Part shown: positions 1 through 27,422 of the stretch, one piece after another
Layout of the letters: each line of letters begins with the position of its first letter
Position numbering within the stretch: the first letter of the stretch is position 1
Virus record (IMG/VR): IMGVR_UViG_3300035208_007474
DNA from: a virus
Reading direction: 5' to 3' (one strand)
Length of the DNA: 27,422 nucleotides
Translations under genes and position numbers: made by a program
Notes under the pieces: generated by a model
The model's input: only the letters and a program-made list of their open reading frames with translations
The model's database searches: none
What the model was told of the DNA's origin: nothing

Positions 1-2
1 TT

Positions 3-227
3 ACAATTAAAGATTTGGACAAAGCAAATGCCGATATGCAGGGCGACACCAAAGCTTTGACAATGGCAAAAATTCAGAAACATCATATTGGTGATTTAAC
101 TGTGATTGCCGAAGAAGGTGGAAAACACGCCGATAAAGCTGCTCTGATGTTGTTCTGGTGGCATAATGGAGTTCTTGTGGGCAACCGTGACCTACGGACA
201 ATTTTTGATGAGTTTGATGCACAATAA
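3..227 (+). CDS. 3' end of a gene that runs off the window's left edge (frame open back to position 3, first in-frame start TTG 15); hypothetical protein
   Basis: ORF track 15..227; the frame stays open upstream to the window edge; it is followed directly by an intrinsic terminator. Confidence 0.4.
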   Translation, partial: TIKDLDKANADMQGDTKALTMAKIQKHHIGDLTVIAEEGGKHADKAALMLFWWHNGVLVGNRDLRTIFDEFDAQ

Positions 228-254
228 CAGCGAAGTTGAGTGAGGTCATCGCAT

Positions 255-287
255 AAACGCCAAGGGCAAAACCCTTGGCGTTTTATA
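255..287. terminator. Bidirectional rho-independent terminator (AAACGCCAAGGG-caaaa-CCCTTGGCGTTTT)
   Basis: Perfect 12-bp GC-rich stem with an A-run before and a T-run after; sits between convergent ORFs ending at 227 (+) and 288 (-). Confidence 0.6.
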
Positions 288-581
288 TTAACTTGGTTTT
301 ATATGAATTTTATTTATGTGTTGTAAGAATTCATCGTGGCACATTGAGCCTCGAATGACAGTTGCTTCTAGTAAATCCACGAATTTACTTGGTAGTTTAT
401 AGCGTTCTTTGACGTATGCTTTGGCGTCACGGAGATGGTTGTGGCGGCAAGCCCAAGAAGCAGAAAGTAGTCTATTTTTTAATGATTCATCAATGACACG
501 CATGCAATTTTGGCACGAAGTAATTCCGTTTTCGATTGGTTTGTTTAAGAATTCGCCACAAAAAGGACAAATATCTATCAT
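288..581 (-). CDS. Small zinc-ribbon protein (CPFCG...CQNC)
   Basis: 97 aa; N-terminal MIDICPFCGEF...CQNC four-Cys motif; the start matches the partial ORF at 27377 (M-I-x-x-x-CPFCG). Confidence 0.5.
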   Translation of the reverse strand: MIDICPFCGEFLNKPIENGITSCQNCMRVIDESLKNRLLSASWACRHNHLRDAKAYVKERYKLPSKFVDLLEATVIRGSMCHDEFLQHINKIHIKPS

Positions 582-589
582 TTTTTCCT

Positions 590-1281
590 TTATACTACAT
601 CAATAAAATCATAGTTATTGGCTATGGCCCAATTAGCTATTTGATGAATGTCGTCTAAAATACGTTGTAATGTTTCTTGATTATATCCGTATGCAATGTA
701 AGTGGCTTTTCCTTTTTCTTTAGTAATTGTTGATGGATGGACACCTTTAGAAAAGTCAGTCGAAGCTAGTGTGTTTAATTTTATTAATAAATCATGGATA
801 GGTATTTTGTAAAATCCGTTGTCGCTTTCATGTTGAGAGAGTCCTAGTACGTCACCAAAAATCATTCTTGCGTTGGAGTTTGATAAATTAATATGCGGGG
901 GCATATCAGTTGCCGTACCCATTTCAATATCAATTCTATAGACGGTTCCGCCAAAGGCTTTTGAAATATCTTTTGAGAATTGTCCGTGTTTAGCACCAAA
1001 TTCATCAAGATAGAATTGAATTCCTTTAAGAATATTCGGAATAGCAGAATCAGGTATGCCCTCAGAATAGAAATTAATTGTTCCATTTCGTGAGTTAAAG
1101 TTAGTTGTTCCGTCGATGGTATAACTTCGGGTCGTTTGGCTTGTTTGAATTGGGGAACTCTTCGCAGTTGTCGTTCAATATGAAAAGCTAAGTCCAGTAT
1201 GTTTCGTGGAGGTTCTTCGTAACCTCTGATGGAAACCGTCATTGATTCGTTTAAAGCCATCCATTCACTGAAACTTCGCAT
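590..1281 (-). CDS. Hypothetical protein encoded in two overlapping frames (862..1281 and 590..922, extendable without ATG to ~1174): a frameshifted gene, sequencing indel or pseudogene
   Basis: I translated the downstream frame upstream of its ATG by hand. It stays open from 1174 and reads as a real protein (...YTIDGTTNFNSRNGTINFYSEGIPDSAIPNILKGIQFYLDEFGAKHGQFSKD...), whereas the C-terminal half of the 862..1281 frame is low-complexity L/I/F. The gene diverges from the PNK-like gene. Confidence 0.4.
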
Positions 1282-1298
1282 GTATTATATATGATTAT

Positions 1299-1325
1299 TG
1301 ATTATTGAAAAAATAATTGTATAAT
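1299..1325 (+). promoter_or_regulatory. sigma70-like promoter TTGATT-N15-(TG)TATAAT for the kinase gene
   Basis: TTGATT 1299-1304 and TATAAT 1320-1325 with TG immediately upstream; RBS GAAAGGAAAA before ATG 1345. Confidence 0.4.
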
Positions 1326-1344
1326 GTGTATTTGAAAGGAAAAT

Positions 1345-1815
1345 ATGATTGTCTTATTAGTTGGTTGTATAAGTTCGGGGAAAAGCACTTGGTCTAGGAA
1401 ACGTGCATCTGAAGGTTGGATAACTATTAACGATGATAATATAATAACCTTGTTGCATGGTGGTGATTATACTTTATATAATAAGGCATTAAAACCTTTT
1501 TATAAATCTATTGAATCACACATTCTTCATATGGCAGTAGCAATGGGTCTAAATGTAATAGTTGATAAAGGAGTCAATATTAGCAGGAGAGCCAGAAGTC
1601 GATGGATAGCTCTTGCCAAAAGTTTGGATACACCAATCGAAGCTAGAGTTTTCCCTAAATTTTCCCCCGAAATACATGCCAAAAAAAGATTTGAGTCTGA
1701 CGCTCGTGGTAAGTCATATAAAGATTGGCTAGAAGCTGCTCAAAAGCACGAAAAAGAATATGAAATACCTACTGTGAAAGAAGGATTTACAAGAATAGTC
1801 TCGTCGGACGATTAG
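1345..1815 (+). CDS. Polynucleotide 5'-kinase, kinase domain only (T4 Pnk-like P-loop kinase; no phosphatase domain)
   Basis: LLVGCISSGKSTWSRK matches T4 Pnk LTIGCPGSGKSTWARE; the downstream RRARSRW..ARVF / KKRFESDARGKS blocks are collinear with the T4 Pnk kinase domain. Confidence 0.7.
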   Translation: MIVLLVGCISSGKSTWSRKRASEGWITINDDNIITLLHGGDYTLYNKALKPFYKSIESHILHMAVAMGLNVIVDKGVNISRRARSRWIALAKSLDTPIEARVFPKFSPEIHAKKRFESDARGKSYKDWLEAAQKHEKEYEIPTVKEGFTRIVSSDD

Positions 1816-2735
1816 TATTTATTTTCTTTTAAAAAATGTTGATATGTTTTAGATATACCCTCTTCTAATTCTATCTTATGTTGCCATCCTAGATTATGTA
1901 ATTTTGATAAATCTAATAGTTTTTGAGGCGTTCCGTTTGGTCTAGAGGTATCATATTCTAAGCCGCCAGTGTATCCAACAGTTTTTTTGATTATTTCTGC
2001 AAGCTCTCTTATTGTAACGTCTTTGCCCGTTCCGACATTGATAATATCAGAACTGTTATAAGTATTCATTAAAAATATGGCTGCATCAGCCAAATCATCA
2101 ACATACATAAATTCTCTTTTGGGTTCTCCGTTGCCCCATAAAAGAACAGATGGTTGATTATGAATTTTGGCTTCATGTATTTTTCTGATTAATGCCGGGA
2201 GAACATGAGATTTTTCTAAATCGTAATGGTCATTTTGTCCATAAAGATTTGTAGGCATAAGGCAGATGCCATTAAATCCATATTGCTTTCTATATGCTTG
2301 TATCATTTGAATACCGGCAATTTTAGCGACAGCATAAGACTTATTTGTTTCTTCTAGAGGTCCGGTTAAGAAATATTCCTCTTTAATCGGTTGGGGGCAG
2401 AGACGTGGGTAAATGCAGCTTGACCCCAATAAGAGAATTTTTTTTACATTAGTTTGATAAGCTACGTTTATTACATTTGTTTGTATCATTAAATTATCGT
2501 AAATAAACTCGGCAGGGTAAGTATCGTTAGCCGCAATGCCGCCAACTTTCGCCGCAGCCAAAAATACATAATCGGGTTTTTGATGATTGAAAAACATTTT
2601 AACGGCAGATTCTCTTTTTAAATCAAAACTTGATGTAATGACATCGGTATAACCAGATTTTTTTAGTTGACGGCATATTGAACTTCCAACTAAACCTTGG
2701 CCACCTAAGACCAATATTTTTTCATTTTTGTCCAT
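1812..2735 (-). CDS. fcl: GDP-L-fucose synthase (GDP-4-keto-6-deoxy-D-mannose 3,5-epimerase/4-reductase)
   Basis: 307 aa; N-terminal Rossmann ILVLGGQGLVGSSI, SYAVAKIAG (YxxxK), and Fcl/WcaG/GMER-like conservation along the full length. Confidence 0.9.
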   Translation of the reverse strand: MDKNEKILVLGGQGLVGSSICRQLKKSGYTDVITSSFDLKRESAVKMFFNHQKPDYVFLAAAKVGGIAANDTYPAEFIYDNLMIQTNVINVAYQTNVKKILLLGSSCIYPRLCPQPIKEEYFLTGPLEETNKSYAVAKIAGIQMIQAYRKQYGFNGICLMPTNLYGQNDHYDLEKSHVLPALIRKIHEAKIHNQPSVLLWGNGEPKREFMYVDDLADAAIFLMNTYNSSDIINVGTGKDVTIRELAEIIKKTVGYTGGLEYDTSRPNGTPQKLLDLSKLHNLGWQHKIELEEGISKTYQHFLKENKY

Positions 2736-3729
2736 TTTGTTTGTTGTCCTTTAAAAATTTTTCATCTTTAGCTAACTCAAGGTCATATAGTGTCATATCT
2801 GTTATCAGTTGTTCGAATGTTACCTCTGGTTTCCACCCTAAAATAGTTCTGGCTTTTGTGGAATCTCCTAAAAGAACATCAATTTCGGTAGGTCGATAAT
2901 ATTTGGGGTCTATTATTACGTGGTTTTCCCATTTGAGATTTACGAGTTCAAATGCAATTTTGACAACCTCTTTGATAGAATGTGTTTCTCCTGTGGCAAT
3001 TACGAAATCATCCGGTTGGTTTTGCTGAAGCATAAGCCACATTGCTTTCACATAATCTGTTGCTGCTCCAAAATCTCTTTGAGACTCTAAGTTCCCCAAA
3101 TATACTTTATCTTGTAGTCCACACGCAATTCTAGTTGCCGCTCTTGTTATTTTTCTTATAACAAAAGTTTCTCCACGTCTTCGCCCGCTATGGTTAAAAA
3201 GAATGCCATTTGAAATAAACATATCGTATGCTTCTCTGTAGTTTCTGGCGTACCAGAATGCGGCTAACTTTGAAACACCATAAGGGCTTCTGGGACAAAA
3301 AATCGTGTTTTCATTTTGCGGTGGAGGGGAGTTCCCGAACATTTCGCTAGAAGAAGCTTGATAGACTTTAATTTTTTTGCCCAATATGTTTTGTGCATTT
3401 TTTACGGCTTCGAAAACATTAAATGCCCCTACTCCGGTAACCAATGACGTATAAATTGGAATGTCGAAAGACAATTTGACATGGGATTGTGCGGCTAAGT
3501 TGTAGACTTCATCAGGATTTATTTCAACAATGAGATTTTCTAATGAAGAATAGTCTGAAACATCGCCGTGGTGTAAATTGAGTCTATCGAAGATGTGGTC
3601 TATGCGTCCGGTGTTGAAGGTACTACTTCGTCTAATAATGCCATGAACGGAGTAATCGTTTTCCAACAGCAAATCGGCAAGATGACTTCCGTCCATTCCA
3701 GTTATGCCAGTAATCAATGCTTTTTTCAT
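2722..3729 (-). CDS. gmd: GDP-mannose 4,6-dehydratase
   Basis: 335 aa; ALITGITGMDGSHLADLLL, YGVSKLAAFWYARNYREAY, and Gmd-family conservation throughout; overlaps fcl by 14 nt as an operon. Confidence 0.9.
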   Translation of the reverse strand: MKKALITGITGMDGSHLADLLLENDYSVHGIIRRSSTFNTGRIDHIFDRLNLHHGDVSDYSSLENLIVEINPDEVYNLAAQSHVKLSFDIPIYTSLVTGVGAFNVFEAVKNAQNILGKKIKVYQASSSEMFGNSPPPQNENTIFCPRSPYGVSKLAAFWYARNYREAYDMFISNGILFNHSGRRRGETFVIRKITRAATRIACGLQDKVYLGNLESQRDFGAATDYVKAMWLMLQQNQPDDFVIATGETHSIKEVVKIAFELVNLKWENHVIIDPKYYRPTEIDVLLGDSTKARTILGWKPEVTFEQLITDMTLYDLELAKDEKFLKDNKQNGQK

Positions 3730-3784
3730 ATCTTAATCTAGTTTGTTTTCTTACAAAAACAAATAATCAAAGAGTAAATCTTAA

Positions 3785-3811
3785 TTGAAAACGGTTGGCA
3801 TATGATATAAT
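3785..3811 (+). promoter_or_regulatory. sigma70-like promoter TTGAAA-N15-TGaTATAAT (extended -10) in the divergent gmd / kinase intergenic region
   Basis: The hexamers and TG motif are seen directly at 3785-3790 and 3803-3811. Confidence 0.45.
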
Positions 3812-3817
3812 TGAGGT

Positions 3818-4462
3818 ATGACATCAGTGGCTCAAAATAAGATGGTTATAGGGTTGGTAGGCGGAATAGCCAGTGGTAAAACTATGATAGCGGAGTATCT
3901 TTCTCGTAAAGGTGCCACTATTTTTAATGCCAGCGTAGAAACCAGAAAAGCCTTAAGCAGTAAGGAAATGGTGGAAATGATTTTCGCTCAGTGGCCAGTT
4001 ATAAAAGCCACGGCGGTTATACAGGGTGTTACGGACATAACGATTTTGAAGAAGGAGCTTGCTAAAATTGTCGAATCTGACGACAACGAGCTTGCCTTTT
4101 TAGAAGGTCTTTTGTTCCCGATTGTTCGTAATCGCATGGAGAAGTTCGTTCATGTTATAAAACAAGGTGTGATTGTTATTGACGCCCCCTTGTTGTTCGA
4201 AATCGCTTGTGAAAAATATTGTAATGAGATTTGGTTCATTAACATGCCGTTGAAAGAGCGTTTTGCTCACTATATCAGACGTTTTGTCGGTGATGATATC
4301 GAAATCATACGCAAGGATTTTAAACTGCGTGAAGCTCGTCGTATGTCACTTCTTGAAAAAATGCGACGGTCAACTTTTCAAATCCCCAATAGAACAGGTC
4401 AGCTTTATACGACGTGGAGGACTGTCGATAAATTTTGGAATAGAATAATTACCAAATTGTGA
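3818..4462 (+). CDS. Dephospho-CoA kinase (CoaE) family P-loop kinase
   Basis: VIGLVGGIASGKTM matches CoaE IGLTGGIGSGKST; LLFPIVR / VVIDAPLLFE / RRFV-IRKD blocks are collinear with CoaE. Substrate assignment is uncertain. Confidence 0.55.
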   Translation: MTSVAQNKMVIGLVGGIASGKTMIAEYLSRKGATIFNASVETRKALSSKEMVEMIFAQWPVIKATAVIQGVTDITILKKELAKIVESDDNELAFLEGLLFPIVRNRMEKFVHVIKQGVIVIDAPLLFEIACEKYCNEIWFINMPLKERFAHYIRRFVGDDIEIIRKDFKLREARRMSLLEKMRRSTFQIPNRTGQLYTTWRTVDKFWNRIITKL

Positions 4463-4465
4463 TAT

Positions 4466-4651
4466 TTATTCGATATTATCTTTATCTGACTTGTCTAGTT
4501 CCGAACGTAAAATCAGTACATTTTCGTTAGCTTCGATGCCTAAACGTACTCTATTGTGGCTATCAATTCTGACTACCGTAATACTGATATCGGGATTCCC
4601 CGGTGTTCTTAAGATAATTTTTTCGTCTTTCTTCCTAGATAGAACTAACAT
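4466..4651 (-). CDS. csrA: Carbon storage regulator CsrA/RsmA homolog (RNA-binding translational regulator)
   Basis: 61 aa; MLVLSRK is identical to the Bacillus CsrA N-terminus and the VRLGIEA..NVLILRSEL core matches CsrA beta-strands; RBS AAGGAG 8 nt upstream; it is the only minus-strand gene in a long plus-strand block. Confidence 0.85.
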   Translation of the reverse strand: MLVLSRKKDEKIILRTPGNPDISITVVRIDSHNRVRLGIEANENVLILRSELDKSDKDNIE

Positions 4652-4732
4652 TTTTAAACTCCTTTATTCATTGATTATAATAGAGTTAGAAGTTAACTAG
4701 TTTTTTGATATAGAGAAAATTTATTTTTCTGG

Positions 4733-4762
4733 TTTTACAACAGACATTGGTTACGTATACTT
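4733..4762 (+). promoter_or_regulatory. sigma70-like promoter TTTACAAC-N-TATACT upstream of the AT-hook gene
   Basis: Member of the recurring TTTACA(AC) -35 family in this window. Confidence 0.4.
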
Positions 4763-4859
4763 TAAGGTGGAAAAGAACCCGGCTATTGTTAGTGGCCCGA
4801 TAGCTAGTAAAAAATAGGTTGAAAATAGGTCGCAGTCAAAAAGTAGAAGGAGTCTGAAC

Positions 4860-5528
4860 ATGAGTAAAGTAACTAATCATCCCCAAGTACTTGTGGCTTT
4901 TGAGGAACAGGCGCAGAAAGCTGTTCAAGAGGCACAGCTTGCTGAAGCCAAAGCAATTCTTTTCCGTTATCGTGCCAGTCTGTGCGAACAAGCTCAGGCA
5001 GTTAGGTCCGACACGGAAAAGATTATGTCCGAAATGACAGCCAAGCGTGAGGACATCGAGAAGCAGATTGTCGATATCGACAACAAAATTGTTGAAGTTG
5101 ACAAAGGTCAGATTCCTGCTAATATGCCAGAATTGACCGTTGCCGCCATGCCAAAACGTGGTCGTCCAGTCGGCGTAAAGGCCAAAAAGGCTGGTCGTCC
5201 TGCAAAGGCCAAAAAGGCTGGTCGTCCTGCAAAGGCCAAAAAGGCTGGTCGTCCTGCGAAAGTAAAGGCGACAAAGCGTGGCCGTCCGCTCCATACTTCC
5301 AGAGCGCATAATGAGCTTCCGTTGCGTCAGGTCGTTACCAACGTCCTGAAGGGAGCCAAGAATGGCCTGAACTTGACCGAATTGGTCGAAGCTATCGTCA
5401 AAACCGGCTATAAGTCGAAGACGAAAGACGATTTCGCAAAAATCGTCTATCAGGCGGTTTACAAGCTCTGCAAAGAAAAAACGGCGACCAAAGAGGCTGC
5501 AACCAAGAAGTATCGTCTCGTCGCTTAA
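4860..5528 (+). CDS. AT-hook / histone H1-H5-like DNA-binding protein (N-terminal coiled coil, 5 GRP AT-hooks, C-terminal linker-histone-like winged helix)
   Basis: KRGRPVGVKAKKAGRPAKAKKAGRPAKAKKAGRPAKVKATKRGRP; the C-terminal LTELVEAIVKTGYKSK...KKYRLV resembles the H1 globular domain. Confidence 0.75.
   Translation: MSKVTNHPQVLVAFEEQAQKAVQEAQLAEAKAILFRYRASLCEQAQAVRSDTEKIMSEMTAKREDIEKQIVDIDNKIVEVDKGQIPANMPELTVAAMPKRGRPVGVKAKKAGRPAKAKKAGRPAKAKKAGRPAKVKATKRGRPLHTSRAHNELPLRQVVTNVLKGAKNGLNLTELVEAIVKTGYKSKTKDDFAKIVYQAVYKLCKEKTATKEAATKKYRLVA
5181..5261 (+). repeat. 3 x 27-nt near-perfect tandem repeat (gccaaaaaggctggtcgtcctgcaaag) encoding AKKAGRPAK x3 inside the AT-hook gene
   Basis: Direct reading of the sequence; the third copy has a single substitution. 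Confidence 0.9.
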
Positions 5529-5553
5529 AACGGAAAACAGGTTTTTCTGTAAT

Positions 5554-5593
5554 GCTCCACTCGTAAAAAAATGCGAGTGGAGCGTTTTTTTTC
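5554..5593 (+). terminator. Rho-independent terminator (GCTCCACTCG-loop-CGAGTGGAGC + T9)
   Basis: 10-bp perfect stem followed by a T-run, 26 nt after the stop at 5528. Confidence 0.7.
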
Positions 5594-5671
5594 TTCCGTT
5601 TTTGAAACACTATACTATACTAATCTAGACCCCGATGCAGTTGGTTCCCCCCGGCCAACTGCTCAAAGAAG

Positions 5672-5707
5672 CCCCGACAGTCTCCCCCCGCTGTTGGGGT
5701 TTTTTTA
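5672..5707 (+). terminator. Second rho-independent terminator (CCCCGACAG-tctccccccg-CTGTTGGGG + T7); may be the 3' end of a small RNA
   Basis: 9-bp stem (one G-U pair) plus a T-run; preceded by a second hairpin (5637-5662) with a similar C-rich loop. Confidence 0.55.
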
Positions 5708-5790
5708 TTGGGAAATTCCAAACACAAAATTGTATGAAAAACGACAAATACTTGATGTTTAAAAGGTTATAAAGAAGTACGCTTTTGTCG

Positions 5791-5819
5791 TTTACAATTG
5801 CTTGTTGCCTAAATACAAT
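5791..5819 (+). promoter_or_regulatory. sigma70-like promoter TTTACA-N17-TACAAT for clpX
   Basis: Hexamers at 5791-5796 and 5814-5819; RBS GGAG 9 nt before ATG 5844. Confidence 0.5.
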
Positions 5820-5843
5820 GGGTAAAAGAAGGAGTGAGTGTTT

Positions 5844-7115
5844 ATGGCAAAGACAACCGAAGCAACTAAAGACAAAGACGTATGTAATTTTTGTGGTAAG
5901 TCGTGGCAGAAAGCAGGCGTAGGGCAGCTTGTGGAAAGTAAAATTGCCAAGAAAAAAGGACTTCCCAATGTGCGTATTTGTGCCAATTGCATAGCGATGG
6001 CAAATAACCTGTTGCAAGCCGAGCGACAGCAACGTGTAAAAACAGACAGCGATAGAGTTCTTAAAGCTCTTCCGTCTCCAAAGAAAATCGTGGACCATCT
6101 AGACCAGTATGTAATAGGGCAAGATGCGGCCAAGCGTAGTCTGGCTATTGCTGTTGTTAATCATTACAAACGATTAGTGGCAGAAACAAGCGAACAAGAT
6201 TCAGATGTACAATTGGAAAAATCCAATATTCTTATGATTGGTCCCACAGGTTGTGGCAAGACCCTTTTGATTCAAACATTGGCTAAAATGCTTGAGGTTC
6301 CATTAGCCATTGGTGACGCCACATCTTTGACAGAAGCCGGATATGTTGGAGATGATGTTGAAAATTTGCTTTTGCGATTGATTCAAGCCGCAGATAACAA
6401 TATTGAATTAGCACAGCGTGGAATTATTTACATTGACGAAATTGATAAAAAACGAAAAACTGGTGGTAATGTTTCTATCACAAGGGACGTGAGTGGCGAG
6501 GGTGTGCAGCAAGCTTTGCTTAAGATTATCGAAGGTACTACCGCTAATGTGCCGCCTCAAGGCGGTCGAAAGCATCCTGAGCAAGTATGTATCCCATTTG
6601 ATACTCGTCATACACTGGTAATTTGTGGTGGTACGTTTGTCGGTTTGGAAGATATAATTATCAATCGTATCGGGCGATGTGGTTTTGGTTTCGGTGTAAA
6701 ACCGACAGAATCCACTGAAACCCAAGATAATATTTTGGCTCGGGTAACTCCACAAGACCTCGTTGAATTTGGTATGATTCCCGAATTTATTGGGCGACTT
6801 CCCGTAATCACTCATGTGACATCATTGGACGAAGATGCGTTGTGTAGTATTTTAACTGAACCCAAAAATGCTTTAATTCGTCAATATCAGAAACTATTTG
6901 ATATGGATGGAGTAAAATTAGTGGTCGAAGATAATGCGCTAAAGGCAATTGTCAAAGCCGCTAAAATAAAAGGAACTGGTGCAAGGGCAATGCGTGGTAT
7001 TCTGGAAGAAGTAATTTCTCCCGCCATGTTTGATTTACGTTCGATGGCCGGTAAAACCTACACTCTCACAGAAACCATTGTTCAACAAATTCTTGAAAAT
7101 AATAAGGCAGCATAA
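5844..7115 (+). CDS. clpX: ATP-dependent Clp protease ATP-binding subunit ClpX (N-terminal C4 zinc-binding domain + AAA+)
   Basis: CNFCGK...CANC zinc finger; Walker A GPTGCGKT; Walker [10 protein letters not shown]; ClpX-family conservation along the full length; I chose the ATG at 5844 over the GTG at 5838. Confidence 0.9.
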
Positions 7116-7117
7116 AA

Positions 7118-7555
7118 ATGAAAACGGAAGCGATTTTAAAAGAAATTGTCAAGGACATGAAGAGTATAGTAAACATAGCAGGAAGTTTGCTGGTAGAGTC
7201 TCTCCCTGTCACCGCCACATGTGACCTTTTGATTATTTTAGATGAAGAATGGAATAAATTTTGTGATTCCAACCCAGAGACAATGGAGGCAATTGTGGAT
7301 GAGTTGGTTAAAAGAGAAGTTTATTCAATAACACCAATCATGAAAGAAAAAGGTTGGACTGCATTACAAATGGTTGAAAATTATGGTGCCAATTGGCACA
7401 TTTATGCGAAACCATTAACTTGTCCATATTGTAAGACTGACCTTCGTGACCCAATGGGACCGCCATTTAAGCGGGAAATAGGGCAATACGACCAAGCCAA
7501 AGACCGAACGATTTGTTTTCTTTGTCCGAATTGTCAAAATATTGTAAAGAGTTAA
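7118..7555 (+). CDS. Hypothetical protein with C-terminal zinc ribbon (CPYC...CPNC)
   Basis: 145 aa; starts 3 nt after the clpX stop. Confidence 0.5.
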   Translation: MKTEAILKEIVKDMKSIVNIAGSLLVESLPVTATCDLLIILDEEWNKFCDSNPETMEAIVDELVKREVYSITPIMKEKGWTALQMVENYGANWHIYAKPLTCPYCKTDLRDPMGPPFKREIGQYDQAKDRTICFLCPNCQNIVKS

Positions 7556-7557
7556 TT

Positions 7558-7836
7558 ATGTTTGGACAATTGAACAACGAAGACAATTATTATGCGTATC
7601 TTAAAACACAAGCACCAAAGGACGCAGACTGTAAAAAAGTGCTTTGGTGTCTTGAGGCTACGTTAGACCATTTTCTTTATGAACAAGAGCAAGATGAAAA
7701 ATTTCGGCACGATTGTGCTGAAATTCTTTTAAGAGCTTATTTTATAGATAGGTCAGCGTTCGACGGGGCAGATGCTAGATTAAAACATTTAGCACAGATT
7801 TTGGCTTATTTCGAAGAACTTCTCGCTCATGCTTGA
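7558..7836 (+). CDS. Hypothetical protein (92 aa)
   Basis: I chose the internal ATG at 7558, 2 nt after the previous stop, rather than the overlapping 7513 start. Confidence 0.45.
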   Translation: MFGQLNNEDNYYAYLKTQAPKDADCKKVLWCLEATLDHFLYEQEQDEKFRHDCAEILLRAYFIDRSAFDGADARLKHLAQILAYFEELLAHA

Positions 7837-7868
7837 TTTCTTTTGAAAAACAAGTAAAATTATAGTCC

Positions 7869-8273
7869 ATGACGATTTTATTTATATATGGTACGTTAAA
7901 ACGTGGATTTCATAATCATTGCCTATTAGATGGGCAAACATTTATATCCGTGGCTTTCACTAAGTCGATATATAGAATGTATGATTATGGTCATTTTCCT
8001 GTTATGGTTGTGGACATGGACGGCGTAAATATTCACGGGGAATTGTGGGAAGTGAATGATTTTTGTTTAAAGCAATTAGACAGACTAGAAGGCATCCCAC
8101 ATTTTTATGACAGATTGCCTGTTGAATTACTAGCCTCACTTCGATGTACCGGACGCCATCGCCGCCCGAAGGCCAAGGTTCATAATATTAAAGCTGAAAC
8201 TTATATCTGGCAGGGAGAAGTAGTTGGGTTAGAAGATTGTGGCCATAAATGGATTAAGAAGGCTAGGAAATAA
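7869..8273 (+). CDS. Gamma-glutamyl cyclotransferase / AIG2-like family protein
   Basis: N-terminal IYGTLKRG (YGSL-type motif), GELWEV, LDRLEGIP..YDR, all typical of the GGCT/AIG2 fold. Confidence 0.65.
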   Translation: MTILFIYGTLKRGFHNHCLLDGQTFISVAFTKSIYRMYDYGHFPVMVVDMDGVNIHGELWEVNDFCLKQLDRLEGIPHFYDRLPVELLASLRCTGRHRRPKAKVHNIKAETYIWQGEVVGLEDCGHKWIKKARK

Positions 8274-8296
8274 AATATTTTGTTAAAGGCAAAACT

Positions 8297-8437
8297 ATGA
8301 CAAACTCAAAACAGAAATGTTGTTGTTGTGGTGAACCGATTATAGGAATTAAACATCCAACTCCCGAAGGAGATATGTGTGATTCTTGTTACATAGAATG
8401 TGTTTGTAATGACGATGACGATGATGGTTGTCCGTGA
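8297..8437 (+). CDS. Small Cys-rich, acidic protein (46 aa: KCCCCGEP...CDSCYIECVCNDDDDDGCP)
   Basis: Below the ORF-track cutoff; I translated it by hand; AAAGG 7 nt upstream of the ATG; 11 Cys in 46 aa. Confidence 0.3.
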   Translation: MTNSKQKCCCCGEPIIGIKHPTPEGDMCDSCYIECVCNDDDDDGCP

Positions 8438-8458
8438 CTGTTAAAATAAGGAATTAAT

Positions 8459-8776
8459 ATGGAAACAATTACCACTCAAGAGCAATTTAATGAAATCACA
8501 TCACAGGGCGTTTCGCTAATTGATTTTGCGGCTAGTTGGTGTATGCCTTGCAAAATGATGGCCCCATTGTTAGATGACTTAGGTAAAAAATTTGAAGGTA
8601 GGGCTAGATTTGCGACGTTAGACGTAGATGAAGCAGCGAAAGTGGCCGTTCCTTTTAATATATCAGCGGTCCCCACTATCATGATTTTTAAAGACGGCAA
8701 TATGGCTGACAAGCTGGTGGGTATGCAAAATCAAGAAACCCTAGAAACTGCTGTAGAGGCAGTGCTTAAAAAATAG
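8459..8776 (+). CDS. trx: Thioredoxin
   Basis: 105 aa; WCMPCK active site (WCxPC); thioredoxin length and fold pattern (..PTIMIFKDG..); RBS AAGGAA. Confidence 0.9.
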   Translation: METITTQEQFNEITSQGVSLIDFAASWCMPCKMMAPLLDDLGKKFEGRARFATLDVDEAAKVAVPFNISAVPTIMIFKDGNMADKLVGMQNQETLETAVEAVLKK

Positions 8777-8828
8777 CTTTACGTTTGCCTTTTCCAATTT
8801 CTATAATTTACCTGTCTAGGAGAAAATT

Positions 8829-9401
8829 TTGAAAATTGATTTAGGTAAATTATTAGTAAGCCAAGAGGAATTAAGAGATGTGCAACAAGTCGTTGGCATG
8901 GTTCGTCATGTCTATAATCATGGTTTATGGACACAAGAAGTGCTAGACAAGTTTTCTCCTGATGGGTCTAATAAATTAATCGCTGTTACTCGTTTTCCAG
9001 ATGATAAGTTGCTTTTGCACGATGGACACCATAGATTATTTGCCACTTTATTAGCTGGTCGAAGGGTCTTGATGCCGGAAGAATATGTGTTAACAGACAG
9101 GCAATATGCGGATTACTTGGAAATAAACTTTAAGACTGGTTGGCTAACTCCGTTTTGTCCGATGAAAGAGATTAGAATTGCCGATTTTATCAATTTTAAG
9201 AGAGAAGCCGCAGCCATCGTCGCAATAAATGAAGAGCGAGCTAAGAGTTTTATCGTGGCAAATAGACAAAGATATGTTCGACTTCGAACACTGCATACGT
9301 TGGAAGATTTAGTAAAACGATATGAAAATGAACTCAAGAGACAAGATATATGGCAATTGTCTGATGCTTGCGCCCAACGGCAAGCCAATGTGCCGGTGTG
9401 A
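8829..9401 (+). CDS. ParB/sulfiredoxin-like nuclease-domain protein
   Basis: LLLHDGHHRLFA (ParB N-terminal DGxHR motif); TTG start 6 nt after AGGAG. Confidence 0.55.
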   Translation: MKIDLGKLLVSQEELRDVQQVVGMVRHVYNHGLWTQEVLDKFSPDGSNKLIAVTRFPDDKLLLHDGHHRLFATLLAGRRVLMPEEYVLTDRQYADYLEINFKTGWLTPFCPMKEIRIADFINFKREAAAIVAINEERAKSFIVANRQRYVRLRTLHTLEDLVKRYENELKRQDIWQLSDACAQRQANVPV

Positions 9402-10074
9402 TGACAAAAAAGTTAATTGGTATCTGTCTAGGAATTTGGCAAAAGTTGTTGCTGAGAATCCGCCAATAATTCAATTAACCTTTGTTCCAAAAGGTGAAGG
9501 GCACGAAGACTTATATTATCTTCTCAAAAAGAATAATGTTTGTGCCGTTTGTGGTGGTTCCAAAGAGTTGACAAGACATCATTTAGTACCACACGAATAT
9601 CGCAGGCACTTCCCAGATTATATTAAAAAACATAATTCATATGATATTTTATTATTGTGTGTTGACTGTCATGTGAAATATGAAGAAACAGCAGTTCAGT
9701 TTAAAAAGCAAATAGCAGAAGAGATGGGGATTCAATTTCACAATCCAAGGAATCTCAATAAACGGTTAGTTGTTGCCAAGCGCATCGCCAATACATTGTT
9801 AACTCATGGTGATGCGATACCGCAGTCTAAAAAAGATATTTTATTGGCAAGAATTTCGGAAAGTTTGGACAAAAAAAATGTGGATTTTGCGGAGTTGTCT
9901 GCGATAGCTGCTCTTGAATTAGAGCTACCGCCGCCAACGAAGAATCAAGCTCAACAAGTTGTCGAGCAGTTACCCGATTTGTTTACGTTTGTTGTGCGGT
10001 GGCGGGAACATTTTGTCGAAACGATGAGTCCGAAATTTTTACCGGCGTATTGGGAAACCGATAAGTCATTATAA
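9322..10074 (+). CDS. HNH-motif protein (CxxCGG..HHLVP..N..LLLCxxCH); start uncertain (9322, 9364 or 9388)
   Basis: CAVCGGSKELTRHHLVPHE...HNSYDILLLCVDCHVKYE matches the HNH beta-beta-alpha-metal consensus; with the 9322 start it overlaps the upstream gene by 80 nt. Confidence 0.5.
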   Translation: MKMNSRDKIYGNCLMLAPNGKPMCRCDDKKVNWYLSRNLAKVVAENPPIIQLTFVPKGEGHEDLYYLLKKNNVCAVCGGSKELTRHHLVPHEYRRHFPDYIKKHNSYDILLLCVDCHVKYEETAVQFKKQIAEEMGIQFHNPRNLNKRLVVAKRIANTLLTHGDAIPQSKKDILLARISESLDKKNVDFAELSAIAALELELPPPTKNQAQQVVEQLPDLFTFVVRWREHFVETMSPKFLPAYWETDKSL

Positions 10075-10117
10075 AGAGCTAGTTAAAATGTACATTGGGT
10101 TCTCCGTAAGGAGGTAA

Positions 10118-10786
10118 ATGAGTAATTTTAAACGATATGTCGAAGAAGGAAGAGAATGGCGTGGGAAATATCCCAAGACATATCATTTCAGTTTTTCGCC
10201 AAATCTTCAAAATGATGACAGGATGTTAGAAGATGACAATATCCTTGTTGGAAAGAATGTCGTTGTAAGCGAAAAATTAGACGGCGAAGGAACCGGGATG
10301 ACCAGAATTGTATGTCACGCTCGTTCTTTGGATTCTAGGGACCATCCTTCCAGACATTGGGTGAAAGCGTTGCATGCTTCTGTTAAACAAAACATACCTG
10401 AAGGTTGGCATTTTTTTGGGGAAAATTTATTTGCCGCCCATTCGATTCGATACGATAAATTGCCGACATATTTCTTTTTGTTTATGATTGTTAATGATAA
10501 ACAAATGTGTTTGTCGTGGCAGGATACAAAAGAGTGGGCAGAATTGCTCGGACTACAAACCGTACCTGTTCTTTATGAAGGCCCATGGGATATTGAAAAA
10601 GTACAAGCTTGTTACACAGGTCAATGCCCTTGGGGAGAAGCCCAAGAGGGATATGTGGTTCGCAATGCGGCAATGTTTCCGATTAAAGATTTTTCACTTA
10701 ATATGGGGAAATGTGTGCGATACAACCATGTTCAGACAGGTGATTTTTGGATGAAAAATTGGGTTCAGAATAAATTGTCCAAATAA
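10118..10786 (+). CDS. ATP-dependent RNA ligase, Rnl2-like nucleotidyltransferase domain
   Basis: Motif I VSEKLDGEGTGM (KxDG), motif III FFGENLFA, motif IIIa YFFLFMIV, motif IV EGYVVRN and motif V GKCVRY, collinear with the T4 Rnl2 N-terminal domain; strong RBS AAGGAGG. Confidence 0.65.
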   Translation: MSNFKRYVEEGREWRGKYPKTYHFSFSPNLQNDDRMLEDDNILVGKNVVVSEKLDGEGTGMTRIVCHARSLDSRDHPSRHWVKALHASVKQNIPEGWHFFGENLFAAHSIRYDKLPTYFFLFMIVNDKQMCLSWQDTKEWAELLGLQTVPVLYEGPWDIEKVQACYTGQCPWGEAQEGYVVRNAAMFPIKDFSLNMGKCVRYNHVQTGDFWMKNWVQNKLSK

Positions 10787-10809
10787 ATTGTAAATGCACT
10801 CTAATACTA

Positions 10810-10837
10810 TTGACTTTTGAGCGATATTACTTATAAT
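10810..10837 (+). promoter_or_regulatory. Strong sigma70-like promoter TTGACT-N16-TATAAT, placing the tandem repeat array in the 5' UTR of the methyltransferase gene
   Basis: Hexamers at 10810-10815 and 10832-10837. Confidence 0.55.
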
Positions 10838-10854
10838 TAATTTTAACTTTTACT

Positions 10855-10974
10855 AACTTCCCTTTCAACTTCCTTTTCAACTTCCCTTTCAACTTCCCTT
10901 TCAACTTCCCTTTCAACTTCCCTTTCAACTTCCCTTTCAACTTCCCTTTCAACTTCCCTTTCAACTTCCCTTCC
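10855..10974 (+). repeat. 10 x 12-nt perfect tandem repeat (AACTTCCCTTTC), intergenic or leader
   Basis: Read directly: 8 identical copies, one C->T variant (copy 2) and a degenerate last copy; it ends 9 nt before ATG 10984. Confidence 0.95.
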
Positions 10975-10983
10975 TTCGGTGCT

Positions 10984-11892
10984 ATGACGGCACGATTTAT
11001 AATGACAAGGATGAAATTGAATATACGAAATAATATGCCTAGTTTTTTTAGATATCCGGGTGGAAAATCTAAATTAAGAATTCAAATCACAAATGCTTTG
11101 AATAAATGGTCTTCGGATACCACAGAGTATAGGGAGCCATTCTTTGGTGGTGGGTGCATTGGAATAGAGTTTCTAAAGTGTAATCCAAACATTAAAGATA
11201 TTTGGATTAACGATAAAGACGATGGTATCTCTTGCTTATGGACATCAGTGATAAATTATCCAGAGTTGCTAAAGGATTTGGTTCATAATTTCAAACCGTC
11301 TGTTGAAAAGTTCGATGAATTTAAAAGTAAGCTTATTGCGGCACCAATTCTAAAGTCAGACGAGGAAGTTGTGCAATATGGTTTTATGAAATTAGCCATT
11401 CATCAAATATCATATTCTGGATTGGGAACAAAATCTGGTGGTCCTTTAGGTGGTAGAGAACAAAAGTCTAAATATCTTATTGATTGTCGATGGTCGGTTG
11501 ATTACATATGCAAAAAAATAGATTTATTGCATGATATGTTTTCAAAATTATCTGTCAAGGATAAAAAGTGTTCTTGTTTAGATTTTGCCGATGTCATTGC
11601 CGACGCTGGAAGTGCCGTTATATATCTTGACCCGCCATATTATGTAAAAGGAAATGACTTGTATCAAGTCGGCTTCACTCAAGAAGACCATTCTCGCCTT
11701 GCTGACTTATTAAAAAAAACCCATTTGTGGGTTTTGTCTTATGACGACTGTGACGAAATTAGAGAATTATATAAGTGGGCACATATAAAAGAAATTCATG
11801 AAGTGAATTACAGTATCACCGCATTAAAAGATAAGCAAACGGGCAATAGATTGTCTCGTGCTAAAACAGAATTATTGATTACACCATTTTAA
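10984..11892 (+). CDS. dam: Dam-family (D12 class) N6-adenine DNA methyltransferase; the true start may be the internal ATG at 11014 or 11035
   Basis: FFRYPGGKSKL (Dam FLKWAGGKxxL), EPFFGGG (motif I), DPPY (motif IV); overall T4 Dam / DpnIIA / EcoDam architecture. Confidence 0.8.
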   Translation: MTARFIMTRMKLNIRNNMPSFFRYPGGKSKLRIQITNALNKWSSDTTEYREPFFGGGCIGIEFLKCNPNIKDIWINDKDDGISCLWTSVINYPELLKDLVHNFKPSVEKFDEFKSKLIAAPILKSDEEVVQYGFMKLAIHQISYSGLGTKSGGPLGGREQKSKYLIDCRWSVDYICKKIDLLHDMFSKLSVKDKKCSCLDFADVIADAGSAVIYLDPPYYVKGNDLYQVGFTQEDHSRLADLLKKTHLWVLSYDDCDEIRELYKWAHIKEIHEVNYSITALKDKQTGNRLSRAKTELLITPF

Positions 11893-11915
11893 GAGTCATT
11901 ACAGAAAGGAACTCT

Positions 11916-12548
11916 ATGTTAGACATTATTAATAACAATATATGTTTTTATCAACAACCACTTCAGATTTCTTCGCAAAAGCACATTAGTTGGCTTAAGA
12001 AATCAGAACTTCATGCTGAAAATATGTTTGAATCTAAGAAGTATTATGCCTCTCGCAGGGCTGCGGTGCCAGCCAAATTACAACACGATATAACGAATGG
12101 CAAATATGGTGAATTCATCGCAGCAGAATTTTTCCCAAATTTTGGGGTTCCCTACCTTGCACCGGATTTAGTTGTTAAAAAATCAGATGAAAAGAATTGG
12201 GACGCAGACTTGCCGTATTCTAAGGTGGGAAATTTTTTGGATTGTCATGTAAAAACCATCGACCAAGAGAGTAAAGAGAAGTATAATTTTAGTTGGACAT
12301 TCCAGAAAAAAAACACTTATGGTACTGGCGGCGAAGACCGATTGCTCAGTCATCCAGAATGCAAAGACCTAGTGGCGTTTGTTTTAGTACCTACTCTTTG
12401 GGGGGAATCAGAGGCACAGGTGGTGGCGTCCGCTCCATGGAATCTGGTTTTTCCACTTTTGAGAGACCCGCTTCTCCCGAAGTACATTGGGATAAAAAAA
12501 TGTCTGTATTACAAGGACTTAAGAGAACAACCCCACCATGTTCTGTGA
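11916..12548 (+). CDS. Hypothetical protein (210 aa) immediately downstream of dam; possible nuclease, not established
   Basis: RBS AAAGGAA; no motif I can assert with confidence. Confidence 0.5.
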   Translation: MLDIINNNICFYQQPLQISSQKHISWLKKSELHAENMFESKKYYASRRAAVPAKLQHDITNGKYGEFIAAEFFPNFGVPYLAPDLVVKKSDEKNWDADLPYSKVGNFLDCHVKTIDQESKEKYNFSWTFQKKNTYGTGGEDRLLSHPECKDLVAFVLVPTLWGESEAQVVASAPWNLVFPLLRDPLLPKYIGIKKCLYYKDLREQPHHVL

Positions 12549-12635
12549 AAAAACAGGTTTTTTTACAAAATAAAATTGGGTTTTTGTTGAAAAAACGATT
12601 TTTTATGCCATACTCCTTCAATAAGGAGTTGAAAA

Positions 12636-13739
12636 ATGGAAAACGAAAACAAAATTTCGTCGCAGGAATTGGAGCAAAGGCAGCAGAAGGTAGTTCGTGG
12701 AAAAGCGGTGTGGCAGCAGCGATTGCAGCAAGTTTTGTGCCCAAAACTGCAAAATATTTATGGCAAGCTGCATGCCGAAGAATTTGTCAAAAAACTGGTG
12801 GGGGAAAAAGGAAAGCTGCTGACGCTGAAAACCAAAAACGCCAGACTGCCGCTTTCTAGTATCAGCTTTTCACGCTCTAATCCTCGTCTTGATTTGGACG
12901 GACACGGTGATGTGAAGTCGCAAGAAGACTTATATAAGTTCATTTTTGAACATTACAGCATCGACAAGCTTGCGTCAGGTATTAAGCAGTCGGGCGATAC
13001 GCAGGAAAGTATTGTTGTTAATTCCGATGGTGAGAATTTGGAAGGAAATCGGAGACAGTGTGCTTACATGTATCTGTATTGCATGACGGGTGATGAACAC
13101 TGGGCAACTATTCCGGTCGAAATGTTGTCACCCCAAACACAGGAAGCGCAAAAAGTAGCTTTGTTGCTTGTGAGACACGCAGCGACAGGCTTGGCTTGGA
13201 CACCACCGATGAAGGCTCGGTATTGTAAGAATGTGATGAAGAATCTTGGTTTATCATCCGAAGAAGTTGGGAAGCTTACTGGATGGGGGACTAAAGAAGT
13301 AGAGAAGTATTTGAGGGCTTATGGCTTTCTACTACAATATCAGAAGACTACCGGGGACAAGTCCTCCCCAGAGAAATTTTCTTTTTTTAACGAGATTGTT
13401 CATTCACCAAGATTGCAGCGAAGAATGACTGAGGGGAAGATGGTAGGTAAGAAGAAGCCTGTTCTTCCTTGGATTTTCGAGAACATCAAAAATAATCGTA
13501 TCTCTGAGTGTCGGCATATTCGGAAGCTCCCAGATATTTTGGGGTGTCCAGAGGCGATTACCGTGATGGAGAAGGAAGGTGTAGAAGCAGCACTTGGTAT
13601 GCTTGGGGAGGGCGATGGCAGACTTCTCAAAACTCTTAATCGTTGCTGTGCTTTGGTGGCTAAGACTCAGGACTTCACCGCTACCGACAAAAAAGCAATG
13701 AAAAAATTGCGGGGACAGCTTAATGGAATTTTGGATTGA
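12636..13739 (+). CDS. Hypothetical protein with a ParB-like N-terminal nuclease domain (IVVNSDGENLEGNRRQCAYM..IPVEML)
   Basis: The pattern resembles ParB box II (G-x-RR-x-A) preceded by an IVV..DG block; RBS AAGGAG. Confidence 0.45.
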   Translation: MENENKISSQELEQRQQKVVRGKAVWQQRLQQVLCPKLQNIYGKLHAEEFVKKLVGEKGKLLTLKTKNARLPLSSISFSRSNPRLDLDGHGDVKSQEDLYKFIFEHYSIDKLASGIKQSGDTQESIVVNSDGENLEGNRRQCAYMYLYCMTGDEHWATIPVEMLSPQTQEAQKVALLLVRHAATGLAWTPPMKARYCKNVMKNLGLSSEEVGKLTGWGTKEVEKYLRAYGFLLQYQKTTGDKSSPEKFSFFNEIVHSPRLQRRMTEGKMVGKKKPVLPWIFENIKNNRISECRHIRKLPDILGCPEAITVMEKEGVEAALGMLGEGDGRLLKTLNRCCALVAKTQDFTATDKKAMKKLRGQLNGILD

Positions 13740-13762
13740 AAAATTTAATTTTTTAATCTTTA

Positions 13763-13789
13763 AAAAAGCCGCCTTATGGCGGCTTTTTT
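13763..13789 (+). terminator. Rho-independent terminator (AAAAAAGCCGCC-ttat-GGCGGCTTTTTT)
   Basis: 6-bp GC stem flanked by A6 and T6 (bidirectional). Confidence 0.7.
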
Positions 13790-13879
13790 AATTTGCTAGG
13801 CGGGACTAGAATGCTGTTTCCCAATAATTAAATTGTACATGGGGAAGATGTGGATGAAAAATTTCCGAAAGGTGATAAA

Positions 13880-14464
13880 ATGAGTAAATTACAAGATGAC
13901 ATAGTTCAAACATTTAATCAAGGAATGAGTATCGTAGAAACAGCAGAAAAATATGGAATGTCTTATGAAGTTATTTATTGCATAATCACTAAGGCTATCG
14001 GTAATGCGGCAGTTAAAGAACGAAAACGGGATAGAAATAGGTCGGTCATACAAGATTTTACTGACGGTATGAGTCGTTCTAGTTTATGCGATAAATATGA
14101 TTTGTGTTGGGTTACTATTTCTAATATTCTTAAGGCTACTATGAGTAAATGGTCCATCAAAAGGAATGAATTATTAAATCGCAATTTACAAATCATGCAA
14201 GATTACCAACATATTAGTAGACAAGAATTAATGAACAAATATAACTTAAGTTGGACTAGACTTCATGAAATTATCAGTAAAGCAGGGGGAACGGTTAAAC
14301 ATAAACAATATTCATTGCAGTTGTCCTTAAATCTTGGTTTTAAAATTTTGAAAAAGTTATTGTTGAATAAAGATAGTCAATCTATTAGCGAAGAATTAGG
14401 TTGTTCTGTTCAATACGTAAGCTGTATTAGAAAATTGGGACGGGAAAATGGGCTGATAAGTTAA
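13880..14464 (+). CDS. DNA-binding protein with four tandem ~45-aa helix-turn-helix repeats
   Basis: Repeats IVQTFNQGMSIVETAEKYGMSYEVIY / VIQDFTDGMSRSSLCDKYDLCWVTISNI / QIMQDYQHISRQELMNKYNLSWTRLHEI / KLLLNKDSQSISEELGCSVQYVSCI; RBS AAGGTG 8 nt before ATG 13880. Confidence 0.55.
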   Translation: MSKLQDDIVQTFNQGMSIVETAEKYGMSYEVIYCIITKAIGNAAVKERKRDRNRSVIQDFTDGMSRSSLCDKYDLCWVTISNILKATMSKWSIKRNELLNRNLQIMQDYQHISRQELMNKYNLSWTRLHEIISKAGGTVKHKQYSLQLSLNLGFKILKKLLLNKDSQSISEELGCSVQYVSCIRKLGRENGLIS

Positions 14465-14484
14465 TTTTTGTCCATTTTTCTGCT

Positions 14485-14512
14485 TTACAACCATAATTCT
14501 TAAAGTTAGAAT
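14485..14512 (+). promoter_or_regulatory. sigma70-like promoter TTTACAAC-N-TAGAAT for the PARP gene
   Basis: gctTTACAACCATAA motif shared with the promoter at 20600. Confidence 0.45.
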
Positions 14513-14546
14513 GCCTTTGTAACGATTGTTATTTAAGAGAATAGAC

Positions 14547-16142
14547 ATGGGTATTAAACTTGAAAAAAACACGTTTCCAGTAAGCCATGGGGCAGAAGAT
14601 TTCCAGTGTTTCGGTCCTCCTGCCACAAAAGATGGCGTATTTGAAGGGACCATGATTGCTGATTGTGGTTGCTTTACTCAGGATGGGAAAGATTCGAATA
14701 AATATTATCACAGTGCGGTTGTTCAGTCTAAATGTAATCAAAAATGGTACGTTTATTTTGAGTGGGGACGAGTAGGGGCAAATCATCCATCATTTCAATT
14801 TACTGATTGTTCAAATAAGTCTGATGCCGAACATGATTATTGTGACCAGCTTCATCAGAAAAATGATAAGCGTGGCGAATGGATTCAACATCCATCTTTG
14901 GGTAAAATTCTTCGAGCGAAAACAGGAAAAGATTGTTATTTGGTAAGGCCGCAGGCCAAAAGAAGTACCGGCCTTCCAGATGCTAGAACCATTGTTCACA
15001 ATGAAGGTGTTTCTGTTGTTAAAACATCCAAGCCAACTGGCAAGGTTTCGACGGTCAATGTAGACAAAGCCACACTTGAGTTAATGCGGGATTTGAATGT
15101 TGGTACAGTTAATTATACCAGAGCTTCTATGGCTGACGCCGCAATTCCAACTCAAGTAGCTTTGGATGAAGCTCGTTCTATTTTGATTGCAGCACAACAA
15201 CGTGTTTCCAATGTGGGTGATGATGTCGAAGACCAAATCAAAGATACGGAATTGAGGCATTTAACGGCACTGATGTATGGCCGAATTCCTAAGAAGAAAG
15301 ACCGCAACGCCTCACCGGATAAATGGATTCTATCAGCGTCTAATATTGGTACGTGGAACCTAGACATTGATGCATTTGAGTCGGCTTTAAAAACTGCCGA
15401 TATGGGACAAGACCAAGCAGACCCATTTGATGGCATGCGACTTCAGATGCGGCATTTGTCTAAAAAAGGTAACCCAATTGGTGAATTTATTCATGGTTGG
15501 GCACCGAGTGCAACACGTAATATGCATAATTATTTGAAGGAAAAATTGCAAATAATTAATGTATGGGAGATTGAACGTGAAGGTGATGCGGCAAAGATAG
15601 CTAGAGTTCAAGCTGCAATTGCTGCACAAAATTGGAAACCGTCAGAAAGACCGCTGCATCAACCTGCTCGGTCGGACCTTTCTAGAAACATTGCTAAGAT
15701 TTATGCCAGAACTAACACATGTTTACTTTTTCACGGCACACGTACTGTAAATGTGTCGGGTCTGCTGCGTGAATCTTGGCGATTACGTAATAATCTGGTT
15801 GGGGTGCAACTTACCGCTGCTATGTTCGGTCCGGGTGTTTATTGGGCTGATGATTGGAAAAAGAGCGCAGGTTATACCAGCATGTCCGGTGCATATTGGA
15901 CAAAGGGCGGCGGTGGTATTGGTGGTCGTGGTGCATTTATGTTTATAGCTGATGTTGTGCTTGGTGCATCTTATCTTGCCCCAAGAGCAGAAGGTTTTAC
16001 GAAACCACCAAATGGTTATCATTCGGTTTTCGGCAAGGCCAATTTTACAAAGGGTAGTTATGGCGAAATTGCCAATAACGAATTTATTACTTATAACAGC
16101 GACCAGTGTGTGGCCAGATATTTAGTAGAATTCGCTAGGTAA
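14547..16142 (+). CDS. Poly/mono(ADP-ribose) polymerase (PARP) homolog: N-terminal WGR domain, helical region, C-terminal PARP catalytic domain with an H-Y-E triad
   Basis: WYVYFEWGRVG (WGR signature); catalytic LLFHGTRTVNVSGLL (H-G-T), GPGVYWADDWKKSAGY (Tyr), NEFITYNSDQ..YLVEF (Glu, as in PARP1 YNEYIVY); I set the start at ATG 14547 downstream of the promoter. Confidence 0.8.
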   Translation: MGIKLEKNTFPVSHGAEDFQCFGPPATKDGVFEGTMIADCGCFTQDGKDSNKYYHSAVVQSKCNQKWYVYFEWGRVGANHPSFQFTDCSNKSDAEHDYCDQLHQKNDKRGEWIQHPSLGKILRAKTGKDCYLVRPQAKRSTGLPDARTIVHNEGVSVVKTSKPTGKVSTVNVDKATLELMRDLNVGTVNYTRASMADAAIPTQVALDEARSILIAAQQRVSNVGDDVEDQIKDTELRHLTALMYGRIPKKKDRNASPDKWILSASNIGTWNLDIDAFESALKTADMGQDQADPFDGMRLQMRHLSKKGNPIGEFIHGWAPSATRNMHNYLKEKLQIINVWEIEREGDAAKIARVQAAIAAQNWKPSERPLHQPARSDLSRNIAKIYARTNTCLLFHGTRTVNVSGLLRESWRLRNNLVGVQLTAAMFGPGVYWADDWKKSAGYTSMSGAYWTKGGGGIGGRGAFMFIADVVLGASYLAPRAEGFTKPPNGYHSVFGKANFTKGSYGEIANNEFITYNSDQCVARYLVEFAR

Positions 16143-16192
16143 TATAACAACGTCTCTAATAATGATGTACGTAAAAGTAGTGAAGATTTTGC

Positions 16193-16220
16193 TTTACAAC
16201 AACAAGTTTAAAAGTATAAT
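16193..16220 (+). promoter_or_regulatory. sigma70-like promoter TTTACA-N16-TATAAT
   Basis: Hexamers read directly; preceded by an ATGTACGTAAAAGTAGTGAAG element related to the TGTACA motif family. Confidence 0.5.
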
Positions 16221-16268
16221 AGTGATAATGAATTTTTCAAACAGCGTTGTTAGCGGAAAGGAAAATAT

Positions 16269-16523
16269 ATGAGTCATTTTTATGGTACATTGAACGGCAA
16301 TCGTGGCGAGGCAACTCGTTGTGGGTCTAAAGATAGTGGCATGACAACGTATTGTGCTTCGTGGAGCGGAGCGGTGCATTGTCAAGCGCATTATAATGAA
16401 AAGACTGATGAAGATTGGGTTTTAGTTGAGCTTGTACCTTGGCATGGTCATGGTACAAATAAAGTTTTATACGATGGCCCAATTAGCGGGGCCGAAGATG
16501 CTCTGAAAAGACAAGCGTCTTAA
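16269..16523 (+). CDS. Hypothetical protein (84 aa)
   Basis: RBS AAAGGAAAA; higher GC than its neighbours. Confidence 0.5.
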   Translation: MSHFYGTLNGNRGEATRCGSKDSGMTTYCASWSGAVHCQAHYNEKTDEDWVLVELVPWHGHGTNKVLYDGPISGAEDALKRQAS

Positions 16524-16539
16524 TAAAGAAAGGGATATT

Positions 16540-17196
16540 ATGTGCAACATTGGTTCCGAAATAGCAGCAATTATTCGTCAAGTAATTACGGAGAAGGTAG
16601 ATTCCGATATAATGTTTACTGCCTTCGATGTGAGTAGAGAAGTGCAGATTCGACTTCAAGCCGCTGGCCTTTCATTTGTGCGGCATTCGAACATGAAAGA
16701 AGTTGTTCATGAAGAAATGCAGGGGTATATGCAGCAAGGCGTATATCAGCGGCAATTAGTCGATGTTGGTGCGCCGGTCCAAGCATTTGTGTATTATCCC
16801 GCTGGCGCAGACCCCCTTCAATATGTGTCAGGAAATATAGTACATATAAGTGCGCCTGCCATTGTGCCCGTGCCCGCCGTAACGGATTCAACCGATGATG
16901 GGAACCAAGGTCGCTCACCAGATGCAAGAGGAACGCTGGCTGTTCCGGCTGTGCTTGTTCGTGCCGCTGGTATGATGCCGGGCGACAAGTGTTACGTGTA
17001 TGCAGACACCGACAAAACCGGAACTCCATTTTTGATTATTACTGGCATGGCAACAGGCAAAAGTCTCGCTGAATATACCGTGGATGCGTACAACAACGTT
17101 CGCATTACACAAAAGCAATTAGACGCTGGCGGATTGACAGAAGATAGTTTTTATTTTGAAAGTGATGGGTCGTCGGTGATTGTCAAGGCTCTTTAA
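16540..17196 (+). CDS. Hypothetical protein; C-terminal region resembles an AbrB/MazE-type swapped-hairpin segment (RGTLAVPAVLVRAAGMMPGDK)
   Basis: RBS AAGGGA; GC-rich, which explains the long antisense ORFs across it. Confidence 0.45.
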   Translation: MCNIGSEIAAIIRQVITEKVDSDIMFTAFDVSREVQIRLQAAGLSFVRHSNMKEVVHEEMQGYMQQGVYQRQLVDVGAPVQAFVYYPAGADPLQYVSGNIVHISAPAIVPVPAVTDSTDDGNQGRSPDARGTLAVPAVLVRAAGMMPGDKCYVYADTDKTGTPFLIITGMATGKSLAEYTVDAYNNVRITQKQLDAGGLTEDSFYFESDGSSVIVKAL

Positions 17197-17235
17197 GGGT
17201 AAGGACGCCTTTCTAAAACTTGACTGCAACTAATG

Positions 17236-17268
17236 GCCCGCACGGATGCAGCGGGCTGTTAGTTTTTT
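17236..17268 (+). terminator. Probable intrinsic terminator (GCCCGC-acggatgca-GCGGGC, tgttag, T6)
   Basis: GC stem followed by an interrupted T tract, 40 nt after the stop at 17196. Confidence 0.5.
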
Positions 17269-17351
17269 AAGGTAGAGATGAGATTATGGCACAGCACAGG
17301 TAGTAGTGATTCGAAATGACTTTTGTAGCATGGCAATGGAAGAAAAGAAAA

Positions 17352-18053
17352 ATGAAACTAGATAACAAGTTTTTTGAAAGGTTCTTTCCGAAATCAACGG
17401 ATTCTGTTGATGAATTACGAAATATCTTGGCAGTAGCTCGTCAAACTATCGGTCATCAACAAGAGTTAATGATTCGGCTTTCAGCAGAACCACTTCTGTA
17501 TGCGACAATTCTATCTGTTAGTAATAAAATTGACCCAAAGAATTTTGCAATTGGTGGATGGGTTTTAGTGACAGACAAGGAAAGTCCTTTTTTTCATAGA
17601 ATCGGGCAAATTGTTAAAGCCGTTGATGGAGAAGTAACGGTCGATTTTTACGGTGCAGAAAAAACCCATAATTTTAAAATTGGTATCAAAAGTGAGTCGC
17701 AAATTAAGTTGTTGTTTAAGAATGACGGACGTTTTGCCGTCGTTACATATGGAAACAGGATTTTCGAAGTTTGGGGAAATGTCACAGAACAGGTCAAGCC
17801 CGGTTATATTGCGAAGCTAAACAAACACACATTGCAGATTGTGGATATCATCCCGCCTACTTGTATGGGTGAAGTGGCAAAAGTCATAAAGCGTTTGGAC
17901 AACAGGCATGTGCTTTTAGACCTTGGACACAAGTATAGAGCAGTTATCTGCGAATTTGTTGTTAAAAAAGGCGATGAGGTCTTAATAGACCCAAGTCATT
18001 CTGTGGTTACGAAGATATGCGGTCGCATGAAAACAGCACGGAAAACACGATAG
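17352..18053 (+). CDS. Hypothetical protein (start 17352 preferred; 17316 is possible)
   Basis: GGAAG about 11 nt upstream of ATG 17352. Confidence 0.5.
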   Translation: MKLDNKFFERFFPKSTDSVDELRNILAVARQTIGHQQELMIRLSAEPLLYATILSVSNKIDPKNFAIGGWVLVTDKESPFFHRIGQIVKAVDGEVTVDFYGAEKTHNFKIGIKSESQIKLLFKNDGRFAVVTYGNRIFEVWGNVTEQVKPGYIAKLNKHTLQIVDIIPPTCMGEVAKVIKRLDNRHVLLDLGHKYRAVICEFVVKKGDEVLIDPSHSVVTKICGRMKTARKTR

Positions 18054-18111
18054 TTGCAATTTATTAAAAATTTGTTAAAATCGCAGTCCTATATCGAAGG
18101 GACTGCCTTAT

Positions 18112-18393
18112 ATGAAATATTTTCTTGAGTGTGGTGATATCAGAATTTCAATAAACGGACCAGACGAAAATACAGTAGCTCGTCAGTTGGTAAAGCAGAT
18201 GTTGATGGAACAGGCTGATATGGGTCAAATAGTTATGGTGAGCGAAAAGGATTTTTGTTGTAAACGAAGAAATCCTGTTTTGTTAATAACACAAGGATTA
18301 ATTAATGACATCCAAACCAATACCTTCTCTCCACCGCTTGGATTGTTTAACTCCTTCCGAACGATGGATTCGATTGTGGAAAGCAACATTTGA
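18112..18393 (+). CDS. Hypothetical small protein; overlaps the Nudix gene by 89 nt, so its reality is uncertain
   Basis: ORF-track entry; a hairpin at 18083-18106 lies immediately upstream. Confidence 0.3.
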   Translation: MKYFLECGDIRISINGPDENTVARQLVKQMLMEQADMGQIVMVSEKDFCCKRRNPVLLITQGLINDIQTNTFSPPLGLFNSFRTMDSIVESNI

Positions 18394-18922
18394 TGCTGGA
18401 CGAATATGGACATTCGTTAGCAGAAAAGAAAAACCTGAAATCATAACTGGCATATCTTCTGCCGATGCCGTTGTCATTATTGCTTCTGTCTTGCAGTCGG
18501 GGATTCCAAAATTAGTAACCATTAAAGAATATCGGCCAGCTATTGGGGCGTATGAATATGGATTTCCTGCTGGTCTGATTGACGGTGGTGAAAAGCCCGA
18601 AGATGCCGCAGTAAGGGAACTCAAAGAAGAAACCGGATTGGATACGGTGCATATTTATCAGGTAACCCCGCCGTTGTATTCGTCTTCCGGCCTTACAGAT
18701 GAATCCACTATTTTTGTTTATCTTGAAGCAACGGGTACGCTCTCCGCTCATAATCAGGAAGAAACCGAAAATATTGAACCAATGCTATTAGAGGCAAAAG
18801 ATATTATCAATTTATTAGAGCAGAAGGAAAAATTTGCTGAGGGAAGAATTTCGTGTAAATATTGGCCGATTGCTCAGATGTTTGCTACTACTGGTTTATT
18901 ATGTTCGAGGGAAAAAATATGA
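18305..18922 (+). CDS. Nudix hydrolase, ADP-ribose pyrophosphatase-like
   Basis: Perfect Nudix box GLIDGGEKPEDAAVRELKEETGL (Gx5Ex7REUxEExGU); the N-terminal extension plus the PAG..E core follow the ADPRase/NudF layout; RBS AAGGA 7 nt upstream. Confidence 0.8.
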   Translation: MTSKPIPSLHRLDCLTPSERWIRLWKATFDAGRIWTFVSRKEKPEIITGISSADAVVIIASVLQSGIPKLVTIKEYRPAIGAYEYGFPAGLIDGGEKPEDAAVRELKEETGLDTVHIYQVTPPLYSSSGLTDESTIFVYLEATGTLSAHNQEETENIEPMLLEAKDIINLLEQKEKFAEGRISCKYWPIAQMFATTGLLCSREKI

Positions 18923-19098
18923 TACAATTAGCCGAAGTTATGGGTTGGGTATCATGGATATTTATAGGAGTTTGGACAGTAATAGTTATTTGTTGTTTTT
19001 GGATTATAAAAATCATCGAGGAAAGTAATACGCAAAGTTTTAAAAAACGTGAGAAATTCTTTGAAGAAATAAAGAAGATAAAAGAAGGAAATAAATGA
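18919..19098 (+). CDS. Small single-pass membrane protein (59 aa, TM helix WVSWIFIGVWTVIVICCFWII)
   Basis: ATGA overlap with the Nudix stop; a hydrophobic stretch followed by a basic/acidic tail. Confidence 0.45.
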   Translation: MIQLAEVMGWVSWIFIGVWTVIVICCFWIIKIIEESNTQSFKKREKFFEEIKKIKEGNK

Positions 19099-19319
19099 TA
19101 ATTATTTTGCATTCGGGTACCGAGGAAATGGCAAAGTTGTCCCCTCCCAAGAAGTTGAGTAAACGAAGCAAGGCTGATATGGAGCTTGTTATTCGAAACT
19201 TGTGGACGGAATGGATTACTCCCGAATTTGTTTCAGAACCAGATTTTGTAACATGGCTCATTGAAAAAAAAGGTTGGAAGGTTCCAAGAGAAAACGTTTT
19301 TAACATCATTGTCAAATAA
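19095..19319 (+). CDS. Hypothetical protein (74 aa)
   Basis: ATGA overlap with the upstream gene; ends 1 nt before the ARH gene region. Confidence 0.45.
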   Translation: MIIILHSGTEEMAKLSPPKKLSKRSKADMELVIRNLWTEWITPEFVSEPDFVTWLIEKKGWKVPRENVFNIIVK

Positions 19320-19367
19320 GTGGGGGAAACTAGTTTACAGGTCATCTCAAAAGGATATAATCTTGAT

Positions 19368-20360
19368 ATGGAAATGAAGGATAAAATCCAAGGTATGTTT
19401 TTAGGCACGTTTATCGGTGATGCGCTCGGTTTTCCTGTAGAGGGCTGGTCTTCCGAACGGATTGCTGAAACATATGGTCGTATCATTAGTTTTGTGAAGC
19501 CTGATAAACATAAGTGGTTCGGTGAAAAAGAAGTTGGTACTCCTACTGACGATTGGCAATTAACAAAAGCTGTTGCCGAATCTTTAATCATTAGTGGAAT
19601 GGATATGGATGCGATAGCTGAAGCACATAAAGCCGCATTCAACGAATCAATTGTTGGATGGGGCGGCACAACCTCTAGTGCTGTCCGAAATTTACTAAAT
19701 GGAGCAACGTGGGAAAAGTCGGGGCTTCCTATTGGGATGGGAAATGGATGTGCCATGAAGATTGCTCCCGTAGCTGCTTTAGTCGCCGCTAAGTATCAAT
19801 CTGGTAAAGTTGTAGATTTTATTGTCAAATTAACCTGCATGACTCATCGTAATGTCTTAGCCGTTTGCACGACTTTGGCTCAAGCAGAAGCAATTTATTA
19901 TTGTTTAACTGCCCAAAAATTTAACGCCATCAAATTTGCTAATCGAATTATTGTCGGCAGTGTGCTGGGGGAATTCTTGAGCGAAGATATTGTTACCGAA
20001 GGTATGACTATTGATTTTCCTGATACCACGCAACGATTGAAGTTGTTGAAGGATTATAAAAAATACGACGACCAGAGAATTATCAAAGAATTTCAGGGAA
20101 CAGCTTACGCATACAATAGCATTCCGTTTTCCTTGATGTTTTTTATCAGAAATCCGAATTCTATTAATGCTATGTACGATGTAATTGCGGCTGGTGGCGA
20201 TACAGATACAAATGCTTCAATGGTTGGCTCACTTTTAGGTGCGTTGAACGGAGTTGACATATTTCCAATGGAATTGGTGAATCAAATGTCTTCAAAGTAT
20301 CGGGACGAAGTGACAGATGTCGCTAATCGTTTTTACAACAAATTTTTTGAGGAAAAATAA
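19368..20360 (+). CDS. ADP-ribosylglycohydrolase (ARH/DraG family)
   Basis: GMFLGTFIGDALGFPVEG, GTPTDDWQLT and AAGGDTDTNASMVGSLLGALNG are the three hallmark ARH metal-binding blocks; I chose ATG 19368 over the GTG at 19320. Confidence 0.85.
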   Translation: MEMKDKIQGMFLGTFIGDALGFPVEGWSSERIAETYGRIISFVKPDKHKWFGEKEVGTPTDDWQLTKAVAESLIISGMDMDAIAEAHKAAFNESIVGWGGTTSSAVRNLLNGATWEKSGLPIGMGNGCAMKIAPVAALVAAKYQSGKVVDFIVKLTCMTHRNVLAVCTTLAQAEAIYYCLTAQKFNAIKFANRIIVGSVLGEFLSEDIVTEGMTIDFPDTTQRLKLLKDYKKYDDQRIIKEFQGTAYAYNSIPFSLMFFIRNPNSINAMYDVIAAGGDTDTNASMVGSLLGALNGVDIFPMELVNQMSSKYRDEVTDVANRFYNKFFEEK

Positions 20361-20557
20361 TGACAATGTTACAATGGAAACAACAACTGGAACCGTCTTT
20401 GATGGGCATTCATGGAGTCTTAAATGTCGAAACAACACTCAGAGGGCTAACCGTTAACGTATTCAGACCCACAGACCAGCAAAAAGAGGCTATTTACGCC
20501 ATTTTTGAGGCAAATGCCCCTGATTTGCCGTTTAAAATTGCATCGAGTAAGTGTTAA
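20360..20557 (+). CDS. Hypothetical protein (65 aa), TAATG overlap with the ARH stop
   Basis: ORF track; translationally coupled to the ARH gene. Confidence 0.4.
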   Translation: MTMLQWKQQLEPSLMGIHGVLNVETTLRGLTVNVFRPTDQQKEAIYAIFEANAPDLPFKIASSKC

Positions 20558-20599
20558 AATGTACATAGAAGGTAGCAAGTAAAAATAATCGGTTTTGGC

Positions 20600-20626
20600 T
20601 TTACAACCATAAGCCCCGATTATAAA
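20600..20626 (+). promoter_or_regulatory. sigma70-like promoter TTTACAACCATAA-N-TATAAA
   Basis: Shares the gcTTTACAACCATAA string with the PARP promoter at 14485. Confidence 0.4.
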
Positions 20627-20683
20627 ATGCCAATAGTCGAACGGGATGTTCCCGTACCAAACGACATATAAGGAGATGCAAAA

Positions 20684-21604
20684 ATGGCTACGAAGAAAGC
20701 TGCCTCGAAGAAAGTCGCTGTTGCCCCTGCTATCGCTATTCCCGCTGTCCGTACCACTGGAAAAACTGCTGCGCCTGCCAAGCCCATGTCTGCGGCTGAT
20801 ATGTTGAATCAACTCGCTGGTGCTAAACCTGTTGAAAAGAAGTCAACCGCTGCCAGTAAAGGTCGCCCGGCTCTTGTTCTTACGCCTGATGCCGAAAGTA
20901 CCTTTAAGAAATTTATTCCGGCTAAGGTACTGTACGACCAGTTTGAGTCCAATTTAACCGCTGTTAAGGATGAACTCAAAACTCAACTTTTTGTTCTCTA
21001 TGCCCATACCATGTGGATTCAGAAAAGCCAGCCTGCTAACCCCAAGCTTCTCGTTCTGAATGACAAGGGCAAGTCTGACATGGAATCGTTGTATGTCATT
21101 CAGGCTAAATTTAAAGTGCAAGCTGACAGTGCCGAAGTTGCCACGCAGTTGCTAGTTGGCGTGGGTTTGTCTCAAGACAATGCTGAAAAACTTGTGGAAC
21201 ATGAGTTGGATTTTACGCCGTTCACCGGACTCCGCAGTTTCAATGAGTTGGTCAAGGGCCATCGTGAAGGCGAAGGTTGGGTGGAAGCAACCCCTGCTGA
21301 ACAGGCTGTTGCTCAGAAACTCATGTCTCTTGTTATGGGTCAGCAAGTCGCCCCTATCACGCCGGAAGAGCGTCAGATTATTCTTCGCAACGAGCCGCAG
21401 GTTGTCGTGCGGGACGGGTTCCTTGAACGTGTTACGACTTATTGCGAGAGTGAAGAACAGGTTCTTGGTGTGTTCCAAGTTGTGCAACCTGTCAACTACC
21501 CCAAGGGTGCGAAGTTTGCGGTGTCCGATGATGCGGAAACCCGCAACAAGCGGCTGGTGGCCGAGTGTGCCAATATTTTGAACCAGCAGCTTAACATTAA
21601 ATAA
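20684..21604 (+). CDS. Hypothetical protein with Ala/Lys/Pro-rich disordered N-terminus; GC-rich
   Basis: Perfect RBS AAGGAG 7 nt upstream; 306 aa. Confidence 0.6.
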   Translation: MATKKAASKKVAVAPAIAIPAVRTTGKTAAPAKPMSAADMLNQLAGAKPVEKKSTAASKGRPALVLTPDAESTFKKFIPAKVLYDQFESNLTAVKDELKTQLFVLYAHTMWIQKSQPANPKLLVLNDKGKSDMESLYVIQAKFKVQADSAEVATQLLVGVGLSQDNAEKLVEHELDFTPFTGLRSFNELVKGHREGEGWVEATPAEQAVAQKLMSLVMGQQVAPITPEERQIILRNEPQVVVRDGFLERVTTYCESEEQVLGVFQVVQPVNYPKGAKFAVSDDAETRNKRLVAECANILNQQLNIK

Positions 21605-21615
21605 TGTAATTCATA

Positions 21616-21649
21616 GTCCAAGACTCGCCTTGTGGCGAGTCTTGGACTG
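21616..21649 (+). other. Perfect 15-bp stem + TTGT tetraloop (AGTCCAAGACTCGCC-ttgt-GGCGAGTCTTGGACT) with no U-tract
   Basis: Read directly; located between the stop at 21604 and the RBS at 21655. Confidence 0.6.
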
Positions 21650-21667
21650 ACAACAAAGGAGAATTAT

Positions 21668-22072
21668 ATGAAATCACAATTGACCACGCAGCAGTTAGAG
21701 CGAGCCGTAAATTTGTTAAAGGAGTTGGAAACGATGGGTCTGACGGTGCAAGGTTTAGCAATGACTTCCCCCTCCCCCTTTCCCTCTCGTCACAAACCCA
21801 TCGCAAGTATTGATAGGCAAGCGGAAATTTCTCAAAAACTATCAGTGGGAGTTCGTGCTTATTATAGAAAAGTTCGAACAATTGCCAAGGCACAGGGTTG
21901 TTCTCTGACTGAGGCTCGCAAAATTTATCGTGAAAAAAAGCAAACAGCAAAGGCAAAAAAGGCTCATATAATTCGACGAGACTATCGGGATTATTGGCGT
22001 GATGTACACACATTGGCTCTGGCAAACAATATTTCCATTTCTGATGCTCGGAAATTATACAAAAATTCCTAG
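21668..22072 (+). CDS. Hypothetical basic protein with two copies of an S-(L/I)-(T/S)-(E/D)-ARK-(I/L)-Y motif
   Basis: Perfect RBS AAGGAG; SLTEARKIYREKK and SISDARKLYKN. Confidence 0.55.
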   Translation: MKSQLTTQQLERAVNLLKELETMGLTVQGLAMTSPSPFPSRHKPIASIDRQAEISQKLSVGVRAYYRKVRTIAKAQGCSLTEARKIYREKKQTAKAKKAHIIRRDYRDYWRDVHTLALANNISISDARKLYKNS

Positions 22073-22112
22073 TCCCCATCGTTGCAGCGGTGGTACGTTT
22101 GCCTCGGGCTGG

Positions 22113-22151
22113 ACACGCACGTTATTTTTCAACGTGCGTGTCTTTTGTTTA
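22113..22151 (+). terminator. Rho-independent terminator (ACACGCACGTT-atttttca-AACGTGCGTGT + CTTTTGTTT)
   Basis: 11-bp perfect stem plus a T-rich tail, 40 nt after the stop. Confidence 0.75.
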
Positions 22152-22259
22152 GGTGAACCGAACGGAATTATTTGAAAAAGATAGTGATAAGTTTGATGTG
22201 TCAAAATTCAGAGCGTTCTTTACTGAAGAACAAGAAAATTTCAGAGTGGGAGAATCGCA

Positions 22260-23234
22260 ATGAAATATAATCAATATAAAACATTATTCGAAGTTCTGAA
22301 GATGTTTAAGCAATATGACGTTTATTATCGTTCGCTACTTGCCTCTATCACCGAAGCTATGACGCAGACGACGAATCGTGGGGAAGGGCTTGGTGCTTTA
22401 AGCATGAATGCGTCCCAAGTAGTTGCGGAGTGGTATTGGCATAAATCAGGAAAACCTTATTATAATATTCATCCCTCATTAATTAACACATTTTCTAAAT
22501 GTACAATGGACATCCCCGCTAATCTTGTTCGTTTCCCTTTTCCAACATTTTCGATTAATTTGCCGTCACCGGAAGAAGGCAATCCGTTGATTATAAACGA
22601 GCAATATTACATTAAATCATTTTTATGTCATTGGTCAAATAATGCATCTTTAATTAATGCCGCTAGAAGTATGGGGTTAAAAACGTTAGACGGAAGAAGC
22701 GGCGACGAAAACAGAATGATAATTTGGATTGATATTGGAGAAACAGAAAAGGCATTTGATGGTAAGGACTTGCCAATTTATACTTATAGACAATTAGCAT
22801 ATGTTGGCGACGAATCAATAGATGTGGCTTTACATAAATTGCCGCCAGACGATTCCGCAAATATAGGTGTTGTAATTAATGAAGAAACAATTCTAAAATG
22901 TATAAAATTAATGATTTCTGTATGTTTTTTGGTGGAATCTAATGACCCCCTTGTATTACCTGATATTCTAGCCAAGGATAGATTTTTACTCGAAGACGCA
23001 GATGAAGAAAAATTAAAACAATTACAAGAAAAAGCCAGATTAAAAGATAAATTCGGTTGGATTATTGGTATTGAGAATGGCCGCAAAATAGCGGGTGGGG
23101 AGCATCAGCTTTCTTATGCCCATATTCGCACTGGACATTGGCATAAAGTTTTATTTGGTGTCGGCAAGAAACAGTTTAAAGTAATATGGTATAGGCCGGT
23201 GACCGTAAGGCCAGATTTGCCAATGAAACTATGA
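22260..23234 (+). CDS. Hypothetical protein (324 aa) immediately upstream of the MVP homolog
   Basis: RBS GGGAG; no recognisable motif. Confidence 0.55.
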   Translation: MKYNQYKTLFEVLKMFKQYDVYYRSLLASITEAMTQTTNRGEGLGALSMNASQVVAEWYWHKSGKPYYNIHPSLINTFSKCTMDIPANLVRFPFPTFSINLPSPEEGNPLIINEQYYIKSFLCHWSNNASLINAARSMGLKTLDGRSGDENRMIIWIDIGETEKAFDGKDLPIYTYRQLAYVGDESIDVALHKLPPDDSANIGVVINEETILKCIKLMISVCFLVESNDPLVLPDILAKDRFLLEDADEEKLKQLQEKARLKDKFGWIIGIENGRKIAGGEHQLSYAHIRTGHWHKVLFGVGKKQFKVIWYRPVTVRPDLPMKL

Positions 23235-23341
23235 GTTTCCCAAATTTCGTAGTTGGTTCTTTCAATAATTTTGTTTATGGCTATAATCAAACGAGATTGA
23301 CTTATTAAAAAACTTGTTTTCTAAAAAAAAGGAAGAGAAAA

Positions 23342-27422: not shown

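What the first reader, a model, noticed from the sequence alone, without database searches (positions are those of the whole stretch)
1812..3729. GDP-L-fucose biosynthesis pair (gmd-fcl) carried as auxiliary genes
Full-length, apparently intact Gmd and Fcl overlap by 14 nt on the minus strand. In a phage or mobile element they could divert host GDP-mannose to GDP-fucose or another 6-deoxyhexose. That could glycosylate virion proteins, remodel host surface polysaccharide (superinfection exclusion or receptor masking) or supply a DNA-modification pathway. No glycosyltransferase is present in this window, so the acceptor step must lie elsewhere.
Basis: established knowledge. Interest (0 to 1): 0.5.

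Follow-up and report, generated by a model that had tools for sequence, protein, structure and literature searches.

The report
GDP-fucose gene pair in huge phage
Two intact genes that turn GDP-mannose into GDP-L-fucose sit as add-on cargo inside a fragment of a very large bacteriophage genome; this kind of viral sugar-nucleotide cargo is already well known, so the finding is real but ordinary.

Summary
Window 2722-3729(-) encodes a full-length GDP-mannose 4,6-dehydratase (Gmd). Window 1812-2735(-) encodes a full-length GDP-L-fucose synthase (Fcl). The genes overlap by 14 nt, and all catalytic residues are present.

The "host-flank artefact" that would refute the finding is rejected. Overlapping metagenome contigs extend the window to about 39 kb. 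That stretch is collinear, gene by gene, with LR756511 (595 kb, deposited as uncultured phage) and with metagenome contigs of 572 kb and 634 kb. The backbone order is GT2, ligase-like, ParB-like, kinase, [variable slot], ClpX, PARP, ADP-ribosylglycohydrolase.

gmd-fcl lies in the variable slot between the kinase and ClpX. The relatives carry other cargo there and have no gmd or fcl in the stretches examined. Composition of the pair matches the rest of the element.

Gmd-like sequences occur in 255 GenBank phage records and 83 IMG/VR contigs, and adjacent gmd-fcl pairs are annotated in cyanophages. This is therefore a new member of a known kind.

The acceptor step is unresolved. The only glycosyltransferase found, a GT2 6.2 kb from fcl and outside the window, shows no fucosyltransferase signature. 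Whether fucose ends up on virion proteins or on host envelope glycans cannot be decided from sequence.

The parts
2722..3729 (-). gmd: GDP-mannose 4,6-dehydratase, 335 aa. First gene of the two-gene unit.
   Evidence: TIGR01472 462.6 bits (cut-off 415); PF16363 E 1e-124. PDB 1n7g E 2e-120. Motifs GITGMDG 8-14, RR 33-34, S127/E129, Y150/K154.
1812..2735 (-). fcl: GDP-L-fucose synthase (GDP-4-keto-6-deoxymannose 3,5-epimerase/4-reductase), 307 aa.
   Evidence: NF047922 460.7 bits, E 2.5e-138, below the cut-off of 500. PDB 1bsv E 1e-99. S105/C107/Y134/K138/H177 align with E. coli S107/C109/Y136/K140/H179.
2722..2735 (-). 14-nt overlap. The fcl ATG lies inside the last codons of gmd, and an AAGGA motif lies upstream of it. 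Translational coupling is inferred.
   Evidence: Sequence read directly; upstream motifs. Cyanophage S-SRM01 has the same arrangement, with an 11-nt overlap.
3730..3817 (.). 88-nt divergent intergenic region between gmd(-) and the CoaE-like gene(+). This is the only room for a promoter for the pair.
   Evidence: Sequence. The sigma-70 consensus scan of 1000-5000 found 16 sites against 13.5 +/- 3.7 expected, and none lies in this spacer, so no promoter is shown.
1345..1815 (+). AAA_33 / polynucleotide-kinase-like kinase. Left anchor of the variable slot. Convergent with fcl; the two coordinate ranges share 4 nt.
   Evidence: PF13671 E 5e-14; phrog_505. 50% identical homolog at the collinear position in LR756511.
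3818..4462 (+). Dephospho-CoA-kinase-like gene. It shares the variable slot with gmd-fcl.
   Evidence: PF01121 E 1.4e-23; TIGR00152 72.1 bits against cut-off 65.55. No homolog found in the collinear stretches of LR756511 or the 572-kb contig.
4860..5528 (+). Lys/Ala-rich histone-H1-like protein with three KKAGRPAK repeats and a weak C-terminal HARE-HTH match. It lies within the slot.
   Evidence: PF05066 E 0.0027, weak; repeats. Weak homolog in the 572-kb contig. Similar-looking proteins in the LR756511 slot, judged by eye.
5838..7115 (+). ClpX. Right anchor of the variable slot.
   Evidence: NF003745 549 bits against cut-off 359. 50% and 52% identical homologs at collinear positions in LR756511 and the 572-kb contig.

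Best explanation
The pair is a lineage-specific auxiliary cargo module of a huge, megaphage-type bacteriophage. Only about 39 kb of that genome is in hand.

Shown by sequence: Gmd and Fcl are intact, and they lie in a variable slot between a conserved kinase and ClpX in a backbone shared with phage-scale genomes of 572-634 kb.

Inferred from the enzyme families: Gmd, an SDR enzyme with bound NADP+, dehydrates host GDP-D-mannose to GDP-4-keto-6-deoxy-D-mannose. Fcl epimerises C3 and C5 (Cys107/His177 as acid/base) and reduces C4 with NADPH (Ser105/Tyr134/Lys138), giving GDP-beta-L-fucose.

Inferred from the sequence: the 14-nt overlap couples translation of the two genes, so the labile keto intermediate is made and consumed in step.

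Inferred, not shown: the GDP-fucose is handed to a fucosyltransferase encoded elsewhere, in the unseen >90% of the phage genome or by the host. For the acceptor I slightly favour phage-made glycans on virion proteins such as the collagen-like fibres (about 0.4). Remodelling of host envelope polysaccharide comes next (about 0.35), and DNA is unlikely (<0.05).
For: Identity.

Extension of the window:
- L001 overlaps window 1-4174 at 99.93%.
- L092, an independent ENA assembly, spans L090, L001 and window 1-1295 in one contig.

Phage character of the extended stretch:
- HNH endonuclease, phrog_374, E 5e-43.
- Lysozyme domain of the kind found in baseplate-hub proteins, phrog_196, E 3e-41.
- Three collagen-repeat, tail-fibre-like proteins and a phage nucleotidyltransferase, phrog_388, E 6e-32.

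Relatives in the phage collection:
- The MVP-like protein matches only LR756500, LR756501 and LR756503.
- Among twelve concatenated proteins of unknown function, the best-scoring matches were all to the 250-aa protein, in LR756511, LR756504 and LR756502.

Collinearity:
- Ten genes with LR756511 at 29-53% identity.
- Nine with the 572-kb contig.
- Six with the 634-kb contig.
- None of these stretches has gmd or fcl.
- The LR756511 slot holds other cargo, and the 572-kb slot holds a second GT2.

Composition:
- GC3 is 0.33 and 0.26, within the element's range of 0.255-0.495.
- Trinucleotide correlation with the rest of the window is 0.957, against 0.936 +/- 0.043 for other segments of the same length.

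The best non-self Gmd is only 63% identical among 5.8 billion proteins.

Precedent:
- Annotated gmd-fcl pairs in S-SRM01, S-SCSM1 (PMC9602691) and DSL-LC03 (PMC10611076).
- The PBCV-1 enzymes were shown to be active (PMC5408694).

For a virion acceptor (weak):
- Collagen-like fibre genes lie 3-7 kb from the conserved GT2.
- A GT_PLOD gene lies about 4.7 kb from the GT2 homolog in the 634-kb contig.
- The nearest solved folds to the GT2 are polypeptide O-glycosyltransferases.
Against: - No capsid, portal or terminase gene lies in the 39 kb, so 'phage' rests on tail-fibre-like and lysozyme genes and on collinearity with genomes that their depositors call phage.
- Fcl scores below NCBIfam's strict equivalog cut-off (460.7 against 500).
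- No fucosyltransferase family (GT10, GT11, GT23, NodZ-type) and no manB/manC was found in the 39 kb.
- The GT2 most resembles UDP-HexNAc-using GT-A enzymes (TM about 0.6, 16-22% identity), so it is not evidence for fucose transfer.
- No promoter or expression evidence.
- The split between virion and envelope acceptors rests on weak context only.
Confidence: 0.8

Rival explanations
1. Host-envelope remodelling. The phage-made GDP-fucose is used by host or phage transferases to alter LPS O-antigen, capsule or EPS during a long infection. This would block superinfection or stop progeny from adsorbing to debris.
For: - This is the usual reading of the same gene pair in cyanophages, where it sits among fucosyltransferases and cell-wall genes.
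- gmd-fcl lies among metabolic and host-takeover genes (CoaE-like, ClpX, thioredoxin) rather than in a structural module.
Against: - No Wzx/Wzy, polyprenyl-phosphate transferase or other lipid-carrier step was seen in the 39 kb or in the neighbourhoods of the relatives' GT2 genes.
- No experiment has shown this role for any phage gmd-fcl in the papers read.
Confidence: 0.35
2. Host-flank or assembly artefact. gmd-fcl belongs to a bacterial chromosome next to a prophage, or was joined to phage DNA by mis-assembly.
For: - gmd and fcl are typical bacterial polysaccharide genes, and the nearest homologs (63%) are cellular.
- The pair is on the opposite strand to its neighbours.
Against: - Backbone genes conserved in 572-634-kb phage-scale genomes lie on both sides: kinase, ParB-like and ligase-like to the left; ClpX, PARP and ADP-ribosylglycohydrolase to the right.
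- Contigs from two other assemblies (JGI, ENA) cover gmd, fcl and the fcl-kinase junction at >=99.9% identity; neither reaches more than halfway into the CoaE-like gene.
- Composition is indistinguishable from the rest of the window.
- No integrase, tRNA or att-like feature was found.
- No close cellular homolog exists (<=63%).
Confidence: 0.03
3. The carrier is not a virus. It is another giant extrachromosomal element or a reduced symbiont genome, and gmd-fcl serves that entity's own surface glycans.
For: - No capsid, portal or terminase gene lies in the 39 kb.
- Cell-like genes are present: full ClpX, thioredoxin, CoaE-like, MVP-like, PARP.
- The 572-kb and 634-kb contigs are unclassified metagenome contigs.
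Against: - The collinear LR756511, and LR756500-504, are deposited as phage genomes. LR756501-504 are treated as megaphages in the literature.
- PHROG matches to tail fibre, baseplate-hub lysozyme, HNH endonuclease and late activator.
- No tRNA gene and no ribosomal or other housekeeping protein among the ORFs scanned.
Confidence: 0.07
4. A different product. The second enzyme, or a bifunctional Gmd, yields another GDP-6-deoxyhexose (GDP-D-rhamnose, GDP-6-deoxy-talose, or a colitose-type sugar) rather than, or as well as, GDP-L-fucose.
For: - Fcl scores below the equivalog cut-off.
- PBCV-1 GMD is bifunctional and also makes GDP-D-rhamnose (PMC5408694).
- The 735-kb megaphage LR756501 pairs its Gmd with an aminotransferase and an N-formyltransferase, so megaphages do use other branches.
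Against: - The epimerase acid/base pair Cys and His and the S-Y-K triad of GMER are all conserved.
- All solved relatives are GDP-fucose synthases, down to E 1e-99.
- No ColD-type or Per-type aminotransferase or dehydratase lies nearby.
Confidence: 0.07
5. DNA modification. Fucose is transferred to modified bases of the phage genome to evade restriction.
For: - Phage glycosyltransferases are known to hypermodify DNA with diverse glycans (cited in PMC12619734).
- A Dam-type methylase is nearby.
Against: - No hydroxymethylase or other base-modification gene was found in the 39 kb.
- To my own knowledge, no fucosylated DNA has been described.
- The GT2 resembles protein- and teichoic-acid-directed GT-A enzymes.
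Confidence: 0.03

Closest known systems
gmd-fcl pair of T4-like cyanophages (Synechococcus phage S-SRM01, MW015081; S-SCSM1 ORF121/122; DSL-LC03 ORF208/209)
   Same: Phage-borne, same gene order gmd then fcl, same strand, and overlapping reading frames (11 nt in S-SRM01, 14 nt here). Both are annotated as auxiliary metabolic genes.
   Different: Gmd is only about 54% identical. The cyanophage pair sits inside a cluster with NodZ-type and alpha-1,2-fucosyltransferases, an NDP-sugar synthase and GT2s. Here it stands alone in a variable slot of an unrelated huge-phage backbone, with no recognised fucosyltransferase in 39 kb.
Chlorovirus PBCV-1 GMD (A118R) and GMER (A295L)
   Same: A virus encodes both steps of GDP-L-fucose synthesis. 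The recombinant enzymes are active, and the virus decorates its own capsid protein with glycans that contain fucose (PMC5408694).
   Different: It is a eukaryotic giant virus, the two genes are not adjacent, and its GMD is bifunctional (it also makes GDP-D-rhamnose). No activity data exist for the present pair.
E. coli colanic-acid gmd-fcl (wcaG); solved structures 1db3 and 1bsv
   Same: Same two enzymes, and all catalytic residues are conserved. By my own knowledge, the two genes are also adjacent and in the same order in that cluster.
   Different: By my own knowledge, the E. coli genes lie in a chromosomal polysaccharide cluster with manB/manC, transferases and export genes. Here the pair is isolated cargo in a phage backbone. 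The Gmd here is shorter (335 aa) and lacks 7-8 residues in the loop after the RR motif.
Gmd module of the 735-kb megaphage LR756501/LR756503
   Same: A huge phage carries a Gmd 54.5% identical to this one. The same phages share the MVP-like protein with this window.
   Different: There is no Fcl next to that Gmd. Its neighbours are a DegT-type aminotransferase, a sugar N-formyltransferase and methyltransferases, which points to a perosamine-type branch. Its genomic position is different.
Huge-phage backbone of LR756511 (595 kb) and the 572-kb and 634-kb metagenome contigs
   Same: Collinear GT2, CPD-like, ligase-like, ParB-like, kinase, ClpX, GGACT, 250-aa protein, PARP and ADP-ribosylglycohydrolase genes at 24-56% identity.
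   Different: None has gmd or fcl in the collinear stretch. The kinase-ClpX slot holds FolD-like and PRPP-synthetase-like genes in LR756511 (judged by eye) and a second GT2 in the 572-kb contig.

Membership tests
GDP-mannose 4,6-dehydratase (TIGR01472, EC 4.2.1.47) | Whole-protein score above the curated equivalog cut-off, full-length match | tested here: met
   462.6 bits against 415; model positions 1-341 of 342.
GDP-mannose 4,6-dehydratase (TIGR01472, EC 4.2.1.47) | Rossmann GxxGxxG motif, RR loop, and catalytic Ser/Thr-Glu and Tyr-xxx-Lys (E. coli T133, E135, Y157, K161; own knowledge of the family) | tested here: met
   G8/G11/G14, R33-R34, S127/E129, Y150/K154. Ser replaces Thr, as in the solved MUR1 enzyme.
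GDP-mannose 4,6-dehydratase (TIGR01472, EC 4.2.1.47) | Catalytic activity on GDP-mannose | not testable with these tools
   Needs a recombinant enzyme assay.
GDP-L-fucose synthase (NF047922, EC 1.1.1.271) | Whole-protein score above the curated equivalog cut-off | tested here: not met
   460.7 bits against 500, although E is 2.5e-138 and the match is full length. The next best family scores only 86 bits.
GDP-L-fucose synthase (NF047922, EC 1.1.1.271) | Reductase triad Ser107-Tyr136-Lys140 plus epimerisation pair Cys109/His179 (E. coli numbering; own knowledge of the family) | tested here: met
   S105, Y134, K138, C107 and H177 align residue for residue with 1bsv.
GDP-L-fucose synthase (NF047922, EC 1.1.1.271) | Closest characterised relatives are GDP-fucose synthases; gene adjacent to gmd | tested here: met
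   All 17 PDB sequences with E <= 1e-40 are GDP-L-fucose synthases. 14-nt overlap with gmd.
Phage auxiliary metabolic gene (cargo inside a phage genome) | Flanked on both sides by genes of the element's conserved backbone | tested here: met
   Kinase, ParB-like and ligase-like on one side; ClpX, PARP and ADP-ribosylglycohydrolase on the other. All are collinear with LR756511 and the 572-kb contig.
Phage auxiliary metabolic gene (cargo inside a phage genome) | Virion hallmark genes (capsid, portal, terminase) on the same molecule | tested here: inconclusive
   Only tail-fibre-like collagen proteins and a baseplate-hub-type lysozyme domain are present. No capsid, portal or terminase gene lies in the 39 kb available.
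Phage auxiliary metabolic gene (cargo inside a phage genome) | Composition like the rest of the element | tested here: met
   GC and GC3 within range. Trinucleotide r 0.957 against 0.936 +/- 0.043.
Complete viral fucosylation system (nucleotide-sugar synthesis plus fucosyltransferase, as in S-SRM01 or PBCV-1) | A recognisable fucosyltransferase (GT10, GT11, GT23, NodZ or similar) in the same genome | tested here: not met
   None among the ORFs of the 39 kb scanned with Pfam. The one GT2 resembles ppGalNAc-T and TarP-type GT-A folds. More than 90% of the presumed genome is unseen, so absence is not shown.

The most novel reading that the evidence does not exclude
This huge-phage lineage may run its own glycosylation system, analogous to that of giant eukaryotic viruses. 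A conserved glycan island centred on the GT2 would decorate collagen-like fibres or other virion proteins. In relatives the island is joined by GT34, GT_PLOD and RGP-type transferases, methyltransferases and sulfotransferases. Individual phages would then plug different sugar-nucleotide cassettes into variable slots to vary the glycan: gmd-fcl here, and Gmd with an aminotransferase and a formyltransferase in the 735-kb phage.
Probability: 0.2. Interest if true: 0.55.

Novelty: new member of a known kind. Interest (0 to 1): 0.22.

Why it matters
The pair adds one more case, in a previously unsampled huge-phage lineage, to the many phages and giant viruses that carry GDP-fucose synthesis genes.

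The useful points are contextual:
- The pair occupies a swappable cargo slot in a backbone shared by genomes of 572-634 kb.
- A related megaphage uses the same first enzyme for a different sugar branch.

If the fucose were shown to end up on virions, it would extend virus-encoded glycosylation from giant eukaryotic viruses and mycobacteriophages to megaphages. The gene pair by itself would not surprise a specialist.

Tried and rejected
- Megablast of 25 kb of the window against 50,697 phage records gave no match. An exact 30-mer in IMG/VR gave no match.
- No tRNA or tmRNA.
- Extension to the right failed. The only contigs carrying the 155-aa protein are 1.8-2.7 kb and lie within the window.
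I worked around this through its identical database copy, P0121.
- The 80 IMG/VR loci with Gmd share no other window protein except two thioredoxin hits, so none is a relative of this element.
- Promoter and terminator scans are not above shuffled expectation. No transcription unit could be defined beyond gene arrangement.
- GT2 as the fucosyltransferase: the sequence matches are weak (Dpm1, E 4e-4; MftF-type). The confident model (pLDDT 92.8) resembles UDP-HexNAc-using polypeptide GalNAc-transferases and TarP at TM about 0.6. That is generic GT-A similarity and not evidence for GDP-fucose use.
- Host flank or prophage boundary: rejected.
- DNA glycosylation: no supporting gene.
- Host phylum from Gmd homologs: the top hits are spread over Firmicutes, Deinococcota, Rhodothermota and an archaeon at 58-63% identity, which is uninformative.
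Full report
**Observation**

One runs 2722-3729 (335 aa) and the other 1812-2735 (307 aa). They share 14 nt.

The upstream protein is a GDP-mannose 4,6-dehydratase (Gmd):
- TIGR01472 scores 462.6 bits against a curated cut-off of 415, matched end to end.
- PF16363 gives E 1e-124.
- The best solved relative is Arabidopsis MUR1, E 2e-120.

The downstream protein is a GDP-L-fucose synthase (Fcl):
- NF047922 scores 460.7 bits, E 2.5e-138, full length.
- This falls short of that model's strict cut-off of 500, but the next family scores only 86 bits.
- All 17 solved relatives listed are GDP-L-fucose synthases, led by E. coli GMER at E 1e-99.

The residues that define the chemistry are all present. 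Their roles come from my own knowledge of the E. coli structures.
- In Gmd: the GxxGxxG motif (8-14), the RR loop (33-34), S127/E129 and Y150/K154.
- In Fcl: S105, Y134 and K138 (reduction), and C107 and H177 (C3/C5 epimerisation).

The fcl start codon lies inside the last codons of gmd, preceded by AAGGA. This fits translational coupling.

**Is the carrier a phage, or are these host genes?**

The window is an entire 27,422-nt contig. Three further contigs extend or confirm it:
- JGI contig L001 overlaps window 1-4174 at 99.93% and continues 6.3 kb past the left end.
- JGI contig L090 adds another 5.2 kb.
- ENA contig L092, assembled independently, spans L090, L001 and window 1-1295 in one piece. 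This confirms a stretch of about 39 kb.

The added DNA carries several phage-type genes:
- A phage-type HNH endonuclease (phrog_374, E 5e-43).
- A lysozyme domain typical of baseplate-hub proteins (phrog_196, E 3e-41).
- A GT2 glycosyltransferase.
- Three collagen-repeat, tail-fibre-like proteins.
- A phage nucleotidyltransferase (phrog_388, E 6e-32).

No close DNA relative exists in the phage collection or in IMG/VR. At protein level, however, the relatives in the phage collection are all huge phages:
- The 846-aa MVP-like protein matches only LR756500 (462 kb) and LR756501/LR756503 (735 kb).
- In a search with twelve concatenated proteins of unknown function, the best-scoring matches were all to the 250-aa protein 9322-10074. 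They lay in LR756511, LR756504 and LR756502 (595-642 kb).
- LR756501-504 are treated as megaphages in PMC9723777.
- The 735-kb genome is that of Al-Shayeb et al. (PMC7162821).

The decisive result is collinearity.
- A 43-kb stretch of LR756511 carries ten homologs in the same order at 29-53% identity. They are ligase-like, ParB-like, the 97-aa zinc-finger protein, the AAA_33 kinase, ClpX, GGACT, the 250-aa protein, WGR-PARP, the 218-aa protein and ADP-ribosylglycohydrolase.
- A 572-kb JGI contig shares nine genes in the same order.
- A 634-kb ENA contig shares six.

None of these stretches contains gmd or fcl. The interval between the kinase and ClpX differs in each genome:
- In LR756511 it holds what look by eye like FolD, PRPP synthetase, H1-like proteins, a glyoxalase-like protein and a site-2-protease-like protein.
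- In the 572-kb contig it holds a second GT2.
- Here it holds fcl-gmd, a dephospho-CoA-kinase-like gene and an H1-like gene.

gmd-fcl is therefore lineage-specific cargo in a variable slot of a huge-phage backbone. Composition agrees with this:
- GC3 of the two genes (0.33 and 0.26) lies within the element's range.
- Trinucleotide usage of the pair correlates with the rest of the window at r = 0.957. Other segments of equal length average 0.936 +/- 0.043.
- The nearest Gmd among 5.8 billion proteins is only 63% identical. There is no sign of recent capture from a sampled host.

One caveat remains: no capsid, portal or terminase gene is in the 39 kb available.

**Mechanism**

[quoted passage not shown] Fcl then epimerises C3 and C5 and reduces C4 with NADPH, giving GDP-beta-L-fucose. 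The substrate must come from the host or from unseen phage genes, because no manB or manC was found.

The pair points against its neighbours. It diverges from the CoaE-like gene across an 88-nt spacer. It converges on the kinase gene, and the two coordinate ranges share 4 nt. No promoter or terminator stands out above chance.

The acceptor step is not identified. No glycosyltransferase lies in the window. The GT2 lies 6.2 kb from fcl, outside the window. In relatives it sits beside other transferases (GT34, GT_PLOD, RGP), methyltransferases and sulfotransferases.

Its confident model (pLDDT 92.8) most resembles polypeptide GalNAc-transferases and the phage-derived TarP (TM about 0.6, 16-22% identity). 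That is generic GT-A similarity and gives no evidence for GDP-fucose use.

I slightly favour virion-protein glycosylation (about 0.4), for three reasons:
- Collagen-like fibre genes lie 3-7 kb from the GT2.
- A collagen-type GT_PLOD lies about 4.7 kb from the GT2 homolog in a relative.
- The experimentally supported viral precedents concern virions: PBCV-1, and mycobacteriophages as cited.

Host-envelope remodelling is close behind (about 0.35). It is the customary reading for cyanophages. DNA modification has no support.

**Comparison with what is known**

- Gmd-like sequences occur in 255 GenBank phage records and in at least 83 IMG/VR contigs.
- Of the 80 IMG/VR loci kept, 21 also have an Fcl-like gene, and 16 of those are adjacent on the same strand.
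- Synechococcus phage S-SRM01 has gmd and fcl overlapping by 11 nt inside a cluster with NodZ-type and alpha-1,2-fucosyltransferases.
- S-SCSM1 and DSL-LC03 are described likewise.
- Chlorovirus PBCV-1 encodes both enzymes, with demonstrated activity.
- The 735-kb megaphage LR756501 has a Gmd (54.5% identical) paired instead with a DegT-type aminotransferase, a sugar N-formyltransferase and methyltransferases. That is a perosamine-type branch.

The present pair is thus a new member of a known kind. Its only distinctive aspects are the carrier lineage and the slot it occupies.

**Verdict**

Novelty is low, and interest is about 0.2. The more unusual content of this window lies elsewhere and is listed under things noticed in passing: the WGR-PARP, NUDIX and ADP-ribosylglycohydrolase cluster, the MVP-like protein, and the set of RNA-repair-type genes.

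Noticed in passing
window 14526-16142, 18305-18922, 19320-20360, 23342-25882: Four genes lie in one 11-kb stretch: a WGR-domain PARP, a NudE-like NUDIX hydrolase, an ADP-ribosylglycohydrolase and an 846-aa major-vault-protein-like protein (MVP shoulder and Vault_3 domains). PARP and ARH are conserved in LR756511 (53% and 38%). In the phage collection the MVP-like protein matches only the huge phages LR756500, LR756501 and LR756503. In LR756500 a PARP-like gene lies about 6 kb from it and an RNA ligase about 2 kb from it. The MVP-PARP pairing echoes the eukaryotic vault (MVP plus vPARP).
   Followed up: partly
window 1345-1815, 10118-10786; L001 5199-5837, 6929-7348; L092 5093-5803: A scattered set of RNA-repair-type genes: a Pnk-like AAA_33 kinase, an RNA ligase (PF09414), a ligase-like nucleotidyltransferase, a weak 2H/CPD-like phosphoesterase and a weak RlaP-like nucleotidyltransferase. 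Most are conserved in the 572-634-kb relatives.
   Followed up: partly
window 5838-7115: A full-length ClpX (NF003745, 549 bits against cut-off 359) with no ClpP next to it. It is conserved at 50-52% identity in LR756511 and the 572-kb contig.
   Followed up: partly
window 4860-5528: A Lys/Ala-rich histone-H1-like protein with three tandem KKAGRPAK repeats (aa 109-134) and a weak C-terminal HARE-HTH match. Similar-looking proteins lie in the same slot of LR756511.
   Followed up: no
window 590-1281: Two overlapping ORFs (139 aa and 110 aa) correspond to a single 230-aa ORF in the overlapping contigs L001 and L092. They differ by one indel, which is either an assembly error or a strain-level frameshift in the window.
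   Followed up: partly
L086 (LR756501) 15712-21901: The Gmd of the 735-kb megaphage is flanked by a DegT-type aminotransferase, a sugar N-formyltransferase and two Methyltransf_24 genes. This suggests a GDP-(N-formyl)perosamine-type pathway in that phage.
   Followed up: partly
L092 179-3294 (left of the window): Three consecutive collagen-repeat proteins (418, 311 and 299 aa). The 311- and 299-aa proteins, rich in G-x-S repeats, match phage tail-fibre families; the 418-aa protein matches Pfam Collagen. A 248-aa SLT/lysozyme-domain protein follows. Its N-terminal part is encoded over a tandem DNA repeat that broke the JGI assembly.
   Followed up: partly
L001 8574-9880; L095, L097 and L098 around position 10000: The GT2 and the small gene overlapping its start form a conserved pair in metagenome contigs of up to 634 kb. 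They sit beside varying sets of GT34, GT_PLOD and RGP transferases, methyltransferases, sulfotransferases and a radical-SAM enzyme. This looks like a glycan-building island of huge phages.
   Followed up: partly
window 10984-11892, 13850-14464: A Dam-type N6-adenine DNA methyltransferase, and a protein with a Mor / late-activator-like HTH that appears to be duplicated within the protein.
   Followed up: no

What the first reader, a model, noticed from the sequence alone, without database searches (positions are those of the whole stretch)
4466..4860. Phage-encoded CsrA homolog on the opposite strand, next to a GGA-containing leader
A 61-aa ORF is an unmistakable CsrA/RsmA (MLVLSRK... identical to the Firmicute CsrA N-terminus). 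It is the lone minus-strand gene in a >20-kb plus-strand block, which is moron-like. A mobile-element CsrA could reprogram host post-transcriptional control (motility, carbon metabolism, biofilm) or titrate host Csr sRNAs. The divergent ~90-nt leader of the adjacent AT-hook gene (TSS predicted ~4770) carries AAGGTGGAAAAG and the SD GAAGGAG, i.e. two GGA motifs spaced like a CsrA dimer site, so the adjacent gene may be a direct target.
Basis: partly seen in the sequence, partly recalled or inferred. Interest (0 to 1): 0.65.

Follow-up and report, generated by a model that had tools for sequence, protein, structure and literature searches.

The report
Huge-phage variant of the CsrA regulator
The 61-residue gene is a real but divergent member of the CsrA family of RNA-binding translation regulators, and it belongs to a subfamily found almost only in very large bacteriophages, where it is a conserved core-region gene rather than a recent add-on; its proposed control of the neighbouring gene is not supported.

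Summary
The ORF at 4466-4651 (-) is a CsrA-family protein: Pfam gives 58 bits against a cutoff of 27, PDB CsrA/RsmE are the top profile hits, and the RNA-contact residues L2, L4, R6, R36, R49 (=R44) and E51 are kept. It belongs to a distinct "type A" subfamily with a 4-residue insertion and LRSEL in place of HREEI. Type A occurs in 33 of 80 IMG/VR loci, on contigs up to 533 kb, and in a 595-kb curated phage. Among 80 cellular-genome loci it occurs once, on a contig that looks like misbinned phage.

In these relatives csrA is again a lone reverse-strand gene. It sits near ClpX and is paired divergently with a homolog of the adjacent "AT-hook" gene in 23 of 27 loci. It is therefore not a moron.

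They are no more than chance predicts and are not presented in loops.

The strongest regulatory signal is in the relatives' own csrA leaders. A second GGA lies 10-27 nt upstream of the SD in 16 of 27 loci (p=0.002), and a CARGGA core in 8 of 27 versus 5 of 419 control genes (p=6e-8). This implies Csr-type feedback. The window's own short leader lacks that site.

Phage CsrAs are already known; this subfamily and its layout appear undescribed.

The parts
4466..4651 (-). csrA 'type A' gene, 61 aa, stop codon included. It is a CsrA-family RNA-binding protein with a 4-residue insertion (R15-T-P-G18 region) in the beta2-beta3 hairpin and one extra residue in the beta3-beta4 turn.
   Evidence: Pfam PF02599 at 58.1 bits. 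A family profile hits PDB RsmE/RsmA/CsrA first. AF2 pLDDT is 80.6 and the Foldseek top hit is RsmE 2mfc. The alignment keeps L2, L4, R6, G38, A41, R49 and E51.
4659..4665 (-). Shine-Dalgarno AAAGGAG of csrA, 7 nt before the ATG. It is the only GGA in the short 5' leader. A second GGA lies inside the coding region at 4635-4633 (codons R6-K7), 27 nt downstream.
   Evidence: Read from the sequence and from the GGA map. The codon-level GGA is not enriched over background: 6 of 27 against about 22%.
4674..4679 (-). TATAAT, a -10-like hexamer for csrA with no recognisable -35. It implies a leader of only about 15 nt. The sequence is palindromic with a plus-strand TATAAT at 4676-4681.
   Evidence: Sequence. 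The plus-strand match was listed. Relatives have a TTAATA/TATAnT element 35-47 nt before the ATG, preceded by an AAAATTT tract.
4652..4859 (.). 208-bp divergent intergenic region between csrA and the coiled-coil/AT-hook gene. The pairing is conserved in relatives, with spacing of 149-371 bp.
4734..4761 (+). Promoter-like site TTTACA-16-TATACT for the adjacent gene, with a predicted TSS near 4768.
   Evidence: The same cTTTACAa-N16/17-(c)GTATAnT motif occurs in 19 of the 23 related intergenic regions tested.
4764..4775 (+).
   Evidence: Sequence. It is not in a loop. A GGA recurs 4-17 nt after the -10 in 8 of 19 relatives against 23% of controls, p = 0.09.
4846..4852 (+). SD GAAGGAG of the adjacent gene, with GGA at 4849-4851, 80 nt from the upstream GGA.
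4860..5528 (+). Conserved divergent partner gene, 222 aa. It has an N-terminal long helix (8-81), a disordered basic linker with 2 RGRP and 3 AGRP motifs (a 27-nt tandem repeat), and a C-terminal three-helix HTH-like domain. It is a putative DNA-binding protein.
   Evidence: Weak Pfam HARE-HTH match. Homologs sit in the same position in 23 of 27 loci. Family alignment A4, AF2 model, TRF.
5551..5596 (+). Strong intrinsic terminator (15-bp stem plus a T run) ending the partner gene's transcript.

Best explanation
The gene encodes a functional, divergent CsrA-family RNA-binding protein ('type A') that is a conserved component of a clade of huge bacteriophages. By inference it forms the usual intertwined dimer, binds GGA-containing RNA at or near ribosome-binding sites, and so represses (or in some cases stabilises) target mRNAs.

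It is transcribed from its own promoter, antisense to the surrounding gene block. It converges on the downstream gene with no room for a terminator. Its expression is therefore probably timed separately from, and possibly antagonised by, transcription of that block.

In most relatives its own mRNA carries a SELEX-like CAAGGA or another GGA 10-27 nt upstream of the SD GGA. This is the classic two-site architecture for translational feedback by a CsrA dimer. The binding protein could be type A itself, the canonical second phage paralog, or host CsrA. In this window the leader is truncated to the SD site alone, so feedback would be weaker or would use SD plus the +16 GGA.

Shown: family membership, residue conservation, virus-specific subfamily, synteny, and motif enrichment. 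Inferred: RNA binding, dimerisation, repression, timing, and the (unknown) host or phage targets.
For: Family membership and residues:
- Pfam CsrA at 58 bits.
- Profile-to-PDB hits are all CsrA/RsmE/RsmA, E 4.5e-7 to 7e-6 over the full length.
- The AF2 model has pLDDT 80.6 with beta-strands plus a C-terminal helix, and its best PDB match is RsmE (prob 0.98, TM 0.57).
- Residues that contact RNA in RsmE or are essential in E. coli are kept: L2, L4, S5 (for T5, as in B. subtilis), R6, R36 (=R31), R49 (=R44), E51 (=E46) (PMC7652899; PMC4005645).

Selection and distribution:
- 60-77% identity among relatives whose neighbouring proteins are only 28-56% identical.
- The type-A score distribution is bimodal: 33 of 80 IMG/VR loci against 1 of 80 genome loci.
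- Synteny with ClpX, GGACT, AAA_33 kinase and a RING-like gene, and with LR756511.1.
- Conserved reverse orientation.

Feedback sites:
- A second GGA in 16 of 27 csrA leaders against 125 of 419 control genes, p = 0.0024.
- CA[AG]GGA in 8 of 27 against 5 of 419, p = 6e-8, and still p = 5e-6 after collapsing to 6 lineages.
- The two-site pattern recurs before no other gene family.
- It is not enriched before the canonical paralog (3 of 14).
Against: - There is no experimental evidence for RNA binding.
- NCBIfam CsrA equivalog models score only 39-45 bits, below cutoffs of 70-106.
- A single-sequence search does not reach PDB CsrA.
- Positions next to the key Arg differ from the canonical sequence (H43->L, E45->S, P37->N), and the beta2-beta3 hairpin is 4 residues longer. 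Specificity or partners may therefore differ.
- The window's own leader lacks the upstream GGA that supports feedback in relatives.
- No sponge RNA or FliW-like antagonist was found.
- No phage structural genes lie in the window itself, and the host is unknown.
Confidence: 0.6

Rival explanations
1. One reading: the phage CsrA directly controls the divergently transcribed AT-hook gene by bridging two GGA sites in its ~90-nt leader.
For: The gene pair is conserved in 23 of 27 relatives, so a functional link is plausible. The SD is AAGGAG, which fits the A-N-GGA form. A GGA near the predicted 5' end recurs in 8 of 19 relatives. CsrA binding at an extreme 5' end is known to stabilise flhDC mRNA in E. 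coli (my own knowledge).
Against: The sites are 80 nt apart, beyond the 10-63 nt range. The GGA count equals the chance expectation. The fold has z = +0.26 and the GGAs are not in loops. The upstream site is UGGA, not A-N-GGA. In relatives only 14 of 23 have an SD GGA and 6 of 23 have a second GGA within 80 nt. The 5'-proximal GGA enrichment has p = 0.09.
Confidence: 0.12
2. Type A is a diverged paralog that no longer acts as a GGA-binding repressor. Instead it modulates a canonical CsrA (the phage's type B copy or the host's), for example by forming heterodimers with one altered RNA-binding face. It would then act as an anti-CsrA or a specificity switch.
For: At least 15 of 29 related loci carry a canonical CsrA paralog within 10 kb, on the opposite strand to type A. 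Type A has the insertion and changes at H43, E45 and P37, and it falls below the equivalog cutoffs. The GGA sites in type A leaders could be operators for the canonical paralog rather than for type A itself.
Against: All residues known to contact RNA are retained and are invariant across 76 subfamily members. This argues for continued RNA binding. The window has no second paralog in 27 kb. Presence of the upstream GGA does not track presence of a nearby type B copy.
Confidence: 0.15
3. It is a moron, i.e. a recently captured host csrA used for lysogenic conversion or host reprogramming.
For: It lies on the opposite strand with its own promoter-like -10. Phage- and plasmid-borne CsrA genes acquired from hosts are documented (PMC8450108; PMC7366521).
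Against: Position, orientation and neighbours are conserved in more than 30 divergent huge-phage loci. The subfamily is absent from cellular genomes apart from one syntenic, probably misbinned contig; the best cellular hits are 44-62% identical and lack the insertion. Local GC (0.38) is the same as in the window as a whole.
Confidence: 0.05
4. The contig is not viral but part of a bacterial chromosome or megaplasmid, so this is an ordinary cellular csrA paralog.
For: The window has no capsid, portal or terminase genes. It carries housekeeping-like genes: GDP-mannose dehydratase, CoaE, ClpX and thioredoxin. There was no megablast hit to GenBank phages.
Against: The closest relatives of csrA and of the syntenic block are IMG/VR contigs of 23-533 kb and LR756511.1, a 595-kb record deposited as an uncultured phage. 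Phage-typical genes are present: Mor-type activator, RNA ligase, Dam and PHROG matches. In 185,579 species genomes only one contig matches at the type-A level.
Confidence: 0.07

Closest known systems
Canonical CsrA/RsmA/RsmE (E. coli CsrA, P. fluorescens RsmE, B. subtilis CsrA)
   Same: Same Pfam family and size (~60 aa) and the same predicted beta-strands plus C-terminal helix. It has the identical MLVLSRK/MLILTR N-terminal strand and keeps L4, R6, R31, R44 and E46 equivalents. Relatives carry SD-overlapping plus upstream GGA sites in their own leader, as in E. coli csrA autoregulation.
   Different: Identity is 27-36%. There is a 4-residue insertion that lengthens the beta2-beta3 hairpin and one extra residue in the beta3-beta4 turn. 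LRSEL replaces HREE(I/V)Y, and the GxxAP motif becomes GIEAN. It scores below the NCBIfam equivalog cutoffs. It is encoded by a virus, and no CsrB-like sRNA or FliW was seen nearby.
Previously surveyed phage- and plasmid-borne CsrA/RsmA homologs (Campa et al. 2021, PMC8450108; Sobrero & Valverde 2020, PMC7366521; e.g. Burkholderia Bcep22-like/DC1 and P. aeruginosa F116/RsmM-type phages)
   Same: It is a CsrA-family gene on a phage genome, with the proposed role of manipulating post-transcriptional control during infection. No biochemical characterisation exists in either case.
   Different: Those homologs are described as highly similar to host CsrA and as repeatedly acquired from bacteria. 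This subfamily is instead virus-specific, carries an insertion, is conserved in position and orientation in huge phages, and often co-occurs with a second, canonical paralog. No paper in the searchable library links CsrA to huge or jumbo phages.
Planctomycetota chromosomal CsrA (e.g. Roseiconus nitratireducens, L006)
   Same: These are the closest cellular sequences, at 44-62% identity. They share MLVLSRK, the T-V-V-R-I-D motif and an (I/V)LRxEL beta5-to-helix junction.
   Different: They lack both insertions, score 40-65 bits on the type-A profile against 89 bits or more, and often have long C-terminal tails.
Bacteriophage T4 RegA (functional analogy only; my own knowledge)
   Same: It is a small phage-encoded translational repressor that binds near ribosome-binding sites of several mRNAs, including its own.
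   Different: There is no sequence or fold relationship. RegA's targets and timing are known, whereas nothing is known here.
Reverse-strand ribosomal protein bS21 gene in huge freshwater phages (PMC9723584, abstract seen)
   Same: It is a translation-related gene placed on the reverse strand inside a conserved co-directional block of large phage genomes.
   Different: It is a different protein in a different block, and no link to this clade was tested.

Membership tests
CsrA/RsmA family (Pfam PF02599) | Sequence match to the family model above the curated threshold | tested here: met
   58.1 bits against a gathering cutoff of 27, E 8.5e-16, residues 1-54 on model positions 1-49 of 53. PHROG 'CsrA-like regulator' at E 7e-8.
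CsrA/RsmA family (Pfam PF02599) | Equivalence to canonical CsrA (NCBIfam/TIGRFAM equivalog models) | tested here: not met
   Scores were 45.4, 44.8 and 39.0 bits against cutoffs of 106, 70.1 and 73. It is a family member but not an equivalog.
CsrA/RsmA family (Pfam PF02599) | Residues essential for RNA binding (L4 and R44, plus contacts T5, R6, R31, E46) | tested here: met
   L4, S5, R6, R36, R49 and E51 align to these positions. L2, L4, R6, R49 and E51 are invariant across canonical and phage sequences. Residue roles are taken from PMC7652899 and PMC4005645.
CsrA/RsmA family (Pfam PF02599) | Fold: five beta-strands plus a C-terminal helix, forming an intertwined homodimer | tested here: inconclusive
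   The monomer AF2 model has pLDDT 80.6, three assigned strands plus helix 50-58. Beta1 and beta5 are unassigned, as expected without the partner chain. The Foldseek top PDB hit is RsmE 2mfc_A (prob 0.98, TM 0.57) but with E 0.14. The dimer was not modelled.
CsrA/RsmA family (Pfam PF02599) | Binding of GGA motifs in RNA, typically SD-overlapping plus an upstream site | not testable with these tools
   The only evidence is indirect: GGA and CARGGA sites are enriched 10-27 nt upstream of the SD in the leaders of type-A csrA genes in relatives.
CsrA/RsmA family (Pfam PF02599) | A cognate antagonist (multi-GGA sponge sRNA such as CsrB/RsmZ, or FliW) | tested here: not met
   No Rfam family matched in the window. 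No FliW domain appeared among the ORFs scanned or in the gene calls of L166-L168. The only GGA-dense non-coding stretch (10855-10972, minus strand) lies in a plus-strand 5'UTR and has no minus-strand promoter upstream.
Phage moron | An accessory gene variably present among related phages and inserted between conserved genes, often with deviant composition | tested here: not met
   It is present, in the same orientation and context, in all type-A loci examined. GC is 0.38, as in the flanks.
Huge (jumbo) phage genome fragment | Homology and synteny with recognised huge-phage genomes | tested here: met
   Seven window proteins map in conserved order to LR756511.1, a 595-kb uncultured phage. Four to seven window proteins map to IMG/VR contigs of up to 533 kb.
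Huge (jumbo) phage genome fragment | Virion hallmark genes (capsid, portal, terminase) on the same molecule | tested here: not met
   None was found among the window ORFs scanned with Pfam and PHROGs. The window is a complete 27-kb contig, so the rest of the genome is unseen.

The most novel reading that the evidence does not exclude
Huge phages of this clade may run their own two-protein Csr circuit. It would consist of a canonical CsrA and a virus-specific, insertion-bearing 'type A' CsrA. The type A mRNA is gated by a high-affinity CAAGGA+SD operator, and its gene is wired antisense into the early or middle gene block next to a conserved DNA-binding partner. Together these would form a phage-encoded post-transcriptional timer that switches translation between host and phage (or early and late) mRNA pools. 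In this window the 10-copy GGGAAGUUGAAA array at 10855-10972 could, if transcribed on the minus strand, be a phage sponge for it.
Probability: 0.12. Interest if true: 0.75.

Novelty: new variant of a known kind. Interest (0 to 1): 0.45.

Why it matters
CsrA is one of the best-studied global post-transcriptional regulators, and phage copies have so far been treated as stolen host genes. This case is different: a distinct subfamily appears to have evolved within huge phages, with fixed gene placement, a conserved DNA-binding partner, frequent pairing with a canonical paralog, and Csr-type operator sites on its own mRNA. If the protein binds GGA RNAs, it adds a translation-repression layer to the known huge-phage toolkit for taking over host translation (tRNAs, initiation factors, ribosomal proteins). 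The insertion variant would also be a natural experiment on CsrA specificity. If only the ordinary reading holds, this is one more phage-borne CsrA homolog of unknown target.

Tried and rejected
- Rfam and tRNA scans of the window found nothing.
- Megablast of 25 kb against GenBank phages found no match.
- Codon-level selection for a GGA at codons R6-K7 of csrA: 6 of 27 against about 22% background, so no signal.
- Two-site CARGGA...GGA...ATG pattern before other genes in 27 related loci: only scattered hits, mostly spurious ORFs, with no recurrent target family.
- GGA enrichment in the partner gene's leader across relatives is not significant.
- Search for GGA-dense sponge-like regions near csrA in relatives found only acidic-repeat coding regions.
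- The window's 12-nt array has no exact match in IMG/VR and sits downstream of a near-consensus plus-strand promoter. The sponge reading was therefore set aside.
- The C-rich double hairpin at 5630-5706 was not found in the equivalent intergenic regions of six relatives.
- A single-sequence PDB search gave designed double-psi beta-barrel proteins rather than CsrA. I considered an AbrB/DPBB-like reading and rejected it, because the family profile ranks eleven CsrA/Rsm structures first.
- Host inference from ClpX homologs was uninformative: about 50% identity to everything.
- The partner protein could not be assigned to a family: only weak HARE-HTH/PadR hits and no PDB sequence match beyond coiled coils.
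Full report
**What is at the coordinates**

The minus-strand ORF at 4466-4651 encodes MLVLSRKKDEKIILRTPGNPDISITVVRIDSHNRVRLGIEANENVLILRSELDKSDKDNIE. An SD, AAAGGAG, lies 7 nt upstream. The ORF matches Pfam CsrA at 58.1 bits against a cutoff of 27 and a PHROG 'CsrA-like regulator'.

From 3818 to the end of the window every credible gene is on the plus strand except this one. Six minus-strand genes lie just upstream (7-3729), so the gene sits beside a strand switch. It converges on the CoaE gene with a 3-nt gap.

The window has no tRNA and no Rfam match. Its other genes are as follows:
- GDP-mannose dehydratase and an epimerase
- CoaE
- ClpX
- a GGACT-family protein
- thioredoxin
- RNA ligase
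- Dam methylase
- a Mor-type activator
- a PARP with a WGR domain
- a NUDIX protein
- ADP-ribosylglycohydrolase
- an 846-aa major-vault-protein-like protein

**Is it really CsrA?**

The invariant columns include L2, L4, R6, G38, A41, R49 and E51.

R49 aligns to E. coli R44, and L4 aligns to L4. A review names these two residues as critical for RNA binding (PMC7652899). The side chains that contact RNA in RsmE complexes are T5, R6, Q29, R31, R44 and E46 (PMC4005645). Here they correspond to S5, R6, R34, R36, R49 and E51.

A single-sequence search of PDB sequences missed CsrA and instead gave weak hits to designed double-psi barrels. A profile of 14 subfamily members ranked RsmE, RsmA, CsrA and RsmN/F structures first, aligned end to end, at E 4.5e-7 to 1e-4. 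An AlphaFold2 model built from 76 sequences has pLDDT 80.6, with strands at 10-16, 19-29 and 34-40 and a helix at 50-58. Its best Foldseek match in the PDB is RsmE (prob 0.98, TM 0.57, E 0.14).

NCBIfam equivalog models score only 39-45 bits, below their cutoffs. The protein is therefore a divergent family member and not an equivalog.

**A virus-specific subfamily**

The closest proteins in a 5.8-billion-sequence collection are 59-77% identical. All share a 4-residue insertion (R-x-P-G) after beta2, an extra residue in the VRIDNxN turn, and LRSEL where canonical proteins have HREE(I/V)Y.

A scan of one genome per species (185,579 species) gave a best hit of 64%. That hit is on a 13.7-kb contig labelled as a Neisseriaceae MAG. 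The contig carries the same ClpX, AAA_33 and RING-like neighbours, so it is probably misbinned phage. All other hits were 44-62%, mostly from Planctomycetota, and lacked the insertions.

The same scan of IMG/VR gave 33 loci at 56-71%, on contigs of 10-533 kb. Scoring all CsrA-like ORFs in these loci with the subfamily profile gives a clean split. Scores of 89 bits or more occur in 33 of 80 viral loci and in 1 of 80 genome loci. Everything else scores 74 bits or less.

The only hit in GenBank phages is LR756511.1, a 595-kb 'uncultured phage'. This record also carries homologs of the window's PARP, the 9322 ORF, GGACT, ClpX, the AAA_33 kinase and the RING-like protein around its csrA.

**Conserved context, so not a moron**

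In about 30 related loci csrA lies 1-5 kb from a ClpX and GGACT pair on the opposite strand, next to a homolog of the window's 288-581 ORF. Independent gene calls on three long contigs show csrA as the single reversed gene in runs of up to 18 kb. The downstream convergent gene overlaps or abuts its 3' end. A crude ORF-based count gives 20 of 30 loci with opposite-strand genes on both sides, and several of the exceptions are artefacts of ORF picking.

CsrA is the best-conserved protein in the block: 60-71% identical, against 48-56% for ClpX and 28-40% for the rest. Local GC matches the flanks.

The adjacent 'AT-hook' gene is a positional ortholog in 23 of 27 loci, starting 149-371 bp from csrA. 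The family shares three features:
- an N-terminal coiled coil
- a variable basic linker, with RGRP motifs in about 8 of 20 members
- a conserved C-terminal three-helix domain with weak HARE-HTH/PadR similarity

Its promoter, cTTTACAa-N16/17-(c)GTATAnT, is conserved.

The two GGAs in the partner leader are at 4769-4771 and 4849-4851, which is 80 nt apart. A CsrA dimer bridges sites 10-63 nt apart, with an optimum near 18 nt. At the plus-strand density of 1.43 GGA per 100 nt, the chance of at least one extra GGA in the leader is about 0.72.

The leader fold is no better than shuffled sequence (z = +0.26), and neither GGA is in a loop. Among relatives, 14 of 23 have an SD GGA and 6 have another within 80 nt. 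A GGA close to the predicted 5' end recurs in 8 of 19, against 23% of promoter-like controls (p = 0.09). The specific two-site claim is therefore unsupported. A weak single-site or 5'-end interaction cannot be excluded.

**What the comparison does show**

Sixteen of 27 distinct type-A csrA leaders carry a second GGA 10-27 nt upstream of the SD GGA. Among other genes with an SD GGA the figure is 125 of 419 (p = 0.0024).

Eight of the 27 carry CA[AG]GGA, the core of the SELEX consensus RUACARGGAUGU, against 5 of 419 controls (p = 6e-8). The leaders are otherwise diverged to about 50-68% identity. Collapsing them to six lineages still gives p = 5e-6.

The full two-site pattern recurs before no other gene family. 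It is also not enriched before the canonical paralog (3 of 14). In L092 and L101 the CAAGGA sits in the loop of a 6-bp hairpin; elsewhere it is mostly unpaired.

This is the architecture by which E. coli CsrA represses its own translation. The window's gene is an exception. A TATAAT lies 22 nt before the ATG, leaving only the SD site, plus a GGA at +16 that is not above codon-usage expectation.

**A second paralog**

At least 15 of 29 related loci encode a canonical CsrA within 10 kb of type A (…GDxVxVVEIRGDKVRLGIEAPKEVPVHRxEVY…). It is co-directional with the main block. The window has none in its 27 kb. This leaves open whether the operator sites are read by type A, by type B, or by host CsrA. 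It also motivates the rival in which type A modulates a canonical CsrA.

**What is already known**

Phage- and plasmid-borne CsrA/RsmA genes have been catalogued and proposed to manipulate the host, including repression of CRISPR-Cas (PMC8450108 and PMC7366521). Those homologs are described as host-like and repeatedly acquired. No paper in the searchable library connects CsrA with huge or jumbo phages. The main text of the 2020 huge-phage survey does not mention it.

**Verdict**

'Phage-encoded' is well supported by synteny, although the window itself has no virion genes. 'Moron-like' and 'adjacent leader is a two-site target' are not supported.

The best reading is a conserved, virus-specific CsrA variant that acts as a translational regulator under Csr-type feedback in most relatives. 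Its targets are unknown. Novelty is moderate: a new variant of a known kind.

Noticed in passing
window 5597-5710 (+): Between the partner gene's terminator and the ClpX promoter-like site lie two perfect hairpins with C-rich loops: GCAGUUGG-uuccccccgg-CCAACUGC, and CCCCGACAG-ucucccccc-GCUGUUGGGG followed by U7. This looks like a small RNA with anti-SD-like loops. It has no Rfam match, and some gene callers place a 63-aa ORF there. It was not found in the equivalent regions of six relatives.
   Followed up: partly
window 10855-10972: A perfect 12-nt tandem repeat of 9.8 copies. It reads AACTTCCCTTTC on the plus strand and GGGAAGTTGAAA on the minus strand, giving 11 GGA in 150 nt against a mean of 1.4. 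It lies in the 5'UTR of the Dam methylase gene, downstream of a near-consensus TTGACT-16-TATAAT promoter (10810-10837), and dam has no SD. If transcribed on the minus strand it would resemble a CsrA sponge, but no promoter supports that. There is no exact match in IMG/VR.
   Followed up: partly
window 5177-5262; L001 3496-4137: A 27-nt tandem repeat encodes KAKKAGRPA three times in the partner protein. A near-identical metagenome contig encodes a 213-aa version with one unit fewer, so the repeat number varies in nature.
   Followed up: partly
L167 15466-15645 (-), L168 17216-17398 (-), and 13 other related loci: Many huge-phage relatives carry a second, canonical CsrA paralog within 10 kb of the insertion-type copy and on the opposite strand to it.
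   Followed up: partly
window 14526-16142, 18305-18922, 19320-20360, 23342-25882, 288-581: A cluster of eukaryote-like or ADP-ribose-related genes: PARP catalytic domain with WGR, NUDIX, ADP-ribosylglycohydrolase, an 846-aa protein with major-vault-protein shoulder and repeat domains, and a small RING-like zinc-finger protein that is conserved next to csrA in relatives.
   Followed up: no
window 4460-4468; L166 10174-10192; L167 10167-10189: csrA converges on the downstream gene with a 3-nt gap in the window and a 19-23 nt overlap in relatives. This leaves no room for terminators, so antisense overlap of the two transcripts is likely.
   Followed up: no
L005 (RXKI01000134.1, 'Neisseriaceae bacterium' MAG, 13.7 kb): This is the only genome-collection contig with a type-A csrA. 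It also carries the phage-type ClpX, AAA_33 kinase and RING-like neighbours, so it is probably a huge-phage fragment binned into a bacterial MAG.
   Followed up: partly
L137 intergenic region upstream of the partner gene: There are three tandem copies of the conserved promoter motif (cTTTACAa-N16-cGTATAGT), each about 60-70 bp apart, ahead of the partner gene.
   Followed up: no
window 4469-4651 (protein): A single-sequence search of PDB sequences matched designed symmetric double-psi beta-barrel proteins through the motif (I/V)VR(I/M)D..xRxRLG(I/V) rather than CsrA structures. This is a curious local resemblance between the CsrA beta3-beta4 hairpin and cradle-loop barrel halves.
   Followed up: no

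What the first reader, a model, noticed from the sequence alone, without database searches (positions are those of the whole stretch)
4860..5528. Histone-H1-like / multi-AT-hook protein built from perfect 27-nt DNA repeats
The protein combines an N-terminal coiled coil, five GRP AT-hooks (three encoded by perfect 27-nt tandem repeats at 5181-5261) and a C-terminal linker-histone-like winged helix. Such proteins compact AT-rich DNA. On a phage they could package or organise the phage chromosome, silence host DNA or displace H-NS-like xenogeneic silencers. The perfect nucleotide repeats imply recent expansion and possible copy-number variation. The gene is flanked by csrA on one side and double terminators on the other.
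Basis: partly seen in the sequence, partly recalled or inferred. Interest (0 to 1): 0.55.

Follow-up and report, generated by a model that had tools for sequence, protein, structure and literature searches.

The report
Huge-phage AT-hook winged-helix DNA-binding protein
A real 222-residue gene on a probable huge phage encodes a probable self-associating, DNA-coating protein from an undescribed family that always sits just upstream of a phage ClpX unfoldase gene and may be removed by it.

Summary
ORF 4860-5528(+) encodes a 222-aa protein with five GRP AT-hooks. Three of them come from a perfect 81-nt block of three 27-nt repeats at 5177-5257. A near-identical contig has one unit fewer, in frame.

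AlphaFold gives three parts: a long helix (aa 8-81), a disordered +21 linker carrying the hooks, and a confident C-terminal winged helix. The best fold matches are the globular domains of linker histones H5 and H1. However, the ranking barely separates them from Fur, Z-alpha or forkhead domains, and no H15 sequence match exists. By sequence the domain is a divergent HARE-HTH.

It belongs to an unnamed family (526 representatives, metagenomes only) that is usually hook-free. The window protein has the most hooks, and hook-bearing units were duplicated independently in several lineages.

Phage origin is supported by synteny with the 595-kb huge phage LR756511.

One link was not in the original finding. 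In every locus examined the gene lies one or two genes upstream of a phage clpX. Both proteins tend to end in Ala-Ala, the ClpX degron signature.

Best reading: a Rok/H-NS-like architectural protein that binds AT-rich DNA and is possibly cleared by ClpX. It is a new variant of a known kind, of moderate interest.

The parts
4734..4761 (+). Sigma-70-like promoter candidate (TTTACA-16-TATACT) for the gene.
   Evidence: Consensus scan. The same TTTACA-N16/17-TATA(C/A)T type recurs upstream of the orthologue in L094, and upstream of clpX in the window, L094 and L100. This is a consensus match only.
4845..4852 (+). Shine-Dalgarno sequence AGAAGGAG, 7 nt before the ATG.
   Evidence: Read directly from the sequence.
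4860..5528 (+). CDS of the 222-aa protein (stop codon included).
   Evidence: ORF list. Near-identical proteins P0001 and P0002. 526 family representatives found with the C-terminal domain profile.
4881..5102 (+). N-terminal long alpha-helix (aa 8-81), the presumed coiled-coil oligomerisation module.
   Evidence: AlphaFold model m72dcf572c2bb gives helix H8-81 with pLDDT of about 91-94. N-terminal regions of relatives hit coiled-coil Pfam families and designed coiled coils in the PDB. The heptad pattern in the window protein is only moderate, 14 of 21 a/d positions hydrophobic. Oligomerisation is inferred.
5145..5309 (+). Disordered basic linker (aa 96-150). It has 13 K, 8 R and no D or E, for a net charge of +21, and carries five GRP hook cores at nt 5160, 5193, 5220, 5247 and 5280.
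   Evidence: Composition and GRP positions. pLDDT is 51-61 with no secondary structure.
5177..5257 (+). Perfect triplication of a 27-nt unit (81 nt in all) encoding KAKKAGRPA three times. Copy number is polymorphic.
   Evidence: TRF. Exact-period scan. L001 and P0002 carry two units in an otherwise identical sequence.
5310..5525 (+). C-terminal winged helix (aa 151-222): H155-165, H172-182, H192-205 and a beta-hairpin wing at 209-212/217-220. It is HARE-HTH-like, with the family motif GYKS...F..(I/V)VYQ.(L/V)YKL. The protein ends in ...RLVA.
5551..5594 (+). First intrinsic terminator: a 15-bp stem followed by T8.
   Evidence: Terminator scan and fold.
5672..5706 (+). Second intrinsic terminator: a GC-rich hairpin followed by T7. 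A further hairpin lies just upstream at about 5639-5664.
   Evidence: Terminator scan gives the core stem at 5686-5699. The extended stem appears in the minimum-free-energy fold, z = -9.4.
4466..4651 (-). Divergently transcribed csrA homologue (61 aa).
   Evidence: Pfam CsrA E=8.5e-16 and NCBIfam csrA below cutoff. The tight linkage is not conserved: in the P0005 contig csrA lies about 9 kb away.
5838..7115 (+). Phage clpX, the conserved downstream partner. It has its own promoter-like site at 5791-5819, keeps the [14 protein letters not shown] and GGRKHP loops, and ends in ...NNKAA.
   Evidence: NCBIfam ClpX E=6.5e-165. Alignment to solved ClpX structures. The X-clpX order is conserved in all loci examined. 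C-terminal tail statistics.
3818..4462 (+). coaE (dephospho-CoA kinase), part of the conserved block coaE - X - clpX - GGACT - thioredoxin.
   Evidence: Pfam CoaE E=1.4e-23. The same order occurs in L094, L095, L100 and L099.

Best explanation
The gene encodes a small architectural DNA-binding protein of a huge phage. It resembles nucleoid-associated proteins.

**Proposed mechanism**
- The long N-terminal helix pairs or oligomerises the protein.
- The disordered +21 linker inserts up to five AT-hooks (two RGRP, three AGRP) into the minor groove of A/T tracts.
- The C-terminal HARE-HTH-type winged helix supplies a folded DNA contact.
- Several weak contacts on each chain, multiplied by oligomerisation, would let it coat, bend or bridge AT-rich DNA. 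The window itself is 60% A+T. This is the same layout used by Rok, H-NS, MvaT and Lsr2.
- Hook number is adjusted quickly by slippage of the 27-nt repeat.
- The gene is transcribed on its own (own promoter, strong RBS, two terminators). Its fixed neighbour is a phage ClpX.
- Both proteins carry ssrA-like C-terminal Ala or Ala-Ala. I infer that the protein's residence on DNA, or its lifetime, is controlled by ClpX, with host ClpP or acting as a bare unfoldase. MuA and ssrA-tagged proteins are handled this way.

**Shown:** the domain anatomy, family membership, repeat polymorphism, synteny and tail statistics.
**Inferred:** DNA binding, oligomerisation, AT preference and the ClpX dependence.
For: **Anatomy**
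- AlphaFold (43-sequence alignment) has mean pLDDT 83.8. It shows helix 8-81, a disordered stretch 96-150 and a winged helix 151-222 at pLDDT 93-98.
- The linker has net charge +21 and five GRP cores.

**Winged-helix domain**
- HARE-HTH sequence hits occur in 16 of 43 relatives, and one relative passes Pfam's cutoff.
- The N-terminal oligomerisation / flexible linker / C-terminal DNA-binding layout is the defining plan of H-NS-like bridging proteins, and Rok uses a winged helix (PMC6936261). Weak WH_Rok hits occur in 2 relatives, and Rok-like Bacillus phage proteins appear in BFVD.

**Family**
- 526 representatives at E<=1e-3, mostly 130-200 aa with the same plan.
- Hook count is 0 in 92, 1 in 45 and 2-5 in 15. 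The window protein has the maximum.
- About 12 representatives carry exact internal repeats of hook-bearing units, with units of different sequence and length in the different proteins, consistent with independent duplications.
- In-frame copy-number variation of 2 versus 3 units.

**Phage context**
- LR756511 (595 kb) shares the order AAA_33 - X(x2) - clpX - GGACT - HNH - PARP.
- The MVP-like protein is 42-44% identical to those of LR756500, LR756501 and LR756503.
- Family members lie beside clpX on IMG/VR contigs of 173-436 kb.

**ClpX link**
- clpX lies 1-2 genes downstream in all 6 lineages that were reached through the protein itself: the window, P0003, P0005, P0013, P0041 and P0009.
- 78 of 152 family members end in Ala and 47 of 152 in Ala-Ala. 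Long ORFs in the same loci end in Ala 13% and in Ala-Ala 7% of the time.
- ClpX next to a family gene ends in Ala-Ala in 10 of 11 loci, against 1 of 66 other ClpX.
- The window ClpX keeps the pore-1 GYVG, pore-2 SITRDV and RKH residues that read the Ala-Ala-COO- of ssrA (PMC7652416).
Against: - No experiment supports any of this, and no family member has been characterised.
- The window protein's own HARE-HTH score is below Pfam's cutoff. Profile comparisons with single RpoE-delta, ASXL1 and GH5 sequences were not significant.
- HARE-HTH domains do not always bind DNA. From my own knowledge, the RNA polymerase delta subunit uses its HARE-HTH domain to bind polymerase.
- 61% of family members have no GRP hook. 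AT-hook binding is therefore an add-on, not the family's core activity.
- Three of the five hooks lack the first Arg of the RGR core.
- The heptad pattern of the N-terminal helix is weak.

**Against the ClpX part specifically**
- The genes are separate transcription units divided by two terminators.
- The window protein ends in Val-Ala, not Ala-Ala.
- Only about 2 residues follow the last beta-strand, whereas GFP-LAA, which has a 3-residue tag, is not degraded by ClpXP (PMC7652416).
- Five of the ClpX-adjacent loci were found through ClpX, which biases that subset.
- Shared Ala-Ala tails could be a clade trait, and the synteny could be simple conserved phage gene order.
Confidence: 0.5

Rival explanations
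1. The protein reads modified DNA. The HARE-HTH domain would recognise N6-methyladenine or another mark on phage or host DNA, and the hooks would only add affinity. The protein would then tell phage DNA from host DNA, rather than acting as a general compaction factor.
For: - HARE-HTH domains were predicted to sense modified bases because they are fused to restriction endonucleases and N6A methyltransferases (PMC4738411).
- The ASXL1 HARE-HTH domain bound 6mA-containing DNA in pull-down assays (PMC6591016).
- The window encodes a D12-class N6-adenine methyltransferase at 10984-11892.
Against: - The methyltransferase lies about 5.5 kb away and is not part of the conserved coaE-X-clpX-GGACT block.
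- No endonuclease or methyltransferase is fused to, or operonic with, any family member examined.
- The HARE-HTH match is weak.
Confidence: 0.12
2. The protein hijacks the host nucleoid or counters host silencing. It would bind AT-rich host or phage DNA to displace H-NS/MvaT/Rok-type xenogeneic silencers, or to shut down the host chromosome. This is the same biochemistry as the best explanation, with a different target.
For: - It has the same architecture as xenogeneic silencers.
- Phages and plasmids are known to carry homologues and antagonists of such silencers (titles and abstracts of PMC7074111 and PMC8612146, listed).
- The phage DNA is AT-rich, 39.7% GC.
Against: - The host is unknown.
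- There is no homology to any known silencer or anti-silencer.
- Nothing in the sequence separates host DNA from phage DNA as the target.
Confidence: 0.15
3. The protein is a transcription factor associated with RNA polymerase, analogous to the delta subunit (RpoE). The HARE-HTH domain would dock on polymerase and the basic linker would tether it to AT-rich promoter DNA.
For: - From my own knowledge and the Pfam PF05066 family description, the best-known bacterial HARE-HTH protein is the delta subunit.
- The hhalign alignment to delta is in the correct helix register, although not significant.
Against: - hhalign E=0.14, which is not significant.
- The delta subunit has an acidic tail, whereas this protein has a basic linker and a coiled coil.
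Confidence: 0.08
4. The protein is a true homologue of eukaryotic linker histone H1/H5, acquired by a phage.
For: GH5, H1.8, H1.4 and H1x are the top or near-top structural matches. A basic Lys/Ala-rich region adjoins the winged helix.
Against: - No H15/Linker_histone Pfam hit for the window protein at E<=1, and none at E<=0.01 in any of 43 relatives.
- Sequence identity to GH5 is 13%.
- The domain order is reversed relative to H1.
- hhalign against GH5 is out of register.
Confidence: 0.03

Closest known systems
Rok (Bacillus subtilis xenogeneic silencer) and the H-NS / MvaT / Lsr2 class of DNA-bridging proteins
   Same: [quoted passage not shown]
- In Rok the C-terminal domain is a winged helix that reads the minor groove of AT-rich DNA.
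- H-NS and Lsr2 use an AT-hook-like Q/RGR motif (PMC6936261).
- Mobile elements carry variants of these proteins.
   Different: - No detectable sequence homology. There are only two sub-threshold WH_Rok hits among 43 relatives.
- Here the hooks lie in the linker, in up to five copies, rather than inside the folded domain.
- The winged helix is of the HARE-HTH type.
- The gene is encoded by huge phages and paired with clpX.
HARE-HTH domain family (Pfam PF05066: ASXL, HB1, RNA polymerase delta, restriction-enzyme N-terminal domains)
   Same: This is the best sequence match for the C-terminal domain, both in the window protein and in 16 of 43 relatives. One relative (P0045) passes the Pfam cutoff. 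The winged-helix fold agrees.
   Different: - It is a divergent subfamily that the Pfam model mostly misses.
- It has its own motif, GYKS..(K)..F..(I/V)VYQ.(L/V)YKL.
- I found no description of the coiled coil + AT-hook + C-terminal HARE-HTH architecture: the literature searches returned nothing, and the jumbo-phage survey has no occurrence of HARE-HTH, AT-hook or histone.
HMGA (HMG-I/Y) and other multi-AT-hook proteins
   Same: Several GRP-centred hooks lie in a disordered, basic segment. Relatives carry the classic RGRPKGSKNK sequence.
   Different: - HMGA has no folded domain and no coiled coil.
- Three of the five hooks here are AGRP, which lack the first Arg of the core.
- The hooks are optional in the family: 61% of members have none.
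Linker histone H1/H5 globular domain
   Different: - No sequence-family membership.
- The basic region is N-terminal to the domain, not C-terminal.
- A coiled coil is added.
- The setting is prokaryotic and viral, with no nucleosomes.
ClpX substrates with C-terminal ssrA-like degrons (ssrA tag, C-motif-1 proteins), and MuA remodelling by ClpX
   Same: The family is strongly enriched in C-terminal Ala or Ala-Ala. The adjacent ClpX keeps the residues that read Ala-Ala-COO-. From my own knowledge, MuA is a precedent for ClpX stripping a DNA-bound phage protein.
   Different: The window protein ends in Val-Ala with a very short tail. No degradation data exist. The ClpX proteins also end in Ala-Ala, and I know of no precedent for that.
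Chthoniobacterales (Verrucomicrobiota) proteins of about 145 aa, such as P0004
   Same: N-terminal coiled coil, then the same KAKKAGRPAKAKKAGRP hook units, then a small C-terminal helix-turn-helix domain.
   Different: - The C-terminal domain is not the same family: the family HMM finds no hit at E<=1, and Pfam gives only a weak HTH_24 match.
- These genes sit in chromosomal contexts at 58-61% GC, without clpX.
- The two DNA repeat copies differ at 6 of 27 positions, so the duplication is older.
- The resemblance is probably convergent, or involves only the linker.

Membership tests
Linker histone H1/H5 (Pfam PF00538, H15 domain) | Significant sequence match to the H15/Linker_histone profile. 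| tested here: not met
   No PF00538 hit at E<=1 for the window protein, and none at E<=0.01 in 43 relatives. H1.4 appears in the PDB profile search only at E=0.17, through the basic region. hhalign against GH5 gives E=0.15 and is out of register.
Linker histone H1/H5 (Pfam PF00538, H15 domain) | Three-helix winged-helix fold that superposes on GH5 or GH1. | tested here: met
Linker histone H1/H5 (Pfam PF00538, H15 domain) | Tripartite order: short N-terminal tail, globular domain, long basic C-terminal tail. | tested here: not met
   The order here is long helix (aa 8-81), basic linker (aa 96-150), then winged helix (aa 151-222) at the extreme C-terminus.
HARE-HTH (Pfam PF05066) | Profile match at or above the Pfam gathering score (25.9 bits). 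| tested here: inconclusive
   The window protein scores 18.5 bits, E=0.0027, below the cutoff. 16 of 43 relatives hit at E<=0.01, best 6e-6. Relative P0045 matches the domain profile at 1.2e-11 and scores 33.8 bits against PF05066, above the cutoff. Membership therefore rests on a transitive link.
HARE-HTH (Pfam PF05066) | Winged helix-turn-helix fold. | tested here: met
   H155-165, H172-182, H192-205 and a beta hairpin at 209-220, with pLDDT 93-98.
AT-hook motif (SMART SM00384 / Pfam PF02178) | Gly-Arg-Pro core in a Lys/Arg-rich, disordered context. | tested here: met
   Five GRP cores start at aa 101, 112, 121, 130 and 141, within a +21 linker of pLDDT 51-61.
AT-hook motif (SMART SM00384 / Pfam PF02178) | Canonical Arg-Gly-Arg-Pro core, in which both arginines enter the minor groove. 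| tested here: inconclusive
   Met by hooks 1 and 5 (KRGRP). Not met by the three repeat-encoded hooks (KAGRP).
AT-hook motif (SMART SM00384 / Pfam PF02178) | Binding to the minor groove of A/T tracts. | not testable with these tools
   This needs EMSA or footprinting with netropsin competition.
[quoted passage not shown] | N-terminal oligomerisation domain, flexible linker and C-terminal DNA-binding domain. | tested here: met
   The AlphaFold anatomy matches the definition given in PMC6936261. Oligomerisation itself is inferred.
[quoted passage not shown] | Sequence homology to one of the four families. | tested here: not met
   No Pfam hit to H-NS, MvaT or Lsr2. WH_Rok appears only at E=0.004-0.018, below the cutoff, in 2 of 43 relatives.
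Z-alpha (Z-DNA-binding winged helix) | Conserved Asn and Tyr on helix 3, plus Pro-Pro and Trp in the wing (ADAR1 N173, Y177, P192, P193, W195; own knowledge). | tested here: not met
   The profile hits ZBP1 Z-alpha domains only at E=0.008-0.03. The family motif YQxLY aligns with NQVLY, so the Tyr is kept but the essential Asn is replaced by Tyr. The wing has Tyr in place of Trp and no prolines.
ssrA-like C-terminal ClpX degron (C-motif 1) | C-terminal Ala-Ala-COO-. | tested here: inconclusive
   The window protein ends in Leu-Val-Ala. Across the family, 47 of 152 end in AA and 78 of 152 in A, against 7% and 13% in the background. The importance of Ala-Ala is described in PMC7652416.
ssrA-like C-terminal ClpX degron (C-motif 1) | An accessible tail of about 5 residues beyond the folded domain. 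| tested here: not met
   In the model the last strand ends at residue 220 of 222. GFP-LAA is not degraded whereas GFP-YALAA is. Relatives have tails of 3-6 residues.
ssrA-like C-terminal ClpX degron (C-motif 1) | [quoted passage not shown] | tested here: met
   The window ClpX has the motifs [14 protein letters not shown] and GGRKHP, aligned with solved ClpX structures.

The most novel reading that the evidence does not exclude
Huge phages of this lineage may run a small 'chromatin cycle' of their own.
- A self-associating protein combining AT-hooks and a winged helix coats AT-rich DNA.
- Its number of DNA contacts is tuned by repeat slippage.
- It is stripped or destroyed on schedule by the neighbouring phage ClpX, through an ssrA-like Ala-Ala tail that ClpX itself also carries, which could make the system self-limiting.
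- The WGR-PARP, ADP-ribosylglycohydrolase and NUDIX set a few kilobases downstream might add a further layer of control, as PARP1 does for H1 in eukaryotes.
Probability: 0.12. Interest if true: 0.75.

Novelty: new variant of a known kind. Interest (0 to 1): 0.55.

Why it matters
- How huge phages (200-735 kb) organise and schedule their very large genomes is largely unknown.
- This work defines an unnamed protein family seen only in metagenomes. It has 526 representatives at 50% identity and none carries a functional name.
- The family has the layout of a bacterial chromatin protein, and it lies beside phage clpX in every locus examined, which span several diverged lineages.
- It yields two simple hypotheses that can be tested in vitro without a cultured host: multivalent binding to AT-rich DNA, and ClpX-dependent removal through an Ala-Ala tail.
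- It also offers a natural series of proteins with 0-5 hooks for studying how AT-hook number sets DNA affinity.
- If the ClpX link holds, it would explain why so many large phages carry their own ClpX.

Tried and rejected
- **Word-indexed homologue search with the full protein.** It returned only 4 hits, probably because low-complexity hook words swamped the candidate list. With the C-terminal 78 aa alone it found nothing. The exhaustive HMMER search with a 2-sequence domain profile was what revealed the family.
- **tblastn of the protein against INPHARED phages.** No match, with the low-complexity filter on. The family was later found in LR756511 with a custom HMM.
- **Pattern-based locus searches.**
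  - IMG/VR with alignment A1: nothing.
  - Metagenome DNA 26-mer: nothing.
  - Alignment A4: too divergent to use.
  - Alignment A5: only 3 short metagenome loci and 1 IMG/VR locus.
- **An exact 36-mer from the gene** is absent from IMG/VR.
- **The genome-contig scan** found only Chthoniobacterales look-alikes that share the coiled coil and hooks but not the C-terminal domain. I rejected these as family members.
- **PDB searches by sequence.** They gave only coiled-coil and low-complexity noise, plus weak Z-alpha hits. I rejected Z-alpha on its key residues.
- **Other libraries.** Rfam found no RNA family in the window. There are no tRNAs. The AFDB50 fold library was unavailable. BFVD gave no hit at E<=1e-3.
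- **Cellular-chromosome origin for the window.** I considered this because csrA, clpX, coaE, trx and gmd are typical bacterial chromosomal genes. I rejected it after finding synteny with LR756511 and LR756500 and family members on IMG/VR contigs of 173-436 kb.
- **The antisense ORF 4836-5309 (157 aa).** It is the mirror image of the repeat region and has no support.
Full report

Yes. ORF 4860-5528(+) starts at an ATG 7 nt after an AGAAGGAG Shine-Dalgarno sequence and encodes 222 aa. Tandem Repeats Finder reports a 27-nt period with 3.1 copies at 5177-5262. An exact-period scan shows a perfect 81-nt block of 3.0 copies at 5177-5257.

The protein has five GRP cores, at aa 101, 112, 121, 130 and 141. 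Hooks 1 and 5 are canonical KRGRP. The three repeat-encoded hooks are KAGRP.

csrA (4466-4651, minus strand) is confirmed by Pfam at E=8.5e-16. Two terminator-like hairpins with T-runs follow the gene at 5551-5586 and 5686-5699. The region folds with z = -9.4 relative to shuffled sequence.

A promoter-like site (TTTACA-16-TATACT) lies at 4734-4761. The gene therefore looks like a separate, well-expressed transcription unit.

**2. Copy-number variation**

Contig L001 comes from a different metagenome. It is identical to the window across about 1.2 kb, apart from one missing 27-nt unit and a 3-nt change in codon 10 (V10K). Its product, P0002, has 213 aa. P0001 has three units together with K10.

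Three haplotypes therefore exist, and the repeat changes in frame. The identical copies point to a recent expansion. In the unrelated Chthoniobacterales look-alike, the two copies of the same peptide unit differ at 6 of 27 nt.

**3. Anatomy**

With a 43-sequence alignment, AlphaFold gives mean pLDDT 83.8. It shows three parts:
- One long helix, aa 8-81, with pLDDT above 90.
- An unstructured segment, aa 96-150, with pLDDT 51-61.
- A compact winged helix, aa 151-222, with pLDDT 93-98: H155-165, H172-182, H192-205 and a beta hairpin at 209-212/217-220.

The linker has 13 K, 8 R and no acidic residue, for a net charge of +21. The heptad pattern of the long helix is only moderate. "Coiled coil" is therefore an inference. 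It is supported by the coiled-coil hits of relatives.

**4. What is the C-terminal domain?**

By sequence, the only Pfam match is HARE-HTH (PF05066) at E=0.0027 and 18.5 bits, below the 25.9-bit cutoff. Sixteen of 43 relatives hit the same model. The two-domain relative P0045 passes the cutoff with 33.8 bits. No protein hits the linker-histone H15 model.

The list is flat, however. Rv1846c (BlaI-like) scores 8.0, PerR 7.8, Fur 7.7 and FOXN1 7.4, and Z-alpha and ArsR domains score about 7.

The honest statement is this: the domain is a canonical DNA-binding-type winged helix that happens to superpose best on GH5, and its sequence places it in the HARE-HTH superfamily.

A domain-only profile gave weak Z-alpha hits at E=0.008-0.03, with YQxLY aligning to NQVLY. 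The essential Asn and the wing Pro-Pro/Trp are absent, so I reject membership of the Z-alpha family.

**5. The family**

A two-sequence profile of the domain, searched against 1.84 billion representative proteins, found 526 proteins at E<=1e-3 and 59 at E<=1e-10. Nearly all are 130-200 aa and follow the same plan: an N-terminal helical region, a basic linker and the domain at the extreme C-terminus. The shared motif is GYKS..K..F..(I/V)VYQ.(L/V)YKL. Sixteen of the 152 representatives examined carry two copies of the domain.

All ten members I looked up come from metagenome assemblies only (JGI/IMG, ENA, Logan). The only names given are "hypothetical protein" and one spurious "TolA-binding protein".

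Hook counts across the 152 representatives are:

| GRP hooks | Representatives |
|---|---|
| 0 | 92 |
| 1 | 45 |
| 2 | 10 |
| 3 | 2 |
| 4 | 2 |
| 5 | 1 (the window protein) |

About 12 representatives have exact internal duplications of hook-bearing units, and the units differ in sequence and length. Examples are KATGSGRPGRPKGSKNKPKD, STAKRGPGRPKGSTS and KGKVGRPKGS. Multiplication of hooks by tandem duplication is thus a recurrent, independent event in this family. Many relatives carry the classic HMGA-type RGRPKGSKNK.

**6. Phage or cell?**

The left part of the window looks like bacterial chromosome: gmd, an epimerase, coaE, csrA, clpX, GGACT and thioredoxin. The rest does not:
- It carries an RNA ligase, a Dam-like methyltransferase, a Mor-like HTH protein, WGR-PARP, NUDIX, an ADP-ribosylglycohydrolase and a protein with vault (MVP) shoulder and repeat domains.
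- It also has many ORFs with no Pfam match.
- Almost all of these genes lie on one strand.

The comparisons with known huge phages point the same way:
- The MVP-like protein is 42-44% identical to proteins of the "uncultured phage" genomes LR756500 (462 kb) and LR756501/LR756503 (735,411 bp). The last size matches the 735-kb genome of Al-Shayeb et al. 2020 (PMC7162821).
- LR756500 also has the RNA ligase and PARP beside its MVP-like gene.
- LR756511 (595 kb) shares an extended order with the window: AAA_33 kinase, two tandem family members, clpX, GGACT, the HNH-like ORF, PARP (53% identity) and the homologue of ORF 16540.
- Family members also lie 1-4 kb upstream of clpX on IMG/VR contigs of 436, 204, 188, 173 and 49 kb.

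I conclude that the window comes from a huge phage of this lineage. The host is unknown.

**7. The ClpX connection (not in the original finding)**

Six lineages were reached through the protein itself: the window/L001, P0003, P0005, P0013, P0041 and P0009. In every one, clpX lies one or two genes downstream. The recurring block is coaE (or PRPP synthase) - X - (GT2) - clpX - ... - GGACT - thioredoxin.

The two genes are nevertheless separate transcription units.

The C-terminal tails show a pattern:

| Set | End in Ala | End in Ala-Ala |
|---|---|---|
| Family members (n=152) | 78 (51%) | 47 (31%) |
| ORFs of at least 150 aa in the same loci | 13% | 7% |
| ClpX beside a family gene (11 distinct loci) | not counted | 10 |
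| Other ClpX fetched from IMG/VR (n=66) | not counted | 1 |

The binomial p-values for the family against the background are about 1e-29 (Ala) and 1e-17 (Ala-Ala). In the six loci listed ORF by ORF, every Ala-Ala ending but one (a short antisense ORF) belongs to X or to ClpX itself. The ClpX tails are KAA, VAA or EAA.

The terminal Ala-Ala-COO- is the key determinant of the ssrA degron. It is read by Y153 and V154 in pore-1, T199 and V202 in pore-2, and R228 and H230 in the RKH loop (PMC7652416). The window ClpX keeps [14 protein letters not shown] and GGRKHP.

This makes ClpX-dependent turnover or stripping of the protein a reasonable hypothesis. There are caveats:
- The window protein ends in Val-Ala, with only about 2 residues after the last strand.
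- A 3-residue LAA tag on GFP is not sufficient for degradation.
- The ClpX loci with Ala-Ala tails form a related group, so shared ancestry inflates the contrast.
- Conserved phage gene order alone could explain the adjacency.

**8. Most likely mechanism**

The plan (oligomerisation helix, flexible basic linker, C-terminal DNA-binding domain) is the defining architecture of the bridging proteins H-NS, MvaT, Lsr2 and Rok. Rok uses a winged helix, and H-NS and Lsr2 use AT-hook-like motifs (PMC6936261).

I therefore read this protein as a phage-encoded analogue. It would be a multivalent binder of AT-rich DNA that coats, bends or bridges DNA. The window protein is an extreme, recently expanded five-hook version. 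ClpX may act as its remover.

The anatomy, family, polymorphism, synteny and tail statistics are shown. DNA binding, AT preference, oligomerisation and ClpX dependence are inferred.

The rivals are:
- a reader of modified DNA (6mA), which is the predicted role of HARE-HTH, and a Dam-like methyltransferase lies in the window;
- an agent that shuts down the host nucleoid or counters host silencers;
- a delta-like factor bound to RNA polymerase;
- a true H1 homologue, which is nearly excluded.

**9. Novelty and score**

I found no description of this family or architecture. Full-text searches combining "huge phages" with "AT-hook", and HARE-HTH with AT-hook or phage, returned nothing relevant. 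The large jumbo-phage survey has no occurrence of HARE-HTH, AT-hook or histone.

The protein is built from known parts in a known functional layout, so I rate it a new variant of a known kind. Interest is moderate (0.55). The family is sizeable, it is conserved beside clpX in a prominent phage group, and it can be tested directly in vitro. Every functional statement remains inference.

Noticed in passing
window 5838-7115, and the clpX genes of L002, L007, L009, L010, L073, L094, L100 and L105: Phage ClpX proteins encoded next to a family member end in Ala-Ala in 10 of 11 distinct loci (KAA, VAA or EAA). Only 1 of 66 other ClpX from IMG/VR loci does so. This may mean self-targeting or a shared recognition signal.
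   Followed up: partly
window 14526-16142, 18305-18922, 19320-20360 and 23342-25882: One cluster holds a WGR-PARP, a NUDIX hydrolase, an ADP-ribosylglycohydrolase and an 846-aa protein with major-vault-protein shoulder and repeat domains. The MVP-like protein is 42-44% identical in huge phages LR756500, LR756501 and LR756503, and the PARP is 53% identical in LR756511. The MVP + PARP pairing recalls eukaryotic vaults.
   Followed up: partly
window 10855-10972: A 12-nt tandem array, AACTTCCCTTTC x 9.8 (98% matches), lies in the gap between the RNA ligase and the Dam-like methyltransferase. Its function is unknown; it could be iterons or an array of binding sites.
   Followed up: no
window 4886-4893 compared with L001: The only substitution between the window and L001 in about 1.2 kb is three adjacent bases in codon 10 (GTA to AAG, V10K). 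It turns the 8-bp palindrome AAGTACTT into a sequence containing the palindrome AAGCTT. This might reflect selection on restriction sites.
   Followed up: no
window 5595-5706: Between the two terminators lies about 110 nt with two further GC-rich hairpins, at about 5639-5664 and 5672-5699, the latter followed by T7. This could be a small RNA with its own terminator. Rfam finds nothing. A similar CCCCGC..GGGG hairpin precedes clpX in L094.
   Followed up: partly
window 4734-4761 and 5791-5819; L094 6343-6371 and 7156-7183; L100 2066-2094: A recurring promoter-like motif, TTTACA-N16/17-TATA(C/A)T or TACAAT, lies upstream of both the family gene and clpX in diverged loci. It may be the lineage's promoter type.
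   Followed up: partly
L105 (LR756511) 6994-7485 and 7514-7945: The 595-kb huge phage carries two tandem paralogues of the family upstream of clpX. Neither has AT-hooks. One ends in ...TTAA and the other in ...QYQMK.
   Followed up: partly
L005 924-1397; L087-L091: Chthoniobacterales (Verrucomicrobiota) MAGs at 58-61% GC encode proteins of about 145 aa with a coiled coil, the same KAKKAGRPA hook units and an unrelated small HTH domain. The genes sit in chromosomal contexts and represent a probable cellular analogue.
   Followed up: partly
window 4836-5309 (minus strand): A 157-aa antisense ORF overlaps the gene. It is the mirror reading of the repeat region (GRPAFLAF repeats) and has no independent support.
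   Followed up: yes
window 13850-14464: A 204-aa protein with Mor-type and HTH_23 helix-turn-helix matches looks like a phage Mu Mor-like transcription activator. It lies just upstream of the PARP gene.
   Followed up: no

Follow-up and report, generated by a model that had tools for sequence, protein, structure and literature searches.

When a virus carries a gene for the unfoldase ClpX and no clpP lies near it, does the viral unfoldase cap the ClpP of its host, work with a viral ClpP encoded elsewhere, or act without ClpP altogether? We pursued this question at a clpX gene in a 27,422-nucleotide stretch of viral DNA (IMG/VR record IMGVR_UViG_3300035208_007474), hereafter the window. A sequence-only reading of the window had described a complete ClpX with its own promoter, found no clpP anywhere in 27 kb, and proposed two possible functions, i.e., hijacking of host ClpP or ClpP-independent remodelling of the MuA-transpososome type.

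The gene lies within an open reading frame listed at 5838-7115 on the plus strand. Since a GAAGGAG (5828-5834) precedes ATG 5844 by 9 nt, this ATG is the likely start codon, giving a coding sequence of 423 aa plus stop (5844-7115), as the sequence-only reading had it. The product scored well above the cut-offs of both NCBIfam ClpX equivalogs, TIGR00382 (549.1 bits; cut-off 359) and NF003745 (529.6 bits; cut-off 370.75), and was matched over nearly its full length by ClpX chains in the PDB at E-values of 1e-113 to 1e-124. HslU was rejected as an alternative identity (193.6 bits against a cut-off of 362). Among phage families, the protein matched PHROG 4339 at 338.5 bits, and an exact-protein look-up recovered it on one further contig of 4.8 kb. 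The longest contig recorded for this protein measures 27,422 bp, as does the window, and we therefore take the window to be a complete contig. Motifs were placed by alignment to E. coli ClpX, using a reference sequence identical to PDB 8e91_A at 423 of 424 positions (Table 1). All of the AAA+ catalytic motifs (Walker A, Walker B, Arg finger and sensor II) and all of the substrate-gripping loops (pore-1 GYVG, pore-2 and RKH) were found, including the two Walker motifs and the GYVGDD pore-1 loop to which the sequence-only reading had pointed. The window gene therefore encodes a genuine, complete, phage-borne ClpX. Compared to the bacterial protein, it has the same domain order (putative C4 zinc-binding, large AAA+, small AAA+), the same motifs and an IGF-type loop, and it is ~50% identical to E. 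coli ClpX (P0A6H1) and up to ~60% identical to other bacterial ClpX proteins. Unlike a bacterial clpX, the gene is phage-encoded and has no clpP, tig or lon neighbour, and its product carries FGF for IGF and proline for valine at position 274.

Table 1. Features at and around clpX. Nucleotide positions are those of the window; residues are numbered along the 423-aa product.
Feature	Position	Strand	Remarks
CsrA homologue	4466..4651	-	PF02599; upstream of clpX, conserved in the clade
Terminator-like hairpin (5551-5586) and T-run	5551..5596	+	15-pair stem, then TTTTTTCTTC; ends upstream gene 4860-5528
Second terminator-like hairpin (5686-5699) and T-run	5686..5706	+	From reading of the sequence
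Sigma-70-like promoter, TTTACA-17-TACAAT	5791..5819	+	10/12 consensus matches; 25 nt upstream of start codon
Shine-Dalgarno, GAAGGAG	5828..5834	+	9 nt before ATG 5844
clpX coding sequence	5844..7115	+	NCBIfam equivalog 549 bits; PDB ClpX chains, E 1e-124
Putative N-terminal C4 zinc-binding domain	5883..5990	+	C14, C17, C46, C49; ~10-residue hairpin insertion
Walker A, GPTGCGKT	6240..6263	+	Residues 133-140
Pore-1 loop, GYVGDD	6339..6356	+	Residues 166-171
Walker B, IIYIDEIDK	6423..6449	+	Residues 194-202
Pore-2 loop			Residues 205-215; alignment to E. coli ClpX
RKH loop, GGRKHP	6561..6578	+	Residues 240-245
ClpP-docking tripeptide, FGF	6684..6692	+	Residues 281-283; E. coli I268-G269-F270
Arg-finger motif, IGRLP	6789..6803	+	Residues 316-320
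Sensor-II motif, TGARAM	6975..6992	+	Residues 378-383
145-aa ORF	7118..7555	+	Starts 2 nt past the clpX stop; no known family
GGACT/AIG2-like gamma-glutamyl cyclotransferase	7869..8273	+	Downstream of clpX, conserved in the clade

The putative zinc-binding domain departs from the bacterial pattern. Its four cysteines are kept in two pairs (CNFC, residues 14-17; CANC, residues 46-49), as claimed for the Zn-finger, but the Pfam profile zf-C4_ClpX (PF06689) reached only 22.8 bits against a cut-off of 27. This shortfall is due to the insertion of ~10 residues between the pairs, which are spaced by 28 residues rather than 18. Hairpin insertions of 3-17 residues occur at this site in 11 of the 15 members of the viral ClpX clade described below that have an N-domain (LR756511 counted among them), and none was seen in E. 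coli ClpX or in the five Planctomycetota sequences aligned.

Upstream of the gene, the sigma-70-like site and the two terminator-like hairpins fit the earlier claim that clpX has a promoter of its own, these assignments being consensus matches only. The hairpin nearer to clpX, which is terminator-like, may isolate the gene from transcription arriving from upstream. Considering that clpX stands behind a promoter of the sigma-70 type, early transcription by the host RNA polymerase is probable. The 145-aa ORF that follows is probably co-transcribed with clpX, judging by its position. Outside the window it turned up in L001 alone, L001 being the same phage, and it is unique to the window in comparison with its relatives; since it is absent beside clpX in these, it does not represent a conserved partner. 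The ORFs flanking clpX had no PHROG match, and thus no candidate adaptor emerged from them.

To place the protein among its homologues, we constructed a neighbour-joining tree of 198 sequences, comprising 80 ClpX proteins from IMG/VR, the homologues of 380-470 aa among the best 120 database matches, E. coli ClpX and the window protein. The window ClpX fell into a 15-member viral clade, together with 14 sequences of metagenomic or viral origin (P0003/4/5/7/8/13/23/50, L002-L005, L069 and L020), which was set apart from 123 mostly bacterial sequences. Most of the nearest named bacterial ClpX proteins belong to Planctomycetota, and a zinc-domain motif, VGP(L/M)VEG, is common to the clade and to the nearest bacterial proteins. 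This Planctomycetota-like motif hints at an ancestral source of the phage ClpX and does not identify the host.

The surroundings of the gene likewise recur in large viral genomes. Besides CsrA, ClpX and the GGACT protein, the window encodes a GDP-mannose dehydratase, an epimerase, two small kinases, thioredoxin, an RNA ligase, a Dam methylase, a Mor-like HTH protein (13850-14464), a WGR-PARP, a NUDIX protein, an ADP-ribosylglycohydrolase (ARH) and a Major-Vault-Protein-like protein; many of its ORFs belong to no family, and nearly all genes are co-oriented. No tRNAs and no Rfam families were found in the window, and megablast of positions 5000-12000 against a phage collection gave no match. 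The CsrA-ClpX-GGACT neighbourhood is shared with IMG/VR viral contigs of 173, 188, 204 and 436 kb (L002-L005), as well as with L069 and L020, and the CsrA homologues of L002, L003, L005, L069 and LR756511 are 62-69% identical to that of the window. Three Logan contigs (L082-L084) have the kinase, ClpX, GGACT, thioredoxin and RNA ligase in common with the window, two of them (L082 and L083) also PARP, and they carry the T4-type Phage_30_3 family. Finally, LR756511.1, a record of 595,163 bp entitled 'uncultured phage genome assembly', contains homologues of 17 window ORFs, of which 11 surround clpX within the same block (171-201 kb); its ClpX and PARP are 50% and 53% identical to those of the window. 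Since the gene order recurs in large phage contigs and in LR756511, the window is a fragment amounting to ~5-15% of a huge-phage genome. By shared gene order and content, the lineage of this ClpX is one of huge bacteriophages of about 170-600 kb. We consider it very improbable that the window is instead a piece of bacterial chromosome or plasmid in which clpX lies away from clpP by chance. Such an origin would fit the lack of detected virion, terminase and portal genes in the window and the ~57-60% identity of its ClpX to a large number of bacterial homologues, the majority of which bear Planctomycetota names; it is contradicted by the gene order held in common with the 595-kb phage record and the IMG/VR viral contigs, by Phage_30_3 in the relatives, by the dense, co-oriented genes of which many lack a family, by a gene cargo characteristic of jumbo phages (PARP, ARH, NUDIX, RNA ligase and Dam), and by the position of the ClpX itself in a separate viral clade.

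We next considered whether a partner protease is encoded nearby. When the 27.4-kb window was searched with E. coli ClpP by tblastn, only noise was returned (best E-value 1.6), and the query itself was verified by a 100% match and a full-length PDB match. A divergent ClpP-like protease from LR756511 (see below) likewise found no match in the window when used as a query, and Pfam scans of 31 of the larger window ORFs (ClpX and 30 others) yielded no CLP_protease domain. Hence, the window lacks the canonical clpP-clpX operon, with no clpP beside clpX, and the statement that there is no clpP in the 27 kb was borne out. No ClpP was present within 10 kb on either side at 78 of the 80 IMG/VR viral ClpX loci examined (up to 10 kb of flank each), and since ClpP was nearby at only two of the 80, phage clpX genes rarely reside in a clpP-clpX operon.

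It does not follow that this clpX stands alone in its genome, as had been proposed from the 27 kb. Canonical ClpP proteins, 46-64% identical to that of E. coli, are encoded by seven other groups of ClpX-bearing jumbo phages (G, PA5oct, Atu_ph07, Phosso, SCTP-2, Lak and LR756504). According to record coordinates, the two genes are adjacent in Bacillus phage G (66 nt apart) and are separated by 9.4 kb in the PA5oct group, ~27 kb across the record ends in Atu_ph07, 79 kb in SCTP-2, 81 kb in Lak-A1, 332 kb in LR756504, 350 kb in Phosso and 386 kb in Lak-B5. Considering that clpP can be so far from clpX, and that the window covers ~5-15% of its genome, 27 kb without clpP says little. A two-motif DNA pattern for ClpP (YINSPGG...IHxP), aimed at the larger IMG/VR contigs of the clade, gave at least 120 matches.

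A more informative view is offered by LR756511, whose whole 595-kb sequence (containing a single N) was searched. tblastn with E. coli ClpP produced a single match (26% identity over 134 aa; E-value 1.6e-10), corresponding to a 202-aa ORF at 584579-585187 that matches PF00574 at 76.9 bits and has 'head maturation protease' as its best PHROG. This Clp-fold protease keeps the Ser-His-Asp triad, and the N-terminal axial-loop sequence is missing from it. Where E. coli ClpP has Y60, Y62, F82, M92, L114, L189, R192 and E51, the corresponding residues of this protease are P, V, S, E, S, R, N and H, respectively. In E. coli, the side chains of the IGF loop of ClpX pack into the ClpP pockets at these positions, and ClpP carrying R192K no longer binds ClpX (PMC7112951). 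Since the protease lacks the docking residues, including the required R192, we rejected it as a partner of ClpX, and LR756511 has a ClpX and no docking-competent ClpP. By its sequence, then, the only complete genome with the window's gene order is without a canonical ClpP. The same protease, used as a query, matched ten other huge-phage contigs, with no contigs of the ClpX clade among them.

If the lineage makes no ClpP of its own, the ClpP-docking loop becomes the most telling part of its ClpX. IGF loops provide most of the contact between ClpX and ClpP (PMC7112951, PMC9035409). The window protein retains the docking tripeptide as FGF at the IGF position, in a loop of near-normal length by alignment. 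All 16 viral clade members in the docking-loop alignment have FGF, IGF, LGF, MGF or VGF, and among all 81 viral ClpX sequences examined a hydrophobic-Gly-Phe tripeptide was present in 80, the exception being IGY. The FGF variant also occurs in six of the 119 other closest database homologues. That a lineage apparently lacking a ClpP of its own has kept the docking loop is, we infer, best accounted for if the loop docks to the ClpP of the host. Substitutions I268L, F270L and V274A in E. coli ClpX each weaken ClpP binding (Amor 2019, as cited in PMC7112951). Since the window protein has phenylalanine at position 268 and proline at 274, where E. coli has valine, its loop has probably been tuned to one specific ClpP.

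These results lead us to favour, on balance, a functional huge-phage ClpX unfoldase that would be expressed early and cap host ClpP, possibly with its specificity altered through the N-domain. The clpX gene lies in a conserved block of non-structural genes of the host-takeover type (CoaE-like kinase, CsrA, ClpX, GGACT, thioredoxin, RNA ligase, PARP and ADP-ribosylglycohydrolase), from which it would be transcribed early by the host RNA polymerase. The protein seems to retain the parts for hexamerising, burning ATP, gripping polypeptide and docking on ClpP via the FGF loop. It would then cap the host ClpP14 to give a chimeric ClpXP protease, in which the choice of substrates and adaptors would be set by the divergent phage zinc-binding N-domain. 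We put forward more tentatively, and with a little less than even confidence, the fuller proposal that a huge-phage lineage with only the unfoldase half commandeers host ClpP early in infection, through the docking loop and the remodelled zinc-binding domain, so that the chimeric protease degrades whichever regulators or defence proteins of the host the phage selects. Of the two functions offered by the sequence-only reading, hijacking of host ClpP is the better one, since the docking loop is retained and the pore loops are intact; the lack of a canonical ClpP in LR756511 also speaks for it, and the docking itself remains our deduction. Against capping of host ClpP, the window represents only ~5-15% of the likely genome, and LR756511 is a single genome and a distant relative (ClpX 50% and PARP 53% identical). 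Moreover, I268L is by itself enough to weaken ClpP binding in E. coli, and thus FGF may suit only particular ClpP proteins.

The main rival is that the phage has a two-part ClpXP of its own, with a canonical ClpP encoded elsewhere in the unsequenced 150-570 kb. We consider this rather unlikely. Since canonical ClpP lies far from clpX in most other ClpX-bearing jumbo phages, a hidden phage ClpP has a substantial prior; complete jumbo-phage records with ClpX place the two genes anywhere from adjacent to more than 300 kb apart, and one IMG/VR contig (3300020477_001008) has both ClpX and ClpP at separate places. The relatives of the window itself speak otherwise, given that LR756511 is without a canonical ClpP and that none lies within 10 kb of clpX on either side in the syntenic clade loci (L002-L005, L069, L020 and L082-L084). 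Since no docking-competent ClpP is encoded in the one complete genome that represents the lineage, capping of host ClpP14 by the phage ClpX is the most likely of the arrangements. We judge it less probable still that the protein serves as a stand-alone unfoldase or remodeller. Roles of this kind could include disassembly of replication or transposition complexes, activation of enzymes (as with mitochondrial ClpX and ALAS), virion assembly and protein translocation. ClpX does have documented roles without ClpP, e.g., in mitochondria (PMC7547079), phage ClpA and ClpX have been suggested as possible translocases or assembly chaperones (Iyer et al., PMC7824862), and neither a ClpP in the window nor a canonical ClpP in LR756511 was found. 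However, retention of the docking tripeptide in 16 of 16 clade members, and in 80 of 81 viral ClpX proteins, would be unexpected of a purely ClpP-independent unfoldase, and such a role is compatible with ClpP docking too. Neither a Mu-type transposase nor a structural gene was found nearby; the search for a transposase in the window turned up just the Mor-like HTH protein. The proposal of a MuA-type remodeller therefore finds no footing here.

Phage ClpX as a category is already known. Jumbo phages from groups 2.2 and 3 are on record as encoding it (PMC7824862, Iyer 2021), Atu_ph07 encodes both ClpX (gp2) and ClpP (gp676) (PMC6102473), and PHROG 4339, the phage ClpX family, is annotated as 'unknown function'. 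The gene described here belongs to a class previously noted in jumbo phages; it is well conserved, of the housekeeping type and mechanistically unsurprising. No experiments on a phage ClpX came up in our literature searches, and none of the papers listed there used 'phage ClpX', 'viral ClpX' or 'phage-encoded ClpX' as a term. The huge-phage paper (PMC7162821) makes no mention of Clp, proteases or PARP, and the PA5oct paper contains no discussion of the ClpX or ClpP of that phage. Like the ClpX proteins of other jumbo phages (phage G gp258, Atu_ph07 gp2, PA5oct, SCTP-2, Lak and Phosso), to which it is 40-50% identical, the window protein is full-length and phage-encoded, the genomes of those phages exceeding 200 kb. 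It differs in belonging to a separate clade with its own conserved neighbourhood, and those jumbo phages, in contrast to the window's lineage as judged by LR756511, encode canonical ClpP too. With the ClpX proteins of LR756511, L002-L005 and L069 it shares the clade, the CsrA-ClpX-GGACT...PARP-ARH neighbourhood, a zinc-domain insertion of variable length and the hydrophobic-Gly-Phe tripeptide, but it is only 50-59% identical to them and is alone among them in having FGF. What is new, modestly, is that huge phages have a ClpX clade of their own in which the neighbourhood is conserved, the zinc-domain insertion varies and a partner ClpP encoded by the phage is apparently lacking.

A parallel, in logic only, is with the ClpS adaptors encoded by jumbo phages (PMC7824862), where a phage protein is proposed to redirect a ClpP-based protease of the host. 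Unlike a ClpS adaptor, the phage considered here would supply the whole unfoldase ring. If its ClpX does cap host ClpP, this would be a clean case in which the half of a host protease that determines specificity comes from a virus, one step further than the hijacks by adaptors that have been proposed for phage ClpS. Such capping would also provide a handle on the host proteins that huge phages must remove, by combining a ClpP trap with the phage ClpX. Phages with ClpX only, such as the clade of the window, and phages with both ClpX and ClpP (G, PA5oct, Lak and others) would constitute a ready comparative test.

Pfam searches of the window assigned the 846-aa ORF near its right-hand end to MVP_shoulder (88.8 bits) and Vault_3 (37 bits), and structure-chain alignment with a eukaryotic Major Vault Protein (MVP) was colinear, pairing ORF residues 424-844 with 425-879 of the 890-aa chain (E 4.7e-13). 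By these criteria, its product looks like an MVP homologue. The only full-length homologues (42-44% identity) came from huge phages, namely the 462-kb record LR756500 and the 735-kb LR756501/LR756503; none was found when we searched the whole 595-kb record of LR756511, an uncultured huge phage that shares the window's gene order around clpX. Among the papers that a literature search listed, none combined "major vault protein" with huge or jumbo phages. The MVP-like ORF may be more unusual than the window's ClpX.

The MVP-like ORF lies 7 kb downstream of a gene encoding a WGR+PARP protein, an arrangement that recalls the eukaryotic vault, where MVP pairs with vPARP. This PARP is one of three clustered ADP-ribose metabolism genes, together with a NUDIX hydrolase and an ADP-ribosylglycohydrolase (ARH). 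It shares 53-61% identity with its counterparts in LR756511 and the Logan contigs L082/L083; the ARH shares 38% with that of LR756511. PMC7824862 touches on phage PARPs only in passing.

Features of the window and of LR756511
Feature	Position	Strand	Length	Remarks
GDP-mannose 4,6-dehydratase and NAD-dependent epimerase/reductase	1812-3729	-		adjoining genes
CsrA homologue	4466-4651	-	61 aa	PF02599
Inter-hairpin stretch	5590-5706	+	~110 nt	between two strong terminator-like hairpins
Mor-family/HTH protein	13850-14464	+	204 aa	
WGR+PARP catalytic-domain protein	14526-16142	+	538 aa	
NUDIX hydrolase	18305-18922	+		
ADP-ribosylglycohydrolase	19320-20360	+		
MVP-like ORF	23342-25882	+	846 aa	Pfam and structure-chain alignment
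Divergent Clp-fold serine protease	LR756511.1 584579-585187 (L097 28579-29187)		202 aa	

The Clp-fold protease of LR756511 retains an intact triad and lacks the pocket that receives the IGF loop of ClpX. Its neighbours are of RNA-repair type (CCA/poly(A) polymerase, HAD, SprT-like and histidine phosphatase) rather than head genes, and eight further large contigs in IMG/VR (63-390 kb) carry versions 47-81% identical to it; the protease may be a prohead protease or serve another role. Within the window, the Mor-family/HTH protein is the sole Mu-like feature, and no transposase was found alongside it. The two sugar-nucleotide genes, which jointly would form a GDP-L-fucose-type sugar pathway, have homologues in LR756511 at different positions.

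Between the CsrA gene and clpX, the inter-hairpin stretch holds another stem-loop (~5640-5663) and a weak promoter-like sequence, is overlapped by a 63-aa ORF (5571-5762), and has no Rfam match; it could be a small RNA neighbouring the CsrA gene. The CsrA homologue itself, a short way upstream of clpX, is kept at 62-69% identity in LR756511 and in IMG/VR loci of the same viral ClpX clade (L002, L003, L005 and L069). Conservation of a phage CsrA homologue beside clpX suggests interference by the phage with host post-transcriptional regulation.

Follow-up and report, generated by a model that had tools for sequence, protein, structure and literature searches.

Why would a phage encode a PARP built like the DNA-break sensors of eukaryotes? 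The question was raised by one gene in the window, as we call the whole 27,422-nt stretch of viral DNA that was analyzed. A sequence-only reading had described this gene as a WGR-domain PARP with an intact H-Y-E triad. In the explanation that we prefer, nucleic-acid ends trigger a reversible ADP-ribosylation module that serves in phage–host conflict, with the PARP as its writer; we give it about an even chance of being correct. The earlier reading had missed a helical regulatory domain (HD) and the conserved partners, namely a winged-helix protein, a NUDIX hydrolase, and an ARH; most of the functional information is in these partners.

Domain Architecture of the Window PARP

The ORF ends at 16142 on the + strand and has two start candidates, TTG 14526 and ATG 14547. 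The ATG agrees with the N-termini of the homologues (consensus MxTKLxK), and the coordinates 14547-16142 are therefore right. The gene and its parts are the following:

14484-14512, + strand: sigma70-like promoter (TTTACA-17 nt-TAGAAT), 35 nt upstream of the PARP ATG
14547-16142, + strand: PARP gene (531 aa + stop) with WGR-HD-ART order, from Pfam, profile alignment, AF2, and Foldseek
14547-14996, + strand: WGR region (aa 1-150), from Pfam WGR and profile alignment to the PARP1 WGR
15054-15596, + strand: helical regulatory (HD/PARP_reg-like) domain, aa ~170-350, from profile, model, and structural alignment
15525-15527, + strand: H327, aligned to the PARP1 acceptor-site H826
15597-16139, + strand: ART catalytic domain, from Pfam, profile, and explicit alignment to PARP1
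15732-15734, + strand: H396
15822-15824, + strand: M426
15840-15842, + strand: Y432
15861-15863, + strand: K439
16080-16082, + strand: E512

All motifs named in the sequence-only reading were found: FEWGRVG at aa 71-77 (nt 14757-14777), FHGT at aa 395-398, GVYWAD at aa 430-435, and NEFITYN at aa 511-517. The protein is a genuine WGR-domain PARP, as the HMM scores for both domains exceeded the curated Pfam cut-offs. WGR (PF05406) scored 35.3 bits (E = 1.3e-8, cut-off 22), and PARP (PF00644) scored 70.5 bits over aa 324-529 (E = 1.8e-19, cut-off 26.7). The Pfam WGR core spans aa 43-108 (nt 14673-14870). It contains W73-G74-R75 (nt 14763-14771), and each of these three residues is kept in 47-48 of the 48 family sequences. 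The WGR region also carries four family-specific cysteines (C21, C42, C88, and C130), which the outgroups do not have. The family profile matched all three domains of PARP1 in colinear order, the catalytic domain with an E value of 6.7e-16. The best PHROG match, phrog_23333 ‘polymerase’, was obtained through the PARP-like C-terminal part.

The Pfam scan did not detect PARP_reg in the window PARP. We placed an HD between the WGR and ART domains on the basis of three observations. The first is a colinear, weak profile match to the PARP1 HD (i-E 9e-4 to 1.4e-3). The second is the predicted structure, in which the AF2 model has six helices at aa 174-284. The third is transitive homology via L062, a phage PARP with a Pfam PARP_reg match in the equivalent region, to which aa 202-529 of the window PARP are 29% identical. 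The AF2 model as a whole had a pLDDT of 85.7 and a pTM of 0.83, with aa 415-425 poorly modelled. Its top Foldseek matches, aligned over the full length, were the WGR-HD-CAT structures of PARP1 and PARP2 on DNA breaks (E = 3e-23), with target-normalised TM values of 0.64-0.71 for the PARP1 chains.

The window PARP thus resembles the eukaryotic clade 1 enzymes PARP1/2/3 in its WGR-HD-ART order, W-G-R residues, H-Y-E triad, and acceptor-site equivalents, and its predicted structure superposes on the DNA-break-bound forms of PARP1 and PARP2. It differs from PARP1/2/3 in its low identity (~16-20%), the lack of zinc fingers, BRCT, and N-terminal extension, a ~38-residue insertion before the HG strand, and the WGR-region cysteines. 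It is also phage-encoded, beside ARH and NUDIX genes rather than PARG. Two prokaryotic enzymes, HaPARP (Herpetosiphon aurantiacus) and CdPARP (Clostridioides difficile), share the WGR (+reg) + PARP composition and H-Y-E. Both make PAR in vitro, HaPARP in a DNA-requiring manner (PMC8120803), and glycohydrolases encoded alongside them reverse the modification (PMC8120803, PMC4245714). Compared by description only, HaPARP and CdPARP pair with PARG, whereas the window family has its own winged-helix partner and occurs in huge phages and in retron operons of Planctomycetota.

Among other phage PARPs, the compact forms (the WGR-PARPs L062, 437 aa, and BFVD A0A8D9PE85, 415 aa, and the catalytic-only PARPs of Klebsiella, Xanthomonas, and Stenotrophomonas jumbo phages) have H-Y-E, a short acceptor loop, and the NNE motif in common with the window PARP, and L062 likewise carries WGR and PARP_reg. 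In contrast, they are at most 29% identical to it, are ~100 residues shorter, and lack the winged-helix/ARH/NUDIX synteny. Most cultured-phage examples match just the catalytic domain.

Catalytic Residues and Chain Elongation

Residues were mapped from the family profile aligned to solved PARP1 structures and from an explicit alignment. H396, Y432, and E512 correspond to H862, Y896, and E988 of PARP1, which confirmed that the catalytic triad is intact. G397, S440, and Y443 correspond to G863, S904, and Y907. Residues H396, G397, Y432, K439, S440, Y443, and E512 were invariant in 48/48 sequences (22 phage and 26 planctomycete). Judged from these residues, the enzyme is apparently active. An inactive decoy was ruled out, since every catalytic and NAD+-binding residue is invariant.

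A toxin-type or R-S-E ART was ruled out by the PF00644 match and the H-Y-E alignment. Together with the Foldseek matches to PARP1/2, these upheld the earlier claim that the protein is not a degenerate toxin-type ART. The T4 enzymes Alt, ModA, and ModB are likewise phage-encoded, NAD+-dependent ARTs, and T4 uses them in infection. They belong to the R-S-E (cholera-toxin-like) mono-ARTs and have neither WGR nor HD (PMC8120803), whereas the window PARP is of the H-Y-E (diphtheria-toxin/PARP-like) type.

The sequence-only reading had also predicted chain elongation from the H-Y-E triad. This argument does not suffice: H-Y-E is also present in PARP3 and PARP4, which are mono-ADP-ribosyltransferases (PMC10711553). 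The prediction itself gains from the acceptor site. The elongation determinants of PARP1, H826, M890, and K903 (PMC10711553), are kept in the family as H327, M426, and K439, and this conservation makes oligo- or poly(ADP-ribose) synthesis by the window PARP plausible. Two features count against elongation: PARP1 Y986 is replaced by Asn (N510), and the loop that precedes the catalytic Glu lacks 27 residues of its PARP1 counterpart. As the eraser encoded in the window is an ARH closest to MJ1187/DraG and not a PARG, mono-ADP-ribosylation would suit equally.

Gene Neighborhood and Family Distribution

The surroundings of the PARP gene comprise the following features:

10118-10786, + strand: RNA ligase, PF09414 (Pfam, 2e-30)
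16193-16220, + strand: promoter copy (TTTACAACAACAA..., with TATAAT after a 16-nt spacer), preceding the 16269 and 16540 genes
16540-17196, + strand: winged-helix PARP partner (218 aa), from synteny, AF2, and Foldseek
17316-18053, + strand: conserved neighbor (245 aa), from synteny; in L002, its homologue makes up the N-terminal portion of a 556-aa AAA+ protein
18305-18922, + strand: NUDIX hydrolase of the ADP-ribose/ADP-sugar pyrophosphatase type (Pfam NUDIX, 1.5e-14)
19320-20360, + strand: ADP-ribosylglycohydrolase of the ARH/DraG/ARH3 superfamily, the putative eraser (Pfam PF03747, 2.1e-50)
23342-25882, + strand: full-length Major Vault Protein (MVP) homologue (846 aa; Pfam Vault_3, 3.7e-9; MVP_shoulder, 3.4e-25)

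The PARP promoter contains the 13-mer TTTACAACCATAA, which has exact copies at 14484 and 20600, both on the + strand. The sharing of a sigma70-like promoter with the 20600 site, claimed earlier, was confirmed by this exact match. An extended motif, TTTTnGCTTTACAAC, is common to the PARP promoter and the sites at 16193 and 20600. The pattern TTTACA-N16-18-TAnAAT is enriched, with five occurrences in the window, all on the + strand, against 0.21 expected; 0/100 shuffles reached five.

The winged-helix partner starts with the domain that gives it its name (aa 1-95) and ends in a beta-rich C-terminal domain. Between the two, aa 100-121 are disordered and correspond to a linker that is acidic and Pro/Ala-rich in the homologues. 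The AF2 model of the partner had a pLDDT of 88, and Foldseek matched the N-domain to the winged helices of RTP, PadR, and ORC. The partner had no match in Pfam, PHROG, NCBIfam, or PADLOC. An AbrB-like C-terminal domain was guessed from a sequence pattern and was unconfirmed; the Foldseek matches were dominated by the N-domain. The 17316 protein yielded a weak NCBIfam match to the proteasome-ATPase N-region (E = 0.0023), and neither it nor the 20684 protein had an informative match in PADLOC, PHROGs, NCBIfam, or Pfam.

The NUDIX hydrolase has an intact Nudix box and matched the NudE family (1.3e-14), and its best PDB matches were NUDT5 (1.2e-14) and bacterial ADPRases. The ARH contains the metal-binding motifs GDALG, TDD, and GGDTDT and matched MJ1187 (1.2e-23), DraG (4e-15), and ARH3 (4e-11) in the PDB. 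No PARG or macro domain was found among the 21 window ORFs scanned with Pfam, and the window has no tRNAs. An AcrVA2-like gene lies 6 kb downstream of the PARP.

Chance could hardly account for the PARP assignment: at E ≤ 1e-5, 765 homologues of the PARP were obtained, and the best 120 of the 765 were nearly all full length. The family forms ~35 clusters at 50% identity and is distributed over uncultivated huge phages and Planctomycetota chromosomes. It is compact, with >500 bits within the cluster versus ≤180 bits for other WGR-PARPs. PARPs had been called rare in prokaryotes and their viruses. This holds for cultured genomes, where a survey found 28 bacterial and 4 viral PARPs (PMC4245714), but not for the window family, whose members number in the hundreds across metagenomic huge phages and Planctomycetota. 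Near-identical DNA was absent from the phage collection searched, and the huge-phage paper of Al-Shayeb does not mention PARP, ADP-ribose, or vault.

The gene order ClpX, RNA ligase, PARP, winged-helix partner, (NUDIX), ARH was kept at a PARP identity of only 47-54%, as seen in L002-L006, L015/16, LR756511.1, and L033. A homologue of the winged-helix partner adjoins the PARP in all group-A phage loci and, in total, in ~35 loci. The ARH gene lies 4-9 kb downstream of the PARP in L002-L006, L015, L023, and L033, while a NUDIX gene follows the PARP in only part of group A (L005, L006, and L015). The RNA ligase is found upstream of the PARP in L002, L006, L015, L016, and L033 and also in the PARP–MVP block of LR756500.1, so that it recurs beside PARPs of two lineages. 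The ligase at 10118-10786 is a possible functional partner of the PARP. In the group-B phage loci, the PARPs sit among Thg1-like, SpoU, and phosphoesterase genes, and no ARH, NUDIX, or winged-helix partner was found within 10 kb. An RNAP alpha-CTD-like ORF was observed near the PARP of L002.

In the planctomycete sister clade, operons are composed of ARH, HEAT-ARM_XIII, SWIM_XIII, RT_XIII, PARP, and Macro genes (PADLOC, E 1e-154 to 1e-183). A retron was present in 14/20 planctomycete PARP loci with enough flank, and Neorhodopirellula pilleata Pla100 is a cultured strain with a retron-linked PARP, its operon spanning about 18.6-28.1 kb of NZ_SJPM01000010.1. In ~25 planctomycete loci, there is also a homologue of the winged-helix partner, which forms the N-terminal part of the retron RT in some and a separate protein after the PARP in others. 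The literature searched does not list PARP, Macro, or ARH among the components of retrons. Canonical type XIII retrons (Mx162, Mx65, Ne144 class) use a WGR-like module (PMC7736814). Type XIII retrons consist of an RT, a SWIM/DEDE protein, and a WGR-like-HEAT/ARM protein, whereas the window has no RT, SWIM, or HEAT-ARM. Except for the ~85-aa winged-helix N-domain, tblastn at E ≤ 1e-2 revealed no retron RT, SWIM, or HEAT-ARM in the phage loci and the window, and PADLOC had no match for the window PARP or the 16540, 17316, and 20684 proteins. An interpretation of the window as a retron was ruled out by the absence of these parts, and the retron context is therefore not directly transferable to the phage PARP.

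The planctomycete clade falls inside the phage diversity in an NJ tree without support values, which suggests that the host system derives from a phage gene. The GC content is 40% in the window and 51-66% in Planctomycetota. A prophage-borne origin of the planctomycete copies was unsupported for L034, whose flanks carry ordinary cellular genes (Ser/Thr kinase, oxidoreductase, and P450) and whose GC content is that of the host.

The MVP homologue lies 7.2 kb downstream of the PARP and is colinear with MVP 425-879 (E = 4.7e-13). A PARP is located within 10 kb of an MVP in four phage contexts that cover three PARP lineages: the window, L012/L065, LR756500.1/L073, and L062, where the genes are 1.4 kb apart. 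The single window MVP sequence confirmed no relative among viral contigs, and an alignment query was needed. A PARP was nearby in only 3/80 viral MVP loci, and 18/20 PARP loci had no MVP within 10 kb. Only 1/20 PARP contigs was among the best 80 viral MVP loci, and a strict genome-wide linkage of MVP and PARP was rejected on this basis. LR756511.1 has a PARP and no MVP match, and LR756501.1 has an MVP with no PARP nearby. The PARP–MVP association is suggestive, not established.

The occurrence of a WGR-HD-ART PARP near a full-length MVP in the same genome is reminiscent of the vault PARP, PARP4. However, both the W-G-R residues and the acceptor site are lost in PARP4, which carries BRCT, vWA, and MINT domains, whereas the window PARP retains W-G-R and showed no MINT, vWA, or BRCT domain in Pfam. 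There was no TROVE/TEP1-like match among the scanned window ORFs and no vault or Y RNA in Rfam. The search of the window for ncRNA (vault RNA, Y RNA, retron-like) gave only one sub-threshold RNAI match, which was regarded as chance.

A Proposed Reversible Module and Competing Explanations

According to the explanation that we favor, the carrier would be a huge bacteriophage of roughly the 400-600 kb class, and its PARP a catalytically competent clade-1-type enzyme made of WGR, an autoinhibitory HD, and ART. By homology, the WGR domain is expected to recognize a nucleic-acid end or discontinuity. Examples would be RNA ends and, in the DNA of phage or host, nicks or breaks with a 5'-phosphate. 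Binding may then relieve the HD autoinhibition, as in PARP1-3. The conserved residues predict that the ART would transfer ADP-ribose from NAD+ to itself and/or to target proteins or nucleic-acid termini, and some chain elongation is probable. There is precedent: phosphorylated DNA ends are substrates of PARP1-3, and the modification can be reversed by ARH3 and macrodomains (PMC8053099). In the phage, the ARH would remove the mark, and the NUDT5/NudE-like NUDIX could turn the freed ADP-ribose into AMP and ribose-5-phosphate. The conserved adjacency of the winged-helix partner points to a role in targeting or regulating the PARP. The module may mark or protect broken nucleic acids, or modify host factors, when nucleases strike, rather than serve housekeeping. 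The retron embedding in Planctomycetota and the RNA-ligase/RNA-repair neighborhood in phages suggest a role in phage–host conflict. The interface with NAD+-based conflict proposed in the sequence-only reading fits the ARH, NUDIX, and retron context found here.

An unlikely alternative, which survives best among the rivals, is a modifier for host takeover. WGR and HD would then be mere scaffold or targeting domains, and the ARH and NUDIX would limit collateral damage. ARTs are widespread in jumbo phages and were proposed to redirect host machinery, and for phage PARPs an Alt/Mod-like action that uses polymers was suggested (PMC7824862). Takeover would also agree with the alpha-CTD-like ORF in L002 and with the separate sigma70-like promoter of the PARP gene, whose class recurs at several neighboring genes. 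However, the T4-type R-S-E ARTs form an unrelated subfamily (PMC8120803), and many genes of the neighborhood process nucleic-acid ends, whereas transcription factors do not stand out there. The strict conservation of W-G-R and HD in both phages and planctomycetes is hard to explain without sensing.

Next in rank, and improbable, is a PARP3-like mono-ART that acts on nucleic-acid 5'-phosphates and shields ends from exonucleases or primes ATP-independent sealing by the neighboring ligase, with no polymer and no protein signalling. PARP3 mono-ADP-ribosylates 5'-phosphorylated DNA ends, and the adduct protects them and supports ATP-free ligation (PMC8053099). The recurrence of the RNA ligase (PF09414) beside phage PARPs of two lineages, the erasers (ARH or Macro rather than PARG), the short acceptor loop, and the Y986 to N510 exchange would all be in line with such an activity. 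On the other hand, the family keeps H327, M426, and K439, whereas PARP3 has no equivalents of H826 and M890. In tankyrases, polymer is made despite a short loop.

A counter-defense function is less probable again. The ARH and NUDIX would mainly erase ADP-ribosylation inflicted by the host through DarT-like DNA ARTs or retron-linked PARPs, while the PARP and its winged-helix partner would compete with or mimic the retron-PARP sensor of the host. The partner’s N-domain is fused to the host retron RT beside the host PARP, so that a free phage copy could interfere. The AcrVA2-like gene and the central position of NAD+/ADP-ribose systems in phage–host conflict (PMC9503650) agree with this. Against it, the catalytic and NAD+-binding residues are invariant in the phage copies, which argues against a decoy, and the nesting of the planctomycete clade (in the tree without support values) suggests that the host copy is phage-derived. 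The difference in GC content also speaks against it.

Two ideas involve the MVP. In the first, which we regard as a long shot, the locus would be the huge-phage counterpart of the vault MVP–PARP pair. An MVP shell would house or work with the PARP, ARH, and NUDIX as an NAD+/ADP-ribose compartment during infection, and Planctomycetota would later have captured the PARP lineage as a type XIII retron effector whose WGR reads msDNA. By analogy to vPARP/PARP4 in eukaryotic vaults, the PARP might instead be cargo or partner of the downstream MVP in a vault-like particle, but this is the least probable explanation of all: the full-length MVP homologue, the four PARP–MVP contexts, the NAD+/ADP-ribose binding of the vault shoulder, and the housing of PARP4 and an NADase in vaults are outweighed by the 3/80 and 18/20 counts, the cases of LR756511.1 (no MVP match) and LR756501.1 (no PARP nearby), and the lack of MINT, vWA, and BRCT domains in the PARP and of a vault RNA in the window.

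Complete WGR-HD-ART PARPs of the break-sensor type, found in eukaryotes and a few bacteria, are thus also represented by a sizeable, conserved family in huge phages. Its putative eraser and ADP-ribose disposal enzyme, together with the dedicated winged-helix partner, would make it a compact system for studying PARP activation and reversal without eukaryotic complexity. The link between PARP and retrons has no earlier report in the literature searched, where no description of the effector mechanism of type XIII retrons was found either. It provides a testable model, in which the WGR would read msDNA, the PARP would fire, and Macro and ARH would reset the system. The recurrent proximity of PARP and MVP in phages is a lead on the unsolved function of vaults. 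Finally, to judge from the topology of the tree, host defense may have recruited a phage gene, which bears on the long-debated origin of eukaryotic PARPs.

Domain architecture and catalytic residues of the phage PARP

The PARP gene forms one long open reading frame on the + strand, from TTG 14526 or ATG 14547 to 16142. The sequence-only reading had placed it at 14547–16142 (531 aa), which proved right, because ATG 14547 matches the N-terminus across all homologues (consensus MxTKLxK). The motifs it had quoted are all present (FEWGRVG, aa 71–77; FHGT, 395–398; GVYWAD, 430–435; NEFITYN, 511–517). The predicted domains were recovered by Pfam, both above the cut-off:

PARP domain (PF00644): aa 324–529, E = 1.8e-19, 70.5 bits (cut-off 26.7)
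WGR domain (PF05406): aa 43–108, E = 1.3e-8, 35.3 bits (cut-off 22)

Human PARP1 WGR–HD–CAT constructs (HD, helical regulatory domain) were the best solved-structure matches, in three colinear stretches. A 51-sequence profile of the enzyme's own family (A2) lifted the PARP1 match to E = 4.3e-28, pairing "llfHGt" with "llwHGs", "GlYFAD" with "GIYFAD" and "NNEfivf" with "YNEyivy". Explicit alignment mapped PARP1 residues H862, G863, Y896, S904, Y907 and E988 onto H396, G397, Y432, S440, Y443 and E512, all invariant across 22 phage and 26 planctomycete sequences. This alignment confirmed the claim of an intact H–Y–E triad (H396, Y432, E512).

Residues ~170–350, between the WGR and ADP-ribosyltransferase (ART) domains, are colinear with the PARP1 helical domain (profile i-E 9e-4 to 1.4e-3) and form six helices in the AlphaFold2 model (pLDDT 85.7, pTM 0.83). 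Foldseek against the PDB gave full-length alignments to DNA-break-bound PARP1 and PARP2 WGR–HD–CAT (E = 3e-23), with TM scores of 0.64–0.71 for the PARP1 chains, normalised to the target. PARP_reg is absent from the Pfam matches of the window protein; it was detected in the compact phage PARP of locus L062, which is 29% identical to window aa 202–529. Based on the profile match, the model with its Foldseek alignments and the alignment to this PARP_reg-positive protein, the window protein is a WGR–HD–ART enzyme, the core common to PARP1–3 and the characterised bacterial PARPs. The HD had gone unnoticed in the sequence-only reading. Phage and planctomycete sequences alike keep four cysteines (aa 21, 42, 88 and 130; window 14607–14936) that outgroup PARPs do not have; within the WGR region, these might serve as a metal site or be paired in disulfides.

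The triad had also been taken to predict chain elongation, which does not follow. H–Y–E is necessary but not sufficient: the mono-ADP-ribosyltransferases PARP3 and PARP4 carry it, too, and differ from PARP1 at the acceptor site, which in PARP1 comprises K903, H826, M890 and the L985/Y986 backbone (PMC10711553). In the family of the window PARP, K903 corresponds to the invariant K439, and H826 and M890 to H327 and M426, each at least 90% conserved. PARP3 and PARP4 lack these acceptor-site residues, a point against the rival reading of a PARP3-like mono-ART acting on nucleic-acid ends. Two features count against elongation and agree with this rival: Y986 is replaced by an invariant Asn510, and the 27-residue PARP1 loop ahead of YNEY is missing. 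Taken together, the acceptor-site features make chain elongation plausible. Catalytic competence of the phage PARP as such is very probable.

Phage neighbourhood, promoters and the Major Vault Protein

Near-identical DNA was not found in the phage collection. LR756511.1, an uncultured 595-kb phage genome, encodes a PARP that is 53.5% identical over 99% of the length. This genome shares with the window the order 1345-homologue, ClpX-like, 7869, 9322, PARP, 16540 and ADP-ribosylglycohydrolase (ARH), numbers denoting window ORFs by start. IMG/VR contains 20 related loci, mostly on 100–572 kb contigs, and ENA a second, 15-kb contig nearly identical to the window. The window has 40% GC and nearly all its genes on one strand. 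Besides PARP and ARH, it encodes a ClpX-like AAA+ protein, an RNA ligase, a Dam methylase and the following:

1812–4462: GDP-mannose 4,6-dehydratase and NAD-dependent epimerase (− strand), plus dephospho-CoA kinase (CoaE)
13850–14464, +: multi-HTH protein (Mor activator family, HTH_23/28, CENP-B_N), immediately ahead of the PARP promoter
16540–17196, +: winged-helix (wHTH) partner, 218 aa
17316–18053, +: 245 aa, weak match to the proteasome-ATPase N-region
22260–23234, +: 324-aa ORF between the ADP-ribose genes and MVP; AcrVA2-like (PF26125) in precomputed Pfam matches, no match in a Pfam rescan at E ≤ 0.01
23342–25882, +: full-length Major Vault Protein (MVP) homologue, 846 aa (Vault_3, MVP_shoulder), colinear with residues 425–879 of eukaryotic MVP

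From the synteny with LR756511.1, the large related contigs, the gene content and the strand layout, we conclude that the window is part of a huge-phage genome. Very long antisense ORFs cross the PARP gene at many loci (e.g., L007 9968–11719, −, 583 aa); they are probably a codon-composition artefact, and use of a different genetic code by some huge phages may be another reading.

A tblastn matrix revealed the order ClpX, 7869, 9322, RNA ligase, PARP, 16540, 17316, (NUDIX), ARH, 20684 in group A (the window, L002/17, L003–L006, L015/16, LR756511.1 and L033), kept despite a PARP identity of just 47–54%. The window's NUDIX protein, encoded downstream of PARP as is the ARH, most resembles NUDT5, ADP-ribose pyrophosphatases of bacteria and NudE, and its Nudix box is intact. 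The ARH (PF03747, 2.1e-50) is closest to MJ1187, DraG and ARH3 and keeps the metal-binding motifs. Group B, a second set of phage loci, keeps PARP among Thg1-like, SpoU-methylase, metallophosphoesterase and aldolase-like genes; ARH, NUDIX and the wHTH partner were not found within 10 kb of PARP there. In L002, the homologue of 17316–18053 makes up the N-terminal portion of a 556-aa AAA+ ATPase, and an AAA protein also follows PARP in LR756500.1; 17316–18053 may be a truncated partner.

No family assignment was found for the 16540 protein in Pfam, PHROG, NCBIfam or PADLOC. Its model (pLDDT 88) has an N-terminal winged helix matching RTP, PadR and ORC-type wH domains (Foldseek, E ~0.03). A disordered stretch (aa 100–121), the counterpart of a Pro/Ala-rich, acidic linker in the homologues, leads to a beta-rich C-domain, for which an AbrB-like fold is a guess. 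According to an N-domain HMM, the partner adjoins PARP at all group-A phage loci and at ~25 planctomycete loci. All 18 phage homologues begin with an invariant Met-Cys, absent from the planctomycete RT-fused domain.

The promoter proposed upstream of PARP, sharing a 13-mer with the 20600 site, was also borne out: TTTACAACCATAA occurs in exact copies at 14484 and 20600. The upstream regions 14484, 16193 and 20600 have TTTTnGCTTTACAAC in common, followed by a TAnAAT box. TTTACA-N16–18-TAnAAT occurs five times in the window versus 0.21 expected (0 of 100 shuffles reach five), four times just upstream of a gene start:

5791, +: upstream of ClpX-like 5838
14484, +: upstream of PARP 14547
16193, +: upstream of 16269
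19334, +: within the annotated ARH gene, close to its start (GTG 19320)
20600, +: upstream of 20684

Given the position of site 19334, the true ARH start may lie further downstream than GTG 19320. The 13850–14464 HTH protein, found nowhere but in the window and its nearly identical twin, may regulate these promoters.

Bacterial MVP homologues are numerous (>4,372 matches, the closest at 50–55% identity, many from Myxococcota MAGs). On large viral contigs MVP is common: the 189 confirmed IMG/VR stretches far exceed the two phage MVPs of a 2023 preprint that left phage PARPs aside. In a 5.8-billion-protein collection, no 100% match to the window MVP was found (best 55%), whereas the same contig's PARP and wHTH partner have such matches. 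Four phage contexts, comprising three PARP lineages, have PARP and MVP no more than 10 kb apart:

Window: 7.2 kb apart
L012 = L065
LR756500.1 = L073, same-strand block (L024 = 12000–40000; 6930–18872, −): PARP-cat, R2K ATP-grasp, AAA, RNA ligase, HD+P-loop kinase, CoaB-like, MVP, two small unannotated ORFs, Macro
L062: WGR–PARP_reg–PARP gene 1.4 kb upstream of MVP

LR756500.1 is a 462-kb phage, and its PARP catalytic domain follows a 244-aa N-terminus of no assigned family. CoA-pathway genes occur in both phage blocks carrying PARP and MVP (CoaE in the window, CoaB-like in LR756500.1). The recurrence is a point for a vault-associated PARP, an improbable rival explanation. Against it, PARP is nearby in just 3 of 80 viral MVP loci; MVP was not found in the PARP-bearing LR756511.1, nor PARP near the MVP of LR756501.1. 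The recurrence is not established, but it is worth a formal test, since vaults house PARP4 and NADase and the MVP shoulder binds NAD+/ADP-ribose.

Planctomycete relatives in retron loci

A word-indexed search yielded 765 PARP homologues, the best 120 of which are nearly all 520–540 aa long and 50–64% identical. An exhaustive profile search retrieved 3,784 PARP-domain proteins. Because only ~35 full-length 50%-identity clusters score >500 bits before a sharp drop, the phage and planctomycete PARPs constitute a compact, distinct family.

Scanning GTDB with one genome per species gave 36 loci. Thirty-five are binned as Planctomycetota (Pirellulaceae, Gemmataceae, Planctomycetaceae), among them a locus of the cultured strain Neorhodopirellula pilleata Pla100, one on a closed 7.8-Mb chromosome and one on a 4-Mb contig; the planctomycete loci have 51–66% GC. 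The 36th, L033 (CALFYV010000090.1, 546 kb, binned Bacteriovoracaceae), shares synteny with the window (RNA ligase, PARP, wHTH partner, ARH, 20684 homologue) and has 38% GC; most likely it comes from a huge phage and was mis-binned with a bacterial MAG.

In N. pilleata (L034, NZ_SJPM01000010.1, 681–10123), PARP belongs to a six-gene same-strand block with ordinary cellular genes on both sides:

ARH (3e-42)
HEAT-ARM_XIII, 617 aa (PADLOC, 3.4e-160)
SWIM_XIII, 568 aa (PADLOC, 1.1e-183)
RT_XIII, 643 aa with RVT_1 (PADLOC, 1.8e-154)
WGR–PARP
Macro (1.2e-45)

The three PADLOC matches identify the genes concerned as a type XIII retron. Further planctomycete retron loci are L027, L030, L031, L035, L037, L038, L042–L047, L051, L054, L056 and L057. 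Where the upstream flank reaches 7.5 kb or more (20 loci), RT and SWIM are present in 14, HEAT-ARM in 12 and ARH in eight; Macro follows PARP in 9 of 24 loci with sufficient downstream flank. The RT protein begins with ~85 residues that the RT_XIII profile does not cover; they form the winged-helix domain also seen in the window's partner. Some planctomycete loci have an RT without it and a standalone ~230-aa partner after PARP, as in the phages. RT, SWIM and HEAT-ARM were not found in the phage loci.

In canonical type XIII retrons, one of the proteins is "WGR-like + HEAT/ARM", and the paper defining them does not mention PARP or ADP-ribosylation (PMC7736814); no report of a retron–PARP link was found in the literature searched. 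In a neighbor-joining tree, the planctomycete PARPs group in a single clade that falls inside phage diversity, adjacent to group A. This placement is only indicative, because the tree is without support values and rooted on second-tier hits.

Proposed mechanism and novelty

The sequences reveal an intact sensor–regulator–catalyst architecture together with an intact ARH eraser and a predicted ADP-ribose pyrophosphatase. The DNA-binding-type partner is conserved, and the sister clade resides in a defence-type retron operon. Nucleic-acid-end-processing neighbours recur: RNA ligase in group A and LR756500.1; Thg1, SpoU and phosphoesterase in group B. By analogy with PARP1–3 and the bacterial enzymes (PMC8120803, PMC8053099), the WGR domain would bind a nucleic-acid end, releasing HD autoinhibition. 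The ART domain would then modify itself, proteins or phosphorylated termini; ARH would reverse the modification, and NUDIX would clear free ADP-ribose. We give roughly even chances to this analogy-based model, in which the module is reversible, is triggered by nucleic-acid ends and plays a part in conflict. It competes with a counter-defence module and with a constitutive Alt/Mod-like takeover enzyme, besides the mono-ART and vault-associated readings.

The PARP enzyme class is already known: a 2014 census listed 28 bacterial PARPs and also four dsDNA viruses (PMC4245714), and PARPs are on record in "a few jumbo phages" (PMC7824862). The paper releasing the huge-phage genomes does not mention PARP, ADP-ribose or vault genes, and in a viral structure library only three proteins matched the phage PARP over the full length, each at ≤18% identity. 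What appears to be new is the distinct PARP family with its own features (the four cysteines, a shortened acceptor loop and an insertion preceding the HG strand), its wHTH/ARH/NUDIX module in huge phages, and its retron-linked sister clade.

Follow-up and report, generated by a model that had tools for sequence, protein, structure and literature searches.

In eukaryotes, PARP1/2, ARH3 (or PARG) and NUDT5 together form a cycle of poly- and mono-ADP-ribose. Prokaryotic PARPs of WGR-(regulatory)-catalytic architecture, bearing an H-Y-E triad, are known from the PARP-PARG systems of Herpetosiphon aurantiacus and Clostridioides difficile CD160; the Herpetosiphon enzyme is activated by DNA, and the poly(ADP-ribose) that it makes is removed by a partner hydrolase (PMC5966428, PMC4245714). 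In Deinococcus radiodurans, the operon DRB0100-DRB0099-DRB0098 (ligase, PARG and HD phosphatase/PNK) is induced by damage and places an ADP-ribose hydrolase within a ligase/end-healing cluster linked to DNA/RNA damage (PMC11833690), whilst the KptA- and sirtuin-centred RNA-repair systems of jumbo phages combine an NAD+-using transferase with RNA ligases and Nudix or other ADP-ribose-processing enzymes (Iyer, Burroughs, Aravind 2022; PMC9503650). In DraT/DraG, Tre1/Tri1 and phage ART-ARG pairs, an ADP-ribosyltransferase (of the R-S-E type, or another mono-ART acting on arginine) is linked in an adjacent two-gene cassette to a reversing hydrolase of the ARH fold.

Here, we describe a 27,422-nt window—the whole stretch of DNA that was analysed, from IMG/VR virus record IMGVR_UViG_3300035208_007474—in which a giant bacteriophage carries a conserved PARP/ARH/Nudix gene island set amid DNA and RNA ligase genes (Table 1). 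With somewhat better than even confidence, we take the block studied (18305–20557) to be the distal part of an island encoding a complete predicted ADP-ribose cycle in nucleic-acid repair surroundings. On sequence evidence, it would most likely be a module for reversible ADP-ribosylation that responds to breaks and is linked with nucleic-acid repair, rather than an anti-Thoeris device. For comparison, we used some 20 related loci of uncultured huge phages (163–595 kb).

The island resembles the eukaryotic cycle in its three folds and predicted activities: the PARP has a WGR-HD-ART arrangement and an H-Y-E triad, the hydrolase is of the ARH family, and human NUDT5 is the top solved relative of the Nudix protein. 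It differs in being a phage gene island, in which we detected no zinc fingers, BRCT, PARG, macrodomain or HPF1-like factor, and in having an ARH whose sequence resembles MJ1187/DraG more than ARH3. The PARP architecture is shared with the bacterial PARP-PARG systems, but the phage eraser has the ARH fold instead of a DUF2263/PARG macrodomain, is encoded in cis with o218, an AAA+ N-domain, o306 and often a Nudix gene, and is carried by a huge phage. As in Deinococcus, phage islands join an ADP-ribose hydrolase, here the ARH, with Rnl2-like, Rnl1, DNA ligase and PNK/HD genes; unlike that operon, which has no writer, the island has its own PARP, and an ARH in place of PARG. Compared with the KptA/sirtuin systems, the window's transferase belongs to the H-Y-E enzymes of the PARP clade, being neither KptA (H-H-h) nor a sirtuin, and an ARH stands in place of Macro/NADAR. 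The linkage of transferase to ARH-fold hydrolase also recalls the DraT/DraG-type pairs, although the phage writer is a regulated PARP lying kilobases away.

Table 1. Features of the island and its surroundings, by position in the window.
Feature	Position	Strand	Remarks
Rnl2-type RNA/DNA ligase (PF09414)	10118..10786	+	Pfam RNA_ligase 2e-30; conserved neighbour upstream of PARP
Promoter-like TTTACA-N17-TAGAAT	14484..14512	+	Upstream of PARP
PARP, proposed writer	14547..16142	+	WGR, helical regulatory domain and ART, H-Y-E triad; Pfam, PARP1 profile
Promoter-like TTTACA-N16-TATAAT	16193..16220	+	Between PARP and o84
o84, small ORF	16269..16523	+	phrog_5927 1.5e-08 over residues 1-34; positive codon score
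o218, predicted DNA-binding	16540..17196	+	N-terminal winged helix, disordered linker, C-terminal MraZ/AbrB-like double barrel
o245, coiled-coil/OB N-domain of Cdc48/Mpa-type AAA+ unfoldase	17316..18053	+	ATPase part missing
o93, 93-aa ORF	18112..18393	+	Overlaps Nudix start by 89 nt; positive codon score in non-overlapping part
Nudix hydrolase, ADP-ribose/ADP-sugar pyrophosphatase type, proposed recycler	18305..18922	+	205 aa; Pfam, PDB relatives
TM59, 59-aa single-pass membrane ORF	18919..19098	+	Lineage-specific; one hydrophobic segment, KD19 2.52; ATGA at both ends
o74, basic 74-aa ORF	19095..19319	+	Lineage-specific
Promoter-like TTTACA-N16-TATAAT	19334..19361	+	In 48-nt spacer ahead of ARH
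ARH/DraG-family ADP-ribosylglycohydrolase, proposed eraser	19368..20360	+	330 aa; Pfam, PDB relatives, start by alignment
o65, 65-aa ORF	20360..20557	+	Lineage-specific; TAATG junction with ARH
Promoter-like TTTACA-N17-TAAAAT	20600..20628	+	Ahead of o306
o306, conserved downstream partner	20684..21604	+	Disordered Lys/Ala/Ser-rich N-terminal tail
Strong intrinsic terminator	22111..22143	+	13-bp stem, T-run; closes block

Beginning with the putative writer, which lies 2.2 kb upstream of the Nudix/ARH block, we see that the open frame 14526..16142 matches the Pfam models for the PARP catalytic domain (1.9e-19) and WGR (1.3e-08), with alignment of orthologues placing the start at M8 (ATG 14547). 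The protein is colinear with the WGR-HD-CAT portion of human PARP1 (4dqy; 1.1e-24), its WGR spanning residues 48–106, the HD 217–352 and the ART 392–528, and H403, Y439 and E519 are invariant across 6 orthologues. By architecture and triad it appears to belong to the DNA-dependent (PARP1/2/3-like) clade, the autoinhibitory helical domain implying regulated rather than constitutive activity.

The sequence-only reading had proposed that an ARH with all three hallmark blocks and an ADPRase-like protein with a textbook Nudix box lie downstream of this PARP; Pfam profile searches and alignments bear out both identities, with catalytic residues intact. The ARH frame (19320/19368..20360) matches ADP_ribosyl_GH (PF03747) over profile positions 1–286 of 287 (2.1e-50; 172.5 bits against 26.2) and phrog_6572 at 2.4e-32. 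The blocks GDALGFPVE, TDD and GGDTDTN are all present, the metal-ligand blocks align to their counterparts in MJ1187 and DraG, and the di-metal ligands are intact: across 11 phage orthologues (346-aa numbering), E41, T76, D77, D78, G292, G293, D294, D296 and N298 are invariant, and T297, T175 and H176 nearly so (at least 90%). Ranked by match, the solved relatives are MJ1187 (1.3e-23), DraG (4.7e-15) and ARH3 (4e-11), so that activity on poly(ADP-ribose) is not implied. Transfer of a substrate (Ser-ADPr/PAR or Arg-ADPr) at equivalog level was considered and rejected, the protein scoring 80.2 against 337 bits for DraG (TIGR02662) and 22.1 against 490 for Tri1.

The Nudix protein matches NUDIX (PF00293) at 1.5e-14 (54.6 bits; cut-off 21.1), and its box, GLIDGGEKPEDAAVRELKEETGL, fits GX5EX7REUXEEXGU at each fixed position. 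Its nearest solved relatives are human NUDT5 (1.2e-14) and the Thermus thermophilus ADPRase Ndx4 (2.9e-11), the 14 top ones—the Mycobacterium tuberculosis ADPRase among them—all being ADP-sugar/ADP-ribose pyrophosphatases; the alignments cover query residues 18–139, including ERW/GKW, YRP/FRP and the Nudix box, and both these relatives and the conservation of the N-terminal domain-swap region, with its Trp, and of the phosphate-binding Arg place the protein in that group. R77 and E155 are invariant across 5 phage orthologues, and the box is intact in the orthologues of L001, L012, L013 and L018. Scores nevertheless fall below the curated NCBIfam equivalog cut-offs (NudE, 54.2 against 169 bits, 1.3e-14; TIGR00052, 32.7 against 79.6; NF008003, 23.3 against 248), which suggests a relative, not an equivalog, of NudE, YffH/AdpP or ADP-ribose diphosphatase. 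ADPRases carry as a signature a conserved proline some 15–16 residues past the Nudix box (SPG/DPG); serine replaces it in the window protein (YSSSGLTDE), which counts against the cycle, and the position is occupied by S, T, P or A in the 5 phage orthologues, with P in L012 alone.

Across the related loci we observe a recurring order: PARP, o218, (Cdc48/Mpa-like AAA+ or its N-domain), (Rnl1 ligase), (Nudix), ARH, (o306), where brackets mark optional genes. PARP, o218 and ARH lie on one strand within 10 kb in 13 distinct, phylogenetically related huge-phage loci, so the pairing of PARP and ARH suggested earlier from a single window is no coincidence of that window. In PARP-anchored scans, the ARH lies downstream on the same strand in 6 of 12 informative distinct loci, the order always being kept; in the ARH-anchored scan (9 loci whose ARH shares 38% identity or more with that of the window) an orthologous PARP lies 3–9 kb upstream in 8. 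ENA/JGI contigs L001 and L005 show this order too, as does the 595-kb phage LR756511.1. Genes in between vary highly whilst the conserved set persists, and o218 and ARH are gained or lost jointly (13/13 versus 1/6). An orthologous Nudix is present in 5/13 islands, always upstream of the ARH (directly in L012/L013, with 1–5 ORFs between elsewhere), and its absence from the other 8 marks it as dispensable.

Three apparent conserved partners—o218, o245 and o306—lie outside the five genes grouped by the sequence-only reading. Of these, o245 aligns to residues 1–250 of the AAA+ proteins of 555 aa that L010, L013 and L018 have in its place, which themselves match VAT/Cdc48 (1e-87) and Mpa (3e-51), and it has weak matches to TIGR03689 and PF16450; o306 gave no match to HPF1. 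An Rnl2-type orthologue sits just upstream of PARP in most loci (L001, L005, L010, L013, L018, L019 and L184), with a partial match in L021; other loci contribute an ATP-DNA ligase (L008, L015), an Rnl1 ligase (L012, L013, L015, L018), a PNK-like kinase (L015, L050) or Thg1 (L014). It is this recurring synteny, together with the RNA/DNA ligase, PNK and Thg1 surroundings, that supports a reading of the three enzymes as writer, eraser and recycler.

The enzyme set proposed earlier thus finds backing, whereas its packaging in one translationally coupled string of five genes does not. Three of the four junctions do overlap as claimed (Nudix/TM, ATGA, 18919–18922; TM/74-aa, ATGA, 19095–19098; ARH/65-aa, TAATG, with TAA at 20358–20360 and ATG at 20360), but the 74-aa ORF and the ARH are separated by a 48-nt spacer containing a promoter-like element. 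Starts in all 10 aligned orthologues match the residue at ATG 19368, giving an ARH of 330 aa without overlap coupling to the 74-aa ORF. Similar elements stand before and after PARP; the pattern TTTACA-N15-18-TAnAAT has five occurrences, each on the + strand a short way 5' of a gene, against 0.32 expected by chance (at least 5 in 0/100 shuffles). Several phage promoters, those before PARP, o84, ARH and o306, probably drive transcription, with the terminator as its end point.

Codon-usage scores favour the annotated frame for all small + strand ORFs and mark minus-strand ORFs as non-coding, including a 238-aa ORF antisense to ARH. The 93-aa ORF o93 had gone unmentioned in the sequence-only reading. 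The TM, 74-aa, 65-aa, 93-aa and 84-aa ORFs have no convincing homologue in any related locus: TM59 has weak matches alone (phrog_462, 1e-4; top off-window E 0.0076, L016/L017), and an unrelated 58-aa ORF occupies the place of o65 in L001. The TM, 74-aa and 65-aa proteins had been put forward as partners in the system; with no detectable homologue in related loci even at E<=10, they are probably real but lineage-specific insertions, not components.

We infer that the three enzymes would act on one another's products. The PARP (WGR, helical-regulatory and ART domains, as in the break-activated PARP1/2/3 type) would be activated by ends of DNA or RNA and would move ADP-ribose, as single units or chains, from NAD+ to a target; candidates are the PARP itself, the co-conserved o218 (predicted to bind DNA) and o306, and phosphorylated nucleic-acid ends. 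The ARH, with its full di-metal site, would take this poly- or mono-ADP-ribosylation off, giving free ADP-ribose that the NUDT5/NudE-like Nudix, where present, may convert to AMP and ribose-5-phosphate, preventing a build-up of reactive ADP-ribose and recovering the nucleotide. Alongside the DNA-activated bacterial WGR-PARP and the Deinococcus operon, it is known that ADP-ribose on RNA/DNA phosphate ends is removed by ARH-family enzymes (PMC11833690). Against the cycle, Glu/Asp esters made by PARP1 alone are not cleaved by ARH3-type enzymes (PMC4245714), and no macrodomain is present at the island; in 6 loci PARP stands without an ARH, and no macro or PARG domain to replace it was found nearby, and ARH occurs without PARP in L003/L004 (48% identical orthologues).

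A role in counter-defence independent of the phage PARP, in which the ARH would reverse host toxin/ART marks or degrade ADP-ribose-derived immune signals and the Nudix would destroy the nucleotides so released or used in signalling, strikes us as unlikely, although it accommodates the ARH orthologues without a nearby PARP (L003/L004; L190-L197), the optional Nudix and surroundings that resemble a counter-defence (RNA repair) island. Host ADP-ribosylation is a known defence, and degradation of ADP-ribose derivatives is predicted for the Nudix, Macro and ARG domains of viruses, but the same authors, Iyer et al., make the case for a preference of phage ARGs for macromolecular adducts (PMC9503650); ARH-like enzymes, moreover, showed no activity on guanosine-base and 2'-OH RNA adducts (PMC11833690). 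In the ARH clade nearest the window's, PARP is upstream in all but one of the nine loci, the ARH co-varies with the PARP-adjacent o218, and the break-sensing architecture of the PARP would be left unexplained. We know of no ARH-family enzyme that cleaves Thoeris gcADPR or His-ADPR. The anti-Thoeris/cADPR alternative raised in the sequence-only reading finds no positive evidence at the locus, the block ORFs having no match to Tad1, Tad2, Acb1 and similar proteins in Pfam and PHROGs alone, and the neighbourhood (ligases, PNK, Thg1) is one of nucleic-acid repair.

We also regard as improbable a clean-up of by-products in NAD+-dependent RNA repair, modelled on the KptA- and sirtuin-centred phage systems, whereby a ligase-rich island would mend cleaved tRNA/RNA, the PARP would be an NAD+-using end-processing enzyme and no protein modifier, and ARH and Nudix would process low-molecular-weight ADP-ribose derivatives arising as ends are healed. 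Rnl1 lies directly upstream of Nudix in L012, L013 and L018, but the window and L001 keep Nudix without Rnl1; PNK/HD, Thg1 and ligase genes adjoin PARP in other loci. Jumbo phages are known to have sirtuin-2H-Nudix and KptA systems (PMC9503650), and PARPs and Tpt1 are able to attach ADP-ribose to phosphorylated RNA/DNA ends, with reversal by ARH-like enzymes (PMC11833690); among the window ORFs scanned, however, there is no KptA/Tpt1 or 2H phosphoesterase, and WGR-HD-ART enzymes are known as macromolecule-modifying break sensors, not 2'-phosphotransferases. This explanation overlaps with the reversible module that we prefer, the main difference being the target.

Very doubtful is a toxin-antitoxin-like arrangement, in which the PARP would be a host-takeover or NAD+-draining effector and the ARH would guard phage or host components from over-modification, as in Tre1/Tri1, or in DraT/DraG and the ART-ARG pairs of Aeromonas phages (PMC9503650). 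Phage PARPs have indeed been proposed to modify host proteins like the T4 ARTs (PMC7824862), but PARP and ARH are 3–9 kb apart with variable genes between rather than in an adjacent two-gene cassette, the 6 loci with PARP alone are unexpected for a toxic enzyme requiring an antidote, and the autoinhibitory domain points to a regulated PARP. Since flanking ClpX-like, o250, ligase and o85 genes are likewise syntenic and the loci all come from related phages, the recurrence partly reflects shared ancestry and not selection for linkage; that ancestral gene order is the whole explanation, with no functional link, nonetheless seems to us scarcely credible, even with ADP-ribose-unrelated flanks (ClpX-like, o250, o85) conserved, given the heavy turnover of intervening genes around a retained PARP/o218/ARH set, the joint loss of o218 and ARH, the constant place of Nudix upstream of ARH and the biochemical complementarity of the three predicted activities.

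A full-length major-vault-protein (MVP) homologue is encoded at 23342..25882; it lies 7 kb downstream of PARP and is separated from ARH/Nudix by 3 kb (PF11978, 3.4e-25; PF17795, 3.7e-09; colinear with MVP residues 424–879, 4.7e-13). The eukaryotic vault, which combines MVP, PARP4 and the NADase TEP1, has a tie to NAD+/ADP-ribose, the MVP shoulder binding both (PMC12280208; bioRxiv 10.64898/2026.05.01.722283); the window likewise encodes an MVP homologue and a PARP, but a MINT-like domain was not identified in the phage PARP, and the MVP gene lies beyond the strong terminator, with no counterpart in any other PARP-ARH locus. Of 80 viral MVP loci, 3 have a PARP within 10 kb (L023, where the two are adjacent, L029 and L050), and of 80 bacterial ones none does; we see the homologue as a striking but extra neighbour, loosely linked to the island.

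Between 14.5 and 22.1 kb the plus strand of the window carries a closely packed run of ORFs (named here by length in amino acids), in which a PARP, the proposed ‘writer’, lies ahead of a Nudix protein, the proposed ADP-ribose ‘recycler’, and an ARH/DraG-family hydrolase (ARH), the proposed ‘eraser’. The identities assigned to all three by the sequence-only reading stand; each scores well above the curated Pfam cut-offs, with both the catalytic and WGR domains found in the PARP. When codon usage is scored with the long genes as training set, every small ORF is favoured in its annotated frame, and the minus-strand ORFs across the block, including one of 238 aa antisense to ARH, look non-coding by the same measure.

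Positions of features in the window and, where a locus is named, in related huge-phage loci
Feature	Coordinates	Strand	Remark
Auxiliary genes	1812..3729	-	GDP-mannose 4,6-dehydratase, NAD-dependent epimerase
Auxiliary genes	3818..4462, 5838..7115, 7869..8273, 8459..8776	+	dephospho-CoA kinase, ClpX-like AAA+, gamma-glutamyl cyclotransferase-like, thioredoxin
Promoter-like element	5791-5819	+	before ClpX-like gene
Dam methyltransferase	10984..11892		part of ligase-PARP insertion
RNAI-like Rfam match	13725..13792	+	sub-threshold, 33 bits against gathering 47, E 0.013
204-aa protein	13850..14464	+	Mor-type activator HTH, several repeated HTH-like segments
Promoter-like element	14484-14512	+	before PARP
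PARP	14526/14547..16142	+
Promoter-like element	16193-16220	+	before o84
o84	16269..16523	+
o218	16540..17196	+
o245	17316..18053	+
Hairpin	18083..18106	+	perfect, 7 bp, GCAGTCC-N10-GGACTGC; in 58-nt o245-o93 gap, no T-run behind
o93	18112..18393	+
Nudix	18305..18922	+	NUDIX Pfam 54.6 bits
TM59 (membrane ORF)	18919..19098	+
o74	19095..19319	+
Promoter-like element	19334-19361	+	before ARH; TTTACA-N16-TATAAT in o74/ARH spacer
ARH	19368..20360	+	Pfam ADP_ribosyl_GH 172.5 bits, entire profile
o65	20360..20557	+
Promoter-like element	20600-20628	+	before o306
o306	20684..21604	+
o146	21632..22072	+
Terminator	22111-22143		strong, 13-bp stem; closes PARP-ARH block
324-aa protein	22260..23234	+
Major vault protein homologue	23342..25882	+	846 aa; MVP_shoulder 3.4e-25, Vault_3 3.7e-09
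Full-length AAA+ (~555 aa)	L010 12340..14010; L013 14791..16470; L018 12771..14438		o245 orthologues
PARP-linked repair genes	L050 2493..12460; L015 12049..16535; L014 12301..13038

The PARP profile is colinear with the WGR-HD-ART region of human PARP1 (1.1e-24), with H403, Y439 and E519 invariant; its predicted domain layout is that of the break-activated PARPs. The catalytic blocks claimed for ARH are likewise borne out: across 11 phage orthologues E41, T76-D77-D78, T175-H176 and G292-G293-D294-x-D296 are invariant, and T297 nearly so (346-aa numbering). Its closest solved relatives are MJ1187 (1.3e-23), DraG (4.7e-15) and ARH3 (4e-11); the cut-offs of the DraG and Tri1 equivalog models are not attained, so substrate specificity is not transferable. 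In the Nudix protein the ‘textbook’ box, GLIDGGEKPEDAAVRELKEETGL, agrees with the consensus at all fixed positions. Alignment to its nearest solved relatives—human NUDT5 (1.2e-14), the ADP-ribose pyrophosphatases of T. thermophilus and M. tuberculosis, and NudE—takes in the Nudix box as well as the N-terminal swap region and the arginine of YRP/FRP. NudE is also the top NCBIfam model, with a score far below its equivalog cut-off. A proline after the box is a mark of ADPRases and is here a serine; given this and the NudE score, we describe the protein from its sequence as ADPRase-like, not as a proven ADPRase.

Nudix, TM59, o74, ARH and o65 had been proposed to form one translationally coupled operon. 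Coupling holds at three junctions (ATGA at 18919-18922 and 19095-19098; TAATG at 20358-20362) but not between o74 and ARH: ten ARH orthologues all begin at the residue equivalent to ATG 19368, which leaves the two genes 48 nt apart and uncoupled. GTG 19320, which would give a TAA/GTG abutment, is ruled out as a start by the same alignment. At the other end, the first 89 nt of Nudix are shared with o93, which is read in another frame; the N-termini of orthologues favour this early Nudix start, and within the shared stretch both frames are weakly coding by score. In L001 the o245 homologue and Nudix overlap in a comparable way, by 62 nt. We also considered o93 as a detached N-terminal Nudix domain, the N-terminal extension of the 273-aa Nudix of L012 being alike by eye, and rejected the idea (BLASTP E=78).

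Five copies of TTTACA-N15-18-TAnAAT, or TTTACA(AC)-N15-18-TAnAAT, occur in the window, all on the plus strand and each closely upstream of a gene; 0.32 are expected by chance, and none of 100 shuffles reaches five. The motif class probably represents phage or host sigma70-type promoters. Ahead of ARH the motif stops only 7 nt short of the ATG, so that an mRNA begun there would have no leader or a very short one. With five such elements on one strand, the block looks like several co-directional transcription units. Transcription of these genes independently of the PARP had been named as grounds for abandoning the proposed cycle; promoter-like elements do lie between the genes, going part of the way towards such independence, yet PARP, ARH and Nudix could be transcribed separately and still be linked in function. 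Searches of the window for structured RNAs found no tRNA, vault RNA or Y RNA, and the RNAI-like match is probably due to chance.

Among deposited phages, blastn (‘distant’) gave no DNA-level relatives of 18305-20557; protein-level searches alone succeeded. In the 595-kb uncultured phage LR756511.1 both PARP and ARH have protein matches, which lie on one strand with ~5 kb between them, and IMG/VR scans anchored on either protein returned viral contigs of 54-572 kb, mostly 163-572 kb. Two ENA/JGI contigs (L001 and L005) share the gene order of the window across more than 10 kb. The window, an entire JGI metagenome contig of 27,422 bp, is best described as a huge-phage fragment. Searching every ORF of the compared loci with iterated profiles reveals a recurrent order: PARP, o218, (o245 or full AAA+), (Rnl1-type RNA ligase), (Nudix), ARH, (o306). 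ARH lies downstream in 6 of 12 informative, non-redundant PARP-anchored loci, and an orthologous PARP lies 3-9 kb upstream in 8 of the 9 loci in which ARH shares 38% identity or more with the window copy; with all sources pooled, PARP then ARH is seen in 13 distinct loci, which are phylogenetically related, so that the synteny is partly inherited. The DNA-binding protein o218 is present in 13/13 of these PARP-ARH loci versus 1/6 ARH-less PARP loci. An orthologous Nudix with intact box occurs in five (window, L001, L012, L013 and L018).

The small ORFs behave differently. Searches of 22 related loci (phmmer, E<=10) gave no convincing homologues of o84, o93, TM59, o74 or o65; four match only themselves, and the best off-window match of TM59 is a ~52-aa ORF in L016/L017 (E 0.0076). 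Unrelated small ORFs occupy equivalent positions in other loci. The TM, 74-aa and 65-aa proteins, suggested earlier as partners, thus look like lineage-specific fillers, and the true conserved partners appear, from these comparisons, to map outside 18305-20557. All o218 homologues (window copy plus proteins P0133-P0150) start Met-Cys, with FTA-D, His49, Tyr85 and Tyr95 invariant; the conserved N-terminal Cys and the His might be metal ligands or modification sites. Searched alone against PDB sequences, o245 gave nothing useful, and it is placed solely via the ~555-aa proteins that occupy its position in L010, L013 and L018, with whose first ~250 residues it aligns. These are classic-clade AAA+ unfoldases (VAT/Cdc48 1e-87, Mpa 3e-51); the window, L001 and L005 retain the coiled-coil/OB N-domain alone, the ATPase having gone. 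In eukaryotes p97 extracts trapped PARP1 from chromatin, a possible analogy for the Cdc48/Mpa-like protein of the island. Finally, o306 combines a disordered Lys/Ala/Ser-rich tail with a well-predicted body (pLDDT 82), which is not HPF1-like and for which a search for structural relatives found none.

In most loci an Rnl2-type ligase (PF09414) lies directly upstream of PARP. The window copy, which gave nothing useful against PDB sequences, is 3.7 kb upstream, separated by an insertion (Dam, two unknown ORFs and a Mor-like regulator) that is not present in L001 or L005. An ATP-dependent DNA ligase adjoins PARP in L008 and L015; an Rnl1-type ligase occurs in L012, L013, L015 and L018, directly before Nudix in all but L015; PNK-like kinases are found in L015 and L050, the latter with an HD phosphatase too; and L014 has Thg1. 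By predicted gene content the island is one of nucleic-acid end repair. Other huge-phage PARP loci carry R2K ATP-grasp, PNK/HD, Rnl1, ATP-DNA ligase and Thg1 genes beside PARP, which hints that an island for nucleic-acid repair accompanies PARP in general. Macro, PARG and NADAR domains were found in none of the loci; in the six ARH-less PARP loci no such substitute eraser is encoded among 20 neighbouring proteins, which instead include Thg1, DNA ligase, PNK, Rnl1 and phosphatases.

The simplest account of the island, towards which we lean slightly, is a writer/eraser/recycler circuit: the three predicted activities are complementary and retain intact catalytic residues, the ordered recurrence persists amid heavy turnover of intervening genes, and ARH is gained and lost jointly with PARP-adjacent o218. 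The PARP architecture and ligase/PNK context suggest nucleic-acid ends as the trigger; candidate targets would be phosphorylated DNA/RNA ends or proteins, among them o218, o306 and the PARP itself, and Nudix would clear free ADP-ribose. ARH-family enzymes de-modify phosphorylated DNA/RNA ends, and D. radiodurans DRB0098-0100 likewise places an ADP-ribose hydrolase within a ligase/PNK operon (PMC11833690). As caveats, PARP occurs without ARH, and ARH3-type chemistry would leave Glu/Asp esters in place. Two further caveats, that ARH occurs without PARP (L003) and that Nudix is optional, speak for a counter-defence role independent of PARP; positive evidence for such a role is lacking and what ARH chemistry has been assayed to date points the other way, and we think it unlikely. 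Distinctly unlikely, and close to the circuit model, is a clean-up of small ADP-ribose by-products from NAD+-dependent RNA repair, which would parallel the KptA and sirtuin systems of Iyer et al. (PMC9503650). An effector with its safeguard is highly improbable, and ancestral synteny alone the least credible reading.

Poly/mono-ADP-ribosylation by WGR-type PARPs is regarded as a signal of DNA damage in eukaryotes. From phages, PARPs, ARH (ARG) domains (these in ~5% of jumbo phages) and Nudix enzymes are already known singly (PMC4245714, PMC7824862, PMC9503650), as are bacterial PARP-PARG pairs (PMC5966428). In the literature found, phage PARPs and ARH genes appear merely as isolated curiosities, and our searches of it returned no description of a conserved PARP-o218-AAA+-Nudix-ARH-o306 island in huge phages. 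Bringing together, beside ligases, a PARP predicted to sense breaks, an ARH as its putative eraser, a predicted ADP-ribose pyrophosphatase, an AAA+ unfoldase and two conserved DNA-binding/unknown proteins, the island is a compact, genetically tractable candidate for a complete non-eukaryotic ADP-ribose signalling circuit, and suggests a third huge-phage NAD+ route for repair or counter-defence besides the KptA and sirtuin systems; its significance would be smaller if PARP, ARH and Nudix act independently.

Downstream lies a full-length homologue of MVP, the major vault protein, colinear with residues 424-879 of eukaryotic MVP. A single-sequence search found no close IMG/VR relatives, an alignment-based scan being required; the family comprises 594 clusters at 50% identity (E<1e-30), with 275 IMG/VR stretches (it is abundant in huge-phage contigs) and another 522 in genomes of bacteria, chiefly Myxococcota. 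Of 80 viral MVP loci three have a PARP no more than 10 kb away, and of 80 bacterial ones none; the three are L023 (PARP-MVP-o218-like), L029 and L050 (PARP-R2K-AAA+-RNA ligase-PNK/HD-MVP). In eukaryotic vaults the MVP shoulder binds NAD+/ADP-ribose, and the particles contain PARP4 together with a TIR-like NADase (PMC12280208; bioRxiv 10.64898/2026.05.01.722283), which makes the co-location in the window intriguing. It, the three other loci and the published shoulder binding are the grounds so far for supposing that in this phage lineage PARP/ARH/Nudix works with MVP, which would build a vault-like shell; the shell would bind ADP-ribose/NAD+ at its shoulder and would house or organise the break-sensing PARP and repair enzymes. 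The window MVP, however, sits past the strong terminator and every other PARP-ARH locus is without one, and we therefore treat this tie as very unlikely; if true, the link of vault, PARP4 and NADase known from eukaryotes would have a forerunner in viruses or prokaryotes. Between terminator and MVP is the 324-aa protein, whose L001 and L005 orthologues have a precomputed Pfam AcrVA2-like (PF26125) match, the window copy having no Pfam match at E<=0.01. The far end of the window carries auxiliary genes usual in very large phages.
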